Virus record (IMG/VR): IMGVR_UViG_3300026512_000010 | Span: 1-64,000 of that record | Origin: a virus | Direction: 5' to 3' (one strand) | Length of the DNA stretch: 64,000 nucleotides | Shown here: in pieces, positions 1-64,000 of the stretch | How positions within the stretch are numbered: position 1 is the stretch's first letter | Layout: every line of letters starts with the position of its first letter | Made by a program: the position numbers and the translations under genes | The notes under the pieces: generated by a model | Told to the model about the DNA's origin: nothing | Database searches by the model: none | The model's input: the letters and a program-made list of their open reading frames with translations, nothing else

Positions 1-514
1 AATAAATAATAAAGGATATTTACAACCACATTATAAAGATATACATACTTATATTACTTATCATATAGAAAATTATAAAAATTCATTTGATTCAATTAAA
101 TATTCACCAGAAGAATATTTTGAAAATCATAAAATTTTAAAAAATTTAATTGATAAAAATGAATTTATCAATAGAACCAAAAAATTTCATAAAAAAGACA
201 TAAATTATAAAAAGACACTTAAAGGAACATTAATTTTTTATGATAATTATACCTTTAGAAGTTATTTTGAATTTTATTTTTATTTGAAATTAAAAGAAAA
301 TATTATAGATTTTATTTATGAAAAAAATTATCCAAACTCAAAGTTAAAATTTGATTTTTATCTTCCAAAATATGATATTTATATAGAAATTGCAGGTTTA
401 ATGAATGAAAAAGAATATAGAGAAAAAATGAAATACAAAAAAGAAAAATTTGGTTCTATAATATTAGAAAATAGAGAAGATGTTGATAATTTTTTCGTTA
501 ATCTTCAACTATAA
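1..514 (+). CDS. Partial ORF (5' end outside window) with C-terminal Vsr/DUF559-like PD-(D/E)xK endonuclease core; possible free-standing homing endonuclease
   Basis: Frame 2 is open from nt 2 to the stop at 512-514 (ORF track lists only the TTG-initiated tail 284..514). C-terminal FDFYLPKYDIYIEIAG...REKMKYKKEKFGSIILENREDV fits the DFY..-IEvDG-..R..-G..vlR pattern of Vsr-like nucleases. Only convincing plus-strand gene in the window; converges on the truncated uvsW. Confidence 0.4.
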   Translation, partial: INNKGYLQPHYKDIHTYITYHIENYKNSFDSIKYSPEEYFENHKILKNLIDKNEFINRTKKFHKKDINYKKTLKGTLIFYDNYTFRSYFEFYFYLKLKENIIDFIYEKNYPNSKLKFDFYLPKYDIYIEIAGLMNEKEYREKMKYKKEKFGSIILENREDVDNFFVNLQL

Positions 515-953
515 CTCTTATTTTTTCATTTTTATCTAAACATCCAGTAGCAGAGACAAGGATGCAATTTTTATTGTTAATGCCTTCAACAATAGCCTTT
601 ATTTGATAATCACGAGGCTTAAAAGGAACATTTAAAAAATTAATGAATTCTCTGATTTCTTCTTCAGTTACTTTTTCATTGTTTGAATCAATGTTTTCAT
701 ATTCAAATTCTGGAAATTTATCTAAAATAAGTTTTACAAGACCTCTCGGTATAATCATTCCTGATGGTGTTTGGGAATAAAATTTTTTCTTTCCGTCCCA
801 CATGCCTGCTCTAAAAGAAGGCGTAAATCTATAACCATCAACATATACTGAAAGAATATTCATTAATTTTAATCTTAAATCAAGTCCTTCATCAGTATCA
901 GGAATTTCAATAATAGAATAAGAATAATTTATATCTCTAATTTTCACTTTCAA
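498..953 (-). CDS. uvsW: UvsW-like SF2 DNA helicase, N-terminal fragment ending inside the Walker A motif (split gene or pseudogene)
   Basis: DGYRFTPSFRAGMWDGKKKFY and IPRGLVKLILDKF match the T4 UvsW N-domain (DGYRFNPRFRYGNWDGRIRLL / LPFGLVGQIKKF); PRDYQIKAIVEGINNKNCILVSATG matches UvsW HWYQKDAVFEGLVNRRRILNLPTSAG. The ORF stops 14 codons after ATG-C with no GK[ST] in any frame. Confidence 0.7.
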   Translation of the reverse strand: MKVKIRDINYSYSIIEIPDTDEGLDLRLKLMNILSVYVDGYRFTPSFRAGMWDGKKKFYSQTPSGMIIPRGLVKLILDKFPEFEYENIDSNNEKVTEEEIREFINFLNVPFKPRDYQIKAIVEGINNKNCILVSATGCLDKNEKIRVIVED

Positions 954-1455
954 CCTTTATAATTTCAAGTTCATAATCTTTTAATTCATCAAAATAGCAT
1001 AATGGAAGTCCTGAAATATTATAAGCTTGTTCAACATTTGAAAAAACAGTATAAATCAATAAATTTTCATTATTTTCTATCTCTTCAAATATTCCATAAG
1101 CTGATGGATGAATTTGATTTTTATACCATCTCTTAAATCCATCACTATATTGTTTAAGAATATATGAAACATCAGAATTTTTATAATTTACTAAAATAAA
1201 ATTACAACCAACATATTCTAATTGAATTTTCTTTATTTTTCTTCCTAATCTAAGATCAATCGGGTATCCACATTGTTTACATCTGCCATAAGCCAAATCA
1301 CTCTTAAATCCACCACGTTTGTCAAAATTCACAAAATCTGAAGGATACCCCTGTCTCAAACAATTTGGGCAATATGTTGAATTATCATCTGTTTTTTCAT
1401 AGAATACTTTAATTTTCATTTTTTGCAATTCTTCTTTGTTAAAAGATAAAATCAT
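937..1455 (-). CDS. Hypothetical protein with CxxC...CxxC zinc-ribbon
   Basis: Minus-strand ORF tiling with neighbours; CPNC...CKQC pair. Confidence 0.4.
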   Translation of the reverse strand: MILSFNKEELQKMKIKVFYEKTDDNSTYCPNCLRQGYPSDFVNFDKRGGFKSDLAYGRCKQCGYPIDLRLGRKIKKIQLEYVGCNFILVNYKNSDVSYILKQYSDGFKRWYKNQIHPSAYGIFEEIENNENLLIYTVFSNVEQAYNISGLPLCYFDELKDYELEIIKVESEN

Positions 1456-1863
1456 TTAATTCTCCTTTTTACACATATATCCATGAGCTGGACATTCACA
1501 ATTTATTATTCTTTTAAATCCATAATATTCCTCGTTGTCCAATTTTGGACACTCGCACACTGGAAGCATATTCCAATATGTATAAAAATTCTCGTCTTCT
1601 TCAAAATTCCAAAGTTTTTGTAATTTTCCTTCTATATATTCAACTTCTTTGCCAAGTCTTTCTGCTTCTTTTTCATAATCTTCTTTGGAAAATTTAATAC
1701 TATTTGTATATAAAAGTTGTGATTCTTCTAAAGCATCTTTTAATTTTTTATAAAAATATTCCAATTGAAATATATTTTCTTCAGGAACATTATTTTTAAT
1801 TAAAAGTTCCTTATTTAATTTTAATTTTTGTATTTTTTCTAAAACAATTTCATCATATTTCAT
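1456..1863 (-). CDS. Hypothetical protein, Cys-rich C-terminus
   Basis: ORF directly downstream of the conserved promoter at 1885-1920; CECP...CECP motif. Confidence 0.4.
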   Translation of the reverse strand: MKYDEIVLEKIQKLKLNKELLIKNNVPEENIFQLEYFYKKLKDALEESQLLYTNSIKFSKEDYEKEAERLGKEVEYIEGKLQKLWNFEEDENFYTYWNMLPVCECPKLDNEEYYGFKRIINCECPAHGYMCKKEN

Positions 1864-1884
1864 TTTTTCTCCTTAATTTTTCTT

Positions 1885-1920
1885 ATATATAATTATATAT
1901 TAATTTTTAAAAAAGTAAAG
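1885..1920 (-). promoter_or_regulatory. Conserved phage promoter cassette (TTTACT-N16-TATAAT-like, fixed spacing to GGAG RBS) for the 1863-start operon
   Basis: Plus strand reads tatataattatatattaatttttaaaaaagtaaag, the reverse complement of the repeated consensus. Confidence 0.5.
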
Positions 1921-1921
1921 G

Positions 1922-2128
1922 TTATTTTGAATTTATCGTTTTTTCTTTTATATTTTCATCGTTTTTAATCTTTATAGATGGATGAGGTATAATTAAAGCA
2001 AATACAATCAATAAAACAACCATTTCTGTAAAAGAAATTTTATCTTTTGAAAATAAATACATAACCCCACATAATATAATTGTTATCATTATATAGAACG
2101 CTACATTTATAATTGTTGCTTCTTGCAT
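1922..2128 (-). CDS. Small hydrophobic membrane protein
   Basis: Two hydrophobic segments; ATGA-type junction with the ligase gene. Confidence 0.35.
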   Translation of the reverse strand: MQEATIINVAFYIMITIILCGVMYLFSKDKISFTEMVVLLIVFALIIPHPSIKIKNDENIKEKTINSK

Positions 2129-3525
2129 TATTTTACTCCTAAAATAGATTTCTCAATTTCAATACATTTTTCATATGAATCAGCTTCATCTTTATCTTCT
2201 CTTACACAAATAAAGCTCGGGTGTAAAAGAGCTTCAACTTCTCCATTTTTCCAGGAAAGTCCTCTACAGTTAATTGTAACAATTTTACCAATCAACTCGT
2301 CTTTATGTTTTGTAATATAGTCCATATCATCTTCTGTTAGCCCTCCAGCTTGAACTTTAATTTTACCATCGGAACTTTCGGCTAAAACTCTATTAATAAA
2401 ATTTTCATATTTTGTTCCAGGTGTTCCATATTCAAACCCTGTAATTCTGAAATCTACGTCAAAATTTATTTTAACTTTTATTTGATGATTAGGTTTTTTA
2501 TTTTCAAATTTTCCACGTTTGCTTTTTACAACAGTTCCTTCACCACCTTTTTGAAAAATTTCTTTAAAATGCTCTAGAACTTCCTCTTTTGTTTTAACTG
2601 GTCTGGTAGAAATTTCTAAAACATTATCTGCTTGCCACAAACATTCTTTCAAGTTAGAATATCTTTTATGATATGGAATTTCACAATAACCTTTACTCCA
2701 ATCTTCAAAAGGAATTAAATCCCAAGCTACAATATAAATATCTTTTAAAAATTCAGAAGGCTTTTTACCATATCTTTCTATAAAAGCTTCAATATCTTTT
2801 TCTTTTAATTTTCCCTCTTTCTTTTTAGACATAATTGTTTTAATAGAATTTATTAATCCATTAGCTTTGTATCTGTCAAAATTTTTAACAAGTATTTCAC
2901 CTGTTATAACAAATTCATCATGGACAGGAGAAAAATAATTGTGTTTAAAGGCACTTTCTAAATGTAAATCTTTACCATTTCTGGCAAAGGTTCTCATTTC
3001 CCCTGTTTCACAATTATAATAGAGGTTACAAAACATTCCATCAAGCTTTTCCTGTGACCAGACTTCTCCCTCTTCAAGAAGTTTTTCAAGTTTTTTCATA
3101 TTATAAGGAATAGCTCCCATGTAAGGAGTGATAGGAATTAAATTTTCAAAAACTTTATTTATTAATTTAGTATTAATACCTATTTTAAAATCTTTTTGAA
3201 GAATTCCGTCAAATACCCAAGCATCCTGTTCATCAAGTTTTTGATAAATATATTCTACCTCATCTCTTGCAGCATTTCCTGTAATTTTTCTAAGCCTTAA
3301 ATTATCAAGAGTATCAAATATTATGTGACTTGAATGTTCTAAAGTAATTTCGCCTTTGTTTGAAAGTTTATCATATTTTTTAACATAATATTGATAAAAT
3401 GGATTATAAGCATAAAATAAAACTTTTTTAAGAAGTTCATTATCTTTATGCTGTTTAAGTATTTCTTGTTTTTTATTTGTTGAAGATGTTTCTTTGATTT
3501 GTTGAAGTATTTTGTAGATTTTCAT
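2128..3525 (-). CDS. ATP-dependent DNA ligase (T4 gp30-like)
   Basis: N-terminus MKIYKILQQIKETSSTNKKQEILKQHKDNELLKKV parallels T4 ligase MILKILNEIASIGSTKQKQAILEKNKDNELLKRV; KxDG motif EKLDGMFC. Confidence 0.85.
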   Translation of the reverse strand: MKIYKILQQIKETSSTNKKQEILKQHKDNELLKKVLFYAYNPFYQYYVKKYDKLSNKGEITLEHSSHIIFDTLDNLRLRKITGNAARDEVEYIYQKLDEQDAWVFDGILQKDFKIGINTKLINKVFENLIPITPYMGAIPYNMKKLEKLLEEGEVWSQEKLDGMFCNLYYNCETGEMRTFARNGKDLHLESAFKHNYFSPVHDEFVITGEILVKNFDRYKANGLINSIKTIMSKKKEGKLKEKDIEAFIERYGKKPSEFLKDIYIVAWDLIPFEDWSKGYCEIPYHKRYSNLKECLWQADNVLEISTRPVKTKEEVLEHFKEIFQKGGEGTVVKSKRGKFENKKPNHQIKVKINFDVDFRITGFEYGTPGTKYENFINRVLAESSDGKIKVQAGGLTEDDMDYITKHKDELIGKIVTINCRGLSWKNGEVEALLHPSFICVREDKDEADSYEKCIEIEKSILGVK

Positions 3526-3534
3526 TTTAACTCC

Positions 3535-4083
3535 TTAAAATTTTTTACCTCTTAGCATTTCAGAAATTTTTATAAATTCTTCTTTTGCTTCATCTATTTT
3601 ATTAAGATCTTCCACTTTTATATTTTTCCAAGTAGAAAATTTTAAATAAGTTTCAATACCTTTGTCACTCCAATATTTTACATCAATTTGAAAAATTTTG
3701 TCATAATCTTTAGGTTTCAAAGTAAACCCGTTAACATTAGAATAAAAATCATAATTTTCAGTAATATAAAGAATATTTTTAATCATTTTTAACAATTTTT
3801 CATTGTTTAATTTAGTTTCAATTTCCTCAAGATTTACACTAACATTATCATCAACAAGTTCTTTTATTTTATTAAAAGATTTTACCCATTTATGTCTTCC
3901 ACCATTATATGGATCGCGAATTTCTATTTTATCATCTTTATTCCAAGTGTGGCCATAACATACAGTTTGACCGTTATAAAAAATTTTGAAGCCACTTTCA
4001 TTAAATTCTAAAGACAAATTATCAAATTTTTTAGATACCTCTTCGAAAGCTTTTTCGATATTTCTTTTAAGTGTTTCATTCAT
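3535..4083 (-). CDS. Hypothetical protein
   Basis: ORF immediately downstream of a consensus promoter; no recognised motif. Confidence 0.4.
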   Translation of the reverse strand: MNETLKRNIEKAFEEVSKKFDNLSLEFNESGFKIFYNGQTVCYGHTWNKDDKIEIRDPYNGGRHKWVKSFNKIKELVDDNVSVNLEEIETKLNNEKLLKMIKNILYITENYDFYSNVNGFTLKPKDYDKIFQIDVKYWSDKGIETYLKFSTWKNIKVEDLNKIDEAKEEFIKISEMLRGKKF

Positions 4084-4103
4084 TTTAACTCCTTAACTTT
4101 TTT

Positions 4104-4143
4104 CTTATAAATAATTATATAATAATTTTTGAAAAAAGTAAAG
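4104..4143 (-). promoter_or_regulatory. Conserved phage promoter cassette with upstream aaatttaagctaaatttaag element
   Basis: cttataaataattatataataatttttgaaaaaagtaaag followed by gggtttaagctaaatttaagg. Confidence 0.5.
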
Positions 4144-4192
4144 GGTTTAAGCTAAATTTAAGGAAAATTTAAGAATAAAAGAAAGAAGAGAG

Positions 4193-5086
4193 TTATTTTT
4201 TAGAAGGAATTTGAAGAAGAGTATTAGAATTATTCATCATAGAATATGGCATATAAACAACGTTTGGATTTCCTTTTAGATTATCCATCATTTTTTCATA
4301 AATTTCCATTTTTCTCCATTCAATTAGTTTAGGAGATATTGATTTTGCAAGTAATATGTTGGCATCATGTTGACGGCGAATTTTCTGCATTTCAATATTA
4401 TACTGTGCCTTTGCTATTGTTTCTTGAGCTTTAATTTTTTTAAGTTTAATTATATTCTCAGCTTCTATTTTCTTAATTTCAAGTTCTTTTTGTTTAGCTA
4501 AAAGAATAGCATCATTATATGTTTTTGGAAAATTAAATCTTCCTGGATTAAACTGAACAACTTCCAATGGAGTTGATTTGAAATCCTCTTGAATTTTATT
4601 AAAAATCTCCCCAGCAATTTTTTTATAATTTAATCTTACCTCATCTAATGTATATTGACTTAATACCTCTCTAACATCTCTTATGACAATGGCTTTGCCA
4701 TATGTTCCATAGATTTTATAAAGAGAAATAGAATTATTTTTATCAGGCTTAATATCATTAAATAAAGCATTTAAAATTTTAGGGTTATTTTTAACCCTTA
4801 CAACTACTCTTACGTAATCAGCTTTTAAATCCATATTATCTTTCATTCTAACAGTGACGGTTTCTTGAAACTGTCCTGTAGTTGTATCTAAAAGATAAAT
4901 ATTATTATAGCATCTTTCAAATGCATTACAAGTAGTATACCATCCTGGCTGAAGTATTTCTGGTTTAAATCCTGATTTTGTCATCATCTTTCCAACAGTC
5001 CCTGATGAAACTTTCTCTTTATGGGTGCAGCCACTAAACATAAAAATGCTTAAAAATATCATCATCCCTAAAATTATTCTTTTCAT
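4193..5086 (-). CDS. SPFH/band-7 (prohibitin/HflK-C-like) domain lipoprotein
   Basis: Signal peptide plus lipobox (LSIFMFSGC); long Ala/Lys/Glu-rich coiled segment QKELEIKKIEAENIIKLKKIKAQETIAKAQYNIEMQKIRRQ typical of band-7 proteins. Confidence 0.5.
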   Translation of the reverse strand: MKRIILGMMIFLSIFMFSGCTHKEKVSSGTVGKMMTKSGFKPEILQPGWYTTCNAFERCYNNIYLLDTTTGQFQETVTVRMKDNMDLKADYVRVVVRVKNNPKILNALFNDIKPDKNNSISLYKIYGTYGKAIVIRDVREVLSQYTLDEVRLNYKKIAGEIFNKIQEDFKSTPLEVVQFNPGRFNFPKTYNDAILLAKQKELEIKKIEAENIIKLKKIKAQETIAKAQYNIEMQKIRRQHDANILLAKSISPKLIEWRKMEIYEKMMDNLKGNPNVVYMPYSMMNNSNTLLQIPSKK

Positions 5087-5490
5087 TTACTCTCCTTTAT
5101 ATTAATATGAATATCATTTTGTTCTTTTGTAATAGACTCATCTAAATTTTTGTATTCTTTTTTATAGTTGAATACTTCAACTTTTTTAGGCAATTCTTGT
5201 TTTCTTTCTTGATAAGAAATATTTGATTGATAATTTTGCGAATTTCTATACTCTTTTGTGTCAGCAAAATTAATATTGAGCCCACTAATTAAAATGCTAA
5301 TAAACATAACAGCATAAACAATTTTTATACTCTTTACAAGTAAAAGCTTTATTTCATCATTAAATTCTAAATTTAAAAATTTACTTAGAAAATCCTTTTT
5401 TATGCAAATTAATGATATCCAGCAAAAAGCTGATAAGAATAAAATATCATATATTGCTCTTGTCCACACATATGTGAATTCAAAATTCAT
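5083..5490 (-). CDS. Membrane protein (N-terminal TM helices)
   Basis: ORF with ATGA overlap to the downstream gene; hydrophobic N-terminus. Confidence 0.4.
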   Translation of the reverse strand: MNFEFTYVWTRAIYDILFLSAFCWISLICIKKDFLSKFLNLEFNDEIKLLLVKSIKIVYAVMFISILISGLNINFADTKEYRNSQNYQSNISYQERKQELPKKVEVFNYKKEYKNLDESITKEQNDIHINIKESK

Positions 5491-5501
5491 CTATAATTCC
5501 T

Positions 5502-5834
5502 TTAAAGCGGACATGAATTTATAATAGTTCTAACAATAACATTGTTTTTATAAATATAGGTAATAATTACTTTCCAACCATTAGTAACATTGTTTTTAAG
5601 TTTTGGATTTTCACATATAACTGATGTTATTTTTCTTTTAGCACTTTTTAAAATTTCATCATTTATCGAAGCATCATCATTATAGATATAATCAAGAAAA
5701 ATTATTCTATCTTCTTTACTAACACTCACAGTTTGGCGAGCATTTTTAGTAATACTAAAATTATTTACACTGATACTGTTAGCATATAAACCTGTAACTA
5801 CACATAAAAGTAATGCAAAAATAAATTTTTTCAT
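5502..5834 (-). CDS. Secreted small protein (signal peptide)
   Basis: MKKFIFALLLCVVTGLYANS signal-like N-terminus. Confidence 0.4.
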   Translation of the reverse strand: MKKFIFALLLCVVTGLYANSISVNNFSITKNARQTVSVSKEDRIIFLDYIYNDDASINDEILKSAKRKITSVICENPKLKNNVTNGWKVIITYIYKNNVIVRTIINSCPL

Positions 5835-6028
5835 TTGTTTTTTCCTTTTTTAATAAGATATATTGAAACAGCTATGCCATAAAGAACTGAAACTATGCTT
5901 GCACTCTCTAAAAACTGAACAATATTAAGTTTCAGCCAATAATTTAACCAATGTAAAATACCGCTAACAAAAATAAACACAAACACAAACGAAAATAAAT
6001 CAAACCAAAACAAATCTTTTTTACTCAT
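5831..6028 (-). CDS. Small membrane protein
   Basis: Two hydrophobic helices; overlapping stop/start with neighbours. Confidence 0.35.
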   Translation of the reverse strand: MSKKDLFWFDLFSFVFVFIFVSGILHWLNYWLKLNIVQFLESASIVSVLYGIAVSIYLIKKGKNK

Positions 6029-6288
6029 TATAATACCTTTATAGAATTAATATTTATAAATGTTTTTGAAAGAGGATACAATTTATCCGCTTCTAAAATT
6101 TCACACTCAACTTTATAAGTTACAACATCGTTATAAATGTAAATTTCAGCAGAATAAGGTAATCCAAATAATCTGTTAATTTTACTCCAAAAATGAAGTT
6201 CTATTCTTACATTTAAGTTATATTTAGTTAAAAGTCTTTGAATGTCTTCCATTGTTTTACATTTTTGAACTTCTTTGAAAAAATCCAT
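6028..6288 (-). CDS. Hypothetical protein
   Basis: First ORF after the promoter at 6309-6346. Confidence 0.4.
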   Translation of the reverse strand: MDFFKEVQKCKTMEDIQRLLTKYNLNVRIELHFWSKINRLFGLPYSAEIYIYNDVVTYKVECEILEADKLYPLSKTFININSIKVL

Positions 6289-6308
6289 TTTTTACTCCTT
6301 TAACTTTT

Positions 6309-6346
6309 CTTATAAATAATTATAATATATTTTTGAAAAAAGTAAA
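6309..6346 (-). promoter_or_regulatory. Conserved phage promoter cassette
   Basis: cttataaataattataatatatttttgaaaaaagtaaa. Confidence 0.5.
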
Positions 6347-6931
6347 CTATTTTAAAAAATTTTTATAAATTTCTTCTAATGAAATAGGCGTAAAATTTAT
6401 ATTTTCTACTGAAACATTAAAATGAGGTATTTCACATTCTTGACAAGGATTTGCACTATGTGTATGGCCATGAATTAATAAATCAATATTACCAAGCTTT
6501 TTCTTAAATTCTCTTAAAGAAGTATTTGTGTCTAAATACACTTCACAAAGTGGATAATGACAAATGCCTATTTTCTTTCTATTTACATTTAAAATAAAAT
6601 AAGCGTTAGTGCTTTGAAACCCTATATCTTTATACCATTTATCTGTTTTATGGTCATGGTTTCCATAAATTAAAATTTTATTTCCATTCATATTATCTAA
6701 AATTCTTTTGGCTAAAAATTTTTCTGAAAGCATAGATTCACATTTTCTTTTATATTGATTAAATCCTACAAAAATGTCTCCAACAAAAAACACCGTGTCT
6801 TTTGGTTTAACGACACTATTGTATCTTTTTATCATTTCTTCAATGTATTTTTCTTGAAATTGCTTTCTAACTGGTTCATATTCAAATATATTTTGATGAA
6901 AGAAATGATAATCACTCACAAACCAAATCAT
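6347..6931 (-). CDS. Calcineurin-like metallophosphoesterase
   Basis: VSDYHF..., FFVGDIF, IYGNHDHK, LIHGHTHS metallophosphatase motifs. Confidence 0.7.
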   Translation of the reverse strand: MIWFVSDYHFFHQNIFEYEPVRKQFQEKYIEEMIKRYNSVVKPKDTVFFVGDIFVGFNQYKRKCESMLSEKFLAKRILDNMNGNKILIYGNHDHKTDKWYKDIGFQSTNAYFILNVNRKKIGICHYPLCEVYLDTNTSLREFKKKLGNIDLLIHGHTHSANPCQECEIPHFNVSVENINFTPISLEEIYKNFLK

Positions 6932-7191
6932 CTTTCTTCCATTAGCGTAATAAATGCTCCTGTTAAAATATAGTTCACAACAGCACTTATCATTCCACCA
7001 ATTACCATATAAATAGGTGTCATAACTACACTAAAATGAGTAAAACTAAACCATTCAATACCTTGAACATCAAAAATTTTAGCACATAATAAAATTAAAA
7101 AGACAGCTCCTGATACATACACAGCAAAAGATGATACAATTGCTAAAAGAAATGTAATAGCACTTAAAGTGCCTAAAATATATTTTTTCAT
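6928..7191 (-). CDS. Small membrane protein
   Basis: Three hydrophobic segments. Confidence 0.35.
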   Translation of the reverse strand: MKKYILGTLSAITFLLAIVSSFAVYVSGAVFLILLCAKIFDVQGIEWFSFTHFSVVMTPIYMVIGGMISAVVNYILTGAFITLMEER

Positions 7192-7200
7192 ATTTTCTCC

Positions 7201-7431
7201 TTATAAATAATTTACATAAATATTTGGAATCTCATCAAGTTTTTCTACAATTTTTAATGGAACTTGATTGATTTCAGCCACCCTTTCAGGTGTATTAAAT
7301 TTTAATTCTGATTTCATCTTTTTAATCCAATTTATTACACTTAATGTATAATCACCCTCCTTATTTTTAATTTTAGCCAACTTACAGTAAATCTTTTGTA
7401 TCTCTTTAACCATTCGTGGATTTATTTTCAT
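7201..7431 (-). CDS. Hypothetical protein
   Basis: ORF in operon. Confidence 0.35.
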   Translation of the reverse strand: MKINPRMVKEIQKIYCKLAKIKNKEGDYTLSVINWIKKMKSELKFNTPERVAEINQVPLKIVEKLDEIPNIYVNYL

Positions 7432-7940
7432 TTTATTTCCTTAATTTGTCTCACATTAATACCACATTCTCTTAGAAAATCAATACCATCTAAATTTTTA
7501 TATTTCTCTTTATAAAATACTCTTTTTATACCCGATTGAGCTATTAATTTTGAACAGTCTGGACAAGGACTTAATGTAACATATAAATCACAGCCATCTG
7601 TAGAAATTCCAGCCTTTGCAGCAAAAGCTATTGCATTCATCTCTGCATGAACAGTGAATGGTGATGTAACCAACACTTTTTTAAGTTTTGGATGTATTTT
7701 TCCACAAGTATTACAATAAAAATTTACATCATCGCATTTTCCTACATCTTTTGAGTTACAATATGGACAAACTTCTATTTCATCTTCACAAACATTTTTA
7801 TGTCCTGAAACTGTCCCGTTATATCCACAGGAAATAATCCTATTATCCTTAACGAGAACTGCCCCCACCTGTCTTCTTTTGCAATAAGATAAGTTTGCAG
7901 TTTCTTGAGCTACATTCATAAAATAATATTCTTTTATCAT
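7428..7940 (-). CDS. cd: dCMP deaminase (T4 Cd-like) with inserted Cys4 zinc-ribbon
   Basis: HAEMNAI...LSPCPDCSKLI zinc-binding deaminase motifs. Start moved to the MIKEYYF Met (ATG 7938-7940), which has GGAG 6 nt upstream and removes the 47-nt overlap with the upstream ORF. Confidence 0.8.
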   Translation of the reverse strand: MIKEYYFMNVAQETANLSYCKRRQVGAVLVKDNRIISCGYNGTVSGHKNVCEDEIEVCPYCNSKDVGKCDDVNFYCNTCGKIHPKLKKVLVTSPFTVHAEMNAIAFAAKAGISTDGCDLYVTLSPCPDCSKLIAQSGIKRVFYKEKYKNLDGIDFLRECGINVRQIKEIK

Positions 7941-7941
7941 T

Positions 7942-8169
7942 TTAAACTCCATATCTATTTGCAAATTTAGCAAGTTTTTTAAGAGCACTTTGTTCTAATG
8001 CTCTTATACCTTGTTTTGTTATCCCCATAAGATATCCTATCTCTTCAAGTGTATATTCTCTACTTTCTAAAACACCAGCATCAATTAGTTCATTTAATGC
8101 ATGCCATTTATCTTTTCTGTTTTCAAATTCATCCAAGATAATTTTCGCTTCTTTTAATGTCATTGTCAT
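7942..8169 (-). CDS. Small sigma-70 region 4.2-like HTH protein (75 aa)
   Basis: YTLEEIGYLMGITKQGIRALEQSALKKL parallels E. coli sigma70 [28 protein letters not shown]; preceded by a consensus promoter plus upstream element. Confidence 0.55.
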   Translation of the reverse strand: MTMTLKEAKIILDEFENRKDKWHALNELIDAGVLESREYTLEEIGYLMGITKQGIRALEQSALKKLAKFANRYGV

Positions 8170-8192
8170 TTTAACTCCTTAACTTTTCTTTT

Positions 8193-8227
8193 AAGTAATT
8201 ATAATATAATTTTTTGTAAAAGTAAAG
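8193..8227 (-). promoter_or_regulatory. Conserved phage promoter cassette with upstream aaatttaagctaaatttaag element
   Basis: aagtaattataatataattttttgtaaaagtaaag then ggtttaagctaaatttaagg. Confidence 0.5.
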
Positions 8228-8247
8228 GGTTTAAGCTAAATTTAAGG

Positions 8248-8976
8248 TTAAAAATCCCAATCTGATAATTTTGTTCCCTGGAATTTCTTAAAATGCTTAT
8301 TATTTTTAGAATATTCTAAAAACTCTTCAGCAAGTTCATTTAATTCTAAAAATTTTAAATAATCATACCCCAAAGAAGTAATATCCGCATTAAAAGGAAG
8401 TTTCTTTGCATATCCTTCAAATTCTTCAAGTTCTCTTTTTATTTTATCATAAAATCCTAAAATTGCTCCTTCTTTTTCAAAAGCAGTTGTTCCCTTAGGA
8501 GGCTTACCACTTCTTTCAACAATTCTATCGATATATTTGTCAAAATTTTCTTTCCCATAATAATATATTTGATAGAAAAATTTTTTACATCCATTTGAAG
8601 ACATATGTTTAGGACGGACTCTAAATGTATCCATATTTGAATACCCTTCCCCTATTACATTTTTAATTTTAAGATGTTTTATATAATCTACTGTTGGCTC
8701 TGTCCCTCCAAATTTACTCCATAATGAGTCAAAACTTGCCCATGATACATATCCTGCTTTTTTATTATTTGTATATTTTCCTAAAAACAATAAATCTAAA
8801 TCTTTGAAATAAATTCCTAAGTCAAAAATTTTATCGTTATATGTGGTTTTATACACTTCAGAACGATATTTAGTTTCTAAAAATTTTATTAATTGATTCA
8901 TTCTTGTCCCTTTACCGGAACCAGAGGATCCCAATACTAATCCAAAAGTTTCCACTACCACTCCTTTAGAGAACAA
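8248..8976 (-). CDS. P-loop kinase-like protein (paralog of the C-domain of 11796..13415); candidate nucleotide/DNA-base kinase
   Basis: Walker A VLGSSGSGKGTRMNQLIKFLETKY resembles VLGSNATGKSTRITRLIEYLDKEY in the 539-aa protein. Confidence 0.45.
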   Translation of the reverse strand: MFSKGVVVETFGLVLGSSGSGKGTRMNQLIKFLETKYRSEVYKTTYNDKIFDLGIYFKDLDLLFLGKYTNNKKAGYVSWASFDSLWSKFGGTEPTVDYIKHLKIKNVIGEGYSNMDTFRVRPKHMSSNGCKKFFYQIYYYGKENFDKYIDRIVERSGKPPKGTTAFEKEGAILGFYDKIKRELEEFEGYAKKLPFNADITSLGYDYLKFLELNELAEEFLEYSKNNKHFKKFQGTKLSDWDF

Positions 8977-10094
8977 GCATTAATTTTAGAATAGTCATAT
9001 TTTGCACGAGGGCGTCCCATTTCTTTTTTAGCTTTTGTATATTTGCTTAATTCACAAAAGCTATTTTCAAGCATCATAACATTGAGACACCTATCGTATT
9101 CAGGAAGATGGTCAAAAAGTTTATTCAAATCCGTTTCCCATCCTCTTTTCTTCCATTCTTTTTCTATATAATCTCTTACCCAAAATATACACTCTTCATA
9201 TGTCATTCCATCTTTATCTTTAAACATATAATCAATACCCCCTTGACAACCTGGCCCAGCAACAGTAAATTCATTTTCACTAAATTTGAATTCTTCTATA
9301 TAAGTAAAATCTACAAAAACCTGATAAGCAAGAAATTCACTAAATCCGGGTATTAGAAGCAGTTTTTCATATGCGTCTTTTTGAGAAGAAGCTTCATTAA
9401 CAAGATTAGCAATATTTAAATCATCTCTTGCAAATTTGACAAGCCACAGCATTCTTACAACCATATTTGGCTCAAACTCTGAAATTTTTTCGGAGTCTTT
9501 AATCTTATCAAATGCTTCTCTTACAGTCATTTCTTTTCCATTGTGTTTAACTAAATTTTTAACAGTCTTACCATCCTTATATTCATATATTTTTGGAAAT
9601 CTCCAAGTATGTTTTATGCCACCCATGTTAAATGCTGAAGTATACCAAACATATTTAGGATTAGCTTTGGAAAACTCTTCAACTACATTTCTAATTTTGT
9701 CTATATCTTTTTCATTAAAAGTTAAAATATTAAACTCTTCAGGAAAATTTAAAATTCTAAATGTCTCTGATTTGTTCCAAGCTCTAAATAAAATACTCCA
9801 AAGGATTTTTTCTTCAAAAGAAAGATTTTCGTTTTTGCTAATGTTTCTTATAAGCCACTTGCTTTCTCTATCAAGTTCTCTTCTAACATTTGTGAATTTA
9901 TATTTTTGAAAAATTTCATCTTCCGTCCAAGATGGCGGAAGTTTTTCTATTTCTTTTTTCTTATATATTTTGTGCCTTTCAAAAATATAATTGTGATGAT
10001 ATTTTAAAATATCTTCATTAAAAGTAGGACTTGCTTTTTTTATAACCTCTTTTCTAACTCCACAATATGGGACATCAGCTGGTTTTGTTTTCAT
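8955..10094 (-). CDS. Hypothetical 379-aa protein (modification-cluster member)
   Basis: Large ORF between the P-loop kinase and the dNMP kinase; no motif recognised. Confidence 0.4.
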   Translation of the reverse strand: MKTKPADVPYCGVRKEVIKKASPTFNEDILKYHHNYIFERHKIYKKKEIEKLPPSWTEDEIFQKYKFTNVRRELDRESKWLIRNISKNENLSFEEKILWSILFRAWNKSETFRILNFPEEFNILTFNEKDIDKIRNVVEEFSKANPKYVWYTSAFNMGGIKHTWRFPKIYEYKDGKTVKNLVKHNGKEMTVREAFDKIKDSEKISEFEPNMVVRMLWLVKFARDDLNIANLVNEASSQKDAYEKLLLIPGFSEFLAYQVFVDFTYIEEFKFSENEFTVAGPGCQGGIDYMFKDKDGMTYEECIFWVRDYIEKEWKKRGWETDLNKLFDHLPEYDRCLNVMMLENSFCELSKYTKAKKEMGRPRAKYDYSKINACSLKEW

Positions 10095-10656
10095 CTAAAA
10101 TTCCCTTTATAAACTTTCTTATTTTTTCCTTTCCAGAAAAATCATTATGAAATATATAATCAACATCAAAGGTATCTATCGTATCTTCAAAGGAATGTTT
10201 TTTATGAATAGATTTATCAGAAATAATTTTTATAATTTTAAATCCATTGTTTTTAACATATTCATATTCAATAGGCGTTCTTAAATCAGAAATAAAAATT
10301 TCTTTTTTATTAGGAAGGGAACCAAATTCAAATTCTTTTTGAATTTCTTTTTGATATTTTTCTATTTCATCATTTAACATTCTAACAAAAATTCCATCTT
10401 CTATATCTCTTAAAAAATTTAATTTTAACCAGACTTCTCTTGGAACAATTTCTATTTTTTCTCCTATAGAAGTTTCATAAGTAAATTTTTGTTCTTTTTC
10501 TTCAGGTAAATAATCTTTTTTCATCCATGGATAAATGCAGTTAGCAAGTTTTTTAAGCTGGTCACTAAAAGAGAAACGCTTATAATTGAACTCTTTTAGA
10601 ACTTCTCCAAAATAATCTTTACCGCTTCCTGCTCTACCAGTTAATGCTATTTTCAT
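10075..10656 (-). CDS. Deoxynucleoside monophosphate kinase (T4 gp1-like)
   Basis: MKIALTGRAGSGKDYFGEVLKEF parallels T4 gp1 MKLIFLSGVKRSGKDTTADFIMSNY. Confidence 0.7.
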   Translation of the reverse strand: MKIALTGRAGSGKDYFGEVLKEFNYKRFSFSDQLKKLANCIYPWMKKDYLPEEKEQKFTYETSIGEKIEIVPREVWLKLNFLRDIEDGIFVRMLNDEIEKYQKEIQKEFEFGSLPNKKEIFISDLRTPIEYEYVKNNGFKIIKIISDKSIHKKHSFEDTIDTFDVDYIFHNDFSGKEKIRKFIKGILDENKTS

Positions 10657-10658
10657 AT

Positions 10659-11756
10659 TTATACCTTAATTTGAAATTTTCTAAATGGTGAATATTCAAT
10701 ACTCCATTTAACTTCTTCTGGAAGCATACTAATGTCAATCATAATATCTTCAGCAATTTCGCCTTTTTTAAGCCCTCTATTTTTAGTAATAATAAATGCA
10801 GTCACAAGTTCAATATATTTTTGAAGTAATATATCTTTTACATCCCAGTTTTCAATTAAAAAATCATTAATCTCCTGTCCTGCTTTATAATCTGTTTCTT
10901 TATTGACAATTAGTTTACTTTGCATTCTAACGATATTATCATGAAAATCTCTAAATTCTTGAGAACTTTTTACAGGAAATATAATACTGTGTCTATTTTC
11001 CAAATTTAATTTTTGTTTATCTCTATTTTTTAAAACATCATAACCCTGTTGTCCTGTAAAATCATAAAGGTGCATATTAGTGCAAAAATGTGTATATTCA
11101 CCTAATTTTACTTCTGAATCAATATTCTCCCTAAGCCAATGTGTAACAAATTCTTGTAAATAAGTGAATTCGAAAATATTAATAGAACCAAGCCCCCAAA
11201 TTATATCTCCACTTCTACTAAACATATTAAGATTTAATCTTTTTTCATTGTCCACAAAAATATTTATAAGTTGGTTGCAAGGTTGATCTTTTGTGCTTTC
11301 TAAGTGATACACATACTCTAAGCTCATGTCAGTATCTAAATCAGGATTACCAATATATAAATTTGCTCTTCTTGTAAATAAACTATCTTTTTTAAATTTG
11401 TTTAACATACTTTCCATCTGGCCAAATCTATAAAATCTTTCGCCATATCCTCCTCTCCATGTTTCCCCATCATCAGAAAAATCTCTTGCACGAGGAAGAA
11501 AATGAATGAGATACGGATCTATTAATATAGAACCACTCATTACCCAAAAGGTTTCAGCTATCATAGCAAATATATTATTTTTTCTACCCTCTAATGCTAA
11601 GTGTCTTGCTCTTGGATTTTTCTGAGAAAGAACAGCATTATAAATGACATTTATATTGCCATTTCTTGATGGTGTTCTTGCCCCCTTATTAATCAAATTA
11701 TCAATTGCATTAAATACTACTTCATTTATTGTTTCACCTTTTATTTCATGAATCAT
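10659..11756 (-). CDS. Thymidylate synthase-family pyrimidine hydroxymethylase (365 aa; dUMP or dCMP hydroxymethylase-like)
   Basis: ThyA-family core DQPCNQLINIFVDNEKRLNLNMFSRSGDIIWGLGSINIFEFTYLQEFV (catalytic Cys, RS.D..LG.P.NI); about 100 aa longer than ThyA or T4 gp42. Confidence 0.65.
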   Translation of the reverse strand: MIHEIKGETINEVVFNAIDNLINKGARTPSRNGNINVIYNAVLSQKNPRARHLALEGRKNNIFAMIAETFWVMSGSILIDPYLIHFLPRARDFSDDGETWRGGYGERFYRFGQMESMLNKFKKDSLFTRRANLYIGNPDLDTDMSLEYVYHLESTKDQPCNQLINIFVDNEKRLNLNMFSRSGDIIWGLGSINIFEFTYLQEFVTHWLRENIDSEVKLGEYTHFCTNMHLYDFTGQQGYDVLKNRDKQKLNLENRHSIIFPVKSSQEFRDFHDNIVRMQSKLIVNKETDYKAGQEINDFLIENWDVKDILLQKYIELVTAFIITKNRGLKKGEIAEDIMIDISMLPEEVKWSIEYSPFRKFQIKV

Positions 11757-11795
11757 CTGAACTCCTATTTTTATTATAATTATAACTTATTTTTA

Positions 11796-13415
11796 TTACA
11801 AAGTAAATTGCCATTCTGACAAAATATCTACTGTTTTGTTGTTATCTTCTTTCTTTTCCACACAATCACCAAATAAAAAATTTACAAAAAAATCTTCTCT
11901 CTCAAACGGCGAAACATCATATAACTCTGTTTCTGTTTCTCCATTACATTTCATCAATTTCAATTCTTCAAGATGTTTTCTCTGCCCTAAATTATCTCTC
12001 CATCCTTGTGACTTTTCAGCCCAGTCAAGTCTCCTATTTTTCCCTGTTCTTCCATTTGTTCTCAAAAGATAGTGCTCTATATCATCATATAGAAAAAATA
12101 CTTCTATCGCTTTATCAACATTAATGTTTCTCTTTTTTAATGCTTCATATGTAAATACTTTGCCTCTATTATTGAAAAAACCTTCTTGTATAAAATAATT
12201 TATGTCATAATTTTTAAACATATGTTTTATAAAATTAAATCTACTTTCCTGTGTTGTAAAATCAGAAGTATCTAAACTTATCCACTTTTTAGAAGTATTA
12301 AATCGTCCTAAAATAAACATTTTTCCTAAAGAAGTATTATAAATTCGTCCAATTTCTACTTCTTTTTTAGCTTTCATAGAATAGTATATCACAAATGTAG
12401 GATCACCATATTCTTTGTCCAGATATTCTATTAATCGAGTTATTCTTGTTGATTTGCCTGTTGCATTAGAACCTAAAACATTTATAAATGTATGATTAAC
12501 TTCTTTTTCTACTTCTGGCTCTATAAGTTTTCTATTTTTAAATTTACCCAAAGATGTAGATCTATTTTTGTTTTTTTCTTTACTTTCATACCAGGCTTCT
12601 ATTTGTCCCTTATCATAAATAGTCTGAGGAAGTAAATAATTTGACGAATCAAACCATTCTCTAAATGGTCTAGGATTATCCTTTAAAGCTTCTAAAATGA
12701 TGTCTCTCACAAGTCTTAAAGCATCCCTTACTTCATTTATTTTATTTGTTGATCTAATGAATCTAAATTCTATAGTTCCTACATCAATTAAACTCATGGG
12801 ATTTATAAATGGCCTAGCTATTAAAGATAGTTTTTTGCCATCTTTATTTATTTTTAGTGTATCTTTTAATTCCTGAAAATTTTTAGCTCTATTTATATTT
12901 TCAATGAAAATTTCAGAAATTCTTCTTCCACCATCATTTCTCAAATAATTTTTGGCCTTTTTATAAGTCTTTTCATCAAGATTTAATTTTTTGAGTTCAT
13001 TTTCATCAAAGGGATAACAGGCTTCAATTATATCTCTATGATTTTCATTAACATAATTAATTATCCTTTTAATTATTTCTATATCTTTATCCCATTCAGC
13101 AATTCTTGTATGTATGTGAAAATGAGACATACAAGATACGCCAAAATCATATTTATAATGGCAGAATATTTTTTCAACAAGTTTTACTGTATCACATATT
13201 CCATATTTAGGAGCTGTGTTAATTTCAGCACCAACAGGAGGATTAATTCCTGCAGGATCAACAGGAACATTTTTATATGGCTCTTTTGTATTTACAATAT
13301 CAAACTCAGAATGTTCAAATTCCCCCAAATATGATGGAAGTGTTCTTTCAATATCAGGCAATTCTAATTCCAATCCAAAACTTATATCACTATCACAAAT
13401 GTCCCATTTATTCAT
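11796..13415 (-). CDS. Two-domain protein: unknown N-domain plus C-terminal P-loop kinase-like domain
   Basis: C-terminal LGSNATGKSTRITRLIEYL Walker A, paralogous to 8248..8976; N-domain of about 300 aa unassigned. Confidence 0.45.
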   Translation of the reverse strand: MNKWDICDSDISFGLELELPDIERTLPSYLGEFEHSEFDIVNTKEPYKNVPVDPAGINPPVGAEINTAPKYGICDTVKLVEKIFCHYKYDFGVSCMSHFHIHTRIAEWDKDIEIIKRIINYVNENHRDIIEACYPFDENELKKLNLDEKTYKKAKNYLRNDGGRRISEIFIENINRAKNFQELKDTLKINKDGKKLSLIARPFINPMSLIDVGTIEFRFIRSTNKINEVRDALRLVRDIILEALKDNPRPFREWFDSSNYLLPQTIYDKGQIEAWYESKEKNKNRSTSLGKFKNRKLIEPEVEKEVNHTFINVLGSNATGKSTRITRLIEYLDKEYGDPTFVIYYSMKAKKEVEIGRIYNTSLGKMFILGRFNTSKKWISLDTSDFTTQESRFNFIKHMFKNYDINYFIQEGFFNNRGKVFTYEALKKRNINVDKAIEVFFLYDDIEHYLLRTNGRTGKNRRLDWAEKSQGWRDNLGQRKHLEELKLMKCNGETETELYDVSPFEREDFFVNFLFGDCVEKKEDNNKTVDILSEWQFTL

Positions 13416-13879
13416 TATATCTCCTTATAGCATCCGCCACGCTTAGCTTGCATTTTCTTTTTTATAAAGTCATCAATTTCATCTTTATCTCCATCTTTTT
13501 TAAAAATGGCCAAATAGGTTCCTGACTTTTGTTGACATCTAAATTTTATACCAAGTTTTTCATAAAACTTTCTTGCAGTTTTTTCAGAAGAGATTCTAAT
13601 ATAGGGTGTATCAACATTTTGTAAAAAATGTTTTACTAATTTTTCTCCTATATGTTTTCCTCTGTATCTTTCATCAACAAATAATAAATCAAGAGTTGTC
13701 TGTTTTTTATCTTTTGTGGCCTTCTTTGCATAAAACCCTAAAATGTCACCATCTTTATATACAAAGAATTCATCAGGAGGTCTTGCATTTATTTTTGAAT
13801 AAAAAGTTCCAGCATACTTTTGACCATCACAGTTTTTCAAAAAATTCTGAATTTCTTCCTTTGAAACTTGTATTATCAT
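13415..13879 (-). CDS. GNAT-family N-acetyltransferase
   Basis: ERYRGKHIGEKLVKHF (motif A R-x-x-G-x-G/A) and C-terminal FYEKLGIKF. Confidence 0.55.
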   Translation of the reverse strand: MIIQVSKEEIQNFLKNCDGQKYAGTFYSKINARPPDEFFVYKDGDILGFYAKKATKDKKQTTLDLLFVDERYRGKHIGEKLVKHFLQNVDTPYIRISSEKTARKFYEKLGIKFRCQQKSGTYLAIFKKDGDKDEIDDFIKKKMQAKRGGCYKEI

Positions 13880-13892
13880 ATAATTCCTTTAA

Positions 13893-13923
13893 TAATTATA
13901 ATATGTTTTACAACAAAAGTAAA
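13893..13923 (-). promoter_or_regulatory. Conserved phage promoter cassette (variant)
   Basis: taattataatatgttttacaacaaaagtaaa. Confidence 0.4.
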
Positions 13924-14922
13924 TTAAATCTTTTCTATCTTTTCTTCATATGTAAGTTTAAATTTACTTTTATCAATACCAATTCTAAAATATTCTTTTG
14001 GAGTAGTTTCCCTGATGCCATCCCATAATAAACTCCAATCCACACCATTCCATTCAGGATGTTTTGAAACATTTTCTATGTCCTCGGCAAGTCTGTGAAT
14101 ATAATATCCAACGTATCTACTATCTCTTTCTCTAAAAGTCTTTTTATATGCACAGGCTACTGTTTCAATAGTAAAATTATCCACAGGAATATTTTCTTCT
14201 TGAAGTTTTTCAAAAATTTCTTTTTTAGTTACATCTTCAAGCCATATTTTTTCATCTTTTGTAAAATTATGAACAATTTTCTTTCTTTTTCCGTTTTCAA
14301 TTATTCTTTCTTTTTTGGACCACTCATCCTTTCCAAACGCAAAACAAAGCCCATGTGTATGACTTTCTGCATTCTTTTCTCCAAGAAATAAGGTAGTTGG
14401 CTCTATATTATATACTGCTACCTGTTTTAAAGCTTGTGCCCAGTTCCATACAGAAAACCTTCCAAAATGTTTTATAGGTTTATAGATAGTGTTCCAAAGT
14501 TTATTAAAATTCTCTTCAGGTGAACTATTTAATAAGTCATCAAAATATTCACTCTGAGATTTGCCATTTAGCATATTTTTATAACTCTCTACTGTCTCAA
14601 CAAAAAATTTTCTCTGTTTTAATTTATCTGTCTGAAAGGGAATTTTATACTGAGCCCATTCCCACCATTTTTGAAGTCTTTTTATTCCAGCTATTTCAAG
14701 ATCTGGATATTCATTTATAATAAGATACGCTGAGGGTAAATGATATGTTACAGAAGTTAAAAAGCAGAACCACAGTATCTGCTCTTTATTTAGTTCAAGT
14801 CTATCAACAATATAATTGCTTATTGTAATAAAAGGGTCAATATCATTAGCATATAACATCCTCTTATAATAATGAATAAAATCATCAACTCTACCATTCA
14901 TATTCTTCCTCTTCTGGAACAA
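13924..14922 (-). CDS. Hypothetical 332-aa protein (modification-cluster member)
   Basis: ORF; likely true start at the MNGRVDDF Met, giving a short overlap with the amidotransferase gene. Confidence 0.4.
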   Translation of the reverse strand: MFQKRKNMNGRVDDFIHYYKRMLYANDIDPFITISNYIVDRLELNKEQILWFCFLTSVTYHLPSAYLIINEYPDLEIAGIKRLQKWWEWAQYKIPFQTDKLKQRKFFVETVESYKNMLNGKSQSEYFDDLLNSSPEENFNKLWNTIYKPIKHFGRFSVWNWAQALKQVAVYNIEPTTLFLGEKNAESHTHGLCFAFGKDEWSKKERIIENGKRKKIVHNFTKDEKIWLEDVTKKEIFEKLQEENIPVDNFTIETVACAYKKTFRERDSRYVGYYIHRLAEDIENVSKHPEWNGVDWSLLWDGIRETTPKEYFRIGIDKSKFKLTYEEKIEKI

Positions 14923-15577
14923 AGTCCATTGTTCTATCTATTTTTTCTAAATCGTCAGGAATTACCTTTTCTATATTTTCTATTAAATTTAATTCTTTAT
15001 CTGCTCTTAAAAGAATATTTTTAGTGCTTGCTATGATATAGCCATTTTTCAATGTGGCTTTCCATTGTGGTCTTAAACCATTTCTAAAATTTATTAATTT
15101 ACCATTTGGTGCCAAAAACACAGCAGACGCAGAACATCCTGGAAATTTTTGCAAGTATGATTTGTCTCTTGTATTCTTAAACCAGTGAAACAATAGTTCT
15201 GTATCATTTTTAGTTTCGCATAATATATTATAAGAAGTTTCCCAAAGTTCAGGTGGCTCTTGAGAAATAACACCATTATGAACAATAAATCCTTCTTTTT
15301 CATTTCCAATAGGCTGAGGATAGTGAATGTCAGATGTAGAATATCTTATGTGAAAAATGGCTCTTATTGAATTATTATATATTATTTCCGATAAATCAAA
15401 TTTTTTAAGAAAAGTTCTTGGAGGAATATTTTCTTTATAAGCATTTAATTTTCCATTATAAAATGCAACTCCAGTAGCATGACGCCCTCTAATTTCCGAC
15501 TCTTCAATAACTCTTTTTATGAGTTCCAGCTCCTTAAAAGAAATAACATCTAATTTTACTCCTACAACAGCACACAT
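14891..15577 (-). CDS. Stand-alone class-II (Ntn) glutamine amidotransferase domain protein
   Basis: Starts MCAVVGV (Cys2 nucleophile); ...RGRHATGVAF...HIRYSTS...PQP...VHNGVI pattern of GATase type 2; no fused synthase domain. Confidence 0.7.
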   Translation of the reverse strand: MCAVVGVKLDVISFKELELIKRVIEESEIRGRHATGVAFYNGKLNAYKENIPPRTFLKKFDLSEIIYNNSIRAIFHIRYSTSDIHYPQPIGNEKEGFIVHNGVISQEPPELWETSYNILCETKNDTELLFHWFKNTRDKSYLQKFPGCSASAVFLAPNGKLINFRNGLRPQWKATLKNGYIIASTKNILLRADKELNLIENIEKVIPDDLEKIDRTMDFVPEEEEYEW

Positions 15578-16092
15578 TTATTCACCTCTATGCTTTTATA
15601 AATTTCTTCCCAACTTAATCCAAAAAAATTGTTTATAATTGTTGGGTAATAAAATCCATATACTTTTCTTCTATCTTTATTCTTTTCATAAAATTCATCT
15701 ATAATCTCCAATTTATCATCAATTAAAATGTCAACATCCACAAGCCACTTTGAATCAGTCGCTATAAAATGAGCATAAGGAAAAAATCTTTTTATAAACT
15801 TCTTTTTTGAGTCATAGTGCTTCCCAAACACAGATGATATAAAAGCAATTTCATGATTTTCGCTTAATTTTTCAATAAACTCTTTAGCATCTTTGTATGG
15901 CTCAACATCATCATATAAATCTTCCTTTTCCCAGAATTCAAAAGGATTTTCGTGCTCAGAAAGATATTTTTTAACATTATATCCAATACCAGCAGGAAGT
16001 TCTACTTTATGTCCTGTTTCCTGTTCATACCATTCTAACCATTTTTCTAAAGTTGGAGCCACCGTTAAATCTACATCAATTCCTATCCTCAT
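15562..16092 (-). CDS. HAD-superfamily 5'(3')-deoxyribonucleotidase-like phosphatase (dNMPase candidate)
   Basis: MRIGIDVDLTVA (DxDxT/V motif I) at the internal Met. Start trimmed to ATG 16090-16092 to clear the upstream stop. Confidence 0.5.
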   Translation of the reverse strand: MRIGIDVDLTVAPTLEKWLEWYEQETGHKVELPAGIGYNVKKYLSEHENPFEFWEKEDLYDDVEPYKDAKEFIEKLSENHEIAFISSVFGKHYDSKKKFIKRFFPYAHFIATDSKWLVDVDILIDDKLEIIDEFYEKNKDRRKVYGFYYPTIINNFFGLSWEEIYKSIEVNKCVLL

Positions 16093-16102
16093 AATAAAGC
16101 CT

Positions 16103-16660
16103 TTACACGTTAAGCTGACGGTTGTCTTCGTTTCCTTTTTCATCTACTTTCTTATATTTTCCTTCTTTATAACCACCCTCTACTCTTTTATGATTCAATG
16201 CATTTTTCTTGAAATACCCATTCCATATTCTATCCTGATCAACACCTAATTCATAGCACATAGAAAGCATAAGTTCTTGAAAATAATCTGGTATAGATGC
16301 AAGTATAAATTTTGCAAGTGCCAATGTTTCATCAATAATAGAATCATTTATTTCATAATTTTCATCAAATAACTCTACAAGCTCATCTATTGAATTTTGC
16401 ATTAAAAGCAATGATAATGCAAAATGTAAAACATCAATTATTTCAATGACAGCATTTTGTTCATCAAGTTCTGATTTTTTCCACCAAGCCCAATTTGGTT
16501 CAACGCTTTGAAGCAATTCGCCATATTCGCATAAAGCAGCTTTTCTAAATTTCTTTTCTGGTATTTTTTCAGCCCAGTCTTCTCCTGAGTATTTTTTATT
16601 AAGTTCTAACTGTGCTTCAAGCAATTTTCTAAAATCTTGTTTTGAAAGTGTATTCTTCAT
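16103..16660 (-). CDS. All-alpha NTP pyrophosphohydrolase (dimeric dUTPase / T4 gp56 dCTPase-like)
   Basis: ELNKKYSGEDWAEKIPE...LCEYGELL...WWKK...EIIDVLHFALSLL resembles the dimeric dUTPase/MazG-like family. Confidence 0.5.
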   Translation of the reverse strand: MKNTLSKQDFRKLLEAQLELNKKYSGEDWAEKIPEKKFRKAALCEYGELLQSVEPNWAWWKKSELDEQNAVIEIIDVLHFALSLLLMQNSIDELVELFDENYEINDSIIDETLALAKFILASIPDYFQELMLSMCYELGVDQDRIWNGYFKKNALNHKRVEGGYKEGKYKKVDEKGNEDNRQLNV

Positions 16661-16667
16661 TTCTTCT

Positions 16668-16698
16668 TCCTTTTTTTATAATTATAATATGTTTTTAA
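16668..16698 (-). promoter_or_regulatory. Conserved phage promoter cassette (variant)
   Basis: ataattataatatgtttttaataaaagtaaa. Confidence 0.4.
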
Positions 16699-16720
16699 TA
16701 AAAGTAAACTAATTTCTAAA

Positions 16721-16951
16721 TCAATACTTGTATTCTTTATCAAAATATACGAGATTGTAATTTGCATATTTTTTATCTAAATATTCCTTTAAACCTTTAA
16801 TTATATTTTCATTATCTATTATGCAAGAATTAATAATGAACTTATCATCTTTTAATATGCTATAATATACAATCAATCCCCATTTTCCAAAAATCAAAAA
16901 ATTTTTTAATTTATATAAAAATTTCTTAATTTTCAACATTAGTTTTTTCAT
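16721..16951 (-). CDS. Hypothetical protein
   Basis: ORF. Confidence 0.35.
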   Translation of the reverse strand: MKKLMLKIKKFLYKLKNFLIFGKWGLIVYYSILKDDKFIINSCIIDNENIIKGLKEYLDKKYANYNLVYFDKEYKY

Positions 16952-17174
16952 TCCAAAAATCTCCTTTGAGATGATAATTTAAATCTACACCCATTTCTTT
17001 CATTTTGTATCTTATATCTCCTAATTTTTCAATAACATCCTTTCTTGACTCTTTTACATAATTTTCAAGAAGAATGTCCTTATTCATTTCAATTTGCTCT
17101 GCATATTTCATTATATCGGCAAGTTCTAAATAAAGCTCCCCAAGTTTCCTATAATATTCATAAGGATAATGCAT
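16926..17174 (-). CDS. Hypothetical protein
   Basis: ORF. Confidence 0.35.
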   Translation of the reverse strand: MHYPYEYYRKLGELYLELADIMKYAEQIEMNKDILLENYVKESRKDVIEKLGDIRYKMKEMGVDLNYHLKGDFWNEKTNVEN

Positions 17175-17195
17175 TTTTACCTCCTTAAATAAATT

Positions 17196-18221
17196 TTATA
17201 TAATTTTAGTATATTCATAATTAATTTTCATAAATCCTTCAGTATATAAAGGAAGCTCAAATCTTTTGGCAAAATCAATTAAAACATTTTCTGGAATAAA
17301 TTTTCCATCAATTTTAGCTCTTTCTTTGTTTCTTTTTAAAATTTCATCTAAAGAAGTCATCATAACAATGGCTATTGCATTATGATTTTTAAGTTGAGAT
17401 AGCCATTTCTTTCTTGATTTCCAGCTAACATTTGTCATATCAATTACAAAATCTTTGTCTGAATTTTTAAGTCTATTAAATTTTTGTTGAAGAATTTTAT
17501 CAACTTCTTTTTGATCTTCAAAGGTTAAATTTTTCCAAATTTCAGAATATGTTTCACCATATCCTTTTTCTTTTCCGTATTCCAAAAGAATACCATCTCT
17601 ACTTAGAACTTCCAAATCTTTAAAATTTTCTTTTATATATGTTGATTTCCCAGAATTTGGAAGCCCTATCATAATATAACAATTATTATCTAATTCTGTG
17701 TTGCAAATTTTATTATGTCCATATTTTTCTTTTTCTTTATGAGTAAATCCTTTAAAAGAAATATTACCTTTAGCATCATATTCTGAGAATTCATAAAGCT
17801 TTTCATATAAATCATAATGTCCATTAATGAAATATTTTTTAATTTGTTTATCTGATTTTTGCCAGAATATCCCATGGTAGTTAATCACATAAAAAATTTC
17901 AAACGCATCAGACCAAGAAATAACATTTTCATATACTAAATTCATTAAAAAATCGATAGCCATTAAAGTAGAAATTCCTTCATGACCTCTAAATACAATT
18001 TTTCCATTTTCAAGCTCTTGTCTTGCGAGAGGTTTTCCAATATCATGAAGAAGTGCAGCAATTTGAATATTTTTTGAAGCATTGTTTAATCTTGCTTGAT
18101 TAAACACAAGCATAGTATGAGTCCAAACATCCCCTTCAAGATGATACGTTCCGTTTGGATGAGTAGCAAATTTTAATCCTTTTTCATAATTTTCTTTAAA
18201 AAGTTTAAATATTTTTTCCAT
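17196..18221 (-). CDS. Bifunctional HD-domain phosphohydrolase / polynucleotide 5'-kinase (RNA end-healing enzyme)
   Basis: N-terminal HD motifs (HLEGDVWTHTM, AALLHDIGKP, RGHEGIS); C-terminal P-loop MIGLPNSGKSTYIKE resembles the T4 Pnk kinase GCPGSGKST; sits next to Rnl1. Confidence 0.7.
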   Translation of the reverse strand: MEKIFKLFKENYEKGLKFATHPNGTYHLEGDVWTHTMLVFNQARLNNASKNIQIAALLHDIGKPLARQELENGKIVFRGHEGISTLMAIDFLMNLVYENVISWSDAFEIFYVINYHGIFWQKSDKQIKKYFINGHYDLYEKLYEFSEYDAKGNISFKGFTHKEKEKYGHNKICNTELDNNCYIMIGLPNSGKSTYIKENFKDLEVLSRDGILLEYGKEKGYGETYSEIWKNLTFEDQKEVDKILQQKFNRLKNSDKDFVIDMTNVSWKSRKKWLSQLKNHNAIAIVMMTSLDEILKRNKERAKIDGKFIPENVLIDFAKRFELPLYTEGFMKINYEYTKII

Positions 18222-18247
18222 TCTAACTCCTTTTAATTCACTTATCT

Positions 18248-18322
18248 GAGCCTCTCTAAGGAATAATCTTTTATTTTTAATATATAATTATTAAAATCAC
18301 TTAAAAGCTCTTAGAGAGGCTC
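18248..18322 (-). promoter_or_regulatory. Leader hairpin/operator element A (13-bp perfect inverted repeat GAGCCTCTCTAAG / CTTAGAGAGGCTC around a -10-like box)
   Basis: Arms at 18248-18260 and 18310-18322; the loop contains tatataattatt. Lies between promoter 18339-18387 and the HD-Pnk start. Homologous elements at 46787-46861 and 58970-59056. Confidence 0.5.
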
Positions 18323-18338
18323 TAATAAATAAACTATT

Positions 18339-18387
18339 TATAATATAATTATAATATAATTATAATATAATTTTTTGAAAAAGTAAA
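18339..18387 (-). promoter_or_regulatory. Conserved phage promoter with triple tandem 11-bp -10 repeat (tataatataat x3)
   Basis: Three perfect copies at 18339-18371 followed by tttttgaaaaagtaaa. Confidence 0.5.
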
Positions 18388-18490
18388 TAGTTTAAGAGAT
18401 ATTTTCCAAAAATTCTCTTGTTTTAAAAATTTTCATGCAATTTTAATAATGCTTATTTTGTAGTTTCAATCCCTTTTTATAATTGCTCTT

Positions 18491-18916
18491 CTATGTGTTG
18501 TATTTTAAATCATTTTCTACAAAATCATAAACTTCTTTAATGACTTCTTTAAGATAATTTTCCAATTCTTTTATTGGTTCGTTCTTAAAGAAAAAGATTT
18601 CATTATCAGTTGCACAAGCTCTTTCTATCAATTCTTTAAATTTGCCATCTTCTTTCAAAACCTTAAAAATTAATTCTCTCATTCTGTGGGAATATTTATC
18701 ATTTTTAGTATGTATTCTTGGACCTTTTATTGATATTAAAAATACAGAATCTTTTTGATTTATTTCTTTATCCCAAATATCTATCTCTTTACCAACAATT
18801 TTAAAATGAAATTCTATGTCGTCAAGTTCAAATATAACAGACTGATCAATACTATATTCAAAAGTTAATCTTGTTTCTTTAATTTCTTTTCCTGTTCTTG
18901 GTAAAATAATATTCAT
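18491..18916 (-). CDS. Hypothetical protein
   Basis: ORF. Confidence 0.4.
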   Translation of the reverse strand: MNIILPRTGKEIKETRLTFEYSIDQSVIFELDDIEFHFKIVGKEIDIWDKEINQKDSVFLISIKGPRIHTKNDKYSHRMRELIFKVLKEDGKFKELIERACATDNEIFFFKNEPIKELENYLKEVIKEVYDFVENDLKYNT

Positions 18917-19274
18917 TTCTACTCCTTAATTTTTTTTTATAGATATATCTAACATCCTCCCAATCGGCTCCAAATTCACTATAAGTTTTTACCTTCTTTT
19001 CACATTTCCAATTTTCATCATCTTCAAGTTTTTGACATTTAAAAATTGATTCAAATTCAAATTTGATAGGTGCATATTTTTGTAAAAATTCCTCCTTTCC
19101 TATATGAATTTCATTTTTAAATTTTGTATTATTACAATCAATTTCAAAAATATGAATACAATTATCAATATCGTTAATATTATCTAAAATGTATTTTTTA
19201 ATTTCTTCAAACGTGCTAAATAATTTTAAAGAATTATATCCTTCATAACAGTTTGAATCTGTAAATAAAAACAT
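18879..19274 (-). CDS. Hypothetical protein
   Basis: ORF (likely start shifts to remove the 38-nt overlap). Confidence 0.4.
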   Translation of the reverse strand: MFLFTDSNCYEGYNSLKLFSTFEEIKKYILDNINDIDNCIHIFEIDCNNTKFKNEIHIGKEEFLQKYAPIKFEFESIFKCQKLEDDENWKCEKKVKTYSEFGADWEDVRYIYKKKLRSRNEYYFTKNRKRN

Positions 19275-19283
19275 TTGTTCTCC

Positions 19284-20405
19284 TTATAGATTTTTTAAAA
19301 ATTCTCTTGCTTTTGACAATTTAAAAGTATCTTTTATAATTTTTTCTTTTAATAGTTTCTCTAAATCCTCTTTTTTATTTGCTTTCATTAAAACACTAAA
19401 ATAAGGATGCTCTTTATGTTTTAAAGCAAACTCTTTTCTTTCTGTTTGAAATTTTACTTTTAATAATTCATTCAATTCATTATACATTTTATCAAAATAG
19501 TGAGAAACTTTATTCCTTATTTCCTCAATTTTATTTCTTTTTTCTCCCTGCGGTAATTGTGATATTACATCATCTATTGTTTCATTTATAATATGTTCTA
19601 TTAATTTATTTTCAACCAAATTATCAGGACTAATTAAATGATGAAGTGTAAAATACCATTTAGTTTTCACCTTTCTAAATTGTCTTTCAAAATTTTCGAA
19701 TGGATTCATTACCACCCACCCTTCAATATCTGTAAATGTTTCTTGTCTTTCTCTTAATTCAGTTAAAGTTAAATATTCAACCTGTGTAATTGGTAGATCA
19801 TACACAAATGCTATATTTTTCACTTTATCATATTCTAAATATTCACCTGTAATAATTCTTCTTGCTTGAATTAATTTTAATTCTGTTTTTTCATATGGAA
19901 CAACAATTTGATTAAATGGGGATATTAATTCAAAAAATAAAAGTATTCCTTCTTTATAACAATTTCTAATTGCGTTTTGGTATTTTTCATTTTTATTAAT
20001 TATTTCTTGTGCCAATTTTGCTTGCTCAGAAAAAAATGTTCCTTTTGTTTTAGCAAGGAAGATTTCATTACCTTTTAGGTTTTCAATATAAATGGTTTGA
20101 ATTAAACTCCCATCTAATTTTTCTCTTGCTTCAAGTCTAGCATTTTCCCATTTTTCATCATTCATTGTAAATGGATTTTCATTATCATTAAAGAATTTGT
20201 GTAATCCTAAATAATAATCTTTTGTTTCTAAATTAATTGTTAAACCTCTTAATTCTAATGCAAAAGAATCTTTAGCAAAATCAGAATAAGAAGCCAACCT
20301 ATAATTAAAAATTCTAAATGGTGTTCCATCTACTACTTCATCTTTATAATAGAAAGCATCATTTTCTTTAACTATGTTCATTGCTCTTTCAAATAAATGA
20401 TTCAT
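19284..20405 (-). CDS. rnlA: RNA ligase 1 (T4 Rnl1/RnlA-like)
   Basis: [26 protein letters not shown] and NENPFTMN match T4 Rnl1 ([35 protein letters not shown] identical); KxDG motif [10 protein letters not shown]. Confidence 0.85.
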   Translation of the reverse strand: [373 protein letters not shown]

Positions 20406-20407
20406 TT

Positions 20408-20571
20408 TAAGCTCCTTGACACAATATATGTGTGCATATTAAAATTTCTATAAAAGCACAAAATGCTATTACACTTGATGTAAACCTAATAAATTCATCA
20501 TTATTATCTTTTAAAATTAATAATTGTAATATAAAAGTTAATATCCAAATTATTAAAAGAAATGTTGTCAT
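20408..20571 (-). CDS. Small (54 aa) membrane protein ORF not in the ORF track
   Basis: ATG at 20569-20571 downstream of a promoter-like cassette; hydrophobic MTTFLLIIWILTFILQLLIL...; its stop lies just before the rnlA RBS. Confidence 0.3.
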
Positions 20572-20592
20572 TTTAACTCCTTAACTTTTTTC

Positions 20593-20615
20593 TTATATAA
20601 TTATAACATAAAACA
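20593..20615 (-). promoter_or_regulatory. Promoter-like cassette (degenerate -35)
   Basis: cttatataattataacataaaac with the conserved downstream ctccttaac RBS context. Confidence 0.3.
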
Positions 20616-20617
20616 GG

Positions 20618-21163
20618 TTATTTATCAAGAGACTTTGTTAATTTTTCATACAACTCACAATCTTTTTTAAATTTTTCTAAATAATAATTTTCATAAATTT
20701 CAATTAATTTTAAAGACTCATTTCGCTGTTCAGGTGTAAGATCCAACATTTCCAACCTTGTAAAAAATGTATCTAACCAATTATAAAATTGCACACGCTG
20801 TTCTATATCTTCAAATGTTAAATTTTCATTTTTAATACAATATTCACCTGTTTTAGTTTTAATTTCATTTAAAAGATCAGTAATAATAAACCAAAAGAAA
20901 GAAATATTTATTCTTAAATCCTTAATTTCATCATAAAGCTCTTGAAAGATTCTACTGAATATCGTTTTAAATTGTTTTCTTTTTACATATTCTTTTGTCA
21001 ATTCTTGTATAAATTGTTTATATTCATTTGAATTTTTTAAATCAAAATAATCAGAAATATTTTTTAATTGAAAAACTTTCCCATTTAGAAGAATTTGTCC
21101 AATAGATGATTCATATTTAGTATTATCTACGGTGTTACTTATTTTTAATACTTCAAATTTCAT
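20618..21163 (-). CDS. Hypothetical protein
   Basis: ORF after promoter 21185-21220. Confidence 0.4.
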   Translation of the reverse strand: MKFEVLKISNTVDNTKYESSIGQILLNGKVFQLKNISDYFDLKNSNEYKQFIQELTKEYVKRKQFKTIFSRIFQELYDEIKDLRINISFFWFIITDLLNEIKTKTGEYCIKNENLTFEDIEQRVQFYNWLDTFFTRLEMLDLTPEQRNESLKLIEIYENYYLEKFKKDCELYEKLTKSLDK

Positions 21164-21184
21164 TGTAGCTCCTTAAATTTTCTT

Positions 21185-21220
21185 TTATATAATTATAATA
21201 TATTTTTAAGAAAAGTAAAG
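21185..21220 (-). promoter_or_regulatory. Conserved phage promoter cassette
   Basis: ttatataattataatatatttttaagaaaagtaaag. Confidence 0.5.
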
Positions 21221-21335
21221 AGCTTTCAAATAATTTTTTGAAAAAATTAAAGAATTTTTATATTATAAATATTTAGATATAATTTTATTAATACGTTTTT
21301 TATAAAAATTTTTATTACGTTTTTCCTATATGTTT

Positions 21336-21881
21336 TTAATAAAATTTATTCCTAAATTCTTCTAATTCTCTTACAAATTTTTTATCTGAGTTTATTTTTT
21401 GATAAATTACCGCATCTTTCCATTCATCATTGATTTGAATTTGGCAAAAGTCTAAAACAAAATATTCATTATTTTTATAATAGTGTTTGTAAATTTTTCC
21501 AATTTCAACATTTTTAAGAATAGGAAAAATAGTGTAATATTCTACATCTATTAAAATGGAATCACAATCTGTGTTCTTTTTATTAATAATTTTAATATCT
21601 AATACTTCTTGTTTTTTTAATTCAATAAATTTTTTTAAAAAATTTTTTACCTGAATATCAGGTGACTTTGTTGTAATTTTCAGTTGATAGAATTCTCTTA
21701 AATCATCATTTTTTGATAAAATATTAACAATATAATTTTTAAAAGTTCCATAGGTAACATTTAATAAAGGTTTTAATTCTTCCCAATCTTCAGATAAAGG
21801 TAATTCTGTTTCATCTTCTATAACCTCTAATAAAGCCTCTATTTCTTCTTGTGTTAAAATTTCTGGCATTACATTCTCCAT
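21336..21881 (-). CDS. Hypothetical acidic protein
   Basis: ORF. Confidence 0.4.
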   Translation of the reverse strand: MENVMPEILTQEEIEALLEVIEDETELPLSEDWEELKPLLNVTYGTFKNYIVNILSKNDDLREFYQLKITTKSPDIQVKNFLKKFIELKKQEVLDIKIINKKNTDCDSILIDVEYYTIFPILKNVEIGKIYKHYYKNNEYFVLDFCQIQINDEWKDAVIYQKINSDKKFVRELEEFRNKFY

Positions 21882-21952
21882 TTTATTTTATTATATGATA
21901 TAAAATCATTTTTCCATTTTTATCTTTAATTTTTGTCATTTAATATTTTTAG

Positions 21953-21984
21953 ATAATTATAATATATTTTTTAAGAAAGTAAAT
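21953..21984 (-). promoter_or_regulatory. Conserved phage promoter cassette
   Basis: ataattataatatattttttaagaaagtaaa. Confidence 0.45.
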
Positions 21985-22003
21985 AAAATAATTTTTATAG
22001 AAA

Positions 22004-22489
22004 TTAAAGAATTTTTATATTGCAGGTATTTTTAGCTACAATTCCATTAATATAGTTTATCATACAGAAATTTTTACTCCATTCAAAATGAGCACTTAAA
22101 TCTAAATCATCAATACAAACTATTTCATTATCATTTTCTAAAAGAATTTCCATAGCTAAAATCCTATCATTAAAGGGATCTTTACCTATAATGTTCATTT
22201 GTTGGATTACATCAAACCATTCTTTCATTAATCTATCATATGTATCTTTTTTAAGTGTTAAATCATCATTTATAATACAGCTCCAGCTACTTATAATAAA
22301 AACTTTATATCCATTTTCAGCACAAAATTTATCTATTTTGTTGCAATTTTCTACTAATTTTTTAAAAATTTCTCCCGGAGAGTTATTCGCCCATTTTCCA
22401 TCCACTTTCTTAGCATATTCTATAATACAATCATCAAAATCAAGACAGATAAGCTTTTCATTTTTTATGTTTTGAATTTCTTTTACCAT
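22004..22489 (-). CDS. Hypothetical protein, possible HAD-like (DFDDC)
   Basis: ICLDFDDCII near the N-terminus weakly resembles HAD motif I. Confidence 0.3.
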   Translation of the reverse strand: MVKEIQNIKNEKLICLDFDDCIIEYAKKVDGKWANNSPGEIFKKLVENCNKIDKFCAENGYKVFIISSWSCIINDDLTLKKDTYDRLMKEWFDVIQQMNIIGKDPFNDRILAMEILLENDNEIVCIDDLDLSAHFEWSKNFCMINYINGIVAKNTCNIKIL

Positions 22490-22518
22490 TACAAGCCTTT
22501 ATAAATTTTTTAATTATC

Positions 22519-23274
22519 TCATGTTTTTCTTTTTGTTATTTTATTCCATCTACAATTACTGCCTATTTCACCATTACTAAAAAGATATATAACATTCAGA
22601 TTTGGATTTGTTTTATTATAATCCCAAAACCAAATATAAGGAAATTTTTTAAGTGCCAAAGCATTATTTTTTAATGTTTCAACATACATAGGATATTTAT
22701 TTTCTACTTCATAAAATTCTATGCTTTCATCTATTAGAATAAAATATTGCAAAAATTTATAAAACCATTTTTTATTTTGTGTTTCATAAACTTCTGGGCG
22801 TATAGTTACTTCAAAATCAAACAATTCTGGTAATTCGTTTTTCCATTTATCAATAACCCAAAAATTATTTGACGTCATCACAAATGACAACCTTACTTTG
22901 TTTTTATAATTATATAATTTATCAATAGTTTCTTTATCTATATTTTCATCAATACTAAAAACAAATTTATCATATCCACTTTTAAAAGCTTTTTCTAATA
23001 CTTTTATATTTCTTGTATGCAATGTGATTTTAATATTTGGATTAAATTGTTTTGCGAGTTTTGATATTTCCCAAGTTTCTTTTATAAATGAAGGATCTGA
23101 AGTATCACCACTTATTGAAAGTAAATTTGTCATATCTGCAAAACATTCAATAAAAGCTTTCCATTTTGTTGAAAAATGTGGGTTTTTATTTTCTCTAATT
23201 TTATTCCCAACACAAAAATCACATTTAAAAGGACAATCCCCACCCGCAAGTATTGAAATATAATCAAATTTCAT
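22519..23274 (-). CDS. Radical SAM protein (Cx3Cx2C)
   Basis: GGDCPFKCDFCVGN cluster 12 residues from the N-terminus; NrdG is encoded separately at 30529..31020. Confidence 0.65.
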   Translation of the reverse strand: MKFDYISILAGGDCPFKCDFCVGNKIRENKNPHFSTKWKAFIECFADMTNLLSISGDTSDPSFIKETWEISKLAKQFNPNIKITLHTRNIKVLEKAFKSGYDKFVFSIDENIDKETIDKLYNYKNKVRLSFVMTSNNFWVIDKWKNELPELFDFEVTIRPEVYETQNKKWFYKFLQYFILIDESIEFYEVENKYPMYVETLKNNALALKKFPYIWFWDYNKTNPNLNVIYLFSNGEIGSNCRWNKITKRKT

Positions 23275-23294
23275 TTTAACTCCTTAACTTTTCT

Positions 23295-23329
23295 TTTATA
23301 ATTTTATAATAATTTTTGAAAAAAGTAAA
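23295..23329 (-). promoter_or_regulatory. Conserved phage promoter cassette
   Basis: tttataattttataataatttttgaaaaaagtaaa. Confidence 0.5.
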
Positions 23330-23346
23330 TTATAAAAGCTTTAATT

Positions 23347-23742
23347 TTAATTTCCCTTTAAAGCCTTTATAAATTTTTTAATTATCTCATATTTTTCTTT
23401 TTGTAATTCATTACAAATTAAACAAAAAAGTTTCCGTTGGTTTTTAACAAATTTTTCTTTATTACTGATATTACATTCAATCCAAACATATTCATAAATA
23501 TCTTCTATATTTTTAGAATTTTCATTTTCTAAGGCGTCATTTAAGTTGTGTTGATTTACCAAATAAAGTCCAATTAATTTGTTCTTTGTTTTTGTTTCAA
23601 AATACTTTTCTAAATAAAATTTATCAACTTTATATCCTGTTTCTTCAAAAAATTCTCTGATAGCTGTTTGTTCTTTTATTTCATTAATCTCTTGTTTGCC
23701 TTTAAAAAAATAAGCACTTTCCTTCTTTATTTTTATAAACAT
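23347..23742 (-). CDS. Nudix hydrolase, C-terminal portion (box at residues 14-36; N-terminal strands missing)
   Basis: Perfect Nudix box GKQEINEIKEQTAIREFFEETGY (G-x5-E-x7-REUxEExGU); stops immediately upstream of the ATG. Confidence 0.6.
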   Translation of the reverse strand: MFIKIKKESAYFFKGKQEINEIKEQTAIREFFEETGYKVDKFYLEKYFETKTKNKLIGLYLVNQHNLNDALENENSKNIEDIYEYVWIECNISNKEKFVKNQRKLFCLICNELQKEKYEIIKKFIKALKGN

Positions 23743-23793
23743 ATATTAAGATTTTATTTTTATAAAATTTATAAGGAACTATACCACACGCTT

Positions 23794-24099
23794 TTACCAT
23801 CTTGGTTTCATTCCTTTAAAGAAATTATCATTATCATATTCTAACATAATAATTGGATTATCATCTAATATCACTGTGTCATAGATCTCATTAATTCTTG
23901 CTCTTGTTTCTTTTGTATTTTGCACTATCAAGCAAGTCCTTGCATTTTCTTGAAGTTTAAATCCCAAAATTATTTCTAACGCTTTTTTATCTATTTCATA
24001 TGCTTCTATTCTATAATCATTAAAATTATACAAATGATATTTAGGAGGATAATCATCAGTATTTATTTCAACAACATTGAAAGTTCTTGATATTTTCAT
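23794..24099 (-). CDS. Possible N-terminal portion of the split Nudix gene
   Basis: Ends ...YDNDNFFKGMKPRW*, repeating the FFKG that precedes the Nudix box in the next ORF. Confidence 0.35.
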   Translation of the reverse strand: MKISRTFNVVEINTDDYPPKYHLYNFNDYRIEAYEIDKKALEIILGFKLQENARTCLIVQNTKETRARINEIYDTVILDDNPIIMLEYDNDNFFKGMKPRW

Positions 24100-24101
24100 T
24101 T

Positions 24102-24863
24102 TTAACTCCTATATTTAGATACAATTAAATCATATGTTACATAATCTTTTAGTGGCATAATAATATTTCTACTCCTAATGACTTCTCTCATATCCTCACC
24201 AACATAAATAGGAACTTGTTCTTTTTTAATATAAACACCAAATTTAAAAAAGTCTGAAATATCATTCCAATCTTTATTATATTTTTCTTTCACGTATTCG
24301 ATTTGCTCATTTGCTGTTTTAAACATAAGTTCTTTATGAGAAGCATATGCTCTTGCAAACATACTTTTACTATTTCTAATAGCATCTCTTTTTCTTTCTG
24401 CAATTACATCCACTAATTTTTCATCAGGAACAGAAAAAACTCGTGCATCAAACCAAGCACCATCAATTGGCTTCATAAAACTTTGACCAAATTGTAATGT
24501 AGCTAAACTTGCACTCAAAGAAGCAAGTTTCTGAACCCTTCCATTATAAGGGTGAGTATATCCTTTTTTATCTGGCTGAGCTGGAATTATAATTGTGATT
24601 TCATCACTTTGTGTATAACCAAACGTTGCTTGAAATTCATCGAAAATTTTTTCCATCGCTTTTACCATAGCAAATGAAAAATCATGATCGAAAGGTTTTT
24701 TGCAATATTTTTTCGACAATTTACTAAATTTGTGGCCATCAACTCTGATTACAATATGTTGATCTTTTGGAATATTGATTTCATATTGCTTTTCATATTG
24801 TTTAATTTTGTAAAGATGTTCTTTGTTCATGATTTGACCTTTTTCTATTTTGCATAAACACAA
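24102..24863 (-). CDS. Thg1-like protein (tRNA-His guanylyltransferase family, 3'-5' nucleotide polymerase)
   Basis: IVIRVDGHKFSKL, KKPFDHDF and FGYTQSDEITIIIP match the Thg1 signatures VVVRLDGRNFHRF, KPND and YGQSDEYSFVF. Confidence 0.75.
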   Translation of the reverse strand: MCLCKIEKGQIMNKEHLYKIKQYEKQYEINIPKDQHIVIRVDGHKFSKLSKKYCKKPFDHDFSFAMVKAMEKIFDEFQATFGYTQSDEITIIIPAQPDKKGYTHPYNGRVQKLASLSASLATLQFGQSFMKPIDGAWFDARVFSVPDEKLVDVIAERKRDAIRNSKSMFARAYASHKELMFKTANEQIEYVKEKYNKDWNDISDFFKFGVYIKKEQVPIYVGEDMREVIRSRNIIMPLKDYVTYDLIVSKYRS

Positions 24864-25165
24864 AATTCTTTAGATTCAACTATATCTTCAAGTTTAGAAA
24901 TAAAATCTAAATATTTTTCTGTTTCTATTTCTTCTATACTAATATGTTCCATTTCTTTTATACAAATTTCTGCGGAAGCAACAGTTGATATAAGCTCCTC
25001 ACCATTAATTATAATATTGAAATAAATTGTGTCTTTTTCTTTAAAAACACTTTCAATATATCCCATATTTTTATCATATTTGAAAATTAAATTTTTATAG
25101 ATATTTTCTAATTCTTTAAAACTAAAATCTTTAAAAGTTTTCATATTAACTCCTTTAACTTTCAT
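24845..25165 (-). CDS. Hypothetical protein
   Basis: ORF after promoter 25164-25201. Confidence 0.4.
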   Translation of the reverse strand: MKVKGVNMKTFKDFSFKELENIYKNLIFKYDKNMGYIESVFKEKDTIYFNIIINGEELISTVASAEICIKEMEHISIEEIETEKYLDFISKLEDIVESKEFCVYAK

Positions 25166-25201
25166 ATAAATAATTATATAATAATTTTTGAAAAAAGTAA
25201 A
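25164..25201 (-). promoter_or_regulatory. Conserved phage promoter cassette
   Basis: catataaataattatataataatttttgaaaaaagtaaa. Confidence 0.5.
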
Positions 25202-25270
25202 TGGCTCAAATTAAGTTTTTAAAAAATTTAATTAAAATAATAAATGATGTATAAACGCAGTATAATTTAT

Positions 25271-25294
25271 AGATTAATTTGTAGATTAATTTGT
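25271..25294. repeat. Tandem 12-bp direct repeat (agattaatttgt x2)
   Basis: Perfect copies at 25271-25282 and 25283-25294. Confidence 0.6.
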
Positions 25295-25308
25295 AAGTGA
25301 AGAAAGTT

Positions 25309-25346
25309 GAAGACTAAAAGATGGTTAAAGCACCTTTTAAAGAAAG
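25309..25346. terminator. Hairpin GAAGACT...AAGTCTT followed by T6 (terminator-like, reads as plus-strand intrinsic terminator; also A-run on the other side)
   Basis: gaagactaaaagatggttaaagcaccttttaaagaaagtctttttt. Confidence 0.3.
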
Positions 25347-25350
25347 TCTT

Positions 25351-25441
25351 TTTTAACTCTTATAAGATGGACGAAGACAAGCCAAAATATTTCCAATATA
25401 TAAATAAGGATGCCTTTTAGTCCATCTTATAAGAGTTAAAA
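25351..25441. terminator. Large hairpin: 22-bp perfect inverted repeat with 47-nt loop, downstream of gene 25509..27329
   Basis: ttttaactcttataagatggac (25351-25372) and gtccatcttataagagttaaaa (25420-25441). The loop GAAGAC...AAATAAGGATGCCTTTT is homologous to the loop of the 27659-27747 hairpin. Confidence 0.35.
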
Positions 25442-25508
25442 GAGGCGGAAGCAAAAACTGTAAATTAAATCATTGTATATATTAAGGATGCCTCTTTGCC
25501 TCTGAAAA

Positions 25509-27329
25509 TTAAGAGAAAAGTTTAAGTTGAATATCTTTTGTATACTCAACTTTTTCAAACTCTTCTGAATTAGAAAAATCTCCTAAGATTTTTAAGATAT
25601 CATCTGTTAAAATATCTTCCAATCTTAATCTTGCTTCATTGTAAGCTCTTATTACTTCCATAAAAAGAGTTTCATTTTCTGAAGCAATAGATCTTGGTGG
25701 CATTACAAAATTGTTGATATAAAATGTATCTTCAATTAATATACCTAATGTTTTATAAATATTGTTTTCATCTATAAAATCATTACATTTAAAAATAATT
25801 TCATCAGCCATTGTATTTTTTGGCAATTTATCATTTATTTCTTTATTACCAAACCAAAGAGTATAAGGAACTTTTATATTTTGTGGCGAATAATAATTAT
25901 TATTCAAAGCATAAATTGAATTTTTTGTATTTATAATTAAAAAGCTTTCTGCTGCACCATCTTTAGCATCAGTCATATCACCACTAAAAATTACACTAGC
26001 ATTTGACCAGTTTGAATTCCAGCCAATTTTTCTAAATTGATTTGTTAATGATAAATCTAAATCTATACTTCTTCTATCAACATTTTCCCAGTAAATACCT
26101 AAAAGATTAAATCCTGTTACTTTTGTTCCAAATGGAACATCATTGAGAAATTGTTTTCCAGATGTTGGTAAAGCATAATTAGAATATTTTTCAGCATCAA
26201 AAATAATTCTTTCTTCAGCAATTTTTCCAAGAAATTTCATTCTAATAAAATTTATTGTCATTTCTAAGAATGATTTATAATCGCCATTAAAATAAACTTC
26301 CTCATACCAAACTTTACCATTTCTTATAACATACATAGCACCATTGGTATTATTTTCCTGACAATAAGCCCTATATTTTAAAGCATTACCAAGTTTTACA
26401 ACATAAGATAAATCCATATGTGTGATTAATTTCATAAAATCATCATATGTCATGCTTCCGTTTTCTATCATTTCAGTGACTCTTAGGTATTTTGGAAACC
26501 CTTTAGGCTTATGATATTTTTTAGAAAGTTTAGAAATTCTATTTATAGTCCATCTTAATTTTCTATCAGATGTAGATGATTTAATTCCCATAAATACTTT
26601 TTTGTATCTATTAAACCCTTCAGCAAGTGGTATAAATCCATATTCTTCTATAAATTTTTTCAAATAATCTAAAAATTTATTTGAATTATATGCTAATCTT
26701 TGAATAGTTTCTTTATTTTTAATAAATAAAGAGTTATCTGTAATTTTATAATTAACATATCCAAAGAATTCATCAATATTGTTTGGTGTTTTTTCAAACT
26801 CATCAAAAAGCATATATCTTAACTCTTTAGAAGGAATTTCATTAAAATTAATTTTTAGATCATATTCTCTTATAAAATCTATGATAAAATTAATTTCATC
26901 AAGTGTCCACTGCCTTGTATTATAAATATCTTCCATAAATCTTTCAACAAATTCATCAAAAGACAAAGAATCAATTACAATTAATTCTTTTATAGCCTGA
27001 TTAAACTCAGGATTATCTAAAAATACATCTTCTCCTTGAAGTCCATACCCATAAGTTGTCATATAATGTAACACTTGTTTCAAGAAAATCTCAAATCTTG
27101 TAGAATTTGCTACTCTTTCAAATGTGCTAAATGTTTTAGCTGTTTTTGATCTTGTAATTTCTGTTCTTAAAACTTCTTTTGCTTCCATTAAATCTTTTAA
27201 AGTAAAGTGTTGGAAATTGCCTATCACAAAAGGTAAAAGTTCTTTTAATACACTAACATCAACTTTTTCATCTTTTCCTGTATAAACAAATTTATTATAT
27301 CTATTATAAGCAAATCTTTGTAAATTCAT
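25509..27329 (-). CDS. Large hypothetical protein (606 aa)
   Basis: Long ORF; no catalytic motif recognised. Confidence 0.45.
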   Translation of the reverse strand: MNLQRFAYNRYNKFVYTGKDEKVDVSVLKELLPFVIGNFQHFTLKDLMEAKEVLRTEITRSKTAKTFSTFERVANSTRFEIFLKQVLHYMTTYGYGLQGEDVFLDNPEFNQAIKELIVIDSLSFDEFVERFMEDIYNTRQWTLDEINFIIDFIREYDLKINFNEIPSKELRYMLFDEFEKTPNNIDEFFGYVNYKITDNSLFIKNKETIQRLAYNSNKFLDYLKKFIEEYGFIPLAEGFNRYKKVFMGIKSSTSDRKLRWTINRISKLSKKYHKPKGFPKYLRVTEMIENGSMTYDDFMKLITHMDLSYVVKLGNALKYRAYCQENNTNGAMYVIRNGKVWYEEVYFNGDYKSFLEMTINFIRMKFLGKIAEERIIFDAEKYSNYALPTSGKQFLNDVPFGTKVTGFNLLGIYWENVDRRSIDLDLSLTNQFRKIGWNSNWSNASVIFSGDMTDAKDGAAESFLIINTKNSIYALNNNYYSPQNIKVPYTLWFGNKEINDKLPKNTMADEIIFKCNDFIDENNIYKTLGILIEDTFYINNFVMPPRSIASENETLFMEVIRAYNEARLRLEDILTDDILKILGDFSNSEEFEKVEYTKDIQLKLFS

Positions 27330-27339
27330 TTTAACTCCT

Positions 27340-27579
27340 TTAAATTAATTCAATCAATTCGTCAATTACACCTAATATACCATCACGATCGTCTTCATAA
27401 ACTTCATGAATTTTTCCATCAACATAAATCACATAAACATAAGAAGTTTCAAAATCTTCAGGAATTTCAAGTTCAATTTTACTTTTTTCACAAAATTCAG
27501 CTCTTACATTTTTCCCTTTTTCTATTAATTTTCTTTCAAAATTTTTAATTGTTCCATGAGCATCACCTAACCAACTCAT
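27340..27579 (-). CDS. Hypothetical acidic small protein
   Basis: ORF after promoter 27599-27638. Confidence 0.4.
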   Translation of the reverse strand: MSWLGDAHGTIKNFERKLIEKGKNVRAEFCEKSKIELEIPEDFETSYVYVIYVDGKIHEVYEDDRDGILGVIDELIELI

Positions 27580-27598
27580 TTTAACTCCTTTAACTTTT

Positions 27599-27638
27599 CT
27601 TATAAGTAATTATAATATATTTTTTGAAAAAAGTAAAG
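27599..27638 (-). promoter_or_regulatory. Conserved phage promoter cassette
   Basis: cttataagtaattataatatattttttgaaaaaagtaaag. Confidence 0.5.
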
Positions 27639-27658
27639 TAATTTTTTCATATTTTTAG

Positions 27659-27747
27659 TGAAATTTTATAAAAATAGATGAAGACTAAAAAAATACCCTA
27701 ATTTTATAAAATAAGGAAGTCTTTTTATCTATTTTTATAAAATTTCA
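27659..27747 (-). terminator. Long hairpin (21-bp perfect AT-rich stem, 47-nt loop with inner GAAGACT/AAGTCTT stem and T-run) immediately 3' of tRNA-Ser; putative terminator of tRNA cluster 1
   Basis: tgaaattttataaaaatagat (27659-27679) pairs with atctatttttataaaatttca (27727-27747). Confidence 0.35.
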
Positions 27748-27748
27748 A

Positions 27749-27833
27749 TGGCGGAGGGTGCAGGACTCGAACCTGCAAGTCTTTTCAGACCACGGATTAG
27801 CAATCCGCTCCCTTACCATTCGGACAACCCTCC
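27749..27833 (-). tRNA. tRNA-Ser (GCT), CCA encoded, long variable arm
   Basis: Reverse complement GGAGGGTTGTCCGAATGGTAAGGGAGCGGATTGCTAATCCGTGG...GGTTCGAGTCCTGCACCCTCCGCCA; anticodon loop TTGCTAA. Confidence 0.8.
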
Positions 27834-28006
27834 AAATTTAGAACACTATCCCGGGATAGTGTTCTGGGATATTTCACTTAAAATAATGAAGTGGCCAATT
27901 TCATTTATTTTTTAGTTACTATACCTCAGTGTCTATTTTGCTTCGCCAAACGACACCACCAAAAGCTCTTTAAATTTTTCTTAAAAAACTTAGAGAGTTT
28001 TTGTTT

Positions 28007-28093
28007 TGGTGCACAAGGTGGGACTCGAACCCACACGTCCTTGCAGACACTGAATTTTAAGTCCAGAGCGTCTACCAGTTCCGCCACTCGTGC
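28007..28093 (-). tRNA. tRNA-Leu (TAA)
   Basis: GCACGAGTGGCGGAACTGGTAGACGCTCTGGACTTAAAATTCAG...GGTTCGAGTCCCACCTTGTGCACCA; long variable arm. Confidence 0.8.
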
Positions 28094-28155
28094 AATGATC
28101 TACAGATAATCCTATAGAAGATACCTCTTTCTACACAATGGTAGATGAGCAATTT

Positions 28156-28230
28156 TGGCAAGGGATGATGGGATCGAACCACCAACATCGGTTTTGGAGA
28201 CCGACATTTTACCAATTAAACTAATCCCCT
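28156..28230 (-). tRNA. tRNA-Trp (CCA)
   Basis: anticodon loop CTCCAAA; T-arm GGTTCGATCC; 3' CCA. Confidence 0.75.
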
Positions 28231-28232
28231 AT

Positions 28233-28308
28233 GGTGATCAGGGTGGGGATCGAACCCACGACCACATGATTAAAAGTCATGTGCTCTACCGACTGAGCTA
28301 CCTGATCA
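28233..28308 (-). tRNA. tRNA-Lys (TTT)
   Basis: TGATCAGGTAGCTCAGTCGGTAGAGCACATGACTTTTAATCATG...GGGTTCGATCCCCACCCTGATCACCA. Confidence 0.8.
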
Positions 28309-28310
28309 TT

Positions 28311-28384
28311 TGGTTGCGGGGGCAGGACTCGAACCTGCGACCTTCGGGGTATGAGCCCGACAAACTACCACTGTTCCACCCCGC
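28311..28384 (-). tRNA. tRNA-Met (CAT)
   Basis: GCGGGGTGGAACAGTGGTAGTTTGTCGGGCTCATACCCCGAAG...GGTTCGAGTCCTGCCCCCGCAACCA. Confidence 0.75.
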
Positions 28385-28388
28385 ATTT

Positions 28389-28462
28389 TGGTATCCCCAA
28401 CGGGATTCGAACCCGTGTCAACTGATCGAAAATCAGTTATCCTAACCTCTAGACGATGGGGA
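28389..28462 (-). tRNA. tRNA-Glu (TTC)
   Basis: GTCCCCATCGTCTAGAGGTTAGGATAACTGATTTTCGATCAGT...GGGTTCGAATCCCGTTGGGGATACCA. Confidence 0.8.
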
Positions 28463-28463
28463 C

Positions 28464-28541
28464 ATGGTCTGGGTGGCAGGGCTCGAACCTGCGACCTCCT
28501 GGTCCCAAACCAGGCACTCTACCAAACTGAGCTACACCCAG
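28464..28541 (-). tRNA. tRNA-Pro (TGG)
   Basis: CTGGGTGTAGCTCAGTTTGGTAGAGTGCCTGGTTTGGGACCAGG...GGTTCGAGCCCTGCCACCCAGACCA. Confidence 0.8.
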
Positions 28542-28545
28542 ATGA

Positions 28546-28616
28546 TGCCGAGGGTAGGAATCGAACTACGACCATTAGATTTTCAATCTAACACTCTACC
28601 TCTGAGTTACCTCGGC
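28546..28616 (-). tRNA. tRNA-Phe (GAA), 3' CCA not encoded
   Basis: GCCGAGGTAACTCAGAGGTAGAGTGTTAGATTGAAAATCTAAT...AGTTCGATTCCTACCCTCGGCA followed by TCA rather than CCA. Confidence 0.7.
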
Positions 28617-28754
28617 AAGATCCAATTTTAAGGGAAATTGAAGCCCCTAACAAAATTCTTAAAAAGAACTTTATTAGAAGTTTTTATTAAAGGTGAAAAG
28701 TAAATAATATTAGATTAAAAGTCTAGTCATTTAGGAACTTTATTTACCTTTAAT

Positions 28755-28791
28755 ATTTATAATTATATTATAATTTCAATAAAAAGTAAAG
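28755..28791 (-). promoter_or_regulatory. Conserved phage promoter cassette driving tRNA sub-cluster 1 (Phe to Ser)
   Basis: atttataattatattataatttcaataaaaagtaaag. Confidence 0.5.
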
Positions 28792-28813
28792 TTTTTATTT
28801 AAAAATTTATTTT

Positions 28814-28888
28814 TGGCTCCCCCACCTGGATTCGAACCAGGGACATTCGGATTAACAGTCCGACGTTCTGCCACTGAACTATGAGGGA
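28814..28888 (-). tRNA. tRNA-Asn (GTT)
   Basis: TCCCTCATAGTTCAGTGGCAGAACGTCGGACTGTTAATCCGAA...CTGGTTCGAATCCAGGTGGGGGAGCCA. Confidence 0.8.
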
Positions 28889-28889
28889 T

Positions 28890-28964
28890 TGGTAGTCCCG
28901 AGAGGATTTGAACCTCTATTACCCGATTATCAGTCGAGCGTTCTAACCTATTGAACTACGGGAC
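28890..28964 (-). tRNA. tRNA-Ile (GAT)
   Basis: AGTCCCGTAGTTCAATAGGTTAGAACGCTCGACTGATAATCGGG...GGTTCAAATCCTCTCGGGACTACCA. Confidence 0.75.
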
Positions 28965-28965
28965 T

Positions 28966-29043
28966 ATGGAGCCAGGAGAGGGACTCGAACCCTCAACGAC
29001 CTGATTACAAGTCAGACATTCTAGCCAATTGAATTATCCTGGC
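28966..29043 (-). tRNA. tRNA-Thr (TGT)
   Basis: GCCAGGATAATTCAATTGGCTAGAATGTCTGACTTGTAATCAGG...GGGTTCGAGTCCCTCTCCTGGCTCCA. Confidence 0.8.
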
Positions 29044-29044
29044 A

Positions 29045-29121
29045 TGGCGGTGCGAACGGGACTCGAACCCGCAGCCTCTGGTGTGACAAACCAGCGTTCT
29101 AACCATTAGAACTACCGCACC
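29045..29121 (-). tRNA. tRNA-Asp (GTC)
   Basis: GGTGCGGTAGTTCTAATGGTTAGAACGCTGGTTTGTCACACCAG...GGGTTCGAGTCCCGTTCGCACCGCCA. Confidence 0.8.
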
Positions 29122-29143
29122 TTTATAAAATTATAATTATTAA

Positions 29144-29219
29144 TGGCTAGGGAGGTAGGACTCGAACCTACGGCCACCTGAGTCAAAGTCAGGTGTTCTA
29201 CCAACTGAACTACTCCCTA
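29144..29219 (-). tRNA. tRNA-Gln (TTG)
   Basis: TAGGGAGTAGTTCAGTTGGTAGAACACCTGACTTTGACTCAGG...AGGTTCGAGTCCTACCTCCCTAGCCA. Confidence 0.75.
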
Positions 29220-29220
29220 A

Positions 29221-29308
29221 TGGCAGAGGAGGTGGGATTCGAACCCACGGAAGTTTTACCTCCACTGGTTTTCAAGACCAGCACCTTAAACCACTCGGAC
29301 ACTCCTCT
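29221..29308 (-). tRNA. tRNA-Ser (TGA), long variable arm
   Basis: AGAGGAGTGTCCGAGTGGTTTAAGGTGCTGGTCTTGAAAACCAG...GGGTTCGAATCCCACCTCCTCTGCCA. Confidence 0.75.
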
Positions 29309-29316
29309 AAATTAAT

Positions 29317-29401
29317 GGTGGAGGCGGGTGGACTTGAACCACCAGTCCCAACGGGAACGGATTTACAGTCCGCACGGCTACCAATTACCGGTTACACCTC
29401 C
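29317..29401 (-). tRNA. tRNA-Tyr (GTA), long variable arm
   Basis: GGAGGTGTAACCGGTAATTGGTAGCCGTGCGGACTGTAAATCCGT...GGTTCAAGTCCACCCGCCTCCACCA. Confidence 0.8.
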
Positions 29402-29465
29402 ATAAAGGTGAGAGCTAATTTTTAAAAATCCAAACAATTTTTAACTTTAAGGAAGCTCTTTAACC

Positions 29466-29500
29466 TTATAATTATATTATAATTTTTAACAAAAGTAAAG
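29466..29500 (-). promoter_or_regulatory. Conserved phage promoter cassette driving tRNA sub-cluster 2 (Tyr to Asn)
   Basis: ttataattatattataatttttaacaaaagtaaag. Confidence 0.5.
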
Positions 29501-29526
29501 CATTTTATCTAAAATACTTAATAAAA

Positions 29527-29637
29527 TGGGAATGGAGATTTGAACTCCGGTCTCGCCCTCCATATTTTTATTGAGGTTTGGCTTCCTCTGGACTAACCAC
29601 CAATTTTTAAATTCTCCATTTTATTCAGGGTAATAAC
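29527..29637 (-). ncRNA. Aberrant tRNA-like / structured RNA element with its own promoter (T-arm-like GGAGTTCAAATCTCC, ends complementary, ends ...CCCA; no canonical cloverleaf found)
   Basis: Minus strand GGGTTATTACCCTGAATAAAATGGAGAATTTAAAAATTGGTGGTTAGTCCAGAGGAAGCCAAACCTCAATAAAAATATGGAGGGCGAGACCGGAGTTCAAATCTCCATTCCCA. 5' AATGGAGA(A)TTT pairs with 3' AAATCTCCATT. Confidence 0.25.
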
Positions 29638-29684
29638 CCTTATAAAAAATCTCATATTAAAATCTTTTATAAGTTTTATTATCT

Positions 29685-29719
29685 TTATAATTATATTATA
29701 ATTTTTAACAAAAGTAAAG
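29685..29719 (-). promoter_or_regulatory. Conserved phage promoter cassette upstream of the tRNA-like element
   Basis: tttataattatattataatttttaacaaaagtaaag. Confidence 0.5.
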
Positions 29720-29746
29720 TAATTTTTTTAAAAAAATTATAAATAG

Positions 29747-29823
29747 TGGAGCAGGAGACGAGACTCGAACTCGCGACCCTCAGCTTGGAAGGCTGACGCT
29801 CTAGCCAACTGAGCTACTCCTGC
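29747..29823 (-). tRNA. tRNA-Gly (TCC)
   Basis: GCAGGAGTAGCTCAGTTGGCTAGAGCGTCAGCCTTCCAAGCTGA...GAGTTCGAGTCTCGTCTCCTGCTCCA. Confidence 0.8.
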
Positions 29824-29825
29824 AA

Positions 29826-29901
29826 TGGTGGAGGCGACGGGAATCAAACCCGTGACCTTCTGCGTGCAAAACAGATGCTCTATCTACTGAGCTACGCCCC
29901 C
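29826..29901 (-). tRNA. tRNA-Ala (TGC), G3:U70
   Basis: GGGGGCGTAGCTCAGTAGATAGAGCATCTGTTTTGCACGCAGA...GGGTTTGATTCCCGTCGCCTCCACCA. Confidence 0.8.
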
Positions 29902-29978
29902 TGGTATGCCGTCCAGGATTTGAACCTGGAACTACAGGATTAGAAATCCTGTTCTCTATCCAGTTGAGCTAACGGCAT
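29902..29978 (-). tRNA. tRNA-Arg (TCT)
   Basis: ATGCCGTTAGCTCAACTGGATAGAGAACAGGATTTCTAATCCTG...AGGTTCAAATCCTGGACGGCATACCA. Confidence 0.75.
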
Positions 29979-29979
29979 G

Positions 29980-30065
29980 TGGTGCAGGAAGAGAGACTCG
30001 AACTCTCACGTCTTGCGACACCAGATCCTAAGTCTGGCGTGTCTACCAATTCCACCATTCCTGCA
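29980..30065 (-). tRNA. tRNA-Leu (TAG), long variable arm
   Basis: TGCAGGAATGGTGGAATTGGTAGACACGCCAGACTTAGGATCTGG...GAGTTCGAGTCTCTCTTCCTGCACCA. Confidence 0.75.
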
Positions 30066-30143
30066 AATTTATATTTATTATTTAATAAACAAATTTTCAA
30101 AAATCACCAAATTTAAGCTAAATTTAAGAAAAATTTTAAAAAT

Positions 30144-30193
30144 TGGGAAGACCAGAGGGAATCGAACCCTCGCCCACAGGGTCACGACCTGTG
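30144..30193 (-). pseudogene. tRNA-His (GTG) 3' fragment: anticodon arm, short variable loop, T-arm, acceptor 3' strand, C73 and CCA present; 5' acceptor strand and D-arm absent
   Basis: Minus strand ACAGGTCGTGACCCTGT GGGC GAGGGTTCGATTCCCTC TGGTCTT C CCA. Upstream sequence has no complementary acceptor strand; the stop of ORF 30227..30457 lies 34 nt upstream. Confidence 0.45.
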
Positions 30194-30226
30194 TTTCTAA
30201 CATTTAAATTATGGACTCCATAAATA

Positions 30227-30457
30227 TTAAAAAGCCATTAACATATTGTCAAATTGCTCTCCAGTAATTTTATTTTTTCTATAAAGTTTTTTAATAAAAG
30301 ATTTTATTAAAAAATTAGATTCTTTAAACATAATATGAATATCTAAAACTGTTTCTTTTATTTCTTTTTTGAGTTCTTCATCTCTAATTTTACCAGCTAA
30401 AATAATATTATCAACAATATATTCTGCTTCTTTAATTTTTAATTCTTTAGCCTTCAT
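30227..30457 (-). CDS. Hypothetical protein
   Basis: ORF after promoter 30478-30514. Confidence 0.4.
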   Translation of the reverse strand: MKAKELKIKEAEYIVDNIILAGKIRDEELKKEIKETVLDIHIMFKESNFLIKSFIKKLYRKNKITGEQFDNMLMAF

Positions 30458-30477
30458 TTTAACTCCTTAACATTTTT

Positions 30478-30514
30478 CTTATATAATTATATAATATTTT
30501 TTGCAAAAGTAAAG
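30478..30514 (-). promoter_or_regulatory. Conserved phage promoter cassette with upstream aaatttaagttaaatttaag element
   Basis: tcttatataattatataatattttttgcaaaagtaaag then tatttaagttaaatttaag. Confidence 0.5.
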
Positions 30515-30528
30515 TATTTAAGTTAAAT

Positions 30529-31020
30529 TTAAGAATTAAATCTGTCAGAATAAAACCATGAAGTTTTGTCTTCATCAATTTCACCATCTTTTAGAACATA
30601 AAATCTCTGATTTGTCGTTGGTGATGATAATGCTCCTAATTCTTCTTTGTATGCACCAACTTTTATATAATCAAGCTTTTTCAAAAATTCTTTAGTAAAT
30701 TTTGGAAAGTTTAATTCTCTCCCCGTGTATAAAGCTATTTTCAGATTTGGGTAATTATTTCTTATATAATCAATAATTCTATTAAGATCTTCAAAATCCC
30801 ATTCTCCACCATACAAAAGAACACAAGAAATATGCTTGTGTCTTTTCAATAATTTATCAATAACTTCATTTGTTAAAGGACCTTTACCACCTTTTGGATT
30901 CCAAGTATCTTTCGAGTGACATCCTTTACAGTGTAAATCACACCCAAAAAGCGAAATAGAAAGAGATATCTCGTCCGGAACCTCTTGAAATTGAATTTGC
31001 TCATAATCATAGTGTAACAT
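30529..31020 (-). CDS. nrdG: Anaerobic ribonucleotide reductase activating protein (NrdG)
   Basis: GCDLHCKGCHSKDTWN (Cx3Cx2C-x-N), typical NrdG; adjacent to nrdD. Confidence 0.8.
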   Translation of the reverse strand: MLHYDYEQIQFQEVPDEISLSISLFGCDLHCKGCHSKDTWNPKGGKGPLTNEVIDKLLKRHKHISCVLLYGGEWDFEDLNRIIDYIRNNYPNLKIALYTGRELNFPKFTKEFLKKLDYIKVGAYKEELGALSSPTTNQRFYVLKDGEIDEDKTSWFYSDRFNS

Positions 31021-31029
31021 TTTAAATCC

Positions 31030-32874
31030 TTATTTCACTCTTTCATAGAATCTTAATTTTTCTTCTTGCTGGCGGACTTTACTAAATGCTGTTACTCTTT
31101 TCAAATATCCTATAACTCTTGTTGCATGGTCAATATTTTTACTTCTACATTTAGGACATTCATATAATGTTCTTTTATCTATATGTCCACAATCGTTGCA
31201 TATAGTAATTTTGACGTTTGTTGTCCAATAATTACATCCCATTTTACCAGCTACATTTAGAAGTTTTCTGTAAGATTCTTTTGACGGATAATCAGCTAAA
31301 TTCAAATGAACTGCTTGCCCTCCATCTAAATATTGTGATGTTTCTTTACCGTGTAATTCCAATCTGTCTAATGCTGATAATGATTCATCTTCTGGTGCAT
31401 AAATATAACTTGAATATATGTTTCTATGTTCTGGAACCCAGTATCCATCTTTTTTATCCCAATTATAGTTTTTATTTGCTAAATTTTCTGCAGGGACGAA
31501 CTCGGTATTGAATTTTACACCATATTTTTTCTTACCTTTTTTATTTTCATCAGAAAATGTTTTAAGAACATCAGACACCCATTTCATATAATCTTCGTTA
31601 GGGCTAATTTCGTAACCAATAAATTCTGAAGCTTCCACTAATCCATTAATACCAATAGTGCTAAATTGTTTATCAATAGAAATAAATCCAGCTTCATAAA
31701 CAGGTAGCATATGATTTCCATAATACCATTCAACTATTTTTCTATACGCTACTTGATACTTATGAACTTTTCTGATATGCTCTTTAAGGTATTCAAGTAT
31801 TTTATCATAATTTTCTTTTGGATTTTCTATATTATATTTTTTAATAGCATCCTGAATTAATCTATTGAGATTCAAAGTCATAACTCCTACAGATCCCGTC
31901 TGAACACCACCAGCTCCTAAACTATAACTAAATTCATTTATCTGATCTTCTATATCATTTTTTAGACGACAACATGAACTCAATGCAGATGCATTCTTAT
32001 CCATAAAGATAAAGAATGAATTACCTTTAGACATTTCTTCAGAAAGAAAATCTTCATACTCTTTGTCTTTTAAACTTCCATCTTCATCCAATAAAATTGC
32101 AGCGGTTACAACAGGATAAGTTAAAATTGATTTAGTTCTTTCTTTGTTGAACCACTGCATAAAATATCTTTGCAGTTTATCAAGTGTTTCCCATTTAGGT
32201 TTTGACATATCTGGAAATACAAAATTTCCAAACATAGCATCGAAGTAATATTTATCATATATTGAGGTATTCCAGAATACTGACTGATATCCTCTTGCTG
32301 CAGCAGGTTGATTTAATGAATACACCACATGCTGTAGAGATTCCTTTATTTCTTCTTTATGCGTCTCTAAATATTTATCTCCATAATCTTTTCTTGCAAA
32401 ATAATCAAAATACATTAGCCATTCAACTGTTGCAACAGCTCCCGCAAATTGTGCAGCAGTAGCAAAAACAAAATTTATAAACACTCCATTAAAAGAATAT
32501 AGATGTTTGGGTGCCTTGGACTCCCCTCCCATCTTTGTCATACCATCTATAAGTAATGGATACATTGAAACTGAAGTGCAATAAGGTTTGATACTCGTTT
32601 CATCATGGCGATACAGTTCATGTGTTTCCAACTGTCTTATATAATCATCAGAAGTTTCTTTATCAAATAATTCAGTTATTTTATCAGTTAGAATTTTTCT
32701 ATTTAACTGTATATTAAAATCTTTCCAAATCTCTGTTTCTAATGTTGCAATATTTTTACTATCTACATTGGCATTAGCATCAAATTTAGATCCTTCTGCA
32801 GCATTTTCTGCTTCTATATAATGTCGAATAAAATCGATTTTTTCTTGTAATTGCTTATCACTTAATCTTGTCAT
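31030..32874 (-). CDS. nrdD: Anaerobic ribonucleoside-triphosphate reductase (NrdD)
   Basis: C-terminal Zn ribbon CNDCGH...CPKC and glycyl-radical motif TRVIGYL. Confidence 0.85.
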   Translation of the reverse strand: MTRLSDKQLQEKIDFIRHYIEAENAAEGSKFDANANVDSKNIATLETEIWKDFNIQLNRKILTDKITELFDKETSDDYIRQLETHELYRHDETSIKPYCTSVSMYPLLIDGMTKMGGESKAPKHLYSFNGVFINFVFATAAQFAGAVATVEWLMYFDYFARKDYGDKYLETHKEEIKESLQHVVYSLNQPAAARGYQSVFWNTSIYDKYYFDAMFGNFVFPDMSKPKWETLDKLQRYFMQWFNKERTKSILTYPVVTAAILLDEDGSLKDKEYEDFLSEEMSKGNSFFIFMDKNASALSSCCRLKNDIEDQINEFSYSLGAGGVQTGSVGVMTLNLNRLIQDAIKKYNIENPKENYDKILEYLKEHIRKVHKYQVAYRKIVEWYYGNHMLPVYEAGFISIDKQFSTIGINGLVEASEFIGYEISPNEDYMKWVSDVLKTFSDENKKGKKKYGVKFNTEFVPAENLANKNYNWDKKDGYWVPEHRNIYSSYIYAPEDESLSALDRLELHGKETSQYLDGGQAVHLNLADYPSKESYRKLLNVAGKMGCNYWTTNVKITICNDCGHIDKRTLYECPKCRSKNIDHATRVIGYLKRVTAFSKVRQQEEKLRFYERVK

Positions 32875-33311
32875 TTTATTTCCTCCAAAATTTCTTTAAC
32901 CTTATCAACAGTTACATATTTACCTGTTCTATCACTATAAACTATTCCGTCAACCACATAAAATCCACAATCATAATCATACTGTAAATATCTGTCAATT
33001 TTTTTACCATTTTCTTCTATATATTTATCTAATTTTTCTATAGGATCTTCATAATCTTCAATTTCTAAATTTTTTTTAAAAATTGCATACTTTTTATGAG
33101 GATTTAGTATAAATGGATTTATTTCAAAATTCATAGAAACTTCCTTAGGAGTATATCCATTTTCAAACTCATATACTTCATAATAAGAAGGATTTAGAAA
33201 CCTTTCCCACGGTTCAAGTTTCTTATTTTTATAGAATTCTTTTATTTCTTCAATAGATTTAGCTTTGTAATAATTATCATCATTTTTATATAAATACAAA
33301 AGAGGTTTCAT
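32871..33311 (-). CDS. Hypothetical protein
   Basis: ORF overlapping the nrdD start by 4 nt. Confidence 0.4.
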   Translation of the reverse strand: MKPLLYLYKNDDNYYKAKSIEEIKEFYKNKKLEPWERFLNPSYYEVYEFENGYTPKEVSMNFEINPFILNPHKKYAIFKKNLEIEDYEDPIEKLDKYIEENGKKIDRYLQYDYDCGFYVVDGIVYSDRTGKYVTVDKVKEILEEIK

Positions 33312-33320
33312 TTTTATCCT

Positions 33321-36032
33321 TTACCATTCGTTTATGTCAATTTTATTTGTTTTTTCTAATTCCCATCCAATAGCCTTTGTAATTGTTTCTAAGGGCGTTA
33401 TGATATTTTTATTCCAGCTATAATCATAATCAATATAGTTCATTAGTCCTGTATCCTCTAAAAAAGAATCATTTAAAAAAGCAACAACGTCAAATTCTGT
33501 AGGATTTGGTGTTTTTAATTTAGCAATAAATGATTTCATTCCCTCTTCTATTTCCTGATGATATTCTTCAAGATTCATTTCTTTTCTTAACTGATTATAA
33601 CATATACCGCCTTTACTATTCATAGGTGCGCCAATTCTTAATCCGTTTTCATTTATTCTATAATATCCTCTTCCATCTTTACTATAATTAAGCTTGTTAA
33701 TTTTTACCACTTCACATATTAAAGAAGGCTTTTTCTCAAAAAATCCGACTTTTGAATTTTCTATAAACTCTTGAAGCTCTTTCTGATTTCCATTTAGAAT
33801 AATATATAATGCTTTGTTTAAAATTTCAATAGCATAATCTGGTGTTTGAGATTTTGCTACTTCTAATCCTGTTGTTTTAATTTTTGGTTTTTCTACAAAA
33901 TAACTTCCTTCATCATAAAGTGTTAAAAGAGCATACCTTTTCTTAGCAGTCCAAAATCCTTTAAGAGCAATTTTTTCAACTTTTGCTCCCATAAATCCTT
34001 TTTTATAAGAATTAAATTTTTTTCTAATAAATTCTATTGTATTATCAATTATAGGTTGTATTTCTCCATTTATAAAATCAAGTATTTTATCAATAAAAGC
34101 TCTTTTGTCTTCATCTGACAAAGAAGTAAAATCATCAGTATTAAAATCTTCTTTCAACCATTTTTTTATAATAGGTGCAAGAGATAAATAACCACTATCG
34201 GTATCCGCATAAATCCAGCTATTTTGTATATTATAATTTTCTTTTAAATACTTTTCTATGTTTCGACCTGTCATTCTATTTAAAAATCTTCCCATGAAAG
34301 TTATACTTCCAGAAATATTTCTATTACTCACAACAGAATGATTATTGTCTAAAAACCCAAATTCAGAATTGATATTAACTTTCATAGCTTGTTGAATGAC
34401 ATTTTTTAATACTGCATATTCTTCAAGTGTTTTCATAAATCTTTCTTCAACGGAATATGCATATACATCATCCCAGCTTAAATCTTCTTCAATTAAATTT
34501 GAAATTTCAACAGCAGATAATTTTTTACCATTTTTATTATTTAAAATAGCTTCTGCTTTAAGCATCTTTTGTTTTTCGGTTTTTCTACCATAATAAAACT
34601 CTTCTAATATTTCAGGTAAAATTCCTTGTTCATCAATCCTAAAAAATCCCAACCCTGCAAATTCTATATTGTATTTTTTACAAACTTTTTCTATTTTATC
34701 TAAGTAATCTAAATTATTAAGAAGTTTTTCTTCATTTTCGTCATTCGCATAATCAATTATTTCTTTTGCCTCTTGAGGAAGTTTATGATAAGGTATGTAT
34801 GTATCAGGGCTTAAATTAAATGCAACTTGAATAGATGGATATAGTGAGTTGTAATCATATGAGAATAACCATTCTATTAAACCAAAAATAGGATCTTTTA
34901 CATAACCTCCAACTATTGGTCTGTGATCTGAAGATTCTGGCTCTGATGGTAAGACCTTTTTCTTCTCTATAGCAAGATGTGTTAATAAATCTGTCCATGG
35001 AGCAACAGTTCCGAAAACATTGTCATAATTTGTTCCCATCATTTCAGCTACTGTCTGAATAAGTTTTAAAAGACCAACTGTCTTGTCAATATCTCTCAAT
35101 AAGACAATATCCATTACAGCATAATCTGTAAACTTTTCATAATTATTGACAAAAAACATTCTAATTGATTTATCCTCACCATAATCAACTTTACCCTTAT
35201 CCTCTCCTAAAAATACCTTAGCTATATGATCCAATGAATATGATTTCTGATCTTTAAAAGTAAACTTTTTGAATGCAAGCATTAAATCTATAAGATAAAT
35301 GCCTTTCCAAGTTACTTTTCTTCTTTTCTTTCCAAATTCTTCAAAATCTTTATATTTTGTTTCTCCAAGAGGTGAAAATTCATTTTTATCAATTCCTAAT
35401 ACTTCTGCTCTAATGGTTAAATATGGGAAGTCAAATGATTCAGCATTCCATCCAGTTATTATTGTAGGATTTCTCTTTTTCAATAATTTTATAAACTTTT
35501 CAAACATTTCTTCTTCTGAATTAGCAACAATGAATTTCAAATCTTTAAGATCATTTTTGTATTTTTCTTTAAGTTCTTGTTTTTTCTTTTCTGAAATATC
35601 TTTCCACATAAAAATTATTCCAGCATTTATTTTATTATCAAGTATCTGAATATGAGTAACAGGTATCTGCCCAGAAAATGTATCAGGAAACTCAGATTTA
35701 TTTGGATCAATAGCTTCTATATCAAGATACCATACATTTATATCCGAATGAGCACTCTGCTTCCAGGCTTCATGCCAAAGTATAATTTGAGGTTTTAAAG
35801 TATTAAAATTCTTTTTAGATAGTTCGCAGTATTGTTTTTCTTCTTTTATTAGAGTAGAATTTCCTGTAAGCATTTTATATTTTATATCAGGATTTGTAAG
35901 ATGTTCCCAGCCACCGTTTTCATCTTGAACAAATAAAACTTTTTTCATATTTTGTTTATCAAAAATCGATACTCCGTTCACATTTTTTCTAAGATATGTG
36001 TCCCATTTTTTAGTAAAAACTCCTTCAACCAT
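33321..36032 (-). CDS. Family B DNA polymerase (T4 gp43-like)
   Basis: Exo I YLDIEA; pol motifs DYNSLYPS, KVNINSEFG, IYADTDSGY. Confidence 0.9.
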   Translation of the reverse strand: MVEGVFTKKWDTYLRKNVNGVSIFDKQNMKKVLFVQDENGGWEHLTNPDIKYKMLTGNSTLIKEEKQYCELSKKNFNTLKPQIILWHEAWKQSAHSDINVWYLDIEAIDPNKSEFPDTFSGQIPVTHIQILDNKINAGIIFMWKDISEKKKQELKEKYKNDLKDLKFIVANSEEEMFEKFIKLLKKRNPTIITGWNAESFDFPYLTIRAEVLGIDKNEFSPLGETKYKDFEEFGKKRRKVTWKGIYLIDLMLAFKKFTFKDQKSYSLDHIAKVFLGEDKGKVDYGEDKSIRMFFVNNYEKFTDYAVMDIVLLRDIDKTVGLLKLIQTVAEMMGTNYDNVFGTVAPWTDLLTHLAIEKKKVLPSEPESSDHRPIVGGYVKDPIFGLIEWLFSYDYNSLYPSIQVAFNLSPDTYIPYHKLPQEAKEIIDYANDENEEKLLNNLDYLDKIEKVCKKYNIEFAGLGFFRIDEQGILPEILEEFYYGRKTEKQKMLKAEAILNNKNGKKLSAVEISNLIEEDLSWDDVYAYSVEERFMKTLEEYAVLKNVIQQAMKVNINSEFGFLDNNHSVVSNRNISGSITFMGRFLNRMTGRNIEKYLKENYNIQNSWIYADTDSGYLSLAPIIKKWLKEDFNTDDFTSLSDEDKRAFIDKILDFINGEIQPIIDNTIEFIRKKFNSYKKGFMGAKVEKIALKGFWTAKKRYALLTLYDEGSYFVEKPKIKTTGLEVAKSQTPDYAIEILNKALYIILNGNQKELQEFIENSKVGFFEKKPSLICEVVKINKLNYSKDGRGYYRINENGLRIGAPMNSKGGICYNQLRKEMNLEEYHQEIEEGMKSFIAKLKTPNPTEFDVVAFLNDSFLEDTGLMNYIDYDYSWNKNIITPLETITKAIGWELEKTNKIDINEW

Positions 36033-36044
36033 TAAGACCCTTTT

Positions 36045-36079
36045 TTATAATTATATATTAATCTGAAGAAGAAGTAAAG
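36045..36079 (-). promoter_or_regulatory. Promoter cassette (variant) for the DNA polymerase gene
   Basis: tttataattatatattaatctgaagaagaagtaaag. Confidence 0.4.
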
Positions 36080-36349
36080 CTATTCTTCCTCAAAGGCTAA
36101 AACACTTGCTTCATTCACCACAGAATAAATTTTTCCTCTAACAATTATATCATAAGATGCTTGCTCTTCAAAAAACACTTTCATATCTTTTTTTACAAAT
36201 TTAACATTTGGACCAATCTCCTTTACAATACCTTCTGAAAGATCCTTATTAGCTCTTTGTTTAGTTAGTATAATACCACTATCTGTTTTAACTTCTTTTT
36301 CACTTTCAATTTTTTCTATAAATAATTTTTCTCCAGTTGGTTTAATCAT
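36080..36349 (-). CDS. GroES/T4 gp31-like co-chaperonin
   Basis: MIKPTGEKLFIEK...DSGIILTKQ...SEGIVKEIGPNV...ASVLAFEEE follows the GroES/gp31 pattern (IKP.gd...sGIil...G.V..vGp...vLa.e). Confidence 0.55.
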   Translation of the reverse strand: MIKPTGEKLFIEKIESEKEVKTDSGIILTKQRANKDLSEGIVKEIGPNVKFVKKDMKVFFEEQASYDIIVRGKIYSVVNEASVLAFEEE

Positions 36350-36633
36350 TTCTTTTTCCTTTTAAATAATTTTTTTAATAATTGAGGATAATTATCCGCC
36401 TTTTTTTCAAAGCACCAAGAATTGCAAATTCTTCTTAAAACTCCAAAATCTATATCCTTTTTTCCAAATAAAAATTCATAAAACTCTTTTTCATACCCAT
36501 AACAAAAAACTAAATCAACAAAAGATTTATATGTTTTCCAATATTTAATTATTCTATATTTTTTCATAAATTTTCCTGGAAAATAAATATAGAATTTTAA
36601 AAAATATTTTAATTTTTTAAATTCTTCTTTCAT
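36346..36633 (-). CDS. Hypothetical basic protein
   Basis: ORF. Confidence 0.35.
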   Translation of the reverse strand: MKEEFKKLKYFLKFYIYFPGKFMKKYRIIKYWKTYKSFVDLVFCYGYEKEFYEFLFGKKDIDFGVLRRICNSWCFEKKADNYPQLLKKLFKRKKK

Positions 36634-36641
36634 AATATTCC

Positions 36642-37985
36642 TTATATTTTAAAAATAGATTGATTTATTATATCATCTGTAGTTTCCTCCATAATTTTAG
36701 ATTCTGTATAATCAGGTGTATCTTCAAGATCCACAAATCTACTATACTCTGGCTCAAATTTTACTAAATGAGAAGAAAGATAACCTCCAATTCTATTTTT
36801 TAAAAATTTTAGCATTACAGTTTTTTCCTGCCTCATTTTTTCATTAGAAAGAATGGCAATTATTGAATCAGCAGTTTGAACAATACCTATTGAATCAGAT
36901 ATTGTCTCCATTCCTGCTTCTGTATTATTATATGCACTTCTATTTAACTGAAATGCTGTTAAAATAGGAATTCCAAGTTCTTTGGCTAATGCGTGAACTT
37001 CTTCGGCAATTGATTTATAGTATTGATAGCTCCCAGCTTTGGCTATTGAAACCCTTGAACTGCTCATTAATCCTAAATAATCTATTACTAAAACATCAGG
37101 CGTAAAACCATCCTTATTTTTTAATTTTTGTAAATAAGATTTAATCCTAGTAACATTTAAAACCCCAGCAGGATACTCTTTGATTCTCAAATGACCTAAA
37201 TTTCCTAATGCTTCAAATTTTCTTTGATATTCTTCAAAAGATAAATTTTTTAAATCATTAATAGTAATATTTATTAAATTTGCATCTATTCTTTTAGCAA
37301 TTTCTTCTTCTGTCATTTCAAGAGTAAAATATATCACATTCTTTTGCCTTAAAAGAAAATTAGCCGTTGAATTAATACACATCATCGATTTTCCTGAGTG
37401 CGATGCTCCAACAATTATATTCAATGTTTTCTTTGGAATTCCATTAGCCAATGCTTTATCTATTGATGGAATTCCCAGAGGAATTCCAAGAACTTTTTTA
37501 GTATAATAGTCATATCTTTGTTTTAATCCATCTATGTCATCATATTTTAGCCCTAATTCTGTATCAAAATTAATTGCTAATGACTGCTCAATCAATCCTA
37601 AAATCACATTAAATTCTTTATCTTTCTCAATTAATTCAGCAGATTTTAAAATTGAGTCAGTTAGACTTTGTTTCTGTATATATTTCTCAGACTCTTTATA
37701 TAAGAATTCTTCATCATCAGGGATATCTGTTTTAACAACCAATTTTATAACTTCTGAAAGTTCTTTTTTAAGATTTTCAGGAATTTTTTGATTTTTAAAA
37801 TAAAGAATGAAATCTTTTAATGAAGGCTTTTTTCCATATTCATCAACATATGTTTTTAATAATTTAAAAATTTCTTGAAGTTTAACATTACCAAAAATAT
37901 TTTCTTTTAAAAAAGGATAAACTACACCAAAATATTTTTCATCTTCAAGTAACGCTTTTAAAATTACAACTTCTATATCGTTCAT
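36642..37985 (-). CDS. DnaB-family replicative DNA helicase (T4 gp41-like)
   Basis: Walker A IIVGASHSGKSMMCIN, Walker B LVIDYLGLM, RecA-like C-domain. Confidence 0.7.
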   Translation of the reverse strand: MNDIEVVILKALLEDEKYFGVVYPFLKENIFGNVKLQEIFKLLKTYVDEYGKKPSLKDFILYFKNQKIPENLKKELSEVIKLVVKTDIPDDEEFLYKESEKYIQKQSLTDSILKSAELIEKDKEFNVILGLIEQSLAINFDTELGLKYDDIDGLKQRYDYYTKKVLGIPLGIPSIDKALANGIPKKTLNIIVGASHSGKSMMCINSTANFLLRQKNVIYFTLEMTEEEIAKRIDANLINITINDLKNLSFEEYQRKFEALGNLGHLRIKEYPAGVLNVTRIKSYLQKLKNKDGFTPDVLVIDYLGLMSSSRVSIAKAGSYQYYKSIAEEVHALAKELGIPILTAFQLNRSAYNNTEAGMETISDSIGIVQTADSIIAILSNEKMRQEKTVMLKFLKNRIGGYLSSHLVKFEPEYSRFVDLEDTPDYTESKIMEETTDDIINQSIFKI

Positions 37986-38276
37986 TTATCCTCCAAAATG
38001 ATGTTTTACCAATTCTTTTAATTGTTCTTCAAATTCATGAAAAATAATTCCTTCTTTTATATAATTATAATATAAATCTTTTAATAGTAAAGTTAAATAT
38101 TTTTCAAATAATCCAGGTTCTTTTCTGTATCTAAAATCTACTGAAATTCTATTTTCCCAAGCACCATCTAAAAAATAAATGGTTATTAATTGTTTTCCAA
38201 CAGCATGTATTTCAATAGGAAGTCCAAAAAATACTATTTCATAAAAATCTTCATTTCTCTTTTTCATAAAAAACAT
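37986..38276 (-). CDS. Hypothetical protein
   Basis: ORF. Confidence 0.35.
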   Translation of the reverse strand: MFFMKKRNEDFYEIVFFGLPIEIHAVGKQLITIYFLDGAWENRISVDFRYRKEPGLFEKYLTLLLKDLYYNYIKEGIIFHEFEEQLKELVKHHFGG

Positions 38277-38534
38277 TTAATTCTCCTCAATTATACAATT
38301 TTTAGCAGAACCATTTTCAAAAATAATTATTCCTGTTTCATCATCAAAATCAACAATTTTTGAAGAATCTATAACAGTCCAACCTTTTCCTTTAATATTA
38401 CAGGTTATAGTGGAATGTTGAAGTTTTTCCATGTAAGATTTATGCTCAGCATTAATAGCATAAAATATACTTATTAATATTATAATTATAGCTAAATATT
38501 TATAACCAGGTTTAGTTCTAATTCTTTCTAACAT
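38277..38534 (-). CDS. Small protein with N-terminal TM helix
   Basis: ORF after promoter 38546-38584. Confidence 0.35.
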   Translation of the reverse strand: MLERIRTKPGYKYLAIIIILISIFYAINAEHKSYMEKLQHSTITCNIKGKGWTVIDSSKIVDFDDETGIIIFENGSAKNCIIEEN

Positions 38535-38545
38535 CTTAACTCCTT

Positions 38546-38584
38546 AACTTTTCTTATAAATAATTATAATATATATTTTTGAAA
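38546..38584 (-). promoter_or_regulatory. Conserved phage promoter cassette with upstream element
   Basis: cttataaataattataatatatatttttgaaaaagtaaa then tagtttaaggaaaatttaagg. Confidence 0.5.
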
Positions 38585-38616
38585 AAGTAAATAGTTTAAG
38601 GAAAATTTAAGGAAAG

Positions 38617-38835
38617 TTAAAAAGAAGTTTTAAGAAGTTTTTTACCTTTCTTAGTAATAAAGCAGTCCAATCCGTTATAGACCAGCACAAAATCATTATA
38701 ATATGCGTCAATTCTTTTTATACAATCTACGCAAATACATTTAATTTTCTTATCAGCAAATTCAAAGGGTTCTTTACAGCTCTTTACGCCTACTTTAGAA
38801 CCACAAAGATCACAAATTTTACATTCACGTTTCAT
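38617..38835 (-). CDS. Zinc-ribbon small protein
   Basis: CKICDLC...CKEP...CICVDC. Confidence 0.4.
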   Translation of the reverse strand: MKRECKICDLCGSKVGVKSCKEPFEFADKKIKCICVDCIKRIDAYYNDFVLVYNGLDCFITKKGKKLLKTSF

Positions 38836-38836
38836 T

Positions 38837-39073
38837 TTATTGTCCTGTCAAATAATTATAAATTCCGATAATATTTATAAGTGCAAAAACAATATTCATA
38901 TATAAAATATTTTTATTTTTTACTTCAATTGAATATTCAATCCAAAACAAATTACTAATTAAGAAAAACACAAATCCAAAATAATTTACGTTTAAATTCA
39001 ATGCTATTATTAAAGCTCCTAAAATAGCTGTTACACTTCCTAAAAAATCACATTTCATATAATACTTCTCCAA
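38837..39073 (-). CDS. Small membrane protein
   Basis: Two TM helices. Confidence 0.35.
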   Translation of the reverse strand: MEKYYMKCDFLGSVTAILGALIIALNLNVNYFGFVFFLISNLFWIEYSIEVKNKNILYMNIVFALINIIGIYNYLTGQ

Positions 39074-39977
39074 TTAATTCAATAACTTCTTGAACATCTT
39101 GAGGTGTGGCTTCTCTGTGAAGTGTCACACCTTGTGCATGTAAATGTCCGCCAAGACTTTTTATTGAAGGATGGGTAATATTCATCAATTTTTGAAATTT
39201 TTCTTCCATTTCTTCATCATCTATATCTTTGTGTCTTAGAGATAGTCTTTTTGCGAAAGGATAGGCGATAATATAATGTGTATAATTTGGATAATCAAAT
39301 TGAACAAAAGAACTAAATTCATAACTATCCATAATAAATAAAGCCACTTTATCAGCTATCGTTATTCTTCCTTCTTTTTCCATTCTTTTAAAATATTCAT
39401 CTTTTCTTTTCAAATATTCTTTGTAGTCTTTTTTAAATTCTTCAGGAATTTTATAATCATTTTCTTTAACTTTTTTATAAAAATTATTTTCCCCTACATT
39501 ATAAAAAATATTGTTTACAGCAAAAGCTTTTTTCCATAAAGGGCTATCTAATCTCCACATATCATAAGTATCTATTATTTCGATTAATTCCTGAAGATTC
39601 TTATTTTGAGGCTTGAAAATATTGTCTAAAATTTTTGTAGCACAAATTGTCGTATCTATAACATATTTAAAATCATATTTTTCTTTTAATTTTTCAAATA
39701 CTTGAAGTTCTTTTTCTTCATATTTGTGGTGATCAAAATATCTTATTTTCCACCCATCTTTTAAAAGCTCTATCATAGCCTTTAAATCATCTTTTTTAAA
39801 ATTTAAGTCAGTAATAAAAAGTGTTTTTTCATCTGTCTTTGTTTCTTTTAATGCTTTTAAATTATCAAAGCAATCATCATAACTTGTATGAATTACTGAT
39901 TCAAATTTATATTTATCCTCTAAAGCAAATCTACATCCATATCCATCTAAATCATTATGTGTAAGTAATTTCATCAA
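39048..39977 (-). CDS. DHH-family phosphoesterase (NrnA/RecJ-like)
   Basis: THNDLDGYGC (D-x-DG), FDHH, GGHLHAQG motifs. Confidence 0.6.
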   Translation of the reverse strand: MMKLLTHNDLDGYGCRFALEDKYKFESVIHTSYDDCFDNLKALKETKTDEKTLFITDLNFKKDDLKAMIELLKDGWKIRYFDHHKYEEKELQVFEKLKEKYDFKYVIDTTICATKILDNIFKPQNKNLQELIEIIDTYDMWRLDSPLWKKAFAVNNIFYNVGENNFYKKVKENDYKIPEEFKKDYKEYLKRKDEYFKRMEKEGRITIADKVALFIMDSYEFSSFVQFDYPNYTHYIIAYPFAKRLSLRHKDIDDEEMEEKFQKLMNITHPSIKSLGGHLHAQGVTLHREATPQDVQEVIELIGEVLYEM

Positions 39978-39987
39978 TTTCCTTTAA

Positions 39988-40617
39988 TTAAAATTCTGAT
40001 TTTTCAAATTTAATACATCTATAAAAGTTACAATCTAACCAATCTTCTATTGGATAACAACTCCCACTTTCATCATAACTTTCTAGAATATATCCATTTT
40101 CTGATTTTTTAACAATATAAGCATCTATAAAATTTACTAAAAAATCATTAATAACAATATCGCCTTCAAAAATAACATTCCCATCAATATCTTTATATGG
40201 AGTTGCTTTAAAAATATAATCAACGTTTTCAGCAACTAAAATTTCTTCATAACTATTTCCATTGTCATAAAATTCTTGTGTTTCATAATATGCAATTTCT
40301 TTTGTTTTTAAATTAACAAATCCATTCCAAAATTGTGTTTCACTTTTATTTACATTAACTATAAAAAATGAATTTTCATCTTTTGTTTGTATATCTAAAA
40401 TATAAAAAACAGGATTTTTAATATTTGGGAAAGAATGATATAAACTTTTTTTATCAATTAAAAATTTTTTTGAAATTATATTAAGATTTTTATGATATGT
40501 AAATTTTGTCTCACCATCTTTTAAATATGTAACTTGATATGATTTGCACCAATCACTATAATTATCTTTAATATTTGTATTATAAATCATACCTCTTTTA
40601 TTAAATAAAACTTTCAT
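39988..40617 (-). CDS. YopX-like protein
   Basis: IDGNVIFEGDIV resembles the YopX kd.nGkeIyEGDiv motif. Confidence 0.4.
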   Translation of the reverse strand: MKVLFNKRGMIYNTNIKDNYSDWCKSYQVTYLKDGETKFTYHKNLNIISKKFLIDKKSLYHSFPNIKNPVFYILDIQTKDENSFFIVNVNKSETQFWNGFVNLKTKEIAYYETQEFYDNGNSYEEILVAENVDYIFKATPYKDIDGNVIFEGDIVINDFLVNFIDAYIVKKSENGYILESYDESGSCYPIEDWLDCNFYRCIKFEKSEF

Positions 40618-40634
40618 ATTAACTCCTTAATTTT

Positions 40635-40674
40635 TTATAATATAATTATATTATATTTTTAAGATAATGTAAAG
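40635..40674 (-). promoter_or_regulatory. Promoter cassette (variant)
   Basis: tataatataattatattatatttttaagataatgtaaagg. Confidence 0.4.
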
Positions 40675-40722
40675 GATTAGGAAATAATATTTTTTATAAA
40701 AATAATTTTTTAAAATTTGACT

Positions 40723-41127
40723 TTATTTGTTATTTCTACCTTTTGTATTTTCATAAATATTGCCAACAATTTCTAGATTTCCATTTATTAGATAATCAAT
40801 CCCAAAATCAGAATCTAACTCAACCGCTTTAAATTGACATTTATCATCAATCCATTTTATAATATATAATGCAGGATCCTGTTTATATTTCACAATATCC
40901 CCCTCAAAAATTTCTTTACCATTTTTGTCTTTGAAACCAGTATATTCAATTAAAAATGCTTCTCTTTTTCCATTTACTGTAAATTGAACAGGATAAGTGT
41001 CTTTTCCATTAAATCTCCAGACAGTGGCAGCTATGAGCTCCCCTGTAACATTGTCAAACTCTAAATTTTGAACATTAACCATTTGTTTTTCGATATCATC
41101 CCATATTTTATATTTAACTTTTTTCAT
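40723..41127 (-). CDS. YopX-like protein (paralog)
   Basis: DKNGKEIFEGDIVKY. Confidence 0.4.
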   Translation of the reverse strand: MKKVKYKIWDDIEKQMVNVQNLEFDNVTGELIAATVWRFNGKDTYPVQFTVNGKREAFLIEYTGFKDKNGKEIFEGDIVKYKQDPALYIIKWIDDKCQFKAVELDSDFGIDYLINGNLEIVGNIYENTKGRNNK

Positions 41128-41343
41128 TTCTTTCTCCTTATCAATTTATCGTTTCCAACCAATAACTTCTTATTATAATTATTATTCTTAAATTGTTATT
41201 TATTTTCCTTTGATATAATAATTAGTTTCAAAGAAATTTATTATATCTTTTTTGAAATTGCTACTCTATTTAATCTAAATCTATTACCAACGTGATTTAC
41301 TTCATATAATGCATTTTTTGCTTATTCCACCCTCCTGCACTTG

Positions 41344-41778
41344 TTAAAAATTCATCTTTTTCATTTCATTTTTTAAGAATTCAATTTCTTCTTTAGACAT
41401 TAATTCTTTGTATTGTTTTGCTATTTGATAACTGCATTTATAATAATCGGAAATAAATTCTATAAAAGCATTTTCATCTTTGTTTTTCTTAGGATATTTT
41501 ATATATGTCTTAGGAAGCATTTTATCAACTAATTTATATTGATAATATATAGGAATATTTTTTACAGTCAAAAGAAAAGCTAAATTAATTGTTTGAGGAT
41601 TATTACTTAAAAGATTATGAAATAAATATTCAGGTATTTTTTCAATATCCTTTTTTGAGGGCTTTCCTTTTTTAGTTATACAAGAATACATAGTCCCAAA
41701 TAAATCAAATTTTTCTTTTTTAATTTCTATTTCTTCAATTTCCTGCTTTTTTATTTCAACGCCCCAGTCTTCAAGCAT
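41344..41778 (-). CDS. Hypothetical protein
   Basis: ORF. Confidence 0.4.
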   Translation of the reverse strand: MLEDWGVEIKKQEIEEIEIKKEKFDLFGTMYSCITKKGKPSKKDIEKIPEYLFHNLLSNNPQTINLAFLLTVKNIPIYYQYKLVDKMLPKTYIKYPKKNKDENAFIEFISDYYKCSYQIAKQYKELMSKEEIEFLKNEMKKMNF

Positions 41779-41786
41779 AATACTCC

Positions 41787-42104
41787 TTAATATTTAAACT
41801 TTTTAATACTTGATAAATCTTTTTTGTTTTTATCATAATGTTTACATTCTAAACAATTTTTTCTACTCAGTTTTTCTTTTAAAACAAGACAGTCAAAACA
41901 GCTTCCGTGTAAATTACAATAATCTTTTACATTATTTACTGTAATACACCCTATTTCATCAAAAATTTCTTTATCCCCAGTGCAAGAATAAATAAAAAAG
42001 TTATGATTATCCATGTTTTCTATATACTTTTTCTTTATTAAATCAATAGCTTCTTCTTCGGTAATTTTTAGTCTTTTTTTAAATACCTTATAAAAATCAA
42101 GCAT
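41787..42104 (-). CDS. Hypothetical Cys-rich protein
   Basis: ORF; several Cys pairs. Confidence 0.4.
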   Translation of the reverse strand: MLDFYKVFKKRLKITEEEAIDLIKKKYIENMDNHNFFIYSCTGDKEIFDEIGCITVNNVKDYCNLHGSCFDCLVLKEKLSRKNCLECKHYDKNKKDLSSIKKFKY

Positions 42105-42492
42105 ATAATAATCCTAATTCATAAATTTTATTTTGTATTCCTAGAAGTTTTTCATAATGCTCTTTTCTTATAAATGTTTTAACAATATTTTTGTTTATAT
42201 TAATATAACTATCATAATATTTTATTTTTATAACTCCTCCTCTATACAAAACTTCGCAATCAGGACATAAATCTTTTAATTTTTTCATAACTTCATTTGA
42301 TACATATTCATTATATTTTTTCAAAAGTGTTCTATAAAGTTTTTCATAACTATCATATCTCCCAAATTTCGTTAAAAATTTATCATTTACAATTAATATG
42401 ACAGCTTCAAATCCACTTCTTTCTATTTTTAATGCATCTTCTGAAATTTCTTCTACCTTGAAAAAATTGATAATTTTATTTAAATAGTCCAT
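42097..42492 (-). CDS. Hypothetical protein
   Basis: ORF. Confidence 0.4.
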   Translation of the reverse strand: MDYLNKIINFFKVEEISEDALKIERSGFEAVILIVNDKFLTKFGRYDSYEKLYRTLLKKYNEYVSNEVMKKLKDLCPDCEVLYRGGVIKIKYYDSYININKNIVKTFIRKEHYEKLLGIQNKIYELGLLYA

Positions 42493-42501
42493 TTTTACTC
42501 C

Positions 42502-42858
42502 TTATACTAAAAAATCAAGTTTTTCTATAAATTCTGTTTTTTCTTCTTCATTTTTTAATCTTTTATATTCTTGTAAAATGTCATTACAAAATTTCTCATA
42601 AAATTCTTTTTTAGCCTTTAACACTTTAATTTCATCTTTCAATGATTGATTTTCTTCTCTAAGTTCTTGTATTTTATCAAAAAATAATTCATCTTTTTTA
42701 AGATCTTCTATTTCTTTAACTAACTGTGAAATTTCATAGGAAAATTTTTCATTCATTTCAGATAAAATTAAATTTCTTTTTCTTAAAGCTTCAAATTCTC
42801 TTTTTAATTCTTCAAACTCTGATTTTTTAATCTTTACATATTTTGGTGTTCCAAACAT
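42502..42858 (-). CDS. Hypothetical coiled-coil protein
   Basis: ORF after promoter 42877-42915. Confidence 0.4.
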   Translation of the reverse strand: MFGTPKYVKIKKSEFEELKREFEALRKRNLILSEMNEKFSYEISQLVKEIEDLKKDELFFDKIQELREENQSLKDEIKVLKAKKEFYEKFCNDILQEYKRLKNEEEKTEFIEKLDFLV

Positions 42859-42876
42859 TTTAACTCCTTAATTTTT

Positions 42877-42915
42877 CTTATAAATAATTATATTATATTT
42901 TTTTGCAAAAGTAAA
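42877..42915 (-). promoter_or_regulatory. Conserved phage promoter cassette with upstream element
   Basis: cttataaataattatattatatttttttgcaaaagtaaa then tagtttaaagaaaatttaag. Confidence 0.5.
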
Positions 42916-42930
42916 TAGTTTAAAGAAAAT

Positions 42931-43155
42931 TTAAGAATTAAATTTTTTAAAATTTATATCAATAAATGGGTTTTTATATGGACTAAATATGACAAGTTCT
43001 CCATTCATATCAATAAATGTAACCTGAGCTTTTATAAATCCATTTTCAAAAATCCATGTTTCGCCTTTAAATGGTCCAAACTGAGCCTTTCCCTGAAAAT
43101 GAGAATTTATTTTAAAATTTGCACATATTTCATCTATATATGTAATAAAATTCAT
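42931..43155 (-). CDS. Hypothetical protein
   Basis: ORF; start overlaps the stop of the small upstream ORF (TAAATG). Confidence 0.4.
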   Translation of the reverse strand: MNFITYIDEICANFKINSHFQGKAQFGPFKGETWIFENGFIKAQVTFIDMNGELVIFSPYKNPFIDINFKKFNS

Positions 43156-43326
43156 TTATACTCCTATTTTTCTAAAATGTAGTTTTTTAAATTGTTTGTT
43201 TACAGGTTTACCCCAAATAGCTTTAATAATCATTCTATCTCTAAATTTTTTATCTTTATAAACTTTTTGTAGGATTTTTATTTCTCTTGTAGGTGATAAT
43301 ATGTGGGAAGGATAGATAAGTCTCAT
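43156..43326 (-). CDS. Small basic 56-aa ORF not in the ORF track (translationally coupled)
   Basis: ATG 43324-43326 overlaps the stop of 43323..43715 as ATGA; MRLIYPSHILSPTREIKILQKVYKDKKF... Confidence 0.3.
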   Translation of the reverse strand: MRLIYPSHILSPTREIKILQKVYKDKKFRDRMIIKAIWGKPVNKQFKKLHFRKIGV

Positions 43327-43715
43327 TGACTTATCTTTTTTGAAGGGTCTTGAATTAAAAGATTATAAAGATTTATAAAATCTATTTTTACATTTACAAG
43401 ATAAAAATAAAGCCTATCTAAATTGCCTTCATTATTTACTTCTCTTTTAATTGTTTCTAAAAGAAGTTCCGGAACCATTAAAAGTCCATCACCTTGTTTT
43501 AATTCTGAATTGATGTATTTCTTTTCTTTTTCCTCAGTGATGTCTAAAAAATTATAAATGCATCTAATTTGATTTAAAATCTTTTCAATCATCTTTGAAA
43601 TTTTTTCAATATCTTGTTCACCAAGATAATACTGTAATTTTTCCAAATTATATACTAAATAGAAAAGCTCACCTCTTCGAATTTCTGTATTACATTCAAT
43701 ATCATAAAATCTCAT
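43323..43715 (-). CDS. Hypothetical protein
   Basis: ORF. Confidence 0.4.
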   Translation of the reverse strand: MRFYDIECNTEIRRGELFYLVYNLEKLQYYLGEQDIEKISKMIEKILNQIRCIYNFLDITEEKEKKYINSELKQGDGLLMVPELLLETIKREVNNEGNLDRLYFYLVNVKIDFINLYNLLIQDPSKKISQ

Positions 43716-43763
43716 TCTTGTCCTTTAATAAATTTTTTTAACTTATCAAAAGACAAGAAGGAA

Positions 43764-44129
43764 TTATCCTTCTTCAGGTGATCTTTCGTCTTTTGTCTCA
43801 TTGGCTTCAATTTGCTTAATAAGCTCTGAAATATTTTCATCAGCTTCTTGTCCAAAAGCATTGTTATAAATAGCAATTACTTTTAGTGTGCTTTCTCTAT
43901 ATACTTTAATCTGTTCTTCAATTTGTTTTATCTGCTCTTGAGCTCTTTTGATTTCTTCTTGAACTTTATCTTTATCTTCGCTATTACTCATTGCTTGAAC
44001 AAGTTGTCTTGTTTGTTGTAAACTCATTAAACTTTCTGTAATAAGTATTTGATTACTAAGTAATCCAAATACCAAATCCATTTTTGTATTTGCTTTGTTA
44101 CAGCATCCATTACAATTTTTATTTTCCAT
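43764..44129 (-). CDS. Hypothetical coiled-coil protein
   Basis: ORF. Confidence 0.4.
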   Translation of the reverse strand: MENKNCNGCCNKANTKMDLVFGLLSNQILITESLMSLQQTRQLVQAMSNSEDKDKVQEEIKRAQEQIKQIEEQIKVYRESTLKVIAIYNNAFGQEADENISELIKQIEANETKDERSPEEG

Positions 44130-44157
44130 ATTAATCCTTTTTATTTTTTTAAATTTT

Positions 44158-45219
44158 TCATTCTTCTAACAAATCAATATTTTCATTTTTATTTTTGTTT
44201 CCAAGACTATATTTCAATTTAATATACTCTTTAAAATCTGTATTTTTAAATACAGACAACCAAAACTCTTTAGCATTTTCCCAAATTTCTTTTTCACGCC
44301 ATTTTTTATCATTTTCTACACAAGGACGGGTATACCACCCATTTGAAGGCTTATCAACATATCCGCCTTCTAAAGCATCATCCAATATTCCAAAATATGG
44401 ATGAATTCCTCCATCAAATCTTATTAGATATTTAAGTTTCGTATGAGGTTTTACATATCTTCCTTTTTCAGAAATTGCTGTTACAACTTTACCTATAACA
44501 TCATTACCATCTTTATCCTTTGCTTGAGATGTAGTTTTTACAATGGCACTTGATACATATTGAATTTTGCTACCGCCAGAAATTTCACCACCAGGTGTTG
44601 GAATAAAGGATCCAATACTTGTATAAGTATGATTAACCACATAAACAGTCATAGGGTGCAGAGTTAAAAGCAAATTTGCTAAACCATTTTTAGCTCTTGT
44701 TGTCTGTAGATCTGCAACATCTTTACCAGACATTGCATCATCAACTTGTTTAGCATTTATTAATCCGCCCCAACTATCAAGTATTAAAAGTGTATTTTCT
44801 CTTTCATCAAATTCAAGTTCATCTTTAAGATTTGCAATAATCTGCTTAACCTGTGTTATATCATTTTCAGGTATAATAATTAATCTATGTTCATCTATAT
44901 CATTTTGTAAATTAAAATTTTCAATCATAACATCATTAATTGCAAACTCTGTATCAATATAAATAACAGTCATATCTTTTTTCAAAGCCTGCTTTACAAG
45001 ATATACTGATTGAAGTGATTTACCTGATTGTGTTTCTCCTGCAATCATTGAAATTTTATGTTTAGGAATACCGCCATCAATTCTTCCAGAATAAAGAATA
45101 TTCAAAGTTGCTATTCCTGTTGATATAAAGTCTTCTTTTAAGGACAAAGATTTTTCCGAGATATCTGTTATATATGTTTTTAAATTTTTATTTTTAGCTA
45201 ATTTTTCGTAAATGCTCAT
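44158..45219 (-). CDS. uvsX: UvsX recombinase (RecA-like)
   Basis: IATLNILYSGRIDGGIPKHKISMIAGETQSGKS, NHTYTS and IRFDGGIHPYFGILDDALEGGYVDKPSNGWYTRP closely parallel T4 UvsX. Confidence 0.9.
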   Translation of the reverse strand: MSIYEKLAKNKNLKTYITDISEKSLSLKEDFISTGIATLNILYSGRIDGGIPKHKISMIAGETQSGKSLQSVYLVKQALKKDMTVIYIDTEFAINDVMIENFNLQNDIDEHRLIIIPENDITQVKQIIANLKDELEFDERENTLLILDSWGGLINAKQVDDAMSGKDVADLQTTRAKNGLANLLLTLHPMTVYVVNHTYTSIGSFIPTPGGEISGGSKIQYVSSAIVKTTSQAKDKDGNDVIGKVVTAISEKGRYVKPHTKLKYLIRFDGGIHPYFGILDDALEGGYVDKPSNGWYTRPCVENDKKWREKEIWENAKEFWLSVFKNTDFKEYIKLKYSLGNKNKNENIDLLEE

Positions 45220-45230
45220 TTAATTCCTTT

Positions 45231-45476
45231 CTATTCTTCTTCACAATATCCTTTTTCTTCGAATATTTCTTTAGCTTCATCATATCCTCTGTTATATCCA
45301 TCATTATAAGATATGTCTACAATATCTTTAAAAATTATATCCAATAAATTTCTAATTTCCATATTATTTTCATATTCTTCGTTCAATTCTTCTAAAATCC
45401 ATTTTAATTCATCAAAGTTTAATTTCATTCCATTTCTAAACTCATAGGTTTCATTTCCTTGATAAATCATAAGCAA
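45231..45476 (-). CDS. Hypothetical acidic protein
   Basis: ORF after promoter 45484-45517. Confidence 0.4.
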   Translation of the reverse strand: MLMIYQGNETYEFRNGMKLNFDELKWILEELNEEYENNMEIRNLLDIIFKDIVDISYNDGYNRGYDEAKEIFEEKGYCEEE

Positions 45477-45483
45477 CCTTTTT

Positions 45484-45517
45484 TATAATTATATATCATT
45501 TCCCTACAAAAGTAAAG
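45484..45517 (-). promoter_or_regulatory. Promoter cassette (variant)
   Basis: tataattatatatcatttccctacaaaagtaaag. Confidence 0.4.
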
Positions 45518-45811
45518 TTATTTTGAATTTTCTTTAAATTCTTTTATTTCTTTTATTAATTGAGTAAAGGAATTTTCTTTCTTTATAAATCCATAATAAA
45601 TTAATATAAAGTTAATATCTTCAAAAAATTCAAGCATTTTATCAATATTATTAAATATAACCATATAAGTTTCGTTTATAACTATCGTTAATGTTGTTTT
45701 ATCACACAATATAAAACATTTTGTTAAATCAATAACTGAATAATTAGTTTTATGTTTATCATAAAATATTATATCCGAATATTTACTTAAATCAAATAAA
45801 AGCGTTTTCAT
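45518..45811 (-). CDS. Hypothetical protein (position compatible with a clamp-loader small subunit; unverified)
   Basis: ORF immediately downstream of the gp44 homologue. Confidence 0.35.
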   Translation of the reverse strand: MKTLLFDLSKYSDIIFYDKHKTNYSVIDLTKCFILCDKTTLTIVINETYMVIFNNIDKMLEFFEDINFILIYYGFIKKENSFTQLIKEIKEFKENSK

Positions 45812-46758
45812 TATTTTATCTTTATATTTTCATTCATTAATCTTGTTAAAAAAGCCATAATAGGAATATATTTATTTTTAGCTCTTGAATTTTGATCGTA
45901 ATAATCTGCAAGAAGAATTATTGTTTTAGCTAAATCTTTTTCTTCTATCAAATCTTCCAAATTCTTCCACACATAAGTATAAAAAATGTCTGGAGCTACA
46001 ATATTATCTACAAGAGATTTAACTTTTGCAAAATCTTTATTTTTAACCTCTTTAAAAATTTCGATAAAATAATTTCCAGCGTTTAATTGCTCTTTTTCTA
46101 CAACAAGCTTTCCATCAAATACATTTTTTTGGATAAAAATTATCATTTCTCTTGTTGATGGATAGTATGTTTTAATAATTTCCAAAAGATCTTTTTTATT
46201 ATATTCAATGTTTTCATTTTCTAAAATAAATGTTAATCTTTCAAGTATCTGTTTTGCCAGCTCTTTTTTGTTGTTTTGATAAATCTCGTCTAAATTATAT
46301 ATCTCAAGTCTCTGAAGAAGAGGTTCAATTAATCTATCAGGATAATTTCCTGTAAATGTAAATCTTGCTGACTCATAAAAAGCCTCTACGTCTCCTCTTA
46401 GAAGTGCCTGAGCATTTGCTGTTAGATAATCTGCCTCATCTACTATAATAAGTCTAAAATTTCCCTGATTTGAAATTTTCCCTGCAAAATTAGATACTTT
46501 AAATCTAAATGTATCAACATTATTTTCTTTTGAACCATTTAGCCAAAGTGTTTCAGTATCTAAATCATTTTTTAAAGCTGTTGCAATAGAAGTTTTTCCG
46601 CTTCCAGGAATTGAGCCAAATAAGCCAATATTTGGTAAAGTTCCTTTTTCAACATACTCTTTAAACTTTTTCTTCATTTTTTCTGGAAAAATTAAATCAT
46701 CTATTGTTTGTGGTCTATATCTTTCAGCCCAAATACTTGAATCACCTATTTTATTCAA
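45811..46758 (-). CDS. Clamp-loader large subunit (T4 gp44 / RFC-like AAA+)
   Basis: WAERYRPQTIDDLIFP...LFGSIPGSGKTSIATAL...LIIVDEADYL parallels T4 gp44 LEQKYRPSTIDECILP...SPSPGTGKTTVAKAL. Confidence 0.85.
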   Translation of the reverse strand: MNKIGDSSIWAERYRPQTIDDLIFPEKMKKKFKEYVEKGTLPNIGLFGSIPGSGKTSIATALKNDLDTETLWLNGSKENNVDTFRFKVSNFAGKISNQGNFRLIIVDEADYLTANAQALLRGDVEAFYESARFTFTGNYPDRLIEPLLQRLEIYNLDEIYQNNKKELAKQILERLTFILENENIEYNKKDLLEIIKTYYPSTREMIIFIQKNVFDGKLVVEKEQLNAGNYFIEIFKEVKNKDFAKVKSLVDNIVAPDIFYTYVWKNLEDLIEEKDLAKTIILLADYYDQNSRAKNKYIPIMAFLTRLMNENIKIK

Positions 46759-46786
46759 TTTAAACTCCTTTGTAATTCGCTTATCC

Positions 46787-46861
46787 GAGCCTCTTTAAGA
46801 AGCTTTGAATGATTTTAATATAATAACTATTAAAATCCAAAATCTTCTAATAGAGAGGCTC
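46787..46861 (-). promoter_or_regulatory. Leader hairpin/operator element B (GAGCCTCT.. / ..AGAGGCTC inverted repeat around a -10-like box) in the gp44 leader
   Basis: gagcctctttaagaag (46787-46802) and cttctaatagagaggctc (46844-46861); loop contains taatataata. Confidence 0.5.
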
Positions 46862-46868
46862 TAATAAG

Positions 46869-46994
46869 TGAATTAATGTTACAACTTAATTGGCTAATGT
46901 TTTTAATGGGAACATTAATGATACAACTTAATTGGCTAATGTTTTTAATGGGAACATTAATGATACAACTTAATTGGCTAATGTTTTTAAAGGG
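46869..46994. repeat. Three tandem 42-bp direct repeats, each with an internal 7-bp inverted repeat (AACATTA...TAATGTT); a partial fourth copy follows
   Basis: aacattaatgatacaacttaattggctaatgtttttaatggg repeated at about 46869-46910, 46911-46952 and 46953-46994; lies between promoter 47005-47038 and hairpin B. Confidence 0.8.
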
Positions 46995-47004
46995 AACATT
47001 AACA

Positions 47005-47038
47005 ATATAATTATAATATAATTTTTCAAAAAAGTAAA
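47005..47038 (-). promoter_or_regulatory. Conserved phage promoter cassette upstream of the repeat array and gp44 leader
   Basis: atataattataatataatttttcaaaaaagtaaa. Confidence 0.5.
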
Positions 47039-47590
47039 CTATAAAATTTCATTTATTACATTTTTTATTTTTTGAGTCGACTCATCTTTAAATGTTATAA
47101 AAAGCATTATGAATTTCAGCTTTTTATAAATAACTTTATGAACTCTTGTATCTTTAAGTCTTTCAAATTGATCTGTAAATTTCAAATAAAAATACAAAGT
47201 ATAAAACATAATTTCATTCTTTATGAACATATTTATTACATCATTTTTTGTAACAAACCCTTTTTCTTTAAGTGAATTTACATCTTTTTTTATATAACGT
47301 TCATAATCCATTGTCTTTCGTTTGAATTCTACAACTTCATCAAAATCTAAATTTTTCAATTCGTCTACCATTTTATGAAAAGAAGATGGTGTCTTATTAA
47401 AAATTACATAAAGACAGCAAACAATAAATGTTTCTTTTGTTTTTCTCCTAAATTTTTCAACAGGAAAAAAGGCTTCAAATTTATCAATTGTTGATTTTTT
47501 ATGATTAGTATGAAGAAGCCTTTTATCTAAAGAATTTTGGTATGTTAAAAACATACCGTGAGAAATTTGATACAAATCATAATATTTCAT
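47039..47590 (-). CDS. Hypothetical protein
   Basis: ORF after promoter 47607-47635. Confidence 0.4.
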   Translation of the reverse strand: MKYYDLYQISHGMFLTYQNSLDKRLLHTNHKKSTIDKFEAFFPVEKFRRKTKETFIVCCLYVIFNKTPSSFHKMVDELKNLDFDEVVEFKRKTMDYERYIKKDVNSLKEKGFVTKNDVINMFIKNEIMFYTLYFYLKFTDQFERLKDTRVHKVIYKKLKFIMLFITFKDESTQKIKNVINEIL

Positions 47591-47606
47591 TTTAACATCT
47601 TTTTAA

Positions 47607-47635
47607 AAATTATAATATATTTTTAAGAAAAGTAA
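47607..47635 (-). promoter_or_regulatory. Promoter cassette
   Basis: aattataatatatttttaagaaaagtaaa. Confidence 0.4.
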
Positions 47636-47636
47636 A

Positions 47637-47876
47637 CTACCAAACTTCATCTATTTTTTTAGGACGATACATATGCCCGTCCTCAAGAAAATAAATTTCT
47701 CCATTTTTCACAAGATTATTATAAAATATTTCTTTGAAAGTTTTATCATTCTTTATTTCTTCTGCTAATTCCAATATGTCTAAATCATATTTATCAGCAT
47801 ATTCCATAATTATATCCAACATAGAATAATCATAAATATCATTTTTCTTAATAAAATTTAAAATTTCCTGAACCAT
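47637..47876 (-). CDS. Hypothetical protein
   Basis: ORF. Confidence 0.4.
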   Translation of the reverse strand: MVQEILNFIKKNDIYDYSMLDIIMEYADKYDLDILELAEEIKNDKTFKEIFYNNLVKNGEIYFLEDGHMYRPKKIDEVW

Positions 47877-47877
47877 C

Positions 47878-49581
47878 TTATTCCTTTATTAATTTACTAA
47901 AACCAAATTCTTGCTCTATTTTAAAAATTCTATTAGCACTTATTTTGTTTATTATTGTTGGATTATGTGTAATTATTATTATATCTTTTTTATCAACAAA
48001 TTCTGTCATTAAAATATTAATAATAATTTCTATACCCTCTTCGTCAAGAGAACTATCTAAAAATTCATCAAGAACAAGAACATTTATTTTGTATCCGTTG
48101 TATTCCATTATTCTTAAAAATGCAAATAAAAGACTTAAAACAATCCTTTGTTTCTGTCCATTACTTAAAGCGTTAAATTCTTGCTCTTCATTTCTCTTTA
48201 TAATTTTTTCTTTAAGATTACTTTCTATTACAAAATTATATTCAACATTAAATTTTTCAAGATATTCATTAATATATTTGTTGAGAATAGGTAATTGTTG
48301 AGAAAGTATCTGCTCTTTCAATTTTCCTTCAACAATCAATGAAATTATCTTTTCATAATTCATTTTTTCTTTTTCTTTTTCTTTCAATTCATCTTTCAAT
48401 TCTTCAAGATCTTTTTCTTTTTCTTTCAGATAATCGTAATTAATTTCAGTTAATTGAGTTTCTTCATAAATTTTCTTTTTATACTCTAATTGATTTATAG
48501 TTATCTCTATATTTGTAAGCTTATTCATTAATTTATTGATTTTATTTTGTTTTTCTAAAATTTCATTTTCTTCTTCTAAAACAGGCTCAAGTTTACTTTT
48601 ATATTCTGTTTGTTTTTCTTCTAATAGTTTCAATTTAGATTTTATGTCATTTATATCTAAAATTTCTTGCTTAAATTTATGCTTGCAGTTAGGACATGTT
48701 ATTTCTTCAGATTTTTCATATAAATCAATTTTTGTATTTAAAACATTTTTTGCATTTAAAATTTTATTTATCTTTTCTTGTATCTCTTCTTTTTTTGCAA
48801 ATATTTCAAGCATTTTTGTATTAAGTTCATTTTTTATAGAAATTTTTTCTTTTATTTTAGATTTTGTTTCTAAAAGAGTTTTAATCTCTTCATCAATCTC
48901 TTTCAATTTTTGGTTTTTATTTTTTACTATTTCTTCATTTTGTTTTTCTATTTTTTCATACTCTAACTTCAAATTTTCAATATTTTCACTCAAAGAGTTT
49001 ATTTTGTATGAAATATTCGTTATATCTGTTTGAAGTAAATTTCTTTTTTCTTTTGCCAGCTTCACTATTATATTAAAAATAAATGTGTTAGTCAAATTCT
49101 GAAATATTTCTTCTTTTTCCTTAGAGCTTAAATCCATAAAATTTTTCATATTAGAAATATTTGCTCCAAGAACAACAATCTGTTTAAAAAGAACTTCATT
49201 GAACCCTAAAATATCTTCAAGCTTTTCCTGATAATCTCTTGAATGCCCATCTTGTGGAATTAATTTCCATTCATTACTTTCTTTATGATATATTTCAAAA
49301 ATAGAGGGCTTTAACCCTCTGATAATTTTATAATGTTTATCTGTCTTAAATTCAACTTCAACAAGAAGTTCTTTTTTATTTTTATCATTAATAAGAGAAC
49401 CTAATTTAACCTTTCTAAATGGCTTTCCAAAAAAAGCAAACATTAATGTATCAAGAAATGCAGAAGATTTACCTCTGCCGTTTTTTGCCACAACAATATC
49501 AAGTCCATTTTTAAAAGTTATCTCAGTAAAATTATTCCCATAAGAAAGAAAATTTTTAAATTTTACCTTTTTTAATATCAT
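47878..49581 (-). CDS. SbcC/Rad50-like recombination ATPase (T4 gp46-like)
   Basis: Walker A AKNGRGKSS; zinc hook CPNCKH; ABC signature LSNGQKQR; Walker B LVLDEF; long coiled coil. Confidence 0.85.
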   Translation of the reverse strand: MILKKVKFKNFLSYGNNFTEITFKNGLDIVVAKNGRGKSSAFLDTLMFAFFGKPFRKVKLGSLINDKNKKELLVEVEFKTDKHYKIIRGLKPSIFEIYHKESNEWKLIPQDGHSRDYQEKLEDILGFNEVLFKQIVVLGANISNMKNFMDLSSKEKEEIFQNLTNTFIFNIIVKLAKEKRNLLQTDITNISYKINSLSENIENLKLEYEKIEKQNEEIVKNKNQKLKEIDEEIKTLLETKSKIKEKISIKNELNTKMLEIFAKKEEIQEKINKILNAKNVLNTKIDLYEKSEEITCPNCKHKFKQEILDINDIKSKLKLLEEKQTEYKSKLEPVLEEENEILEKQNKINKLMNKLTNIEITINQLEYKKKIYEETQLTEINYDYLKEKEKDLEELKDELKEKEKEKMNYEKIISLIVEGKLKEQILSQQLPILNKYINEYLEKFNVEYNFVIESNLKEKIIKRNEEQEFNALSNGQKQRIVLSLLFAFLRIMEYNGYKINVLVLDEFLDSSLDEEGIEIIINILMTEFVDKKDIIIITHNPTIINKISANRIFKIEQEFGFSKLIKE

Positions 49582-49582
49582 A

Positions 49583-50593
49583 TCACACCTTCATTTGTCT
49601 CTGTGCTTCTTCTATTAATTCTTTAAGCACTTTTTGTAACTCTTTATCCTTAATATTATCTAATAATAATTTTTTAGGAGATTTTATATTTTCTTCATTT
49701 GTTTCAATTTCTATTTTAAAAGTTTTATCAATAAATGCAAAATCAATATTTTCTTCTTTTAAAGAATTTATAAATTGCCAATTCTCTTGTCTATCTTCAA
49801 GAAGATAGACTTTTATTTCATTACCTTTTAAATTTTTAATAGAAATATCTTTTTCTGATCCGTAAATTGTTTTTCCAAGAAATATTTTTATGAATTTTTT
49901 AGAGTATTCATTTTTTATTAATTCAGTTTTATCATTTTTTAAATCAAGTATATAAAATCCTTTTTCATCTCCTGAATCATTCCAGTCTAATTGATACGGC
50001 GTTCCAATATAATGAACAACATCTTTTTCCTGCTTTAAATGAAAATGGCCAGAAAAAATCTTTTTTCCTCTAAAAGGAAGTTTTTTATAATCAAGTCCAT
50101 AGTGATTTTCTATTCCGTGAACAACTTCAAAATTTATAAACTCAAAATGACCAAATAAATAATCACAATTAAGGAATTCTTCTTTAATTTTTTCCTTTCC
50201 TATACGCCATGGAATTATACCAAGTTTTTTATTTTCTATTTCTATAAATGTTTGCTCTTCAATATAATTTATGTTTAAAATCTGTTCTAATATTTTCAAT
50301 ACAGAATAATCTCTTGTATTTTTATAATAAATGTCATGATTTCCTGTTAGAACAATAAAATTTCCACCCCAATCATCTAAAAGCTCTTTAAAATCTTTTA
50401 TAAAATCTTGAAAAAATTTTATGTCAATTATCTTTCTATTATCAAATAAATCACCTAATTGGATAACAGTATTTATATTATATTTTTTCAAATAAGGGAA
50501 AAATTGTTTTTTTAAAAAAATAATTTTGTTTTTATAAAATTTTTCAGAAAATCCCTTTTTTCCAAAGTGTGTATCACCAAGTAAAGCTATCAT
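49583..50593 (-). CDS. SbcD/Mre11-like nuclease (T4 gp47-like)
   Basis: MIALLGDTHFG, GNHD and GHFH phosphoesterase motifs. Start set at the MIALLGD Met (ATG 50591-50593), avoiding the 35-nt overlap of the longer ORF. Confidence 0.8.
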   Translation of the reverse strand: MIALLGDTHFGKKGFSEKFYKNKIIFLKKQFFPYLKKYNINTVIQLGDLFDNRKIIDIKFFQDFIKDFKELLDDWGGNFIVLTGNHDIYYKNTRDYSVLKILEQILNINYIEEQTFIEIENKKLGIIPWRIGKEKIKEEFLNCDYLFGHFEFINFEVVHGIENHYGLDYKKLPFRGKKIFSGHFHLKQEKDVVHYIGTPYQLDWNDSGDEKGFYILDLKNDKTELIKNEYSKKFIKIFLGKTIYGSEKDISIKNLKGNEIKVYLLEDRQENWQFINSLKEENIDFAFIDKTFKIEIETNEENIKSPKKLLLDNIKDKELQKVLKELIEEAQRQMKV

Positions 50594-50594
50594 A

Positions 50595-50831
50595 TTATCT
50601 CTTTTGTGCGAAGTTTTTACAAGATCCATCTTTTATTAAAATTTTTTTAAGTTTTTCATCGAAGAAAATATCACCATTTAATTTTAATTCATTTGTAATA
50701 AATTCATAAAATTTTTGATTATTTTTATTTCTTATGTCAATTTTATCTTTTAAAAATTCATTCAGAATGTCACAATCAACCATCCCATCATAAATCCCTT
50801 TGTTATAATAACAATTTTTACATTTTTTCAT
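50595..50831 (-). CDS. Hypothetical protein
   Basis: ORF. Confidence 0.4.
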   Translation of the reverse strand: MKKCKNCYYNKGIYDGMVDCDILNEFLKDKIDIRNKNNQKFYEFITNELKLNGDIFFDEKLKKILIKDGSCKNFAQKR

Positions 50832-50840
50832 ATATATCCT

Positions 50841-51089
50841 TTAAAAATATTTTTTATACTGTGTTAAATGTTTTATCAAATTTTTCATTTGAAATATATT
50901 AAATTCACCACAAAACCTTGTAAAAGAATAATCCTTTCTTTCATGATTTTTAAAAAGTTGAAATACAATCTTTCCATCTTTTATTTTTTGATTACAAATA
51001 TAATTATTGTTCTTTTCTATTTCTTTAGATATTTCTTGAGGATGCAAATTTTCTATTTGCATCAAGGCACTTTTATACTCTTTATTCAC
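50841..51089 (-). CDS. Hypothetical protein (GTG start)
   Basis: ORF after promoter 51104-51139. Confidence 0.35.
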   Translation of the reverse strand: MNKEYKSALMQIENLHPQEISKEIEKNNNYICNQKIKDGKIVFQLFKNHERKDYSFTRFCGEFNIFQMKNLIKHLTQYKKYF

Positions 51090-51103
51090 GAATATCCCTT
51101 TTT

Positions 51104-51139
51104 TATATAATTATAATATAACTTAACAACAAAGTAAAG
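51104..51139 (-). promoter_or_regulatory. Promoter cassette
   Basis: tatataattataatataacttaacaacaaagtaaag. Confidence 0.4.
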
Positions 51140-51233
51140 TAAATTTTTGATTTTTTAATTAAATTTTTGAAGTATTTAAAGAGATCCCGGAGGGGGTAGA
51201 AAGGTTATAAGTTTCGTATGAAGTAGAAAAATA

Positions 51234-51596
51234 TTATAAGTGATCTTTATAAACAATATCTTTTATTTCAGCTAAAATCTCTTTTTTAATTGGATCTTTT
51301 ATTTTCTTTTCTGCTTCTTTAAAAGAATCTTGTATATCATCTTTTGGAAATTTTTCAATAGCTTTTCCAAATTTTTTCACAAATGTATTAATCATATTGG
51401 AAAAAATTCCATTTACATCAACGCCAATTTCATCATCTTTTTCATCCATAAGAAGCTTTATGATTTCTTTTTTATTTTTACTTCTATCACTTTTAGTATA
51501 AATTTCTGTTATAATGTCATTATACAATGTATCAACAGATGTTAAAATTTGTCTAACTAAATTTTGTTCTACTTTTTCTATAATTTCTTTTATCAT
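51234..51596 (-). CDS. Hypothetical protein
   Basis: ORF. Confidence 0.4.
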   Translation of the reverse strand: MIKEIIEKVEQNLVRQILTSVDTLYNDIITEIYTKSDRSKNKKEIIKLLMDEKDDEIGVDVNGIFSNMINTFVKKFGKAIEKFPKDDIQDSFKEAEKKIKDPIKKEILAEIKDIVYKDHL

Positions 51597-51605
51597 TTAT
51601 TATCC

Positions 51606-51953
51606 CTATAATTTTTTTAAATCTTTTTCTAAATTTTTTAAAACATTATTAATATCGTCATTAAATTTTTTAGAAAGTTTCTCAAGCTCTTTTCCATATT
51701 TGTTCATTAATTTATAATAATAATTTTTTAATTCACTTTCACTATTTTCCGAATATTCTTTCAAAAGCTCTTTTAAAGATTTTATTTTTGTAAGAGATCT
51801 TTCACCTTCTATAGAAAGTTTCATTAAATCATTGTGTTGATTAGCACCCAAAAACAAACTAAAATTTTCCAGAGTAATATATACTGAATCTTCATAAATG
51901 CTTGCCATTTCATTCTGCTTTAATTTCTCTATAAGTTCTTTTGTCATTTTCAC
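51606..51953 (-). CDS. Hypothetical coiled-coil protein
   Basis: ORF. Confidence 0.4.
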   Translation of the reverse strand: MKMTKELIEKLKQNEMASIYEDSVYITLENFSLFLGANQHNDLMKLSIEGERSLTKIKSLKELLKEYSENSESELKNYYYKLMNKYGKELEKLSKKFNDDINNVLKNLEKDLKKL

Positions 51954-52222
51954 CCTTTATTTAAAATATCCGCAATTTTCATAAAATCTTTCTTTTCAAT
52001 TTTAAATTTATTCCCATTATAATTTAAAATCAATTTATCGCCGATAAAAAGTATACTTCCTACATGCTGATCAAACTCTTGTATTAAAACTTCACACCCA
52101 ATATCTGAAATAGCCAATGTAAATCTTTGTTTAAGTTCCTTGTCTATTTCATCAACCATTTTTTCTATATCTTTTGATTTGCATCCGCCAATAATTCTTT
52201 CAATAATTTCTCTGATCATCAC
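51950..52222 (-). CDS. Hypothetical protein
   Basis: ORF, 4-nt overlaps with neighbours. Confidence 0.4.
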   Translation of the reverse strand: MMIREIIERIIGGCKSKDIEKMVDEIDKELKQRFTLAISDIGCEVLIQEFDQHVGSILFIGDKLILNYNGNKFKIEKKDFMKIADILNKG

Positions 52223-52488
52223 TTTCCCTTACAAATTTTATATAAAATATCTATGATTTCTTTTCTTCTTTTTTCTCCCCAGTCTTTACATTTATCACCG
52301 CATCTATTATAGAAAAAATTAACTCTCTCAACAGCTTGTTTTAAATCTTTTGACGCTTTACAAACTATCTCTGCTGTTTTTTGGGCAGGCATATCTTTAG
52401 CAAAGGTTCCTTCAGGAGGAGTCCATTTAGGTTTAACGTTATTTACCCATTGTTCTTCTTGTATTTTTTGAAGTATTTCTCTAATCAT
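52219..52488 (-). CDS. Hypothetical protein
   Basis: ORF. Confidence 0.4.
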   Translation of the reverse strand: MIREILQKIQEEQWVNNVKPKWTPPEGTFAKDMPAQKTAEIVCKASKDLKQAVERVNFFYNRCGDKCKDWGEKRRKEIIDILYKICKGK

Positions 52489-52489
52489 T

Positions 52490-52957
52490 TTAATCTTTTA
52501 ATTTGCTTAAATCAAAGAAAGAATGTGTGAATATAGGTATTTTTCCTAAACCAGTTTTTTCATCAAGCTGAAAGCCAATAATAGTTCCAGTTTTTCTATC
52601 AAGTAGCACAAAAAATTCTTTTCCATTCTTTTCCATCGTTGACCAAAGGGGATTTTTATCTTTTATATCTTTTACATTTTTAATTAGCTCTTCAACTTCG
52701 CTTCTTGTCACCAAATCAAAAACATTTAAACCTTCATTTTTATTTTCTTTAATTTGTTTTAAAAATTCTTTAATCATATTTTCCTCCACTTTTTCTATAT
52801 CTTTAATTTTAAATTCATATTCTTTACCATCTTTATCTGAAGCCCAAATAGTATCACCGTCAATCTCTTCAACATGATACCACTCTCCATCAACCAAAAT
52901 CATACTTCCAACTTTTATATCATTCTTTTTAATTGATTCAATGAATTCTTTAATCAC
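52490..52957 (-). CDS. Hypothetical protein
   Basis: ORF. Confidence 0.4.
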   Translation of the reverse strand: MIKEFIESIKKNDIKVGSMILVDGEWYHVEEIDGDTIWASDKDGKEYEFKIKDIEKVEENMIKEFLKQIKENKNEGLNVFDLVTRSEVEELIKNVKDIKDKNPLWSTMEKNGKEFFVLLDRKTGTIIGFQLDEKTGLGKIPIFTHSFFDLSKLKD

Positions 52958-53717
52958 AAAATTCCTTTCTTTTCAATTTTATTATAATTTTCATATTTTT
53001 AATTACTCGTTTATAATATTTAATGTTATTATATCCGCCATTATACCTGCTTATAGATTTAAACCATGGATTTTTAAATCCTTTTTTTATAGCGTTTTCA
53101 TAATTATATATAAGATAAAATGTTGTTATTTTAATATTAAATCTCAAATCACTTAAAAGGATTTGAGCTAATTGTAAATCTTTATAATAATATTTTTTAT
53201 AAGGATTAAATTTTATTTTATTATATTTTAACTCTTTATTTACCCATTTTAATACTTTTCTATTTCTACTTTGATTTCCTATATTTTTTAACATTCTATT
53301 TTGATATTTCTTTTTCAAATAAGAAAAATATTGAATATTTTGTAAATATTTGCTATATTTTTTAAAAGCAAATTTATCTTTATGTAAAAAATAGTGATAT
53401 TTCTTAAATTGTTTAGGATACTTTGAAATAATAATTATTGCTGTTTCAAGTTTAACTTGTCCAACACCTAAGGATTTTAATATAAATGGCTTTTCTTTAC
53501 CATTTAGATAATTATCCCCTACAAGTTGCTTTCCTGCTGAACTTTCCGTTAAAATTATTGAACATACAGTATCGTTAAAAACATGTCCATCTATAGCTTT
53601 ATACTTTGATGAAACATTATAAGCTGTTTTTAAAACATTTAATTGAATTTCATCAAGTGCTTTTAAATTACTAAATAAACTTCCCAAAAATACTAAAATA
53701 AAAATTAAATTTTTCAT
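52950..53717 (-). CDS. Secreted lytic transglycosylase-like protein
   Basis: Signal peptide MKNLIFILVFLGSLFSNLKA; ILTESSAGKQLVGDNY...SLGVGQVK resembles the SLT-domain catalytic region. Confidence 0.4.
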   Translation of the reverse strand: MKNLIFILVFLGSLFSNLKALDEIQLNVLKTAYNVSSKYKAIDGHVFNDTVCSIILTESSAGKQLVGDNYLNGKEKPFILKSLGVGQVKLETAIIIISKYPKQFKKYHYFLHKDKFAFKKYSKYLQNIQYFSYLKKKYQNRMLKNIGNQSRNRKVLKWVNKELKYNKIKFNPYKKYYYKDLQLAQILLSDLRFNIKITTFYLIYNYENAIKKGFKNPWFKSISRYNGGYNNIKYYKRVIKNMKIIIKLKRKEFCD

Positions 53718-53736
53718 TTATCTCCTTAACTCATAA

Positions 53737-53943
53737 TTACTTTACGAAACTCAACTTTTTGAACTTTGCAAAATAATCGTGAGTTTTATGTTTTAATTTC
53801 CGTGTATATTTCTTTTTATTTTTAACTTTTCTTGTAGAAAGATTAATTTCTCTACTTATATGTTTTTGTATATTCATATCTCTATGTATATATTTTTGCT
53901 GTTCAAGTTCTTTTTTAATTTGATTAAGAGTTTTCTTTTTCAT
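53737..53943 (-). CDS. Very basic small protein (K/R-rich, possible nucleic-acid binding)
   Basis: 68 aa, about one-third Lys/Arg; follows promoter 53956-53985. Confidence 0.4.
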   Translation of the reverse strand: MKKKTLNQIKKELEQQKYIHRDMNIQKHISREINLSTRKVKNKKKYTRKLKHKTHDYFAKFKKLSFVK

Positions 53944-53955
53944 TTTTACTCCTTA

Positions 53956-53985
53956 ATTATATTATATTTTTTGAAAAAAGTAAAG
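53956..53985 (-). promoter_or_regulatory. Promoter cassette
   Basis: attatattatattttttgaaaaaagtaaag. Confidence 0.4.
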
Positions 53986-53986
53986 G

Positions 53987-54172
53987 TTATTTTGGACCCT
54001 TACCCTTTACCCATCCTGTTCTTACGTCATTAAAAAATTTTTTCATTGTTTCATCATTCATATCTGCAGGAGATGAAGCATTGTATTTTTTCAAAAGACC
54101 ATTAAAATAATCTCTATATTTTTTCTGAAGTTCACTCTCTTCATTTAATTGTTCAATTATTTCTTTTACCAT
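53987..54172 (-). CDS. Hypothetical protein
   Basis: ORF. Confidence 0.35.
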   Translation of the reverse strand: MVKEIIEQLNEESELQKKYRDYFNGLLKKYNASSPADMNDETMKKFFNDVRTGWVKGKGPK

Positions 54173-54185
54173 ATTTTTCCCTTTT

Positions 54186-55724
54186 TTATTTATTAAAAAT
54201 TTTTAAATATTCGTCATAAAATTTCCAAACACATTTAGGTGTATTTTTTTCAAAAAAATCTTCATCAAAAATATTTTCTATAACTTTTGTTGCAGAAATA
54301 GAATTTTCATCTCTTTGAATTTCTATTACGTGTATGTCATGTCCAATCTTAACAATTTGCTCTTTATAAACATCTACTCTATCTGAACCAGCTACAACTC
54401 CGCCTATAACTGTTGGAAGAGCTTTATTTAAAATCGTTGCAATATTACCGCTTCTGGTTTCAACTATTTTTATAATACCATTTTTAATTTCTTTTTTATA
54501 ACATTCTTCTAAAACCTTTCTTCTAAGTTCATTTGAAGAAAAAGTATCCTTGCTTGAAACAAGTGCTATAACAACACCTTTATATTTTTGAAGAGCTTTA
54601 TCAATAATTTTTTTATGTCCATTTGTAAATACTCTAAATTTACCTATAGCTAATGCATATTTATCAGCGAACATTCTTATCAATTTAAGTTTAAGTGTTA
54701 AAAAAATATCATCTTTAATCATTTCCCAAGATTTTTTTGGATGAGTTATAGAATCTTCTGGTAATTTTTTAATTAAATTTGAAGCTTTTAAAATAATACT
54801 CCTAAAATCCACACCATCTTTACTTGTTATTCCTAATTGCTCAATTAATTCATTTGCTTTTTGTCCAACTTCTGCCCAATATATAGACTCTTGAAACGGA
54901 TCTGCTTTAAATTTCTGTTTAACTTTTGCTCTATCTTCTTTCGATAACTGATATTCCTGCTGAATTTTTAAAGGCGGAAATTGACTATTCCAAAATATAA
55001 ACCCCTCAGGCTTTCCTCCAAAAACAGATTTTACAGAAAGAAAAACATTATTTAAAATTTTCCAATATAACTCTATATCATTTTCAGAATTTTGTAAATC
55101 TTCTAATTTCTTTTGAACTGCTTTATCAAGCTCTTTATATTTTATTCCTTTTAATAATTCTTTAGTTGGATATAAAACTCCCTCAAAAACAATAGGAGGA
55201 ACATGAATATGCATCTTTTTAGCTAAATCTGCTCTCTCATCAAAATCAAAGTCAAAATTTGTATTTGATGTTATTAACATACCATTTTTTATTTCATAAG
55301 AACTTTTACCATATGAAAGTAAAATTAGATTATAAAGATTGTTATATTGGCTCATTAATGTTGGCTTTTTTACAAGATATTCGCAAAAAAACTGATATCC
55401 TTTTGGAAGATTATTCACATTTACCTGTTTTAAAGTATCAAATATAAATTTAAACTGAGAGCTACCTATAGATTTTTTGGCCTCTTCATCAGTATTATAT
55501 TCAAATTCTTCTGGATATAATACATTACCTTTATATGCAACAATCCAGTTTTCAGTATATGGTTTTTTAGAACTTGCATCTTTTTTTAGTATTAAATTGA
55601 CTTTCAACCCATCTAATTTCTCTTCAACTATCTGCTGAGTTTCTAAAAAAGAAAGAAGCTTTCTTTTATCTTTTAAGACATTTTTAGCAGATTTAACAGA
55701 TATGTCCATATAATTTTTCATCAT
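54186..55724 (-). CDS. Fusion protein: N-terminal KxDG ligase-type nucleotidyltransferase domain plus C-terminal (H/T)xGH cytidylyltransferase-like (PPAT/NMNAT-type) domain
   Basis: Ligase motif I IVEEKLDGLKV and motif IV-like GGKPEGFIFW; C-terminal GKFRVFTNGHKKII...ISATKV resembles PPAT GsFDPiTnGH...ISST. Confidence 0.5.
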   Translation of the reverse strand: MMKNYMDISVKSAKNVLKDKRKLLSFLETQQIVEEKLDGLKVNLILKKDASSKKPYTENWIVAYKGNVLYPEEFEYNTDEEAKKSIGSSQFKFIFDTLKQVNVNNLPKGYQFFCEYLVKKPTLMSQYNNLYNLILLSYGKSSYEIKNGMLITSNTNFDFDFDERADLAKKMHIHVPPIVFEGVLYPTKELLKGIKYKELDKAVQKKLEDLQNSENDIELYWKILNNVFLSVKSVFGGKPEGFIFWNSQFPPLKIQQEYQLSKEDRAKVKQKFKADPFQESIYWAEVGQKANELIEQLGITSKDGVDFRSIILKASNLIKKLPEDSITHPKKSWEMIKDDIFLTLKLKLIRMFADKYALAIGKFRVFTNGHKKIIDKALQKYKGVVIALVSSKDTFSSNELRRKVLEECYKKEIKNGIIKIVETRSGNIATILNKALPTVIGGVVAGSDRVDVYKEQIVKIGHDIHVIEIQRDENSISATKVIENIFDEDFFEKNTPKCVWKFYDEYLKIFNK

Positions 55725-55729
55725 TTTCC

Positions 55730-56680
55730 TTATTTTATTTTGTCAATAGGTTTATAAATTTTTATTTTTCCCTGAGTTACAGCTTCCACTTCTACAGGAG
55801 CTAAGTTTTCTAAATAATATATTTTTCCAATTTCACTTTTAGTTGATTTTTGACCTACTATCATTATATAAGGCATTTTATCCTTTTTAATTACATCATT
55901 TACTTTTTTTATTATTTTAGAATATGTGATTGTGTCTGTATTTTCAAAATGTTGTTTCAATCTATTAATTGTATCAATGCGTTGTATATTACCTAAAATT
56001 TCTCCATCAATATAAACATTTAAAAGATTATCTATTTCTACATCTAAAAACTTTTTATCTGTTAAAATATTTTTTTCATTATTTTTTGCTAAAGTGAGCC
56101 ATTTTGTTAATTCACCTTTATTTATGGATTTTTTTATTTGATCTGGTGGAAACATTTTAGGATTTAAGGAACTCATCGTTTTTATGTATCTTACAATATC
56201 TTCATAAACGTGATTAAGTGCCTCTTTCATTAAAGTTCCGAATCTAAAATTTTTAAGTTTGTCACCACTTTTAATTACTTCTTTGAGTTCAGCATAATCA
56301 TTACCAAAAGTAATATCATAAGGACTATTTCCACCACCAATAGTGATGTTTTGATGAAGAATAGATAATAAAATTTCGCCTCTTCCTATTCCTTTCCCTA
56401 TTATCCCCATTAAATCGATGATAACACCTTTATATTTGGGATAAATGTTTTTATTATAATAATTAACAAATTGTTTTAAACTTTGTTTTCCTTCTGTAAT
56501 TAAAGGTGGTAAATCATCAACAGAAATTTTTAACTTATTTGCTATAATTTCTCTTAATTTTTGTTTATCTTCTAATAAATCTGACTCTGCAAGCTTTACT
56601 TGTGCAGACGTGAGAGAAATATCTGTTATTACAGAATTTGATTCCTCTATTTTATGCAATGCTTCTCTTATATAACTCAT
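55730..56680 (-). CDS. Hypothetical protein
   Basis: ORF between the ligase fusion and the NTase. Confidence 0.4.
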   Translation of the reverse strand: MSYIREALHKIEESNSVITDISLTSAQVKLAESDLLEDKQKLREIIANKLKISVDDLPPLITEGKQSLKQFVNYYNKNIYPKYKGVIIDLMGIIGKGIGRGEILLSILHQNITIGGGNSPYDITFGNDYAELKEVIKSGDKLKNFRFGTLMKEALNHVYEDIVRYIKTMSSLNPKMFPPDQIKKSINKGELTKWLTLAKNNEKNILTDKKFLDVEIDNLLNVYIDGEILGNIQRIDTINRLKQHFENTDTITYSKIIKKVNDVIKKDKMPYIMIVGQKSTKSEIGKIYYLENLAPVEVEAVTQGKIKIYKPIDKIK

Positions 56681-57906
56681 TTAAAATCCTCCAGTGATTT
56701 TTCTCTAAATTTTATATTATTTAAGATATATTCTAAAAGGGATTCTCTTAAACCATAATTTTTATAATACGCATCTATTTTAGACAACCATTTTTCATAG
56801 TCTGATTTTAAAAATGAAATTTGTTTCAATAAATAATTAACTGCTCCAATTTTTATTTTATAATCAAGTTCAGGATTATCTCTTTCTAATTCCTGAGCAA
56901 TATTTTTTCCATTTTTATTATCCCACAGTAAATCCAAAAATCTTCCAAAAGCCATTTTAATCTGTTTCTTATCTAAATACTTATTTATTAATTCCACAAG
57001 CCCTACAAAAGACCAAAATTTATTTTTTTCATCATTTGTAGGTTTAATACCAAATATCATTTCAAATATTTCATCTATATTTGTATGATAAATGCTTTCA
57101 TCTGTTTTTAATTTTCTAAAAACAAATTTTCCATCTTGTTGAACCTGTTCATCATCACAAATTAATGGTTCATACGCAACCCTTATTCCTCTTGAAACAC
57201 TAAACTTTAATAAATGATTATCAGGATTTTTAGTTTTAGAAATTTTCTTTTCCCAATTTTCACAATTTGCTGAAGATGTGACAAAAATTGCATTATTAAT
57301 ATATGAAGTTGCGTATGCTATGCTTCTTAATAAGTATTTGTGAAAAACTGCTTTGACCCCTGCCTGTAAATCTGTAAATGTTGAACTATGACTGAATTTG
57401 CTCCACTCTGAAGGAATAAATTCATTTTCTTTCTCTTCAAATGGAACAAACTCAAAATCCACTTGAGAGTATACACATTTATCTTTTTCATAACAATATT
57501 TAAACAAAGCATTAATCTGTTCACCTATGCTTGATTCAGTTGGTTTATTATTTCCTATATATGCAAAATTACCTATTTGTTTTCCTTCAATACTTTTAAG
57601 GAAATTCCATAATTTTCCTTTTAATTCTTCAGGAACCATTATATCAATATCTCCAGCAGAAGGCTTTAAATCTAAAACACTTGGAGAAATATCATTTTGC
57701 ATCAAAAAACTTGTTGAACCATTGAAAACATAACTATTATCTATTATCTTTTTAGTTTTCCAAATATGCTCTTTATTTTGCTTAAAAAATGAATTATCTA
57801 ATTCATAAAACAATTTTTTAAAATCGTTTTGAAATTTTTTTATACCTATTTCTTTTACAGGTATCTTTTGTGCTTTGAATCCCTTTACTTGGACATTACC
57901 ACCCAT
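56677..57906 (-). CDS. Pol-beta-superfamily nucleotidyltransferase of unknown specificity
   Basis: FNGSTSFLMQNDISPSVLDLKPSAGDIDIMV matches the hG[GS]-x(9-13)-Dh[DE]h minimal NTase signature. Confidence 0.45.
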   Translation of the reverse strand: MGGNVQVKGFKAQKIPVKEIGIKKFQNDFKKLFYELDNSFFKQNKEHIWKTKKIIDNSYVFNGSTSFLMQNDISPSVLDLKPSAGDIDIMVPEELKGKLWNFLKSIEGKQIGNFAYIGNNKPTESSIGEQINALFKYCYEKDKCVYSQVDFEFVPFEEKENEFIPSEWSKFSHSSTFTDLQAGVKAVFHKYLLRSIAYATSYINNAIFVTSSANCENWEKKISKTKNPDNHLLKFSVSRGIRVAYEPLICDDEQVQQDGKFVFRKLKTDESIYHTNIDEIFEMIFGIKPTNDEKNKFWSFVGLVELINKYLDKKQIKMAFGRFLDLLWDNKNGKNIAQELERDNPELDYKIKIGAVNYLLKQISFLKSDYEKWLSKIDAYYKNYGLRESLLEYILNNIKFREKSLEDFK

Positions 57907-58435
57907 ATTTTTCCTTATATTTCTTTAGTAAAAATTTTATTCTTTGTTTGTTTGGTTGAAATTTAATACTTCTAAATGTTTTCCAATAATCGTCTGACTC
58001 ATATAATTCCAGTAATATTTTTTCATCTTTTCTCAAATCAGTATAATAAATAGGTTTTGAGTGCATCTGAATTGTTGAGATTTCTACAACCTTAGTAACT
58101 GAATTATAAACATTATAATTGTTAGATATTAAAGGATATAATTCTTTCTGATATTTTTCTACGAATCCCAAAACAGCTTTGAAATATTCTTCAGCAATTT
58201 CCAATGGAACTTCTTTAGTATCATGTGTTTTCAAATGCAGTAACACAGCAGGTTTCCAAAAGCCATTAAATTCATCATAATCTTTTTCGTTACTCTTCAC
58301 TCCAATATCAATCATAATATTTTTATACTCTGGTAATCCATATCTTGACGCCTTTATAATAAATGGATTTTCTTTAGGAAAATCCAACTCAATAAACCCT
58401 TTATTATTTAAGACCTCATTTAAAACAATTTCCAC
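57896..58435 (-). CDS. Hypothetical protein
   Basis: ORF. Confidence 0.4.
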   Translation of the reverse strand: MEIVLNEVLNNKGFIELDFPKENPFIIKASRYGLPEYKNIMIDIGVKSNEKDYDEFNGFWKPAVLLHLKTHDTKEVPLEIAEEYFKAVLGFVEKYQKELYPLISNNYNVYNSVTKVVEISTIQMHSKPIYYTDLRKDEKILLELYESDDYWKTFRSIKFQPNKQRIKFLLKKYKEKYGW

Positions 58436-58492
58436 TTTAACTCCTTCATTTTGTTATACAAAATTATATAATATTCTTTGAGAAAAATAAAA

Positions 58493-58945
58493 CTATCCTT
58501 TTTTAAGATTTTTAAACCACTCTTGCTCCCAGAGTTGATTATATGAGATAGCCATATCTTCTCTATTTTGTCTTTCTTTTTTAAATTTTCTTATAATATC
58601 GTGTATAGATGAAATTGCCATAGTAGTAAAAAATCCATGAGCACCACCCCATTCTTTTTCTTCTTTTAAATATTTTTCATTATTTCTTTGAAAATAATTT
58701 TTCTGAGCTCTTTTTGGGTCAAATTTAAACCAGTGCTTTACGAACTTTTCATAAGCCAACCCTCTGAATTCATCTTTCCATTCAGGAGAATAACCCGAAT
58801 ATTTTCTTGAAGTTAATGTATGCTCTAAAACACTTAGATAAGAATTTGTTATTTCATCAGAAGGATTTTTTCTTTTTCCTTCAAGTCTTTCTTTGCTCTC
58901 TTTTATTAGCAATTTAGTAATTTCTAAATCATTAAAATACTCCAT
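58493..58945 (-). CDS. Late sigma factor (T4 gp55-like, sigma region 2 only)
   Basis: KYSGYSPEWKDEF...FDPKRAQKNYFQ...GAHGFFTTMAISSIHDIIRKFKKERQ parallels T4 gp55 FSGYTQSWKQEM...[30 protein letters not shown]. Confidence 0.7.
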   Translation of the reverse strand: MEYFNDLEITKLLIKESKERLEGKRKNPSDEITNSYLSVLEHTLTSRKYSGYSPEWKDEFRGLAYEKFVKHWFKFDPKRAQKNYFQRNNEKYLKEEKEWGGAHGFFTTMAISSIHDIIRKFKKERQNREDMAISYNQLWEQEWFKNLKKG

Positions 58946-58969
58946 ATTTTATCCTTCCCTTTATTCACC

Positions 58970-59056
58970 TATACAAGCCTCTCTAATAAAAGATCTTTTT
59001 ACTTTTATAATTATATATTAAAATAATAAATTAGCTCTTAGAGATGCTCTAATAAA
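58970..59056 (-). promoter_or_regulatory. Leader hairpin/operator element C (AGCCTCTCTAA / TTAGAGATGCT inverted repeat around a TATAAT-containing loop) in the gp55 leader
   Basis: agcctctctaa (58976-58986) and ttagagatgct (59038-59048); flanks ttcacctata / tctaataaatgag as in elements A and B. Confidence 0.45.
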
Positions 59057-59068
59057 TGAGTATACTTT

Positions 59069-59103
59069 TTATAATTATATTATATTTTTTCCAAAAAGTA
59101 AAG
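59069..59103 (-). promoter_or_regulatory. Conserved phage promoter cassette upstream of the gp55 leader element
   Basis: ttataattatattatattttttccaaaaagtaaag. Confidence 0.5.
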
Positions 59104-59106
59104 TAT

Positions 59107-59622
59107 TTAATAATATTCAAACTTAAATTCTATTTTTTCTGAAAGTATTTTAAGCTGTTTTGTCACTTTCCCACTTTTAGGATATTCCACATTTTTATTA
59201 AATTTTTCTTTTACTAATTTCTTAAATTTGTTAAAACTTGATTTTTTAATCTTTTTAGGTTTCCATTCAGATGGATGAACAAGTTGTTCTTTAAAATTAT
59301 TTTTATTTTTATATTTATTTATATATATAGAAATATTTTTTAAAACATTTTCTAAATCAATTTTTTCTTTATATTTTTTAGATGAACGAAGAAATTGATT
59401 TTCTATTTTTCCTAATATAACATTACAATCAGAACAAATTACTCCTCTAATGAGTTTATTTGTTTCAGGATACATTGATTTATGAGAACCATGTATGTGA
59501 TCTACTACTGCTTCAGAAAAATCAATTGTTCTTCCACAAATTTCACACTTAAAATCATTTCCTTGTAATTTTTTCTCTCTAAACTCTTTTAATTGAGAAT
59601 TTTTTAGAAAAATTTTTTCCAT
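59107..59622 (-). CDS. HNH endonuclease (free-standing, homing-endonuclease-like)
   Basis: CEICG...VVDHIHG...N...CSDCN HNH/zinc motifs; no consensus promoter upstream. Confidence 0.6.
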   Translation of the reverse strand: MEKIFLKNSQLKEFREKKLQGNDFKCEICGRTIDFSEAVVDHIHGSHKSMYPETNKLIRGVICSDCNVILGKIENQFLRSSKKYKEKIDLENVLKNISIYINKYKNKNNFKEQLVHPSEWKPKKIKKSSFNKFKKLVKEKFNKNVEYPKSGKVTKQLKILSEKIEFKFEYY

Positions 59623-59706
59623 TTAACATCTTTTTATATTTATTTAATCTTTTTTAGAAAATTGAAGTTTAGAATTTATTTTTGAGAGAATTGAAGAAGA
59701 GAAGCT

Positions 59707-60315
59707 TTAAAAAGCTATAGGAGATCCATCTTTATCTATTCCTATACGTGTTTTTATGTTTATCTCCCATTTTTTTGCTAGGTATGTTCTTGGATGAACA
59801 TTTTGAAGAAACTTGAACAATTTATATAAATGTTTTGTTAATTGAACTTTCCAGTTTGGATTATTCTTTTTTGGAGGAATTGCTATAGCTTTTTTTATCC
59901 ATTTTGAGAAAGTTTCTTCGTCTAATATAACTGCATTGTGTTTATTTAAAACATAAGCAAAATAATACTTGAAAGATGGATCTGATGAAAAAACTTGTAT
60001 TGGAATATTATAAAGTTTTTTAAATGTTTTTATATCTTTATAATAAGGAAATTTTACACTTAGAAGATATGTTTTTCTTTTTCCATCAGTTCCTTTTTCA
60101 CCTTTAACAAAAAAATATAAATTTACAAACAAAATTAATTTATTTGCAGAAGAATCATAGTGAATTGAATATTTAAATCCTTTATATTTTGGATCAGATA
60201 CTCTTTTATATCTTTCTTCAATTCCTCTTGAAAAAAATGGTTTTTTTGTTAATTGTATAAATTCATTAACAGTTAAATCACTTTTTGGATACCCTTTTAT
60301 TTGAAGTTTTTTCAT
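59707..60315 (-). CDS. Hypothetical protein
   Basis: ORF. Confidence 0.4.
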   Translation of the reverse strand: MKKLQIKGYPKSDLTVNEFIQLTKKPFFSRGIEERYKRVSDPKYKGFKYSIHYDSSANKLILFVNLYFFVKGEKGTDGKRKTYLLSVKFPYYKDIKTFKKLYNIPIQVFSSDPSFKYYFAYVLNKHNAVILDEETFSKWIKKAIAIPPKKNNPNWKVQLTKHLYKLFKFLQNVHPRTYLAKKWEINIKTRIGIDKDGSPIAF

Positions 60316-60569
60316 TCAATACCCATCTTTTTTAATTTTGACAATTGAAAAGAATTAAAAATATGAATATCCCCTGTATTCTTTAAAGCACCAATAATCT
60401 TTTTATCAAAATCATAAATAAAATCTTTTGCAGGAAAGGTTAATCCTAACTCTTTTAAAATCTCTTCTGTTCTTGCTTTGTTTTCTTTTATTAAAAAATC
60501 TGTTTTTGTTCTTGTTGTTTGTGTATTATCTTTGTTTCTTGATTTTAAAGGACTATAAATATTTTCCAT
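60312..60569 (-). CDS. Hypothetical protein
   Basis: ORF. Confidence 0.4.
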   Translation of the reverse strand: MENIYSPLKSRNKDNTQTTRTKTDFLIKENKARTEEILKELGLTFPAKDFIYDFDKKIIGALKNTGDIHIFNSFQLSKLKKMGIE

Positions 60570-60700
60570 CTTTTCTCCTAATCATTAAGTGAATTTTTCT
60601 TTTGAAGCTTTTTTCTTTCTTTTTTTGCCTCCTCAAGTTTACCCTGGGATTCTAATTTAATTATTTTTTCATATTGTTTTTTTACATCCATTTTAAATCC

Positions 60701-61258
60701 TTATAATGTAATTCGTTTGTTTATCCAACCTTTAATGAAGTGTTTGTATTTTTTATTTCCATTTGTTTCTTTATGATTATTTAAATCATTCATTACAGTC
60801 TTATTATCTTCTGACAATGCACAATAAAACATTCCTTGAAATACATTCATCATTTTAACTATTAATTTAGGATATTTAAAATTATTTATTTTACTTGCTG
60901 TATTTGGTCCAAGAATTCCATCTTCTTTTATATTATTTTCATTTAATGTGTTATATGCTCTTTGTAAAAATTTTACAGCCAATTTAATATTTCCAGAATT
61001 CACTGAAAATTCAAAAAGTTCAGTTGAAATTCTACTGTCTTTTATTAAACTGAAATTACCCCTATCCCAAAATTCTTTTTTATAAATTTGTATAGCAGTT
61101 TCCTTGGATAAATTTTCCATACTTCCAATATAACCATATTTTCTTGCAAGAGCTTCTGTTATTCCATAATTTGTTGCTCCACCATTATCATATTTATCAT
61201 TTACAAATCCTGCTTCAATTCCTAAAACAGACTTTATTGCTATTTCATAATTTGTCAT
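60701..61258 (-). CDS. GH108-type lysozyme / endolysin-like protein
   Basis: LGIEAGFVNDKYDNGGATNYGIT matches the GH108 EGGyvndp.DpGGaTkyGIT signature. Confidence 0.6.
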   Translation of the reverse strand: MTNYEIAIKSVLGIEAGFVNDKYDNGGATNYGITEALARKYGYIGSMENLSKETAIQIYKKEFWDRGNFSLIKDSRISTELFEFSVNSGNIKLAVKFLQRAYNTLNENNIKEDGILGPNTASKINNFKYPKLIVKMMNVFQGMFYCALSEDNKTVMNDLNNHKETNGNKKYKHFIKGWINKRITL

Positions 61259-61260
61259 AT

Positions 61261-62022
61261 TTACTCCACTTCAACTTGTTTTTTATAACTTGATTTTATA
61301 TATTCAACTAATTTATCAATTATTTCACATTTATCTGAAAGATAATTTTTTATTAATATTTTATCAGTATTTAATGTTTCAAGATAAATATCTAATTTTC
61401 TTTTAAAATAACAAAACTTATTTTGCATAGCACATTCTGAACAAATATTTGTAATATAAAATTTATCAAATTCATCTATACTAATAAATATTTTTTTATT
61501 AAAAATTAAATTGTCTATTTCATAAACTTCATATAAAAGATGTTGCATAGAAAGAATTAAAATGTTCATAATCTTTTCAAAATAATGTTCTCTCGTTGTT
61601 TGTTCAATAATTTTTAAATAATTTTTGAAAAAATCTACAAATTGATTATGTATTAAAAGCCATACTTTTAAAAAATCTTTAGAAAATATATTTTCATTTT
61701 CAAACATTATTTTCTTAATATATGTTTCTCTTTCCCTTGCTAAGTTTTCTATTTCTTTTCCATCTATCTCATCTAAAATAGGTTTTTTTAATAAATACTG
61801 TTCAAGTTCACATAAAAAATCAAACCAAACATCAAATTTAAAAAGTATTATTTCCTTTGAAGTTTTTGAAAAAGAATATATAGTATTAAATTCTATTTCC
61901 TTTAATATAAATGTTTGAGCTGTTTTATATTTTATAAATTCAGATCCTGTTAGAATTCTGAATTTAATATTGTTTTCTATATACTCCCTTGGATGAAAAT
62001 TTTTATTGCATTTTACTCTCAT
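61261..62022 (-). CDS. Hypothetical protein
   Basis: ORF. Confidence 0.4.
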   Translation of the reverse strand: MRVKCNKNFHPREYIENNIKFRILTGSEFIKYKTAQTFILKEIEFNTIYSFSKTSKEIILFKFDVWFDFLCELEQYLLKKPILDEIDGKEIENLARERETYIKKIMFENENIFSKDFLKVWLLIHNQFVDFFKNYLKIIEQTTREHYFEKIMNILILSMQHLLYEVYEIDNLIFNKKIFISIDEFDKFYITNICSECAMQNKFCYFKRKLDIYLETLNTDKILIKNYLSDKCEIIDKLVEYIKSSYKKQVEVE

Positions 62023-62435
62023 TTTATACCCTTTAACGACACCAAAACAGGCTCCAATTGAGTTGTTATTTTAATTAATTTATTTTCTATTTCATAAAAT
62101 CTTCTAATAAAATCTATTTCTATTTTATTTGTTGAATTTGATTGTTTTTCTAATTCTTTTTTTATCTCTACTAAATCTTCAAGTTCTCTTTTTATTATAT
62201 TTAAACAGTTATCTATTTCTTCTAAATTATTTAAAACTTCACTTTTTAAAGAATTATTTGTATTATGTATTGAGTTTAATTTTTCAACTATAAATGGAAT
62301 ATCATTTATATTTGAATTCCAAGGATAAAGTATATATTTGTAAACAAGTATCCCTGAAATACCAAAAAACATAATTTTTAAATCTTCAGGAATATTATGA
62401 ACAAATGTTAAAATAGGCATTATGATAGATTCCAT
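62019..62435 (-). CDS. Hypothetical protein with N-terminal TM helix
   Basis: ORF. Confidence 0.4.
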   Translation of the reverse strand: MESIIMPILTFVHNIPEDLKIMFFGISGILVYKYILYPWNSNINDIPFIVEKLNSIHNTNNSLKSEVLNNLEEIDNCLNIIKRELEDLVEIKKELEKQSNSTNKIEIDFIRRFYEIENKLIKITTQLEPVLVSLKGIK

Positions 62436-62461
62436 TGCTTCACTTTCATTTTTATATTTAT

Positions 62462-62692
62462 TTAATTACTTTCATTGCAATCATCTTCTGCACCAAGTGA
62501 CGGTTTACTAAAAAATGAAGCTCCATTTACACCTGCAAGTGCTGTAAAAAATCCTGTCGCTATTACTCCTAGCCCTTCTACATTTTTATTATAATAGACT
62601 AATAATAATATACCAAACATTGTTAAAATAATGCCCCATAATGCTATCCACATCATAAGACTTCTTTGCTTTTCTTTTTGAGCCTTAGTCAT
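62462..62692 (-). CDS. Small two-TM membrane protein (holin-like topology; function unverified)
   Basis: Two hydrophobic helices, charged termini. Confidence 0.35.
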   Translation of the reverse strand: MTKAQKEKQRSLMMWIALWGIILTMFGILLLVYYNKNVEGLGVIATGFFTALAGVNGASFFSKPSLGAEDDCNESN

Positions 62693-62701
62693 CTTTATTC
62701 C

Positions 62702-63088
62702 TTAATAAATTGTTGTAAATACATTAGGTAATACATTTAACCCATAATGAAATTCTGTTGAAAATTTTATATCTGAATTTGCCACTTGAACAGCTAAAAC
62801 AAGTGGTTTTGTTGGTGAAGTCAATGGGAAATTTATGGTATCTTCTGGAGGAAGGGTAATTGTTATAGTTCCATTGGCTTCATCTGTAATGTCTGCATTT
62901 CCTGAAGAAAGCAAAGCTGTATCATCAGGATCAAAAATTTTATCATATTCTTTTACAATAAATCTACAAATATATCCTGTAAGATCAACAGGTTTCCCAG
63001 TTGTCTTATCTTTGATTTGTAATTCATAAGTTTTTCCATCACCTCTTTTTATATCAAGAGTTTTAATAAATTTTAATTTTATTGCCAT
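62702..63088 (-). CDS. Hypothetical protein
   Basis: ORF. Confidence 0.4.
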   Translation of the reverse strand: MAIKLKFIKTLDIKRGDGKTYELQIKDKTTGKPVDLTGYICRFIVKEYDKIFDPDDTALLSSGNADITDEANGTITITLPPEDTINFPLTSPTKPLVLAVQVANSDIKFSTEFHYGLNVLPNVFTTIY

Positions 63089-63098
63089 AGATTACCTT

Positions 63099-63368
63099 TT
63101 AACACGATAAAGTATTTTTTGAAGAAATTTCTTCTTCAATATTTTCTTTTTCTTCTATATTTGCAGAAATTGTTGAAACTTCTTCAATTTTTGCTTCTAA
63201 TGTCATTTTTTGTTGAACTTCTGCAGATAATAGTTCTTTTTGTTGAATATCTGATGAAAGTTCTTCAGTTTTCTCTAAAATTTGACTATCAAGAGAAAAA
63301 ATCAATTGTTTGATGTATTCAGTTGAAGATTCATCACCCCAAAAGAATGTCATGAAAGTTGATGTCAT
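63099..63368 (-). CDS. Hypothetical acidic coiled-coil protein
   Basis: ORF. Confidence 0.35.
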   Translation of the reverse strand: MTSTFMTFFWGDESSTEYIKQLIFSLDSQILEKTEELSSDIQQKELLSAEVQQKMTLEAKIEEVSTISANIEEKENIEEEISSKNTLSC

Positions 63369-63379
63369 TTTATCTCACT

Positions 63380-64000
63380 TTATTCAATTCTCACCATTTT
63401 TCTAACAGATTTTAATGATGGATTGTTATTTTCATCATAACATTGAAAAACACCTATTTTATTTCCAGTTTTATCATAATATGTGATTTGTTTGTTTTGA
63501 AAATCAGTATCCCACGCCGGAAGTAATTCATTCAATATTTTTTCTAAAGAAAATTGAATATCTGCTAATTTTGTTATTATTTCATCATAAATTGAAGTTC
63601 CAGTATAATTTATCACAGCATAATTAGTATTATCAGTTTCATTACCTGCTTCATCAACAGCTCTCACACCAATATAGTATGTTTTTCCAGGCTGTAATTT
63701 TGTTATTCCGTCATATTCAGTAAATATGACAAGCATGTTTCCATCATAAGATCCAAGCTTCATATCCCAAATAGCAGACTCTAAATCACTTATATAAACA
63801 TTATAATTTACTTCATTTGAAATATTATCAACAGCATGCCCCCATCTTATATGAATCCCATCTCCGTCTTGATAAGCATCAATTATCCCAACAGCTCCAT
63901 TCCAAGTTGGTGCTAAATAATCTTCTATATTATCATTATTTGTTTGTAGGGCTAATGCATTTCCTGTGGTTTCCATAGAAACTACTACTGTCCCATCATC
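63380..64000 (-). CDS. Partial ORF (N-terminus outside window), Ig/FN3-like beta-rich C-terminus; possible structural protein
   Basis: Frame is open upstream of the Met at 63976 to the window end; GKTYYIGVRAVDEAGNETDNTNY is FN3/Ig-like. Confidence 0.35.
   Translation of the reverse strand, partial: DDGTVVVSMETTGNALALQTNNDNIEDYLAPTWNGAVGIIDAYQDGDGIHIRWGHAVDNISNEVNYNVYISDLESAIWDMKLGSYDGNMLVIFTEYDGITKLQPGKTYYIGVRAVDEAGNETDNTNYAVINYTGTSIYDEIITKLADIQFSLEKILNELLPAWDTDFQNKQITYYDKTGNKIGVFQCYDENNNPSLKSVRKMVRIE

Follow-up and report, generated by a model that had tools for sequence, protein, structure and literature searches.

The window, a 64,000-nucleotide stretch of viral DNA, comes from a deep-branching, T4-like phage whose DNA polymerase shares only ∼28% identity with that of any cultured phage. 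The original prediction described five nucleotide-metabolism enzymes within 9 kb, and all five genes are present, on the minus strand, with their families confirmed: a dCMP deaminase, a ThyA-family enzyme, a dNMP kinase, an NT5C/HAD 5′-deoxynucleotidase and an all-alpha pyrophosphatase. Six further genes, which the prediction did not mention, are interleaved with them in the same 9 kb span and on the same strand. Two encode 5-hmdU DNA kinases of the Pfam family HMUD2, the second of which carries an amidoligase of the glutamine synthetase fold as its N-terminal domain. The other four encode a class II glutamine amidotransferase (GATase), a GNAT acetyltransferase, an aGPT-Pplase clade 1 protein (Pplase1) and an amino acid:DNA transferase (AADT). 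Because the gene set is syntenic with the window, its architecture kept, in the independent contigs L002, L092, L037 and L050, the clustering is not due to chance. Homology and gene context together give good support to its identification as a set of thymidine hypermodification genes, which we consider very likely, and the cluster takes its place among the Lee/Weigele thymidine hypermodification pathways.

A phage promoter-like motif, TTTACT-N16-TATAAT, has 26 matches compared with 0.26 expected by chance, all on the coding strand. Matches lie upstream of the dUTPase-family gene (16681..16708), the GNAT and amidoligase-kinase genes (13895..13923), the dUMP hydroxymethylase gene (11779..11807), and a 75-aa open reading frame together with the dCMP deaminase gene (8198..8226). 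The 75-aa product (7942..8169) resembles the helix-turn-helix of sigma-70 region 4, with a weak match to PF04545 that was recorded on the identical gene of contig L001.

The dCMP deaminase (7428..7988; 170 aa from the ATG at 7940; PF00383, 2.2e-25) has the zinc motifs HAE (HAEMNA) and PCxxC (PCPDC) and would supply dUMP. The dNMP kinase (10075..10656; 193 aa; phrog_139, 2.6e-31; Pfam DNMK, PF21448, 1.6e-6) has the P-loop GRAGSGKD and is expected to convert 5-hmdUMP to 5-hmdUDP. The NT5C nucleotidase (15562..16143; 176–193 aa; PF06941, 6.4e-12) is a candidate dTMPase; it is 29% identical to the putative deoxyribonucleotidase MAM_013 of phage phiMAM1, which lies two genes upstream of the AADT-like gene MAM_010. 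The dimeric all-alpha dUTPase-family pyrophosphatase (16103..16660; 185 aa; PF08761 dUTPase_2, 5e-20; phrog_173, 1.4e-27) shares 38% identity over 84 aa with the C-terminal domain of gp18 from phage SH-Ab 15599, a demonstrated bifunctional dTTPase/dUTPase (PMC13458397), and is a candidate for the same dual activity, removing dTTP and recycling dUTP to dUMP.

The ThyA-superfamily protein (10659..11756; PF00303, partial match, 8e-9) carries its catalytic Cys within DQPCNQ. Its length of 365 aa is, as first noted, that of SPO1-type enzymes (SPO1 gp29, 383 aa; SH-Ab 15599 dUMP hydroxymethylase, 375 aa), whereas E. coli ThyA has 264 aa and T4 gp42 has 246. It shares 36% identity along its full length (7e-69) with the SH-Ab 15599 enzyme, whose gene served in a reconstitution in E. 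coli (PMC13458397), and 28% identity with SPO1 gp29, but with E. coli ThyA and T4 gp42 the figure is only 18–19%. The C-terminal extension of the dUMP hydroxymethylases is present, and the base-specificity position (ThyA N177) is Asn, as in uracil-using enzymes, whereas it is Asp in T4 gp42. Its top match in the PDB is to the hydroxymethylase MilA rather than to ThyA, and its scores on three NCBIfam ThyA equivalogs, 27.6–39.5 bits, fall far below the cut-offs of 174.55 and 327. These comparisons support its grouping with the proven dUMP hydroxymethylases, the affiliation that its size had suggested, and a role in pre-replicative hmdU synthesis. The statement that the window holds no canonical ThyA or ThyX also stands, as no Pfam match to either was found in the other window ORFs of at least 180 aa; these searches cover the 64 kb contig, and thyA, thyX or more tailoring genes could sit elsewhere in the genome.

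Both HMUD2 kinases exceed the Pfam cut-off and are homologous to the gp243-type kinase of ViI and CBA120, a class demonstrated to make 5-PmdU (PMC8989533). Kinase 1 (8248..8955; 235 aa; PF18747, 9e-30) scores 104 bits where the cut-off is 25, has the Walker A motif GSSGSGKGT, and is ∼32% identical to Ackermannviridae kinases, CBA120 orf243 included. Kinase 2 (11796..12515; PF18747, 7e-8) is the C-terminal domain of the 539-aa fusion, its match spanning residues 310–481, with the Walker A motif GSNATGKST; it is 34% identical to kinase 1, and in contig L002 its counterpart is encoded separately (phmmer, 4e-71). Pplase1 (8955..10094; 379 aa; Pfam HMUDK_hel, PF18723, 7.7e-65) is 38–42% identical over its full length to an Ackermannviridae protein that in Yersinia phage CAU_YEP3 carries the annotation aGPT-Pplase clade 1. 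Its residues C347 and E348 are invariant in our alignment A5, and it is of the same class as ViI gp160, with a putative function; a profile comparison with the AADT was not significant.

The AADT (aGPT-Pplase2; 13924..14922; 325–332 aa) matches PF18724 (ADDT) at 2e-17, with 64 bits where the cut-off is 26. It is 25–28% identical to AADT-like proteins of the Ackermannviridae, which we take to be ViI-type AADTs, and matches these at 1e-17 compared with ∼1e-50 for the AADTs of the metagenomic module described below; judged by these matches, it is of a different clade from the Ackermannviridae AADTs. In alignment A4, E246 and T247 correspond to the metal ligands E222 and T223 of 15599 Pplase2, and C250 to its invariant Cys 226, a position that follows our own count of the 15599 sequence, the text of PMC13458397 giving the catalytic Cys without a number. 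The Glu/Thr ligands and the Cys are invariant in all ten AADT sequences, including 15599 Pplase2. In the latter an acidic pocket, D238 and D243, binds the diamine (PMC13458397); the window AADT has Arg262 and Tyr267 at these positions, which argues for a carboxylate-bearing donor, although the argument depends on a distant alignment, since identity is only 19% to 15599 Pplase2 and 25–28% to the Ackermannviridae proteins.

The class II (Ntn) GATase (14891..15577; 228 aa; GATase_6 and GATase_7 matches) begins with MCAVVG, and 77 homologues show at least 95% conservation at M1, C2, R78, N101, G102 and D125; the nucleophilic Cys of Ntn glutaminases is kept, along with their Arg, Asn-Gly pair and Asp. 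Among NCBIfam models, AsnB and PurF come closest. The amidoligase, a GS-fold carboxylate-amine ligase (12516..13415), forms the N-terminal domain of the kinase 2 fusion; it is a divergent Amidoligase_2 member whose membership is transitive, the window domain having no direct Pfam match. A high-confidence model has the glutamine synthetase/glutamate-cysteine ligase fold, and the ExE, H, R, ExR constellation of metal- and phosphate-binding residues is conserved. The pair thus retains the glutaminase residues of AsnB-like amidotransferases and the ATP-dependent ligase core of GS/GCS2-fold enzymes (YbdK, gamma-GCS, PafA). Unlike AsnB, however, glutaminase and ligase are on separate proteins, although some relatives join them; the ligase is fused to a DNA-base kinase, and its presumed carboxylate substrate would sit on a DNA base, as shown for no member of these families. 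The GNAT protein (13415..13879; 154 aa) matches Acetyltransf_10, _7 and _1 at 3e-12 to 3e-9.

At least 80 viral contigs of IMG/VR carry a GATase-amidoligase-GNAT-AADT module. Among 80 amidoligase loci, GNAT is present in 79, GATase in 76 and AADT in 68–71, with amidoligase and GNAT adjacent in 79 when judged among labelled + strand ORFs. Natural fusions join amidoligase to HMUD2 kinase, GNAT to amidoligase and kinase, amidoligase to GNAT, and GATase to amidoligase. Co-occurrence, adjacency and fusions together support a functional link between the tailoring genes. The functions of the amidoligase and amidotransferase genes are unassigned in the literature, where metagenomic clusters of ParB-dependent TET/JBP T-dioxygenases are linked to genes for a GATase, a P-loop kinase and an AADT (PNAS 2026, PMC13229309; Lee 2021 Fig. 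2). Module loci usually adjoin such a dioxygenase, not a ThyA-like enzyme. They share the module with the window at 33–38% amidoligase identity, with nearly all GATase and AADT matches at 1e-24 to 1e-63, and often a T4-like replication gene neighbourhood. There, however, 5-hmU is made after replication, by the dioxygenase and a Ploopntkinase3-type kinase without Pplase1, whereas in the window ThyA-like and pool-remodelling enzymes would make 5-hmdU ahead of replication, the kinases are of the HMUD2 type and Pplase1 is present. None of the 80 loci sampled combines the two routes.

We think it probable that the cluster acts in two stages, 5-hmdU replacing thymidine and then being decorated on the DNA. 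In the first stage, modelled on characterised homologues, dCMP deaminase would provide dUMP, the ThyA-like enzyme would hydroxymethylate it to 5-hmdUMP, and two phosphorylations, by the dNMP kinase and then by the NDP kinase of the host, would yield 5-hmdUTP. With dTTP, dUTP and dTMP depleted by the dUTPase-family enzyme and the NT5C nucleotidase, the phage B-family polymerase would therefore place 5-hmdU where T would go. In the second, on the polymer, the two kinases would form 5-phosphomethyl-dU, and the AADT, through its Cys and metal site, would exchange the phosphate for a donor that carries a carboxylate, probably an amino acid, joined through its amine.

Amidoligase and GATase may then act as a glutamine-dependent amidotransferase, the former using ATP to activate the appended carboxylate as an acyl-phosphate and the latter freeing ammonia from glutamine to give the carboxamide, while GNAT would acetylate the remaining amine. 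That the DNA-attached amino acid is amidated at its carboxylate and acetylated at its amine is a tentative proposal, for which we claim less than even confidence. Some class II GATase-like proteins, for example EgtC, are gamma-glutamyl amidohydrolases, so the GATase and amidoligase could instead add and remove a glutamyl handle. Pplase1 may handle undecorated 5-phosphomethyl-dU, for example returning it to thymine; all four ThyA-type loci of sufficient length have it, and it was detected in none of 61 TET-type loci, a co-occurrence among few lineages that are not independent of each other.

A different tailoring of hypermodified thymidine is also conceivable, in which ammonia from the GATase lets the AADT make 5-aminomethyl-dU and GNAT converts this to 5-AcNmdU; alternatively or in addition, the amidoligase would join a free carboxylate, such as the gamma-carboxyl of glutamate, to the 5-aminomethyl-dU amine. 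5-AcNmdU would then be the product of Pseudomonas phage PaMx11 reached by another route. PaMx11 uses a kinase, a glycine AADT, an FAD lyase and an acetyltransferase (PMC8989533); the window shares the kinase, the AADT and an acetyltransferase for DNA-borne amines, but has GATase and amidoligase and no detected FAD-dependent lyase. We regard this scheme as unlikely. The GATase gene adjoins the amidoligase in 72 of the 80 loci and the AADT in only 4, the GATase-amidoligase fusion is known, and the conserved Arg, Lys and Tyr of the AADT pocket suggest a carboxylate-bearing donor rather than ammonia.

The original reading was of an SPO1-like phage with 5-hmdU, not further modified, in place of thymidine. 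The complete pre-replicative set speaks for this reading, and the window shares with SPO1 a dCMP deaminase, gp29-type dUMP hydroxymethylase, dTTP/dUTP depletion and the hmdUMP kinase logic (PMC8989533), although the candidate SPO1 dUTPase/dTTPase, gp22.1, is unrelated to the window enzyme. The SPO1 pathway, however, ends at 5-hmdU, and no 5-HMUDK or aGPT-Pplase gene is reported for SPO1 in a Table 3 comparison (PMC5889632). In the window, seven intact domains for post-replicative modification, including an AADT with its Cys and metal ligands, are interleaved in the same transcription units and kept in related phages at 50–61% identity. In phages with kinase and AADT, 5-hmdU on the polymer becomes a hypermodified base or thymine, leaving virions without 5-hmdU (PMC8989533). 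Unmodified 5-hmdU in the virion is thus very improbable; since kinases, AADT, Pplase1, amidoligase, GATase and GNAT share the cluster, 5-hmdU is most likely an intermediate.

Least credible of all is an ordinary thymidylate synthase or dCMP hydroxymethylase, serving normal metabolism or T-even-like hmC: the PF00303 and PHROG matches are named thymidylate synthase and the replication genes are T4-like, but the NCBIfam scores, the Asn and the identities described above point elsewhere, the dCMP deaminase and dTTP/dTMP-depleting enzymes would oppose either function, DNA glucosyltransferase families have no match among the ORFs scanned, and 5-hmdU-specific kinases would be left without a substrate.

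Close counterparts of the two-stage pathway are those of the Ackermannviridae, in which Salmonella phage ViI and Acinetobacter phage SH-Ab 15599 make 5-NeOmdU and alpha-dapT. Homology is detectable for each shared component: dUMP hydroxymethylase, Pplase clade 1, gp243-type 5-HMUDK, AADT, dUTPase-fold dTTPase/dUTPase and NT5C-type nucleotidase. Neither a PLP decarboxylase nor an FAD-dependent lyase was found in the cluster or the ORFs scanned, so no characterised end product can be assumed; GATase, amidoligase and GNAT stand in place of the decarboxylase, and the amidoligase shares a polypeptide with the second kinase. The genes are scattered in the Ackermannviridae, in contrast to the tight 9-kb cluster of the window. 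Thymidine modification had been thought unexpected in a T4-like backbone, but that setting is not unusual: the ViI-like phages hypermodify thymidine with T4-type replication genes, as found also in the window, and many IMG/VR module loci adjoin T4-like PolB, UvsX and DnaB genes.

The region 7428–16660 holds twelve minus-strand ORFs that are tightly packed and often overlap; the window has ∼25% G+C. Five of these encode the nucleotide-metabolism enzymes named in the original prediction, each of which is located by profile matches where that prediction had placed it: a dCMP deaminase (7428–7988; PF00383, 2e-25, with HAE and PCxxC motifs), a dNMP kinase (10075–10656; phrog_139, 2.6e-31), a 365-residue ThyA-family protein (10659–11756; a partial PF00303 match, 8e-9), an NT5C-type nucleotidase (15562–16143; 6e-12) and a 185-residue protein of the all-alpha dimeric dUTPase family (16103–16660; PF08761, 5e-20). 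The claim that the window has no canonical ThyA or ThyX is also borne out, none of the remaining ORFs of 180 residues or more matching either family.

Interleaved with these five are six genes that had been overlooked. They encode a 5-hmdU DNA kinase (kinase 1, 8248–8955; Pfam HMUD2, 9e-30), an aGPT-Pplase clade 1 protein (Pplase1, 8955–10094; HMUDK_hel, 7.7e-65), a 539-residue fusion of an amidoligase domain to a second HMUD2 kinase in its C-terminal half (kinase 2; 11796–13415; 7e-8), a GNAT acetyltransferase (13415–13879; Acetyltransf_10 and Acetyltransf_7 profiles), an amino acid:DNA transferase (AADT, 13924–14922; ADDT profile PF18724, 2e-17) and a class II glutamine amidotransferase (GATase, 14891–15577; GATase_6 profile and Ntn residues). 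Judged by their sequences, all six are hallmarks of thymidine hypermodification after replication. In this route a 5-hmdU DNA kinase (5-HMUDK) phosphorylates 5-hmdU in DNA and an AADT then puts an amine donor in place of the phosphate; 5-hmdU is absent from the virions of phages that have both kinase and AADT (PMC8989533; PMC5889632). The earlier interpretation, that the phage carries SPO1-type 5-hmdU in its virion DNA, therefore stands in respect of the enzymes that make 5-hmdU, but 5-hmdU as the final virion base is rejected because of the post-replicative modification genes interleaved in the cluster. The cluster is a member of an established class, the thymidine hypermodification systems based on 5-hmdU. 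A megablast search of 50,697 phage records with the 9.2-kb region gave no match, indicating a phage without a close cultured relative.

The closest cultured-phage matches of the 365-residue enzyme are full-length proteins of Ackermannviridae and related phages (∼36% identity), among them the dUMP hydroxymethylase of Acinetobacter phage SH-Ab 15599 (hereafter 15599; 7e-69), whose gene, co-expressed in E. coli, helped to yield alpha-dapT DNA (PMC13458397). The enzyme was aligned with its 15599 counterpart, SPO1 gp29, T4 gp42 and E. coli ThyA, to which it is 35–36%, 28%, 18% and 19% identical, respectively. The catalytic Cys, in the motif DQPCNQ, is invariant across the alignment. An ordinary thymidylate synthase is rejected, since the curated ThyA equivalog score is not reached: the NCBIfam equivalogs give 27.6–39.5 bits, far below their cut-offs of 174.55 and 327. 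A T4-type dCMP hydroxymethylase is rejected on the residue at the position that distinguishes uracil from cytosine recognition (Asn177 of E. coli ThyA). This residue is Asn, within GSINIFEF, as in E. coli ThyA, SPO1 gp29 and the 15599 enzyme, and not Asp as in T4 gp42; Asp is found in the MilA alignment also. The ∼100-residue C-terminal extension aligns with dUMP hydroxymethylases only, and in the PDB the hydroxymethylase MilA ranks first (4.7e-10), above every thymidylate synthase. From the catalytic Cys, the Asn, the extension, the identities, the MilA match and the low equivalog scores together we conclude that this member of the ThyA superfamily is a predicted dUMP hydroxymethylase.

The 185-residue pyrophosphatase scores 72.9 bits against dUTPase_2 (cut-off 22.9) and shares 38% identity over 84 residues with the C-terminal domain of 15599 gp18, a demonstrated dTTPase/dUTPase (PMC13458397). 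It is unrelated to SPO1 gp22.1, the candidate dUTPase/dTTPase of that phage. Homology to characterised enzymes suggests a first stage in which dCMP would be converted successively to dUMP, 5-hmdUMP, 5-hmdUDP and 5-hmdUTP, with depletion of dTTP, dUTP and dTMP, so that 5-hmdU would replace T in replication. The dCMP deaminase has an insertion at residues ∼65–100 with two CxxC pairs (CPYC...CNTC), which resembles an extra zinc ribbon.

Both kinases exceed the HMUD2 cut-off of 25 bits, kinase 1 with 104 bits and kinase 2 with 32, and both have an intact Walker A motif (GSSGSGKGT and GSNATGKST, respectively). They are paralogues with 34% identity to each other. Kinase 1 is ∼32% identical to the gp243-type kinase of Ackermannviridae, and tblastn matches it to the orf243-type genes of CBA120. 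Phosphorylation of 5-hmdU in DNA has been shown for ViI gp67 and gp243, M6 gp54 and others (PMC8989533), and by sequence both window kinases are of the 5-HMUDK class and are predicted to act on 5-hmdU in DNA.

The AADT scores 64 bits against PF18724 (cut-off 26) and is distant from characterised AADTs; it has no match in a PDB sequence search, and its pairwise alignment to the 15599 enzyme (Pplase2) is near noise. A Glu-Thr-x-x-Cys motif common to the two is seen only in a multiple alignment of ten sequences, in which Glu246 and Thr247 are invariant and correspond to the metal ligands Glu222 and Thr223 of 15599 Pplase2. Cys250, likewise invariant, aligns with Cys226 (by our own count of the 15599 sequence), and mutation of the conserved catalytic Cys of this family abolishes activity (PMC13458397). 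In this distant alignment Gly227, Asp238 and Asp243 of the 15599 enzyme become Ala251, Arg262 and Tyr267. In 15599 the diamine pocket is formed by the acidic pair Asp238 and Asp243 (PMC13458397), and because Arg262 and Tyr267 replace them, the pocket offers weak evidence against a diamine donor and for a carboxylate-bearing one, i.e. an amino acid. In the second stage of the pathway, then, a kinase would give 5-phosphomethyl-dU (5-PmdU) on the DNA and the AADT would transfer an amine through attack by its Cys and an exocyclic methylene intermediate. By analogy these two steps are well supported, as they follow the demonstrated chemistry of their families.

The amidoligase domain (residues 1–300 of the 539-residue protein) has no Pfam match by itself even at E = 10, PF12224 (Amidoligase_2) included. 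A word-indexed search found a single relative, P0002, a stand-alone protein of 323 residues from a related phage with 50% identity; an exhaustive phmmer search found 180. PF12224 is matched by 40 of 61 aligned relatives, and the domain can thus be placed in Amidoligase_2 transitively, a placement with which both the predicted fold and the constellation of catalytic residues agree. The AlphaFold model from the single sequence has a pLDDT of 40, and the fold appeared only when the 61-sequence alignment was supplied as input; a PDB sequence search with the amidoligase profile gave no match. In the same alignment Glu16, Glu18, Glu64, His102, Arg201, Glu216 and Arg218 are invariant and His100 nearly so. 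The glutamine synthetase fold binds metal and phosphate through an ExE, H, R, ExR pattern, and since the invariant residues reproduce it, the domain is a predicted ATP-dependent carboxylate-amine ligase.

The arrangement of the window protein recurs in P0003, a natural amidoligase-HMUD2 kinase fusion, and other larger members of the family include GNAT-amidoligase-HMUD2, amidoligase-GNAT-HMUD1 kinase, amidoligase-GNAT and GATase-amidoligase proteins. That both the amidoligase and the GNAT occur fused to 5-hmdU DNA kinases argues that they act at the DNA and not on a free metabolite. Two other relatives, P0066 and P0102, carry a TET-associated glycosyltransferase domain joined to the amidoligase, and one of them a low-molecular-weight phosphatase domain in addition, a hint that hypermodification pathways with glycosylation also employ the ligase.

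The GATase protein begins Met-Cys, and Met1, Cys2, Arg78, Asn101, Gly102 and Asp125 are conserved in at least 95% of 77 sequences. Its match to GATase_6 is marginal (28.3 bits, cut-off 27), and it is through its putative Cys nucleophile, Arg, Asn-Gly and Asp residues that the protein can be assigned as a class II (Ntn) glutamine amidotransferase. The GNAT is well above both cut-offs (Acetyltransf_10, 47 bits against 23.6; Acetyltransf_7, 45 bits against 27). Because the glutaminase residues are conserved, the GATase and amidoligase genes almost always adjacent and a GATase-amidoligase fusion known, the two proteins may together constitute a glutamine-dependent amidotransferase, in which the amidoligase would activate a carboxylate and ammonia would complete the amide. 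The obvious candidate for this group is the carboxylate of the AADT-attached amino acid, whose amine the GNAT would acetylate. We infer these GATase, amidoligase and GNAT steps with less certainty than those of the kinase and AADT.

Pplase1 matches HMUDK_hel with 219 bits over profile positions 3–276 of 281 and is 38–42% identical, over 97% of its length, to an Ackermannviridae protein that one record annotates as aGPT-Pplase clade 1. This is the class of ViI gp160, the biochemical function of which is not known, and the M6 counterpart, gp55, is dispensable for the first transfer step in vitro (PMC8989533; PMC5889632). As a profile-profile comparison of Pplase1 with the AADT was not significant, we claim no equivalence of motifs between them. 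Among the IMG/VR loci compared, Pplase1 is present with the ThyA-type (pre-replicative) source of 5-hmU and absent from loci based on a TET/JBP dioxygenase (post-replicative). Since it accompanies the route that begins with 5-hmdU at every T position, and does not accompany the TET route, Pplase1 may process undecorated 5-PmdU, for example back to thymine. Thymine synthesis at the polymer level is documented for SP10 and PhiW-14, the enzyme being unknown (cited in PMC8989533).

An IMG/VR scan with a 10-sequence amidoligase alignment as query showed a related amidoligase to be encoded in 407 stretches, with the GATase-amidoligase-GNAT-AADT module in at least 80 viral contigs. In the 80 loci analysed (L007–L086), which include related lineages so that the counts are not independent, the amidoligase co-occurs with a GNAT in 79, a GATase in 76 and an AADT in 68–71; the GATase and amidoligase genes are adjacent in 72 loci and the amidoligase and GNAT genes in 79. 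A TET/JBP dioxygenase (Pfam, 3e-20) is found in 61 of the 80 and a Ploopntkinase3-type kinase in 54. Only two, L037 and L050, have instead a ThyA-like gene, an HMUD2 kinase and Pplase1, and in none do TET/JBP and ThyA-like genes occur together. The window is likewise ThyA-type, as are two separately found contigs, L002 and L092, as far as they reach; L092 has the ThyA-like gene and the kinase fusion and is too short for Pplase1 to be judged. In L002 an Acb1-family protein (PF23474; 2107–2637) lies between the dUTPase-family and Pplase1 genes, with no counterpart there in the window; Acb1 is an anti-CBASS nuclease. The original prediction took a T4-like backbone to be unexpected for such a cluster, a view that the scan does not support, many of the module loci adjoining T4-like PolB, UvsX, DnaB and gp46/47-type genes.

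The module is essentially absent from isolates, since a tblastn search of cultured phages with the amidoligase domain gave one weak match only, to phage Simon, and the fusion protein has no PHROG. Amidoligase and glutaminotransferase domains in such contigs have been noted as having 'functions not yet known' and awaiting discovery (PMC8989533), and GATases, P-loop kinases and AADTs have been described as 'consistently linked' to ParB-dependent T-dioxygenases (PMC13229309); the papers searched report no product of amidoligase/GATase clusters. The closest cultured relatives of the window cluster are the Ackermannviridae systems, from which it differs in having no PLP decarboxylase, in having the uncharacterised GATase-amidoligase-GNAT trio and in the fusion of its ligase to a kinase. 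It joins a pre-replicative supply of 5-hmdU to a module that stands beside a TET/JBP dioxygenase in 61 of the 80 sampled loci.

We propose, tentatively and with somewhat less than even confidence, that this phage lineage and the phages of at least 80 IMG/VR module contigs produce a so far undescribed hypermodification of thymidine, for which the candidate is an amino-acid adduct with its carboxylate amidated and its amine acetylated. Characterised pathways terminate in decarboxylation, isomerisation, lyase cleavage or acetylation. If the proposal is true, a GS-fold amidoligase and a class II amidotransferase work on a DNA-attached substrate, enzymology without prior demonstration, and as a corollary aGPT-Pplase clade 1 would be the long-sought enzyme that turns leftover 5-phosphomethyl-dU into thymine. 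Thymidine hypermodifications protect the DNA of phages against nucleases, restriction enzymes among them, and also yield new DNA-modifying enzymes for biotechnology. Two testable ideas follow: that one tailoring module attaches to either a ThyA-type or a TET/JBP-type source of 5-hmU, and that the Pplase clade 1 protein accompanies the pre-replicative route only. The cluster packs pool enzymes, two kinases, a transferase and the three tailoring genes into 9 kb, with four promoter-like motifs; it is compact, complete and apparently self-sufficient, and is suited to direct reconstitution in vitro or in E. coli. The contig spans 64 kb, and genes outside it may also contribute.

The promoter-like motif, TTTACTTTT..AAAAA..TATAAT (TTTACT-N16/17-TATAAT), has 26 matches in the window against 0.26 expected by chance, all on the coding (minus) strand and mostly in intergenic gaps (for example 1892–1919, 18359–18387, 27609–27637 and 59074–59102). 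It is probably an early or middle promoter of the phage. Between genes of the cluster there are four copies, at 16708, 13923, 11807 and 8226, positions that suggest four transcription units. A 75-residue ORF between kinase 1 and the dCMP deaminase (7942–8169) encodes a sigma-70 region 4-like helix-turn-helix, has its own promoter-like motif and may be a regulator.

Beyond the cluster, the window has a T4-type replication set (33321–36032 and 36642–50629) that comprises PolB, a DnaB-like helicase, UvsX with the T4 C-terminal domain, a clamp loader, a gp46/47-like SbcCD and NrdD/NrdG. The set is very divergent: the PolB proteins of cultured phages (Campylobacter phages, cyanophages and Vibrio phages) reach at most ∼28% identity to that of the window, which indicates a lineage that branches deeply and has no cultured member. 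An SPFH/Band 7 family protein, unusual for a phage replication region, is encoded immediately downstream of the cluster (4193–5086; 9.7e-17). A 251-residue ORF at 22519–23274, distinct from NrdG at 30529–31020, has a CxxxCxxC radical-SAM motif, a weak Pfam match below the cut-off and no homologue among the 50,697 cultured phage records; as it lies 6 kb away and has no such homologue, it was set aside as a member of the pathway, and it may be linked to the modification of DNA or tRNA. A minus-strand block of 19 tRNA genes (27749–30064) accounts for a local rise in G+C to 0.43. There is also an apparent RNA/tRNA repair toolkit, at 17196–18221, 19284–20405, 24102–24863 and 54186–55724, consisting of an HD domain-P-loop kinase fusion, a T4 Rnl1-like RNA ligase (a weak match), a Thg1-like 3′-5′ nucleotidyltransferase (8.9e-29) and an RNA ligase fused to a cytidylyltransferase-like domain.

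Follow-up and report, generated by a model that had tools for sequence, protein, structure and literature searches.

A free-standing homologue of sigma factor region 4 in a deep-branching relative of phage T4, tentatively read as a DNA-binding regulator or adaptor

Our sequence analysis indicates that a 75-aa protein of a distant T4 relative is a homologue of region 4 in primary sigma factors, clearly so for region 4.2 and probably over the whole domain. We tentatively suggest that it is a sequence-specific DNA-binding regulator or adaptor built on the sigma4 fold, a role that we favor because the family resembles rapidly evolving DNA-binding partners or regulators that use this fold. The window (the whole 64-kb stretch of DNA analyzed here) is part of a genome: its source contig measures 64.1 kb, against 124 kb for a related contig (ENA ERZ27262631 k141_170233). 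The gene, its signals and its downstream neighbor lie as follows.

7942..8169, minus strand: coding sequence of the free-standing sigma region-4 homologue, 75 aa (supported by homology, AF2 model and dN/dS)
8175..8180, minus strand: ribosome-binding site AAGGAG, 5 nt (TTAAA) before the ATG, unvaried in five of five relatives
8198..8226, minus strand: promoter of the sigma-70/sigmaA type, with -35 TTTACT at 8226..8221, a 17-nt spacer and -10 TATAAT at 8203..8198
8230..8246, minus strand: two CTTAAA repeats in an 11-bp register (helically phased), abutting the -35; they are not kept in an 84%-identical relative
7428..7940, minus strand: dCMP deaminase gene (PF00383, E 2e-25), its ATG 1 nt after the stop of the sigma4-like gene

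The protein (MTMTLKEAK...ALKKLAKFANRYGV) has four close relatives, 64-84% identical to it, in which both the length and the N-terminus (MTMTL..) are unchanged. Since the promoter (present upstream in four of five relatives in the alignment), the ribosome-binding site and the N-terminus are all kept, and pairwise dN/dS is 0.13-0.60, the reading frame appears to be an expressed and selected gene, and on this comparative evidence it is a real gene under purifying selection. An earlier note on this DNA had allowed that the frame might not be expressed, against which the canonical promoter, the strong ribosome-binding site and the dN/dS values all speak. The gene stands alone: what lies upstream is its own promoter and an unrelated HMUD2 kinase gene, with no coding sequence for regions 2 or 3, and region 2, which serves core binding and -10 recognition, is not in the same polypeptide.

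The match of the protein to Pfam Sigma70_r4 (PF04545) spans residues 37-67 and scores 26.7 bits (E 4e-6; gathering score 24.1), and the homologous part is the C-terminal ~45 residues. Among NCBIfam models, sigma factors (RpoD, RpoS, RpoH, ECF) fill every rank to E 0.005, with RpoD, RpoS and RpoH the best, and the few other families all come at E values of at least 0.01; the PHROG matches are to sigma factors and regulators, with weak E-values. When the PDB was searched with a profile of the five-sequence close family, the matches were only to primary-sigma region 4 chains (best E 1.4e-7), the first non-sigma chain being an archaeal HTH_10-type regulator at E 0.3. The profile of 15 sequences again matched sigma region 4 best (E 3.9e-9), in an alignment that reaches back to residue 23, corresponding to helix 2 of region 4.1, and here non-sigma chains start at E 9e-5, four orders weaker than the top sigma match. 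BLASTP against residues 543-613 of E. coli sigma70 pairs G32-L66 with G564-L598 at E 7e-9, with 15 of 35 residues identical (43%). A first alignment, which equated LKEAKIIL with LTAREAKVL of sigma70 by way of a 16-residue insertion, was dropped because the profiles set helix 2 (KWHALNELIDAG) against the 4.1 helix free of any insertion.

The earlier note had presented the protein as a stand-alone sigma region 4.2 nearly superimposable on that of sigma70. With Sigma70_r4 above its gathering score and the family profile best on primary sigmas in the PDB, the stand-alone homology is borne out; the closeness was overstated, as only 14 of the 28 residues quoted are identical. The same note had named the LuxR/GerE family as the assignment that would speak against a sigma origin. 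PF00196 is absent from the Pfam matches of the protein even at E<=10, and no LuxR-family chain occurs among the best 60 PDB sequence matches listed at E<=1 with the 5- and 15-sequence profiles; the protein is not assigned to these stand-alone HTHs, its best sequence-profile matches being sigma factors.

Helices are predicted at residues 5-12 (H1), 18-30 (H2), 41-48 (H3) and 52-73 (H4), of which H3-turn-H4 would be the region 4.2 helix-turn-helix. An AF2 model with the 15-sequence alignment as input also has four helices, at pLDDT 92.8; in structure searches only its C-terminal ~40 residues fit well, at 0.8-1.7 Å, on sigma4 and LuxR-type HTHs. The protein resembles primary-sigma region 4 (E. 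coli sigma70 540-613; Thermus sigmaA, PDB 1KU3/1KU7/1RIO) in having four helices of matching lengths and the HTH signatures G-x4-R/D-x-(Y/H)-TLEE(V/I)G and ALxKL. Unlike the primary sigmas, it is a separate protein without regions 1-3 and without H5, and its region 4.1 is strongly diverged.

The phage that carries this gene had been taken for T4-like, and the identification is confirmed at the level of gene content and sequence identity: it is a distant, deep-branching relative of T4. Its family-B DNA polymerase is 28% identical to the polymerases of T4-like Campylobacter phage and cyanophages, and the window holds T4-type homologues of the gp41 helicase, UvsX, gp46/47 and the gp44 and gp62 clamp-loader subunits, together with RNA ligases, NrdD/NrdG, a GroES-like protein and endonuclease VII. 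The genes are all encoded on a single strand. Outside the tRNA cluster the GC content is 21-30%, and megablast with 6 kb of the window found no close phage relatives. The sigma4-like gene sits within a thymidine-hypermodification and dNTP cluster that comprises the dCMP deaminase, two 5-hmdU DNA kinases (HMUD2, HMUDK), a dNMP kinase, a thymidylate-synthase-like enzyme, a second HMUD2 fusion, a GNAT, an amino-acid:DNA transferase and a glutamine amidotransferase. Because the ATG of the deaminase gene comes 1 nt past its stop codon, the sigma4-like gene would be co-transcribed and tightly coupled with it. This gene order recurs in three of the four close relatives (L002, L004, L005), and two of these have a nucleotide or DNA kinase gene upstream.

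The promoter of the gene belongs to a set of ~32 near-identical early promoter/5'UTR cassettes that drive most genes of the window, all with a strong, conserved -35; the motif has 17 exact matches on the minus strand and 43 at <=2 mismatches, against 12 expected. The earlier description of them as TATAAT-containing hairpin-loop promoters did not hold, since the hairpins belong to the 5'UTR, as structured elements downstream of ordinary linear TTTACT-N17-TATAAT promoters. As these promoters resemble the sigma-70 consensus, we take them, by analogy, to be read by the host primary sigma and the 75-aa gene to be transcribed early in infection.

In sigma70, the -35 hexamer is read by R584, E585, R586, R588 and Q589. 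Four of these five are replaced in the 75-aa protein (R584K, E585Q, R586G, Q589A) and only R588 is kept. The helix scaffold is identical at T583, I587, R588, E591, A594, L595, K597 and L598, with a conservative K for R596. This mapping suggests that the HTH is intact, but that its reading head is unlike that of a -35 reader. The recognition helix, T-K-Q-G-I-R and thus of the sigma4.2 type, is unvaried inside the close clade (T51, K52, Q53, I55) and freely different between clades, a pattern that would be expected for DNA-binding proteins co-evolving with their sites.

Region 4 of sigma70 touches the beta-flap via H1, H2 and the far C-terminal H5 (PMC2988021, T4 review, Hinton). After the equivalent of L598 the 75-aa protein has nine residues, variable among relatives, against the 15 that form H5 in sigma70, so that H5 appears to be without a counterpart; H1 and H2 are strongly diverged from those of sigma70, the Pfam match covering residues 37-67 only. 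The likeliest counterpart of the hydrophobic-acidic clamp-binding epitope of T4 gp33 and gp55 is a C-terminal '...E-x-W' tail that the phage DNA polymerase and several other proteins have in common. The 75-aa protein is without this tail: its end, KFANRYGV, varies among relatives, whereas the polymerase has KIDINEW there and the gp55-like protein QLWEQEWF.... Largely kept is the surface for contacts with activators and anti-sigma factors, K593-L598, which reads S-A-L-K-K-L here and K-A-L-R-K-L in sigma70.

The family is small, with ~20 members among 5.8 billion clustered proteins. A profile search of 1.8 billion representatives gave a few dozen matches, ~13 of them free-standing full-length relatives, and all 15 aligned relatives are 72-98 aa long. 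In tblastn, the 75-aa protein gave only two marginal sigma matches. Scans with the family patterns found no relatives in IMG/VR and GTDB genomes and one more short contig in metagenomes. Two sources label some family members 'sigma subunit', which they are not.

Contigs could be inspected for six relatives with 30-37% identity to the 75-aa protein. For five of the six, at seven loci (L007, L008, L009, L010, L015, L017 and L020), the homologue overlaps or abuts, directly upstream, the gene of an ALP_N/MreB-like_C actin-like ATPase. At an eighth locus (L016) the contig ends 67 nt past the homologue, before a downstream gene could be read, and in the sixth relative (P0022) the homologue precedes ribonucleotide reductase. 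The ATPases are 80-95% identical to one another and their sigma4-like partners 49-62%. At the C-terminus, several of these partners carry a conserved tail of aromatic and acidic residues, ..EFYYE, and the tails of the close clade are degenerate (..FANRYGV, ..FSRKF, ..GYNLY); at L007 and L008 tandem and iterated repeats lie within the ~350 nt upstream. Because the contigs of these relatives match the window in AT-richness and carry homologues of other genes in it (52950..53717, 53737..53943 and 52219..52488), they come from related phages. In them the sigma4-like/ALP pair sits between homologues of genes that are near neighbors in the window (one 155-aa ORF between), and this insertion site indicates that the window copy is not positionally orthologous to theirs. 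The 64-kb window has no actin-like (ALP) homologue.

This arrangement recalls AlpA-AlpC of the Corynebacterium prophage CGP3, both early genes; there the repeats bound by AlpA lie upstream of its promoter, and early in induction AlpA connects phage DNA with the AlpC filament (PMC4446434). The likeness is one of gene order, early timing and repeat arrangement: the small gene of the relatives lies directly upstream of, and would be co-transcribed with, that of the actin-like ATPase, and repeats lie upstream at L007 and L008. Unlike AlpA-AlpC, the copy in the window has no actin-like neighbor, its downstream gene being the dCMP deaminase. ParR of the ParR-ParM adaptors is a ribbon-helix-helix protein, whereas the 75-aa protein is of the sigma4 type.

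In the reading that we favor, the host primary-sigma holoenzyme would use the consensus -35/-10 promoter to transcribe the gene as soon as infection begins, as the first gene of an operon that runs on into the dCMP deaminase. The product, a four-helix module that corresponds to a detached sigma domain 4 and ends in the region 4.2 HTH (its last two helices), would act on phage DNA as a small double-stranded-DNA-binding regulator or adaptor, with its recognition helix in the major groove reading a sequence other than the -35 hexamer. We infer both the DNA binding and this role. The protein probably does not work as an RNA polymerase-docked subunit, and two features of a flap-docked sigma4 or gp33 analogue, an H5 equivalent and a polymerase-like C-terminal tail, are absent. 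In the sister lineages, where it is translationally coupled to the actin-like ATPase, the sigma4-like protein probably acts as AlpA does with AlpC, by anchoring phage DNA on the filament, by controlling its own operon, or by both; the present lineage has probably lost the filament gene and the conserved tail, and the protein has probably been retained for DNA-binding or regulatory activity on early/middle transcription units. As the window has no actin-like gene, the adaptor analogy is borrowed from the relatives, which are neither close in sequence nor positionally orthologous. The family shows a sigma domain that has become the small partner of a phage actin-like ATPase, which would amount to a new class of filament adaptor or regulator, and in the part of the literature that was covered no sigma4-type partner of such an ATPase was found. 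Should the protein be only a small HTH regulator, this would still be a useful annotation.

An alternative that we consider unlikely, and that the earlier note had raised as a two-piece sigma or a competitor of host sigma70, is that the protein binds the tip helix of the beta-flap of host RNA polymerase. On a gp55-core complex it would stand in for the absent domain 4 and so form a true split sigma, in place of a gp33-type co-activator or in addition to one; on the sigmaA-holoenzyme it would compete with the tethered sigma4, lowering -35-dependent early and host promoters with the same outcome as AsiA in T4. That it is a bona fide sigma domain 4 in trans, whether as half of a two-polypeptide sigma of homologous halves on the gp55-core and/or by displacing host sigma4 to silence the phage's own -35-dependent early promoters, seems to us decidedly unlikely. 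What keeps a role related to RNA polymerase alive is that the similarity is to primary sigmas and not to ordinary HTH regulators; it is specifically to region 4 of group-1 sigmas, with an alignment reaching into the 4.1 helix. Moreover, because all ~32 early promoters depend on their strong, conserved -35, a competitor for the flap or the -35 would be an effective early shut-off. The phage also has a candidate partner:

58493..58945, minus strand: gp55-like late sigma, 150 aa, of region-2 type only (phrog_234, E 1.8e-7)

The textbook example of a split sigma comes from late transcription in T4, where the region-2-like gp55 works with the non-homologous, flap-binding gp33. The earlier note had called the 150-aa protein a gp55 homologue with region 2 only. 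Region 4 is indeed absent, but the homology rests on a single profile, PHROG 234 'late sigma transcription factor', which is the sole match (E 1.8e-7, residues 6-129); the protein has no Pfam match, no PDB match to T4 gp55 and no tblastn match in 50,697 phage records. The identification as gp55 is a reasonable one on this profile, and the C-terminal QLWEQEWFKNLK(K/R)G is kept in the related 124-kb contig. No ORF in the 64-kb window matches gp33 (phrog_254, PF16805), a sliding clamp, AsiA or MotA, a result that covers 95 of the 100 minus-strand ORFs of at least 50 aa in the PHROG scan and the other five against Pfam only. The absence of gp33, AsiA and MotA from the window would suit a sigma4 acting in trans. 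The positive control, T4 gp33, matches PF16805 (E 5e-27) and phrog_254 (E 2e-32), and the 75-aa protein matches neither.

The idea of a polymerase-bound sigma4 substitute is itself established for the non-homologous gp33, which takes the place of sigma4 on the beta-flap; the literature speaks of gp33 as a 'sigma4 mimic' and of gp33 with gp55 as a 'split sigma' (PMC2988020). Like gp33, the 75-aa protein is small and belongs to a T4-type phage that also encodes a gp55-like protein. Unlike gp33, with which it has no sequence relationship, it has an intact HTH and is without a clamp-binding-type tail; gp33 has no specific DNA binding and carries a C-terminal clamp-binding epitope. SPO1 Gp33 was set aside as an analogue, having an alpha+beta fold and binding to beta' and to the sigmaA region 4 interface. 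Sigma functions are also divided between two polypeptides in sigmaO-RsoA of B. subtilis, where the small partner supplies region-2-like functions; the 75-aa protein, in contrast, is of the region 4 type, and any tie to the gp55-like protein would be hypothetical.

Several observations weigh against a polymerase-bound role. Only one of the five -35-reading residues is kept, there is no counterpart of H5 (sigma4 touches the flap through three segments, H5 among them), region 4.1 is barely recognizable, with the Pfam match confined to residues 37-67, and the C-terminal tail is unlike that of the polymerase and the gp55-like protein. A free domain would also have to outcompete a tethered one, the gene is early, and most homologues are coupled to an actin-like ATPase, not to a sigma. 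T4-type late promoters have no -35 element and need no -35 reader (PMC2988020). In the window the T4-type late promoter TATAAATA is at most marginally enriched (34 against 23 expected, with 1 of 100 shuffles reaching 34), and its positions show no tie to late genes, few of which lie within the window. The search for gp33, too, was limited to the 64-kb window, and within it there is an alternative, if speculative, gp33 candidate: a 79-aa ORF (47637..47876) beside gp46 that ends in KKIDEVW, similar to KIDINEW in the polymerase, and is colinear with T4 gp33 at an insignificant BLASTP E of 1.4. A family profile of this ORF found no gp33 in the PDB.

If the protein did act as a sigma4 in trans, it would be an evolutionary intermediate on the way to what T4 achieves with the non-homologous gp33 and AsiA, or another route to the same end. 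A homologous detached sigma4 in a deep-branching T4 relative offers an experimental test of whether sigma domains can function in trans and of how gp33 and AsiA arose. The earlier note was not aware of such an arrangement in T4-like phages. For a homologous free-standing sigma4 this stands, none having been found in a T4-like phage in the literature covered, which was partial; it is too broad for the underlying concepts, as the gp33/gp55 split sigma and the Srd/Srh decoys have been described.

We regard it as very unlikely that the protein is a decoy, a free domain that titrates a factor binding the sigma4 of the host (an Rsd-type anti-sigma, a class II activator or a defence sensor) or buffers a phage anti-sigma. 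PhyR is a known case of sigma mimicry. Decoys are likewise an established idea, T4 Srd and Srh being listed as postulated decoys of sigma70/sigmaS and of sigma32, respectively (PMC3594737 table, citing Mosig 1998). These early T4-family proteins were proposed as RNA polymerase decoys from their similarity to pieces of sigma, and the role is unproven; they resemble core-binding parts of sigma, not region 4, and are unrelated to the 75-aa protein. Early expression and the largely kept K593-L598 surface would suit a decoy. Against this, K593, a key contact residue, is a serine here, the partner is hypothetical, and the conserved coupling of the relatives to actin-like ATPases would be left unexplained.

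It would be tempting to extend the AlpA-AlpC-like pairing of the relatives to the window itself, with the protein linking phage DNA to a cytoskeletal or replication-organizing partner encoded outside the 64 kb, and helically phased repeats do adjoin its promoter; this centromere-type role is a remote prospect, as the window has no ALP gene, the ..EFYYE tail of the ALP-linked clade is degenerate in the close clade, and the gene has changed its place in the genome.

The repeats are not confined to this gene. A pair or triplet of CTTAAA also precedes the early promoters at 4146-4173, 30517-30533, 38595-38611 and 42919-42935, and a further copy lies at 30112-30128; there are 10 matches at <=1 mismatch against 4.3 expected, six of them exact pairs. 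As the operator of the 75-aa protein they were rejected, since, although enriched and phased, they are not kept upstream of the gene in relatives. They may be a protein-binding or UP-like element.

A conserved long hairpin of about 100 nt is present in three copies in the window, each lying in a 5'UTR at a site with the same layout: an early-type promoter (sigma-70-type TTTACT-17 nt-TATAAT, presumed early in timing), then the hairpin, then the ribosome-binding site.

18222-18345, minus strand: long hairpin
46759-46880, minus strand: long hairpin
58946-59070, minus strand: long hairpin

The stem (TTATTAGAGCCTCTCT / AGAGAGGCTC.GATAAG) encloses an AT-rich interior, and the consensus fold computed with RNAalifold counts 37 base pairs, with compensatory changes present at 3 of these; a search of Rfam found no matching family. 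The genes below the hairpins encode the gp55-like late sigma candidate, a PNK/RNA-ligase-like protein and gp44, a subunit of the clamp loader. The element might serve as a cleavage site for RNase III or control the translation of late-switch genes. The "hairpin-loop promoters" of the earlier note are these same hairpins; they are not promoters but lie downstream of ordinary ones. Separately, a 42-nt unit is repeated 3.1 times with 97% identity at 46872-47002, between an early promoter on one side and the upstream hairpin of the clamp-loader gene on the other.

The promoters themselves belong to near-identical promoter and 5'UTR cassettes, about 32 across the window, of the form TTTACTTTTTTCAAAAA(T)TATA TATAAT TATTTATAAGAAAAGTTAAGGAGTTAAAATG, whose sequence conservation reaches well past the -35 and -10 hexamers. 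Direct CTTAAA repeats also occur, and most of them directly abut the -35 of an early promoter on its upstream side.

4114-4142, 8198-8226, 25173-25201, 38563-38591, 53956-53984, minus strand: example cassettes
4146-4173, 8230-8246, 30112-30128, 30517-30533, 38595-38611, 42919-42935, minus strand: CTTAAA direct repeats in an 11-bp register
27752-30218, minus strand: cluster of 19 tRNA genes with early-type promoters of its own

Exact CTTAAA pairs number six in the window, and with at most one mismatch 10 were found against 4.3 expected; the repeats are a candidate UP-like element or factor-binding site. At the tRNA cluster the GC content climbs locally to 43%. Another relatively GC-richer stretch is the unusually long intergenic gap (216 nt) upstream of 40723..41127, in the 40723..41343 region, which is without the standard promoter cassette and has no Rfam match at the gathering threshold.

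The content of one gene cluster makes it probable that thymidines in the phage DNA bear a modification derived from an amino acid.

7428..15577, minus strand: thymidine hypermodification cluster (dCMP deaminase, the 5-hmdU DNA kinases HMUD2 and HMUDK, dNMP kinase, thymidylate-synthase-like enzyme, 539-aa HMUD2 fusion, GNAT acetyltransferase, amino-acid:DNA transferase (ADDT), glutamine amidotransferase)

A C-terminal Trp ends 6 of the 100 ORFs in the window (W frequency 1.25%, binomial P 0.0017).

33321..36032, 47637..47876, 8955..10094, 14891..15577, 57896..58435, 23794..24099: Trp-ended ORFs
47637..47876, minus strand: 79-aa ORF, translationally coupled to the adjoining gp46

Such tails include those of the DNA polymerase (KIDINEW), the 79-aa ORF (KKIDEVW), a 5-hmdU DNA kinase (SLKEW) and the modification cluster's glutamine amidotransferase (EEYEW), and the gp55-like protein has QLWEQEWF close to its C-terminus. 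The Trp-type tail may be a sliding-clamp-binding tail common to these proteins; if so, the DNA-hypermodification enzymes would be clamp-tethered. The 79-aa ORF, whose tail resembles that of the polymerase, is kept in a related contig of 124 kb and aligns colinearly, albeit insignificantly, with T4 gp33 (BLASTP E 1.4). As a gp33 analogue it is a speculative candidate. Where T4 has gene 45, this phage has the adjoining 183-aa ORF, of phrog_12320 (function unknown).

In related AT-rich phage contigs, the homologue of the sigma4-like protein is followed directly downstream by an actin-like (ParM/Alp) ATPase gene.

L007, 10215-11132; L008, 7626-8546; L009, 4878-5795; L015, 2195-3133; L020, 3104-4036: ATPase genes at five loci

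Tandem and iterated repeats lie upstream (L007 9670-9830, L008 7100-7260), and the pair may form a phage module for DNA positioning in which the adaptor has a sigma4 fold. Three long proteins of the representative library, P0011 (647 aa), P0027 (846 aa) and P0013 (3581 aa), match the sigma4-like profile in 3-7 separate stretches and may thus contain sigma4-type HTH modules in tandem arrays.

Follow-up and report, generated by a model that had tools for sequence, protein, structure and literature searches.

The 5-AcNmdU genes of phage PaMx11 encode an amino-acid:DNA transferase (AADT/PUGT, gp46), an FAD lyase (gp47), a GNAT (gp48), a kinase (gp49), an HMUDK_hel protein (gp50) and a TS-like enzyme (gp51), and 5-aminomethyl-dU is the substrate of this GNAT (PMC8989533). 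The 5-NedU pathway of phage M6 (gp51-gp55 and gp58) contains a PF18724 transferase (gp51), an HMUDK_hel protein (gp55) and a TS-like enzyme (gp58), together with a radical-SAM isomerase and a PLP decarboxylase that tailor glycinyl-thymidine. Ackermannviridae (ViI, CBA120 and phiMAM1), which carry 5-NeOmdU, use serine as the donor and then a PLP decarboxylase. In TET/JBP-linked virome clusters, a dioxygenase oxidises T in DNA to 5-hmU, and the kinase is of the Ploopntkinase3 type. The association of glutamine amidotransferase (GATase), AADT and kinase in these clusters has been noted with no function given (PMC13229309; Lee et al. 2021, PMC8989533). An association of GATase, amidoligase and GNAT is likewise on record without a function, and our literature search found no paper that gives this set a product; the locus described here is a further version of it.

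We analyzed a 64,000-nt stretch of viral DNA (the window). An initial annotation had proposed that the region 8248..15577 encodes kinases acting on 5-hmdU in DNA and transferases that then replace the phosphate. All ORFs that it named were present, on the minus strand like every feature below, but the functional cluster extends beyond that region, from 7428 to 16660, running from a dCMP deaminase through a dUTPase and including the enzymes that make 5-hmdUTP. The kinase-transferase logic was supported by matches to HMUD2, HMUDK_hel and ADDT, curated Pfam families built for thymidine-hypermodification enzymes. The region very probably encodes a thymidine-hypermodification pathway of the 5-hydroxymethyl-dU type in an uncultured phage. 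As judged from sequence, the gene set appears complete for the replacement of thymine by 5-hydroxymethyluracil and its decoration on DNA, with core enzymes assigned to known families and a glutamine amidotransferase, an amidoligase and an acetyltransferase as predicted finishing enzymes. Fusions among homologues (amidoligase+HMUD2, GNAT+amidoligase+HMUD2, amidoligase+GNAT(+HMUD1), GATase+amidoligase and AADT+GNAT) link the pathway proteins to one another.

Three proteins had been listed as unassigned, namely the 379-aa protein, the 332-aa protein and the N-domain of the 539-aa protein. They proved to be real and conserved, with 869 homologues, 159 homologues and, in an exhaustive profile search, 226 cluster representatives, respectively, and all three could be placed in families of thymidine-hypermodification systems. 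Among the families suggested for them, aGPT-Pplase (the 332-aa protein, aGPT-Pplase2/AADT) and amidoligase (the N-domain) were recovered, while no ATP-grasp was found. None is a structural protein, and neither P-loop kinase is an ordinary nucleotide kinase.

The dCMP deaminase (7428..7988; Pfam dCMP_cyt_deam_1, 89 bits; PHROG 174, E 5e-60) would supply dUMP for a hydroxymethylase, which is probably the thymidylate-synthase-family enzyme at 10659..11756 (PHROG 3676, E 1.7e-77; Pfam Thymidylat_synt, 35 bits). This TS-like enzyme shares 28% identity with M6 gp58 (E 2e-22) and has a P-C160-N catalytic motif; its Asn193, within an R-S-x-D...N motif, we take to be of the uracil type by analogy with Asn177 of E. 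coli TS. The dNMP kinase (10075..10656; PHROG 139, E 2.6e-31; Pfam DNMK, 28 bits) would convert 5-hmdUMP to 5-hmdUDP. An NT5C-type 5'-deoxynucleotidase (15562..16143; Pfam NT5C, 46 bits), whose gene is kept beside the cluster in related loci, is a candidate for dTMP removal, and a dimeric dUTPase follows (16103..16660; Pfam dUTPase_2, 73 bits).

The two P-loop domains were confirmed as paralogues (BLASTP, 34% identity over 117 aa, E 1e-10). As had been suspected, they are not dNMP-kinase-like: both belong to HMUD2, and neither matches a dNMP-kinase family, the dNMP kinase being the separate gene described above. Kinase A (8248..8976, 242 aa; 235 aa in the public gene call, 8248..8955, which starts at a codon inside the ORF) is a ViI gp243-like candidate 5-hmdU DNA kinase (HMUD2, E 9e-30, 104 bits). 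It is 30% identical to phiMAM1 gp011, which itself scores 541 bits against HMUD2; a ViI-type kinase homologue falls in this family. Kinase B, a divergent HMUD2 member, is the C-terminal domain (11796..12500, about residues 306-539) of the 539-aa protein and matches HMUD2 over residues 310-481 (E 7e-8, 32 bits). It has a canonical Walker A motif, GSNATGKST, and stand-alone orthologues in related loci, mostly adjoining the GATase/transferase pair. Walker A G16..G21-K22-x-T24, D83, E110-G111 and R151/R155/G157 (kinase A numbering) are invariant in the aligned kinases.

The 332-aa protein (13924..14922; Pfam ADDT, 64 bits against a cut-off of 26.2) is an AADT (aGPT-Pplase2, PF18724) of a GATase-linked clade, and its likely start is 14901, a public gene call inside the ORF that gives 325 aa (13924..14901). 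The ADDT family also holds the characterized M6 gp51 and the phiMAM1 homologue of the ViI transferase. E253-T254-x-x-C257...K260 of the window protein aligns to E243-T244-x-x-C247...K250 of M6 gp51, and the catalytic Cys and the metal ligands are intact. A profile of its clade matched no solved structure by sequence in the PDB. The 379-aa protein (8955..10094; Pfam HMUDK_hel, 219 bits) is a stand-alone counterpart of M6 gp55 and PaMx11 gp50, with the conserved motifs GPGC283 and E343-N-S-x-C347-E-x-x-K351. A confident structural model predicts an HhH-glycosylase-like fold closest to the PaMx11 5-PmdU glycinyltransferase. The protein appears to be a second base-flipping enzyme, with the fold of AADT and a conserved Cys. 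We would guess that it turns leftover 5-phosphomethyl-dU into thymine.

The N-terminal domain of the 539-aa protein (12501..13415, about residues 1-305) had no direct Pfam match of its own, but 46 of 71 aligned homologues matched PF12224 (best E 3.7e-13), so we assigned it as an Amidoligase_2-type ATP-dependent COOH-NH2 ligase. G14, E16, E18, G62, E64, R201, E216 and R218 are invariant in the alignment, and H100 and H102 nearly so. The fusion is not an assembly artefact, since the identical protein is recorded in two assemblies (contigs of 64,109 bp and 16,952 bp). Independent fusions of this kind exist (P0004, 544 aa; GNAT+amidoligase+kinase in L010), as does a stand-alone orthologue with 50% identity (P0002). 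Several hundred virome loci bear an amidoligase; among the 80 best-matching, GATase was present in 76 (the other four are cut at a contig end), GNAT in 79 and AADT in 71, and most hold all four genes. The neighbouring ORF at 13415..13879 is, as annotated initially, a GNAT (Pfam Acetyltransf_10/7/1), a candidate for N-acylation of a DNA-borne amine. It resembles PaMx11 gp48, the 5-NmdU N-acetyltransferase (BLASTP E 1e-10, 28% identity), and in some homologues is fused with amidoligase or, in P0163, with AADT.

The claim of a class-II amidotransferase with no synthase domain also held: the ORF at 14891..15577 encodes a stand-alone 228-aa Ntn glutamine amidotransferase (Pfam GATase_6/7), in which Cys2, Arg78, Asn101-Gly102 and Asp125 are at least 95% conserved across 84 distinct homologues. 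The 5' end of the AADT gene lies within its gene, and overlaps between GATase and AADT genes measure 4-32 nt. GATase lies directly upstream of AADT in the window and in L001-4, L007, L008, L010, L011 and L015-L027, and a few kb away in L005/6/13/14. All loci of the AADT clade with visible upstream DNA, down to 33-35% identity, carry the GATase gene, which mostly abuts AADT; in the serine-using Ackermannviridae loci it is absent. Twelve loci (L008, L016-21 and L023-27) have GATase and AADT but, over 10 kb on either side, neither amidoligase nor GNAT nor an HMUD2 kinase, and L005/6/13/14 (four loci on three contigs) hold GATase, GNAT, AADT and kinase with no amidoligase detected. GATase tracks the AADT clade rather than amidoligase, and amidoligase and GNAT are accessory. 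Its presence in all these loci, including those in which no amidoligase was detected, supports the idea that it works with AADT.

Kinase A (...KLSDWDF), the 379-aa protein (...CSLKEW) and the amidoligase-kinase fusion (...DILSEWQFTL) share a hydrophobic-x-[D/E]-W end with the family-B DNA polymerase (33321..36032; Pfam DNA_pol_B and its exonuclease domain), which terminates in ...KIDINEW. Polymerase orthologues with 91% and 64% identity end in ...KIELDEW and ...VIDIDEW, and outside the cluster the polymerase alone carries the tail (1 of 94 ORFs). The shared tail may be a clamp-docking peptide, and the tailed enzymes and the polymerase probably bind a common hub of the replisome, for which the sliding clamp is the likeliest candidate; a search of the window did not identify a clamp. 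Stand-alone amidoligases of the window clade have acidic-aromatic ends (...SFLDEF in L001, ...DLGENF in L007). In the TET-type clade, a C-terminal L-x-x-[F/W] tail occurs in 36/49 AADT, 22/54 GNAT, 0/43 amidoligase and 0/52 GATase proteins.

By homology, dCMP deaminase and dUTPase would generate dUMP before replication, the TS-like enzyme would hydroxymethylate it, and phosphorylation by the dNMP kinase and then by the NDP kinase of the host would yield 5-hmdUTP. The nucleotidase would deplete dTMP. The phage PolB would then put 5-hmdU into DNA in place of T. On DNA, judging from tested homologues, both HMUD2 kinases would form 5-phosphomethyl-dU; AADT would flip out the base, attack C6 with Cys257 and expel the phosphate, so opening the exocyclic methylene to addition of a nucleophile. 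We tentatively favour, at somewhat short of even confidence, ammonia from glutamine as that nucleophile, with GATase and AADT acting as a two-subunit amidotransferase to give 5-aminomethyl-dU, which would then be acylated. With ATP, the amidoligase would couple its amine to a carboxylic acid, which is probably an amino acid, and any free amine that results or remains would be acylated by the GNAT, the product being an amide-linked side chain not yet described. This chemistry is supported because the set of kinase, AADT, GATase and GNAT parallels the kinase, AADT, FAD lyase and GNAT of PaMx11.

Several observations speak against an ammonia route, and most of them also suit a possible, if rather doubtful, alternative, in which AADT attaches a free amino acid (for example Gly, Ser, Glu or beta-Ala) to 5-phosphomethyl-dU in the manner of M6, ViI and PaMx11, amidoligase and ATP activate its carboxylate, ammonia from GATase makes a carboxamide, and GNAT acetylates the amine to leave an N-/C-capped amino acid on thymine. 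Characterized AADTs all take amino acids or diamines, none ammonia (PMC8989533, PMC13458397). The GAT-II and amidoligase module recurs in AADT-less phages such as PaP3. In the commonest virome order, GAT>AL>GNAT>ADDT (54/80 loci), GATase abuts amidoligase instead of AADT, with overlapping genes. No GATase-AADT fusion was found among the 120 AADT homologues listed, and a scan of ten multi-domain amidoligase homologues gave a single GATase fusion, to amidoligase (P0068). The minimal GATase-AADT loci were viewed over 10 kb on each side, and their genomes may carry an amidoligase farther away. The amino-acid logic would be that of asparagine synthetase with another synthetase fold, and a PanD gene beside the L007 cluster could provide a beta-alanine donor. 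However, GATase follows the AADT clade rather than amidoligase, the twelve minimal loci show no amidoligase within 10 kb, and the L005-type loci would leave GATase with no carboxylate-activating partner.

It is improbable that GATase and amidoligase instead make a small-molecule amine off DNA (an amino-acid amide or pseudo-dipeptide) that AADT transfers ready-made. The tail-less amidoligases and GATases of the TET type are what one would expect of enzymes not acting on DNA, and PaP3-type clusters hold both families with no DNA-directed enzyme; but the window-clade amidoligase is fused to a tailed DNA kinase (window, P0004 and L010), its stand-alone relatives have similar acidic-aromatic ends, and the minimal GATase-AADT loci lack it within 10 kb. 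A cytosine (5-hmC) target, or a nucleotide- or metabolite-pathway island apart from DNA decoration, is very unlikely. Although dCMP hydroxymethylases are also TS-family proteins, the direct Pfam TS match is weak, and homologous amidoligases are fused to TET-associated glycosyltransferases of 5-hmC systems (P0083 and P0118), the TS-like enzyme has a homologue in the hmU phage M6 and carries Asn rather than Asp at the pyrimidine-selecting position, the kinases and transferase match families defined on 5-hmdU enzymes, and the flanking deaminase, dUTPase and NT5C genes form the typical hmU-phage set (pathway in PMC8989533).

Compared with the described systems, the window shares with PaMx11 a TS-like hydroxymethylase, a DNA kinase, a catalytic-Cys PF18724 transferase, a GNAT and a stand-alone HMUDK_hel protein beside the kinase. 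In place of the FAD-dependent lyase it has a stand-alone GATase plus an amidoligase; both of its kinases belong to HMUD2, whereas that of PaMx11 is presumably HMUD1, as judged from gp54 of the related Pseudomonas phage M6, not from gp49; and its transferase is very divergent, the window-clade profile not matching the PUGT sequence in the PDB. M6 gp51, gp55 and gp58 each have a window homologue, but neither tailoring enzyme is present. The nearest cultured homologues of the transferase (ViI-gp247-type proteins, 26-28% identity) and of kinase A are in Ackermannviridae, whose loci also contain two kinases, with an NT5C-type gene close by, but no GATase, amidoligase or GNAT. The TET/JBP-linked clusters have the same GATase, amidoligase, GNAT and AADT module, found together with a P-loop kinase in the one locus scanned (L041); the window differs in its TS-like 5-hmdUTP synthesis before replication, its HMUD2 kinases and its gene order, GAT>ADDT>GNAT>AL-KIN. 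A PaP3-type cluster of GAT-II, amidoligase, ATP-grasp and gamma-glutamyl-cyclotransferase (GGCT) genes was reportedly described by Iyer et al. in 2009. The class-II GATase of PaP3 (517 aa, 25% identity to that of the window) adjoins amidoligase genes, but this cluster has no kinase, AADT or TS-like enzyme, and its ATP-grasp and GGCT genes are missing from the window. With the Ntn-amidotransferases PurF and AsnB, a mechanistic analogy only, the window GATase shares the glutaminase Cys1, Arg, Asn-Gly and Asp. The chemistry proposed here is of the PurF type, in which pyrophosphate leaves and ammonia takes its place. Unlike in PurF and AsnB, the window glutaminase is a separate 228-aa protein, and its proposed acceptor is a DNA base held by an HhH-fold enzyme.

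Nucleotide enzymes flank and interleave with the DNA-acting enzymes of the cluster. The initial annotation had placed the candidate base-hypermodification genes between 8248 and 15577; all the ORFs it named are present in the window, but the span is wider, extending from a dCMP deaminase (7428..7988) to a dimeric dUTPase (16103..16660). Between these lie genes for a dNMP kinase (10075..10656), a TS-like enzyme (10659..11756) and an NT5C nucleotidase (15562..16143). The TS-like enzyme shares 28% identity with M6 gp58 (E 2e-22), retains the P-C-N catalytic motif and has Asn in the pyrimidine-selecting position. In hmU phages, the same enzyme set swaps dTTP for 5-hydroxymethyl-dUTP (5-hmdUTP) (PMC8989533). 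By homology the route to 5-hmdUTP is complete, consisting of a TS-family dUMP hydroxymethylase, dNMP kinase, dCMP deaminase, dUTPase and dTMP-removing enzyme; these putative assignments were made from homology and active-site residues. A 75-aa ORF (7942..8169) between the dCMP deaminase and the first kinase may encode a small transcription factor inside the cluster; the precomputed Pfam calls give it a weak match to sigma-70 region 4. In a 140-kb relative (L007), the TS-like gene (13828..15900) bears an intein with an HNH domain.

Two P-loop kinases are encoded, kinase A (8248..8976) and kinase B, the C-terminal domain of a 539-aa protein (11796..13415). They are paralogous, as had been proposed (34% identity over 117 aa, E 1e-10), and both match HMUD2, the Pfam family '5-hmdU DNA kinase 2', kinase A at 104 bits (9e-30) and kinase B at 32 bits (7e-8). 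A phiMAM1 protein whose annotation notes similarity to a ViI protein reaches 541 bits with this model, and kinase A is nearer than kinase B to the ViI gp243 type. The catalytic residues of both kinases, namely Walker A, the Walker-B-like Asp and the lid arginines, are invariant. The HMUD2 matches, together with the separate dNMP kinase gene at 10075..10656, rule out ordinary nucleotide kinases and bear out the suggestion that the P-loop proteins are not dNMP kinases. Misassembly of the 539-aa fusion was also ruled out, since an identical protein occurs in two assemblies and independent fusions exist.

The 332-aa protein (13924..14922) belongs to the amino-acid:DNA transferases (AADT, aGPT-Pplase2; PF18724). 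It scored 64.1 bits on the Pfam ADDT model (gathering threshold 26.2), compared with 160 bits for M6 gp51, a tested glycine transferase, and 194 bits for phiMAM1 gp010, the counterpart of the ViI serine transferase. Its motif E253-T254-x-x-C257...K260 is invariant in the family; E253, T254 and C257, unchanged throughout the 27 sequences compared, align with E243, T244 and C247 of M6 gp51. In the PaMx11 structure Cys247 touches the flipped-out base, and a cysteine is the proposed catalytic nucleophile (PMC11472151); in the diaminopropane enzyme a Glu/Thr pair binds the metal (PMC13458397). An invariant catalytic Cys with Glu/Thr metal ligands marks the AADT family (PMC13458397, PMC11472151). 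In the window enzyme the catalytic Cys is followed by Ala, where the glycine enzymes have Lys and the diamine enzyme has Gly; this is too little to name the donor. Sequence and profile searches of the transferase against solved structures gave no significant match.

The 379-aa protein (8955..10094) scored 219.5 bits on HMUDK_hel (PF18723; gathering threshold 25), and its counterpart M6 gp55 scored 190 bits. With the ADDT match of the 332-aa protein, this match agrees with the hypermodification logic proposed in the initial annotation. The name HMUDK_hel implies a helical domain at the C-terminus of a kinase, but the 379-aa protein and all 120 of the homologues listed stand alone, as do M6 gp55 and PaMx11 gp50, whose genes directly follow the kinase. 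A model built from a 50-sequence alignment was confident (pLDDT 93, pTM 0.90), and its fold is nearest an AADT: the top two Foldseek matches were the PaMx11 5-phosphomethyl-dU (5-PmdU) glycinyltransferase, PUGT (gp46; probability 0.90-0.97, E about 0.07). This link comes from fold comparison only, as neither the sequence nor its profile matched solved structures significantly. The family conserves a 'GPGC' motif and E343-N-S-x-C347-E-x-x-K351, the latter resembling the transferase E-T-x-x-C-x-x-K. Profile-profile comparison with the AADT family aligned the two E-x-x-x-C motifs at a non-significant probability of 1.3%, and we take this alignment as a hint only. We conclude that the pathway has in the 379-aa protein a second base-flipping enzyme, not a kinase accessory domain. 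In a published lysate assay, glycinyl-thymidine was made without gp55 (PMC8989533). As to its reaction, our guess is that it makes thymine from leftover 5-PmdU. In a related 41-kb contig (L001), the HMUDK_hel gene has an Acb1-like (anti-CBASS phosphodiesterase) gene (2107..2637) directly upstream.

Three further proteins may tailor the base. The class-II glutamine amidotransferase (GATase, 14891..15577), described earlier as lacking an attached synthase, indeed consists of a glutaminase domain only (228 aa), so its acceptor must be a separate protein. Its N-terminal catalytic Cys (C2), R78, N101-G102 and D125 show conservation of at least 95% in 84 distinct homologues, and we take them to correspond to the glutamine-site residues of GlmS. 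PaP3-type podophages carry its closest cultured homologues. Among the uncharacterized proteins, for which a comparison with amidoligase families had been advised, the first 300 residues of the 539-aa protein proved to be related to Amidoligase_2 through homologues. The domain matched no Pfam family in a direct scan even at E up to 1; an exhaustive profile search recovered 226 cluster representatives, and 46 of 71 aligned homologues matched PF12224 (Amidoligase_2). The invariant or nearly invariant pattern (G-x-E-x-E, G-E, H-x-H, R, E-x-R) fits a putative glutamine-synthetase-like COOH-NH2 ligase. A search of PDB sequences with the domain profile found nothing meaningful, and an AF2 model from a two-sequence alignment was unusable (pLDDT 44). 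The GNAT noted previously is a 154-aa protein (13415..13879) with 28% identity to PaMx11 gp48 over 89 aa (BLASTP, E 1e-10), a homology among GNATs whose substrates may differ. No FAD oxidoreductase like gp47, the glycinyl-thymidine lyase of the PaMx11 5-AcNmdU pathway, was found among the cluster proteins.

We scanned related loci with iterated profiles of the window proteins, 34 found via the transferase or window proteins and 80 via the amidoligase. The latter are the 80 best of 290 IMG/VR stretches with an amidoligase relative, located with a narrow amidoligase alignment. L001 has the same genes, with the amidoligase (50% identical) and kinase B as separate proteins. The GATase gene lies directly upstream of the transferase gene, usually overlapping it, in the window, L001-4, L007, L008, L010, L011 and L015-L027, and a few kb away in L005, L006, L013 and L014; among loci with upstream sequence available, it is missing only in those of the Ackermannviridae, whose transferase uses serine. 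Twelve loci have GATase and transferase alone within 10 kb. The L005 type (four loci on three contigs) has an extra GNAT and kinase with no amidoligase detected, and the L007 type adds kinase, amidoligase and aspartate decarboxylase and has no GNAT. The decarboxylase, PanD (8994..9368, 161 bits), is encoded directly upstream of the GATase-transferase pair in L007, a position that suggests beta-alanine as a building block.

In the amidoligase set of 80, the GNAT is present at 79 loci, the GATase at 76 and the transferase at 71, and the usual gene order, found in 54, is GATase, amidoligase, GNAT, transferase. In L041 (7915..14675), the single locus of this kind that we scanned, the module adjoins a TET/JBP dioxygenase and a Ploopntkinase3 kinase; a 495-aa protein there overlaps the start of the transferase gene. 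Homologues include fusions of amidoligase with HMUD2, of GNAT, amidoligase and HMUD2, of amidoligase, GNAT and HMUD1, of GATase with amidoligase, and of transferase with GNAT, which ties all the components to one pathway.

Several cluster proteins end in a shared tail, hydrophobic-x-[D/E]-W: ...LSDWDF in kinase A, ...SLKEW in the 379-aa protein and ...LSEWQFTL in the amidoligase-kinase, with a related ...EEYEW at the end of the GATase. Only one of 94 other ORFs has the same tail, the family-B DNA polymerase (33321..36032, ...IDINEW; Fisher p 4.8e-4), and polymerase orthologues keep it at 91% (...IELDEW) and 64% identity (...IDIDEW). The tail was observed in the window, L001, L007, L010 and L011; in related loci the kinase, 379-aa homologue, transferase and fused amidoligase have it too, and none of 37 nucleotide-pool enzymes does. 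Another clade, the TET-type virome loci (L036-L115), has an L-x-x-[F/W] form, which ends 36 of 49 transferases (p 1e-24) and 22 of 54 GNATs (p 2e-9), compared with 8% of other ORFs, and was never seen on the amidoligase or GATase of that clade. The shared tail may serve to dock proteins on the sliding clamp or the replisome. Clamp docking is the likeliest reading of this predicted peptide, because the polymerase C-terminus of T4-family phages binds the sliding clamp and clamp-loader subunits are encoded in the window. PHROGs and PDB sequence searches with candidate ORFs 39988..40617 and 47039..47590 found no sliding clamp.

Homology to tested enzymes supports a predicted pathway in which 5-hmdUTP is made before replication, 5-hmdU is phosphorylated in DNA, and the phosphate is replaced in a Cys-dependent reaction. 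From here, we infer the identity of the nucleophile and the roles of the three tailoring enzymes. We give nearly an even chance to a scheme in which glutamine-derived ammonia is the nucleophile, 5-aminomethyl-dU is the product, and GATase and AADT form a two-subunit amidotransferase. We favor it because the GATase tracks the transferase clade with or without the amidoligase, and the two genes are translationally coupled. The pair would place a primary amine onto thymine in one step from 5-PmdU. The ATP-dependent amidoligase would then join a carboxylic acid to this amine, giving an amide-linked (peptide-like) side chain on the base, and the GNAT would cap that side chain. In PaMx11 the GNAT substrate is 5-aminomethyl-dU (PMC8989533); on the ammonia route, the kinase, transferase, GATase and GNAT of the L005 type would therefore be a one-step equivalent of the PaMx11 kinase, transferase, FAD lyase and GNAT. 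Finally, the DNA-acting enzymes would ride the sliding clamp via the C-terminal peptide that they have in common with the polymerase. That all of these elements hold jointly (glutamine-dependent amination of DNA by GATase and AADT, an amidoligase-built side chain, a GNAT cap and clamp-riding enzymes) seems to us somewhat unlikely.

In the main rival scheme, the AADT would add an amino acid whose carboxylate is turned into an amide by amidoligase and GATase together. A GATase-amidoligase fusion exists, the two genes adjoin in the dominant arrangement, and PaP3-type phages have a GATase/amidoligase module, all of which speak for such amidation; however, at loci lacking the amidoligase the GATase would then have no partner, and we consider this scheme unlikely. 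The PaP3 cluster itself (L035; Pseudomonas phage PaP3, 29422..40090) differs in content, with a GATase homologue, two amidoligases, a RimK-like ATP-grasp and a gamma-glutamyl cyclotransferase (GGCT) but no DNA transferase. A PaP3-type metabolite cluster was ruled out for the window, where the ATP-grasp and GGCT genes are absent and the AADT and kinases are present.

The window is low in GC (about 25%), and nearly all its genes are on the minus strand. At the nucleotide level the window matched none of 50,697 phage records, and tBLASTn with the 539-aa protein as query gave a single weak match, which indicates a phage without a cultured relative. A local GC peak of 0.43, against about 0.25, is due to an array of 19 tRNA genes (27749..30064, minus strand). 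The window also has RNA-repair-type genes (17196..18221, 19284..20405, 24102..24863 and 54186..55724), a set that comprises an HD and polynucleotide-kinase fusion, an Rnl1-like RNA ligase, a Thg1-like tRNA-His guanylyltransferase, and an RNA ligase and cytidylyltransferase fusion. Taken with the tRNA array, this set has the look of a defense against tRNA nucleases of the host. The genome encodes the anaerobic ribonucleotide reductase NrdD and NrdG (30529..31020 and 31030..32874), and the only match in a transferase search of bacterial genomes was a 7-kb contig (L120) binned in a rumen Spirochaetaceae MAG (RUG14257). These observations suggest an anaerobic, possibly rumen, host.

Thymidine hypermodifications guard the DNA of phages against nucleases, restriction enzymes among them, and the enzymes that make these modifications are under development as tools to label and sequence modified DNA. 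To our knowledge, the donor chemistries of the characterized pathways are few, namely those of glycine, serine, putrescine and diaminopropane. If the GATase does feed ammonia to the transferase, it would have no known precedent among amidotransferases in acting on a base in polymeric DNA; the amidoligase, if its proposed role is true, would likewise have no known precedent as an enzyme that forms an amide bond on DNA. Clamp riding, if true, would tie hypermodification physically to the replication fork. Ammonia transfer to DNA, the amide bond on the base, the gp55-type fold and the shared docking tail are the proposals worth following.

The core of the cluster belongs to the known thymidine-hypermodification system, which Iyer et al., in 2013, are said to have been among those to define. 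The 5-hmdU-based cluster for thymidine hypermodification was defined by Lee et al. (2018, 2021), and amidoligase and GATase genes alongside such clusters have been mentioned without a function (PMC8989533, PMC13229309). Because that association is already in the literature, this is not a new kind of system, and the existence of such a cluster will not surprise a specialist. The window cluster is a complete example of a widespread branch, fed by 5-hmdUTP made before replication; it is distinctive in having no cultured representative, in its two HMUD2 kinases and in its amidoligase-kinase fusion.
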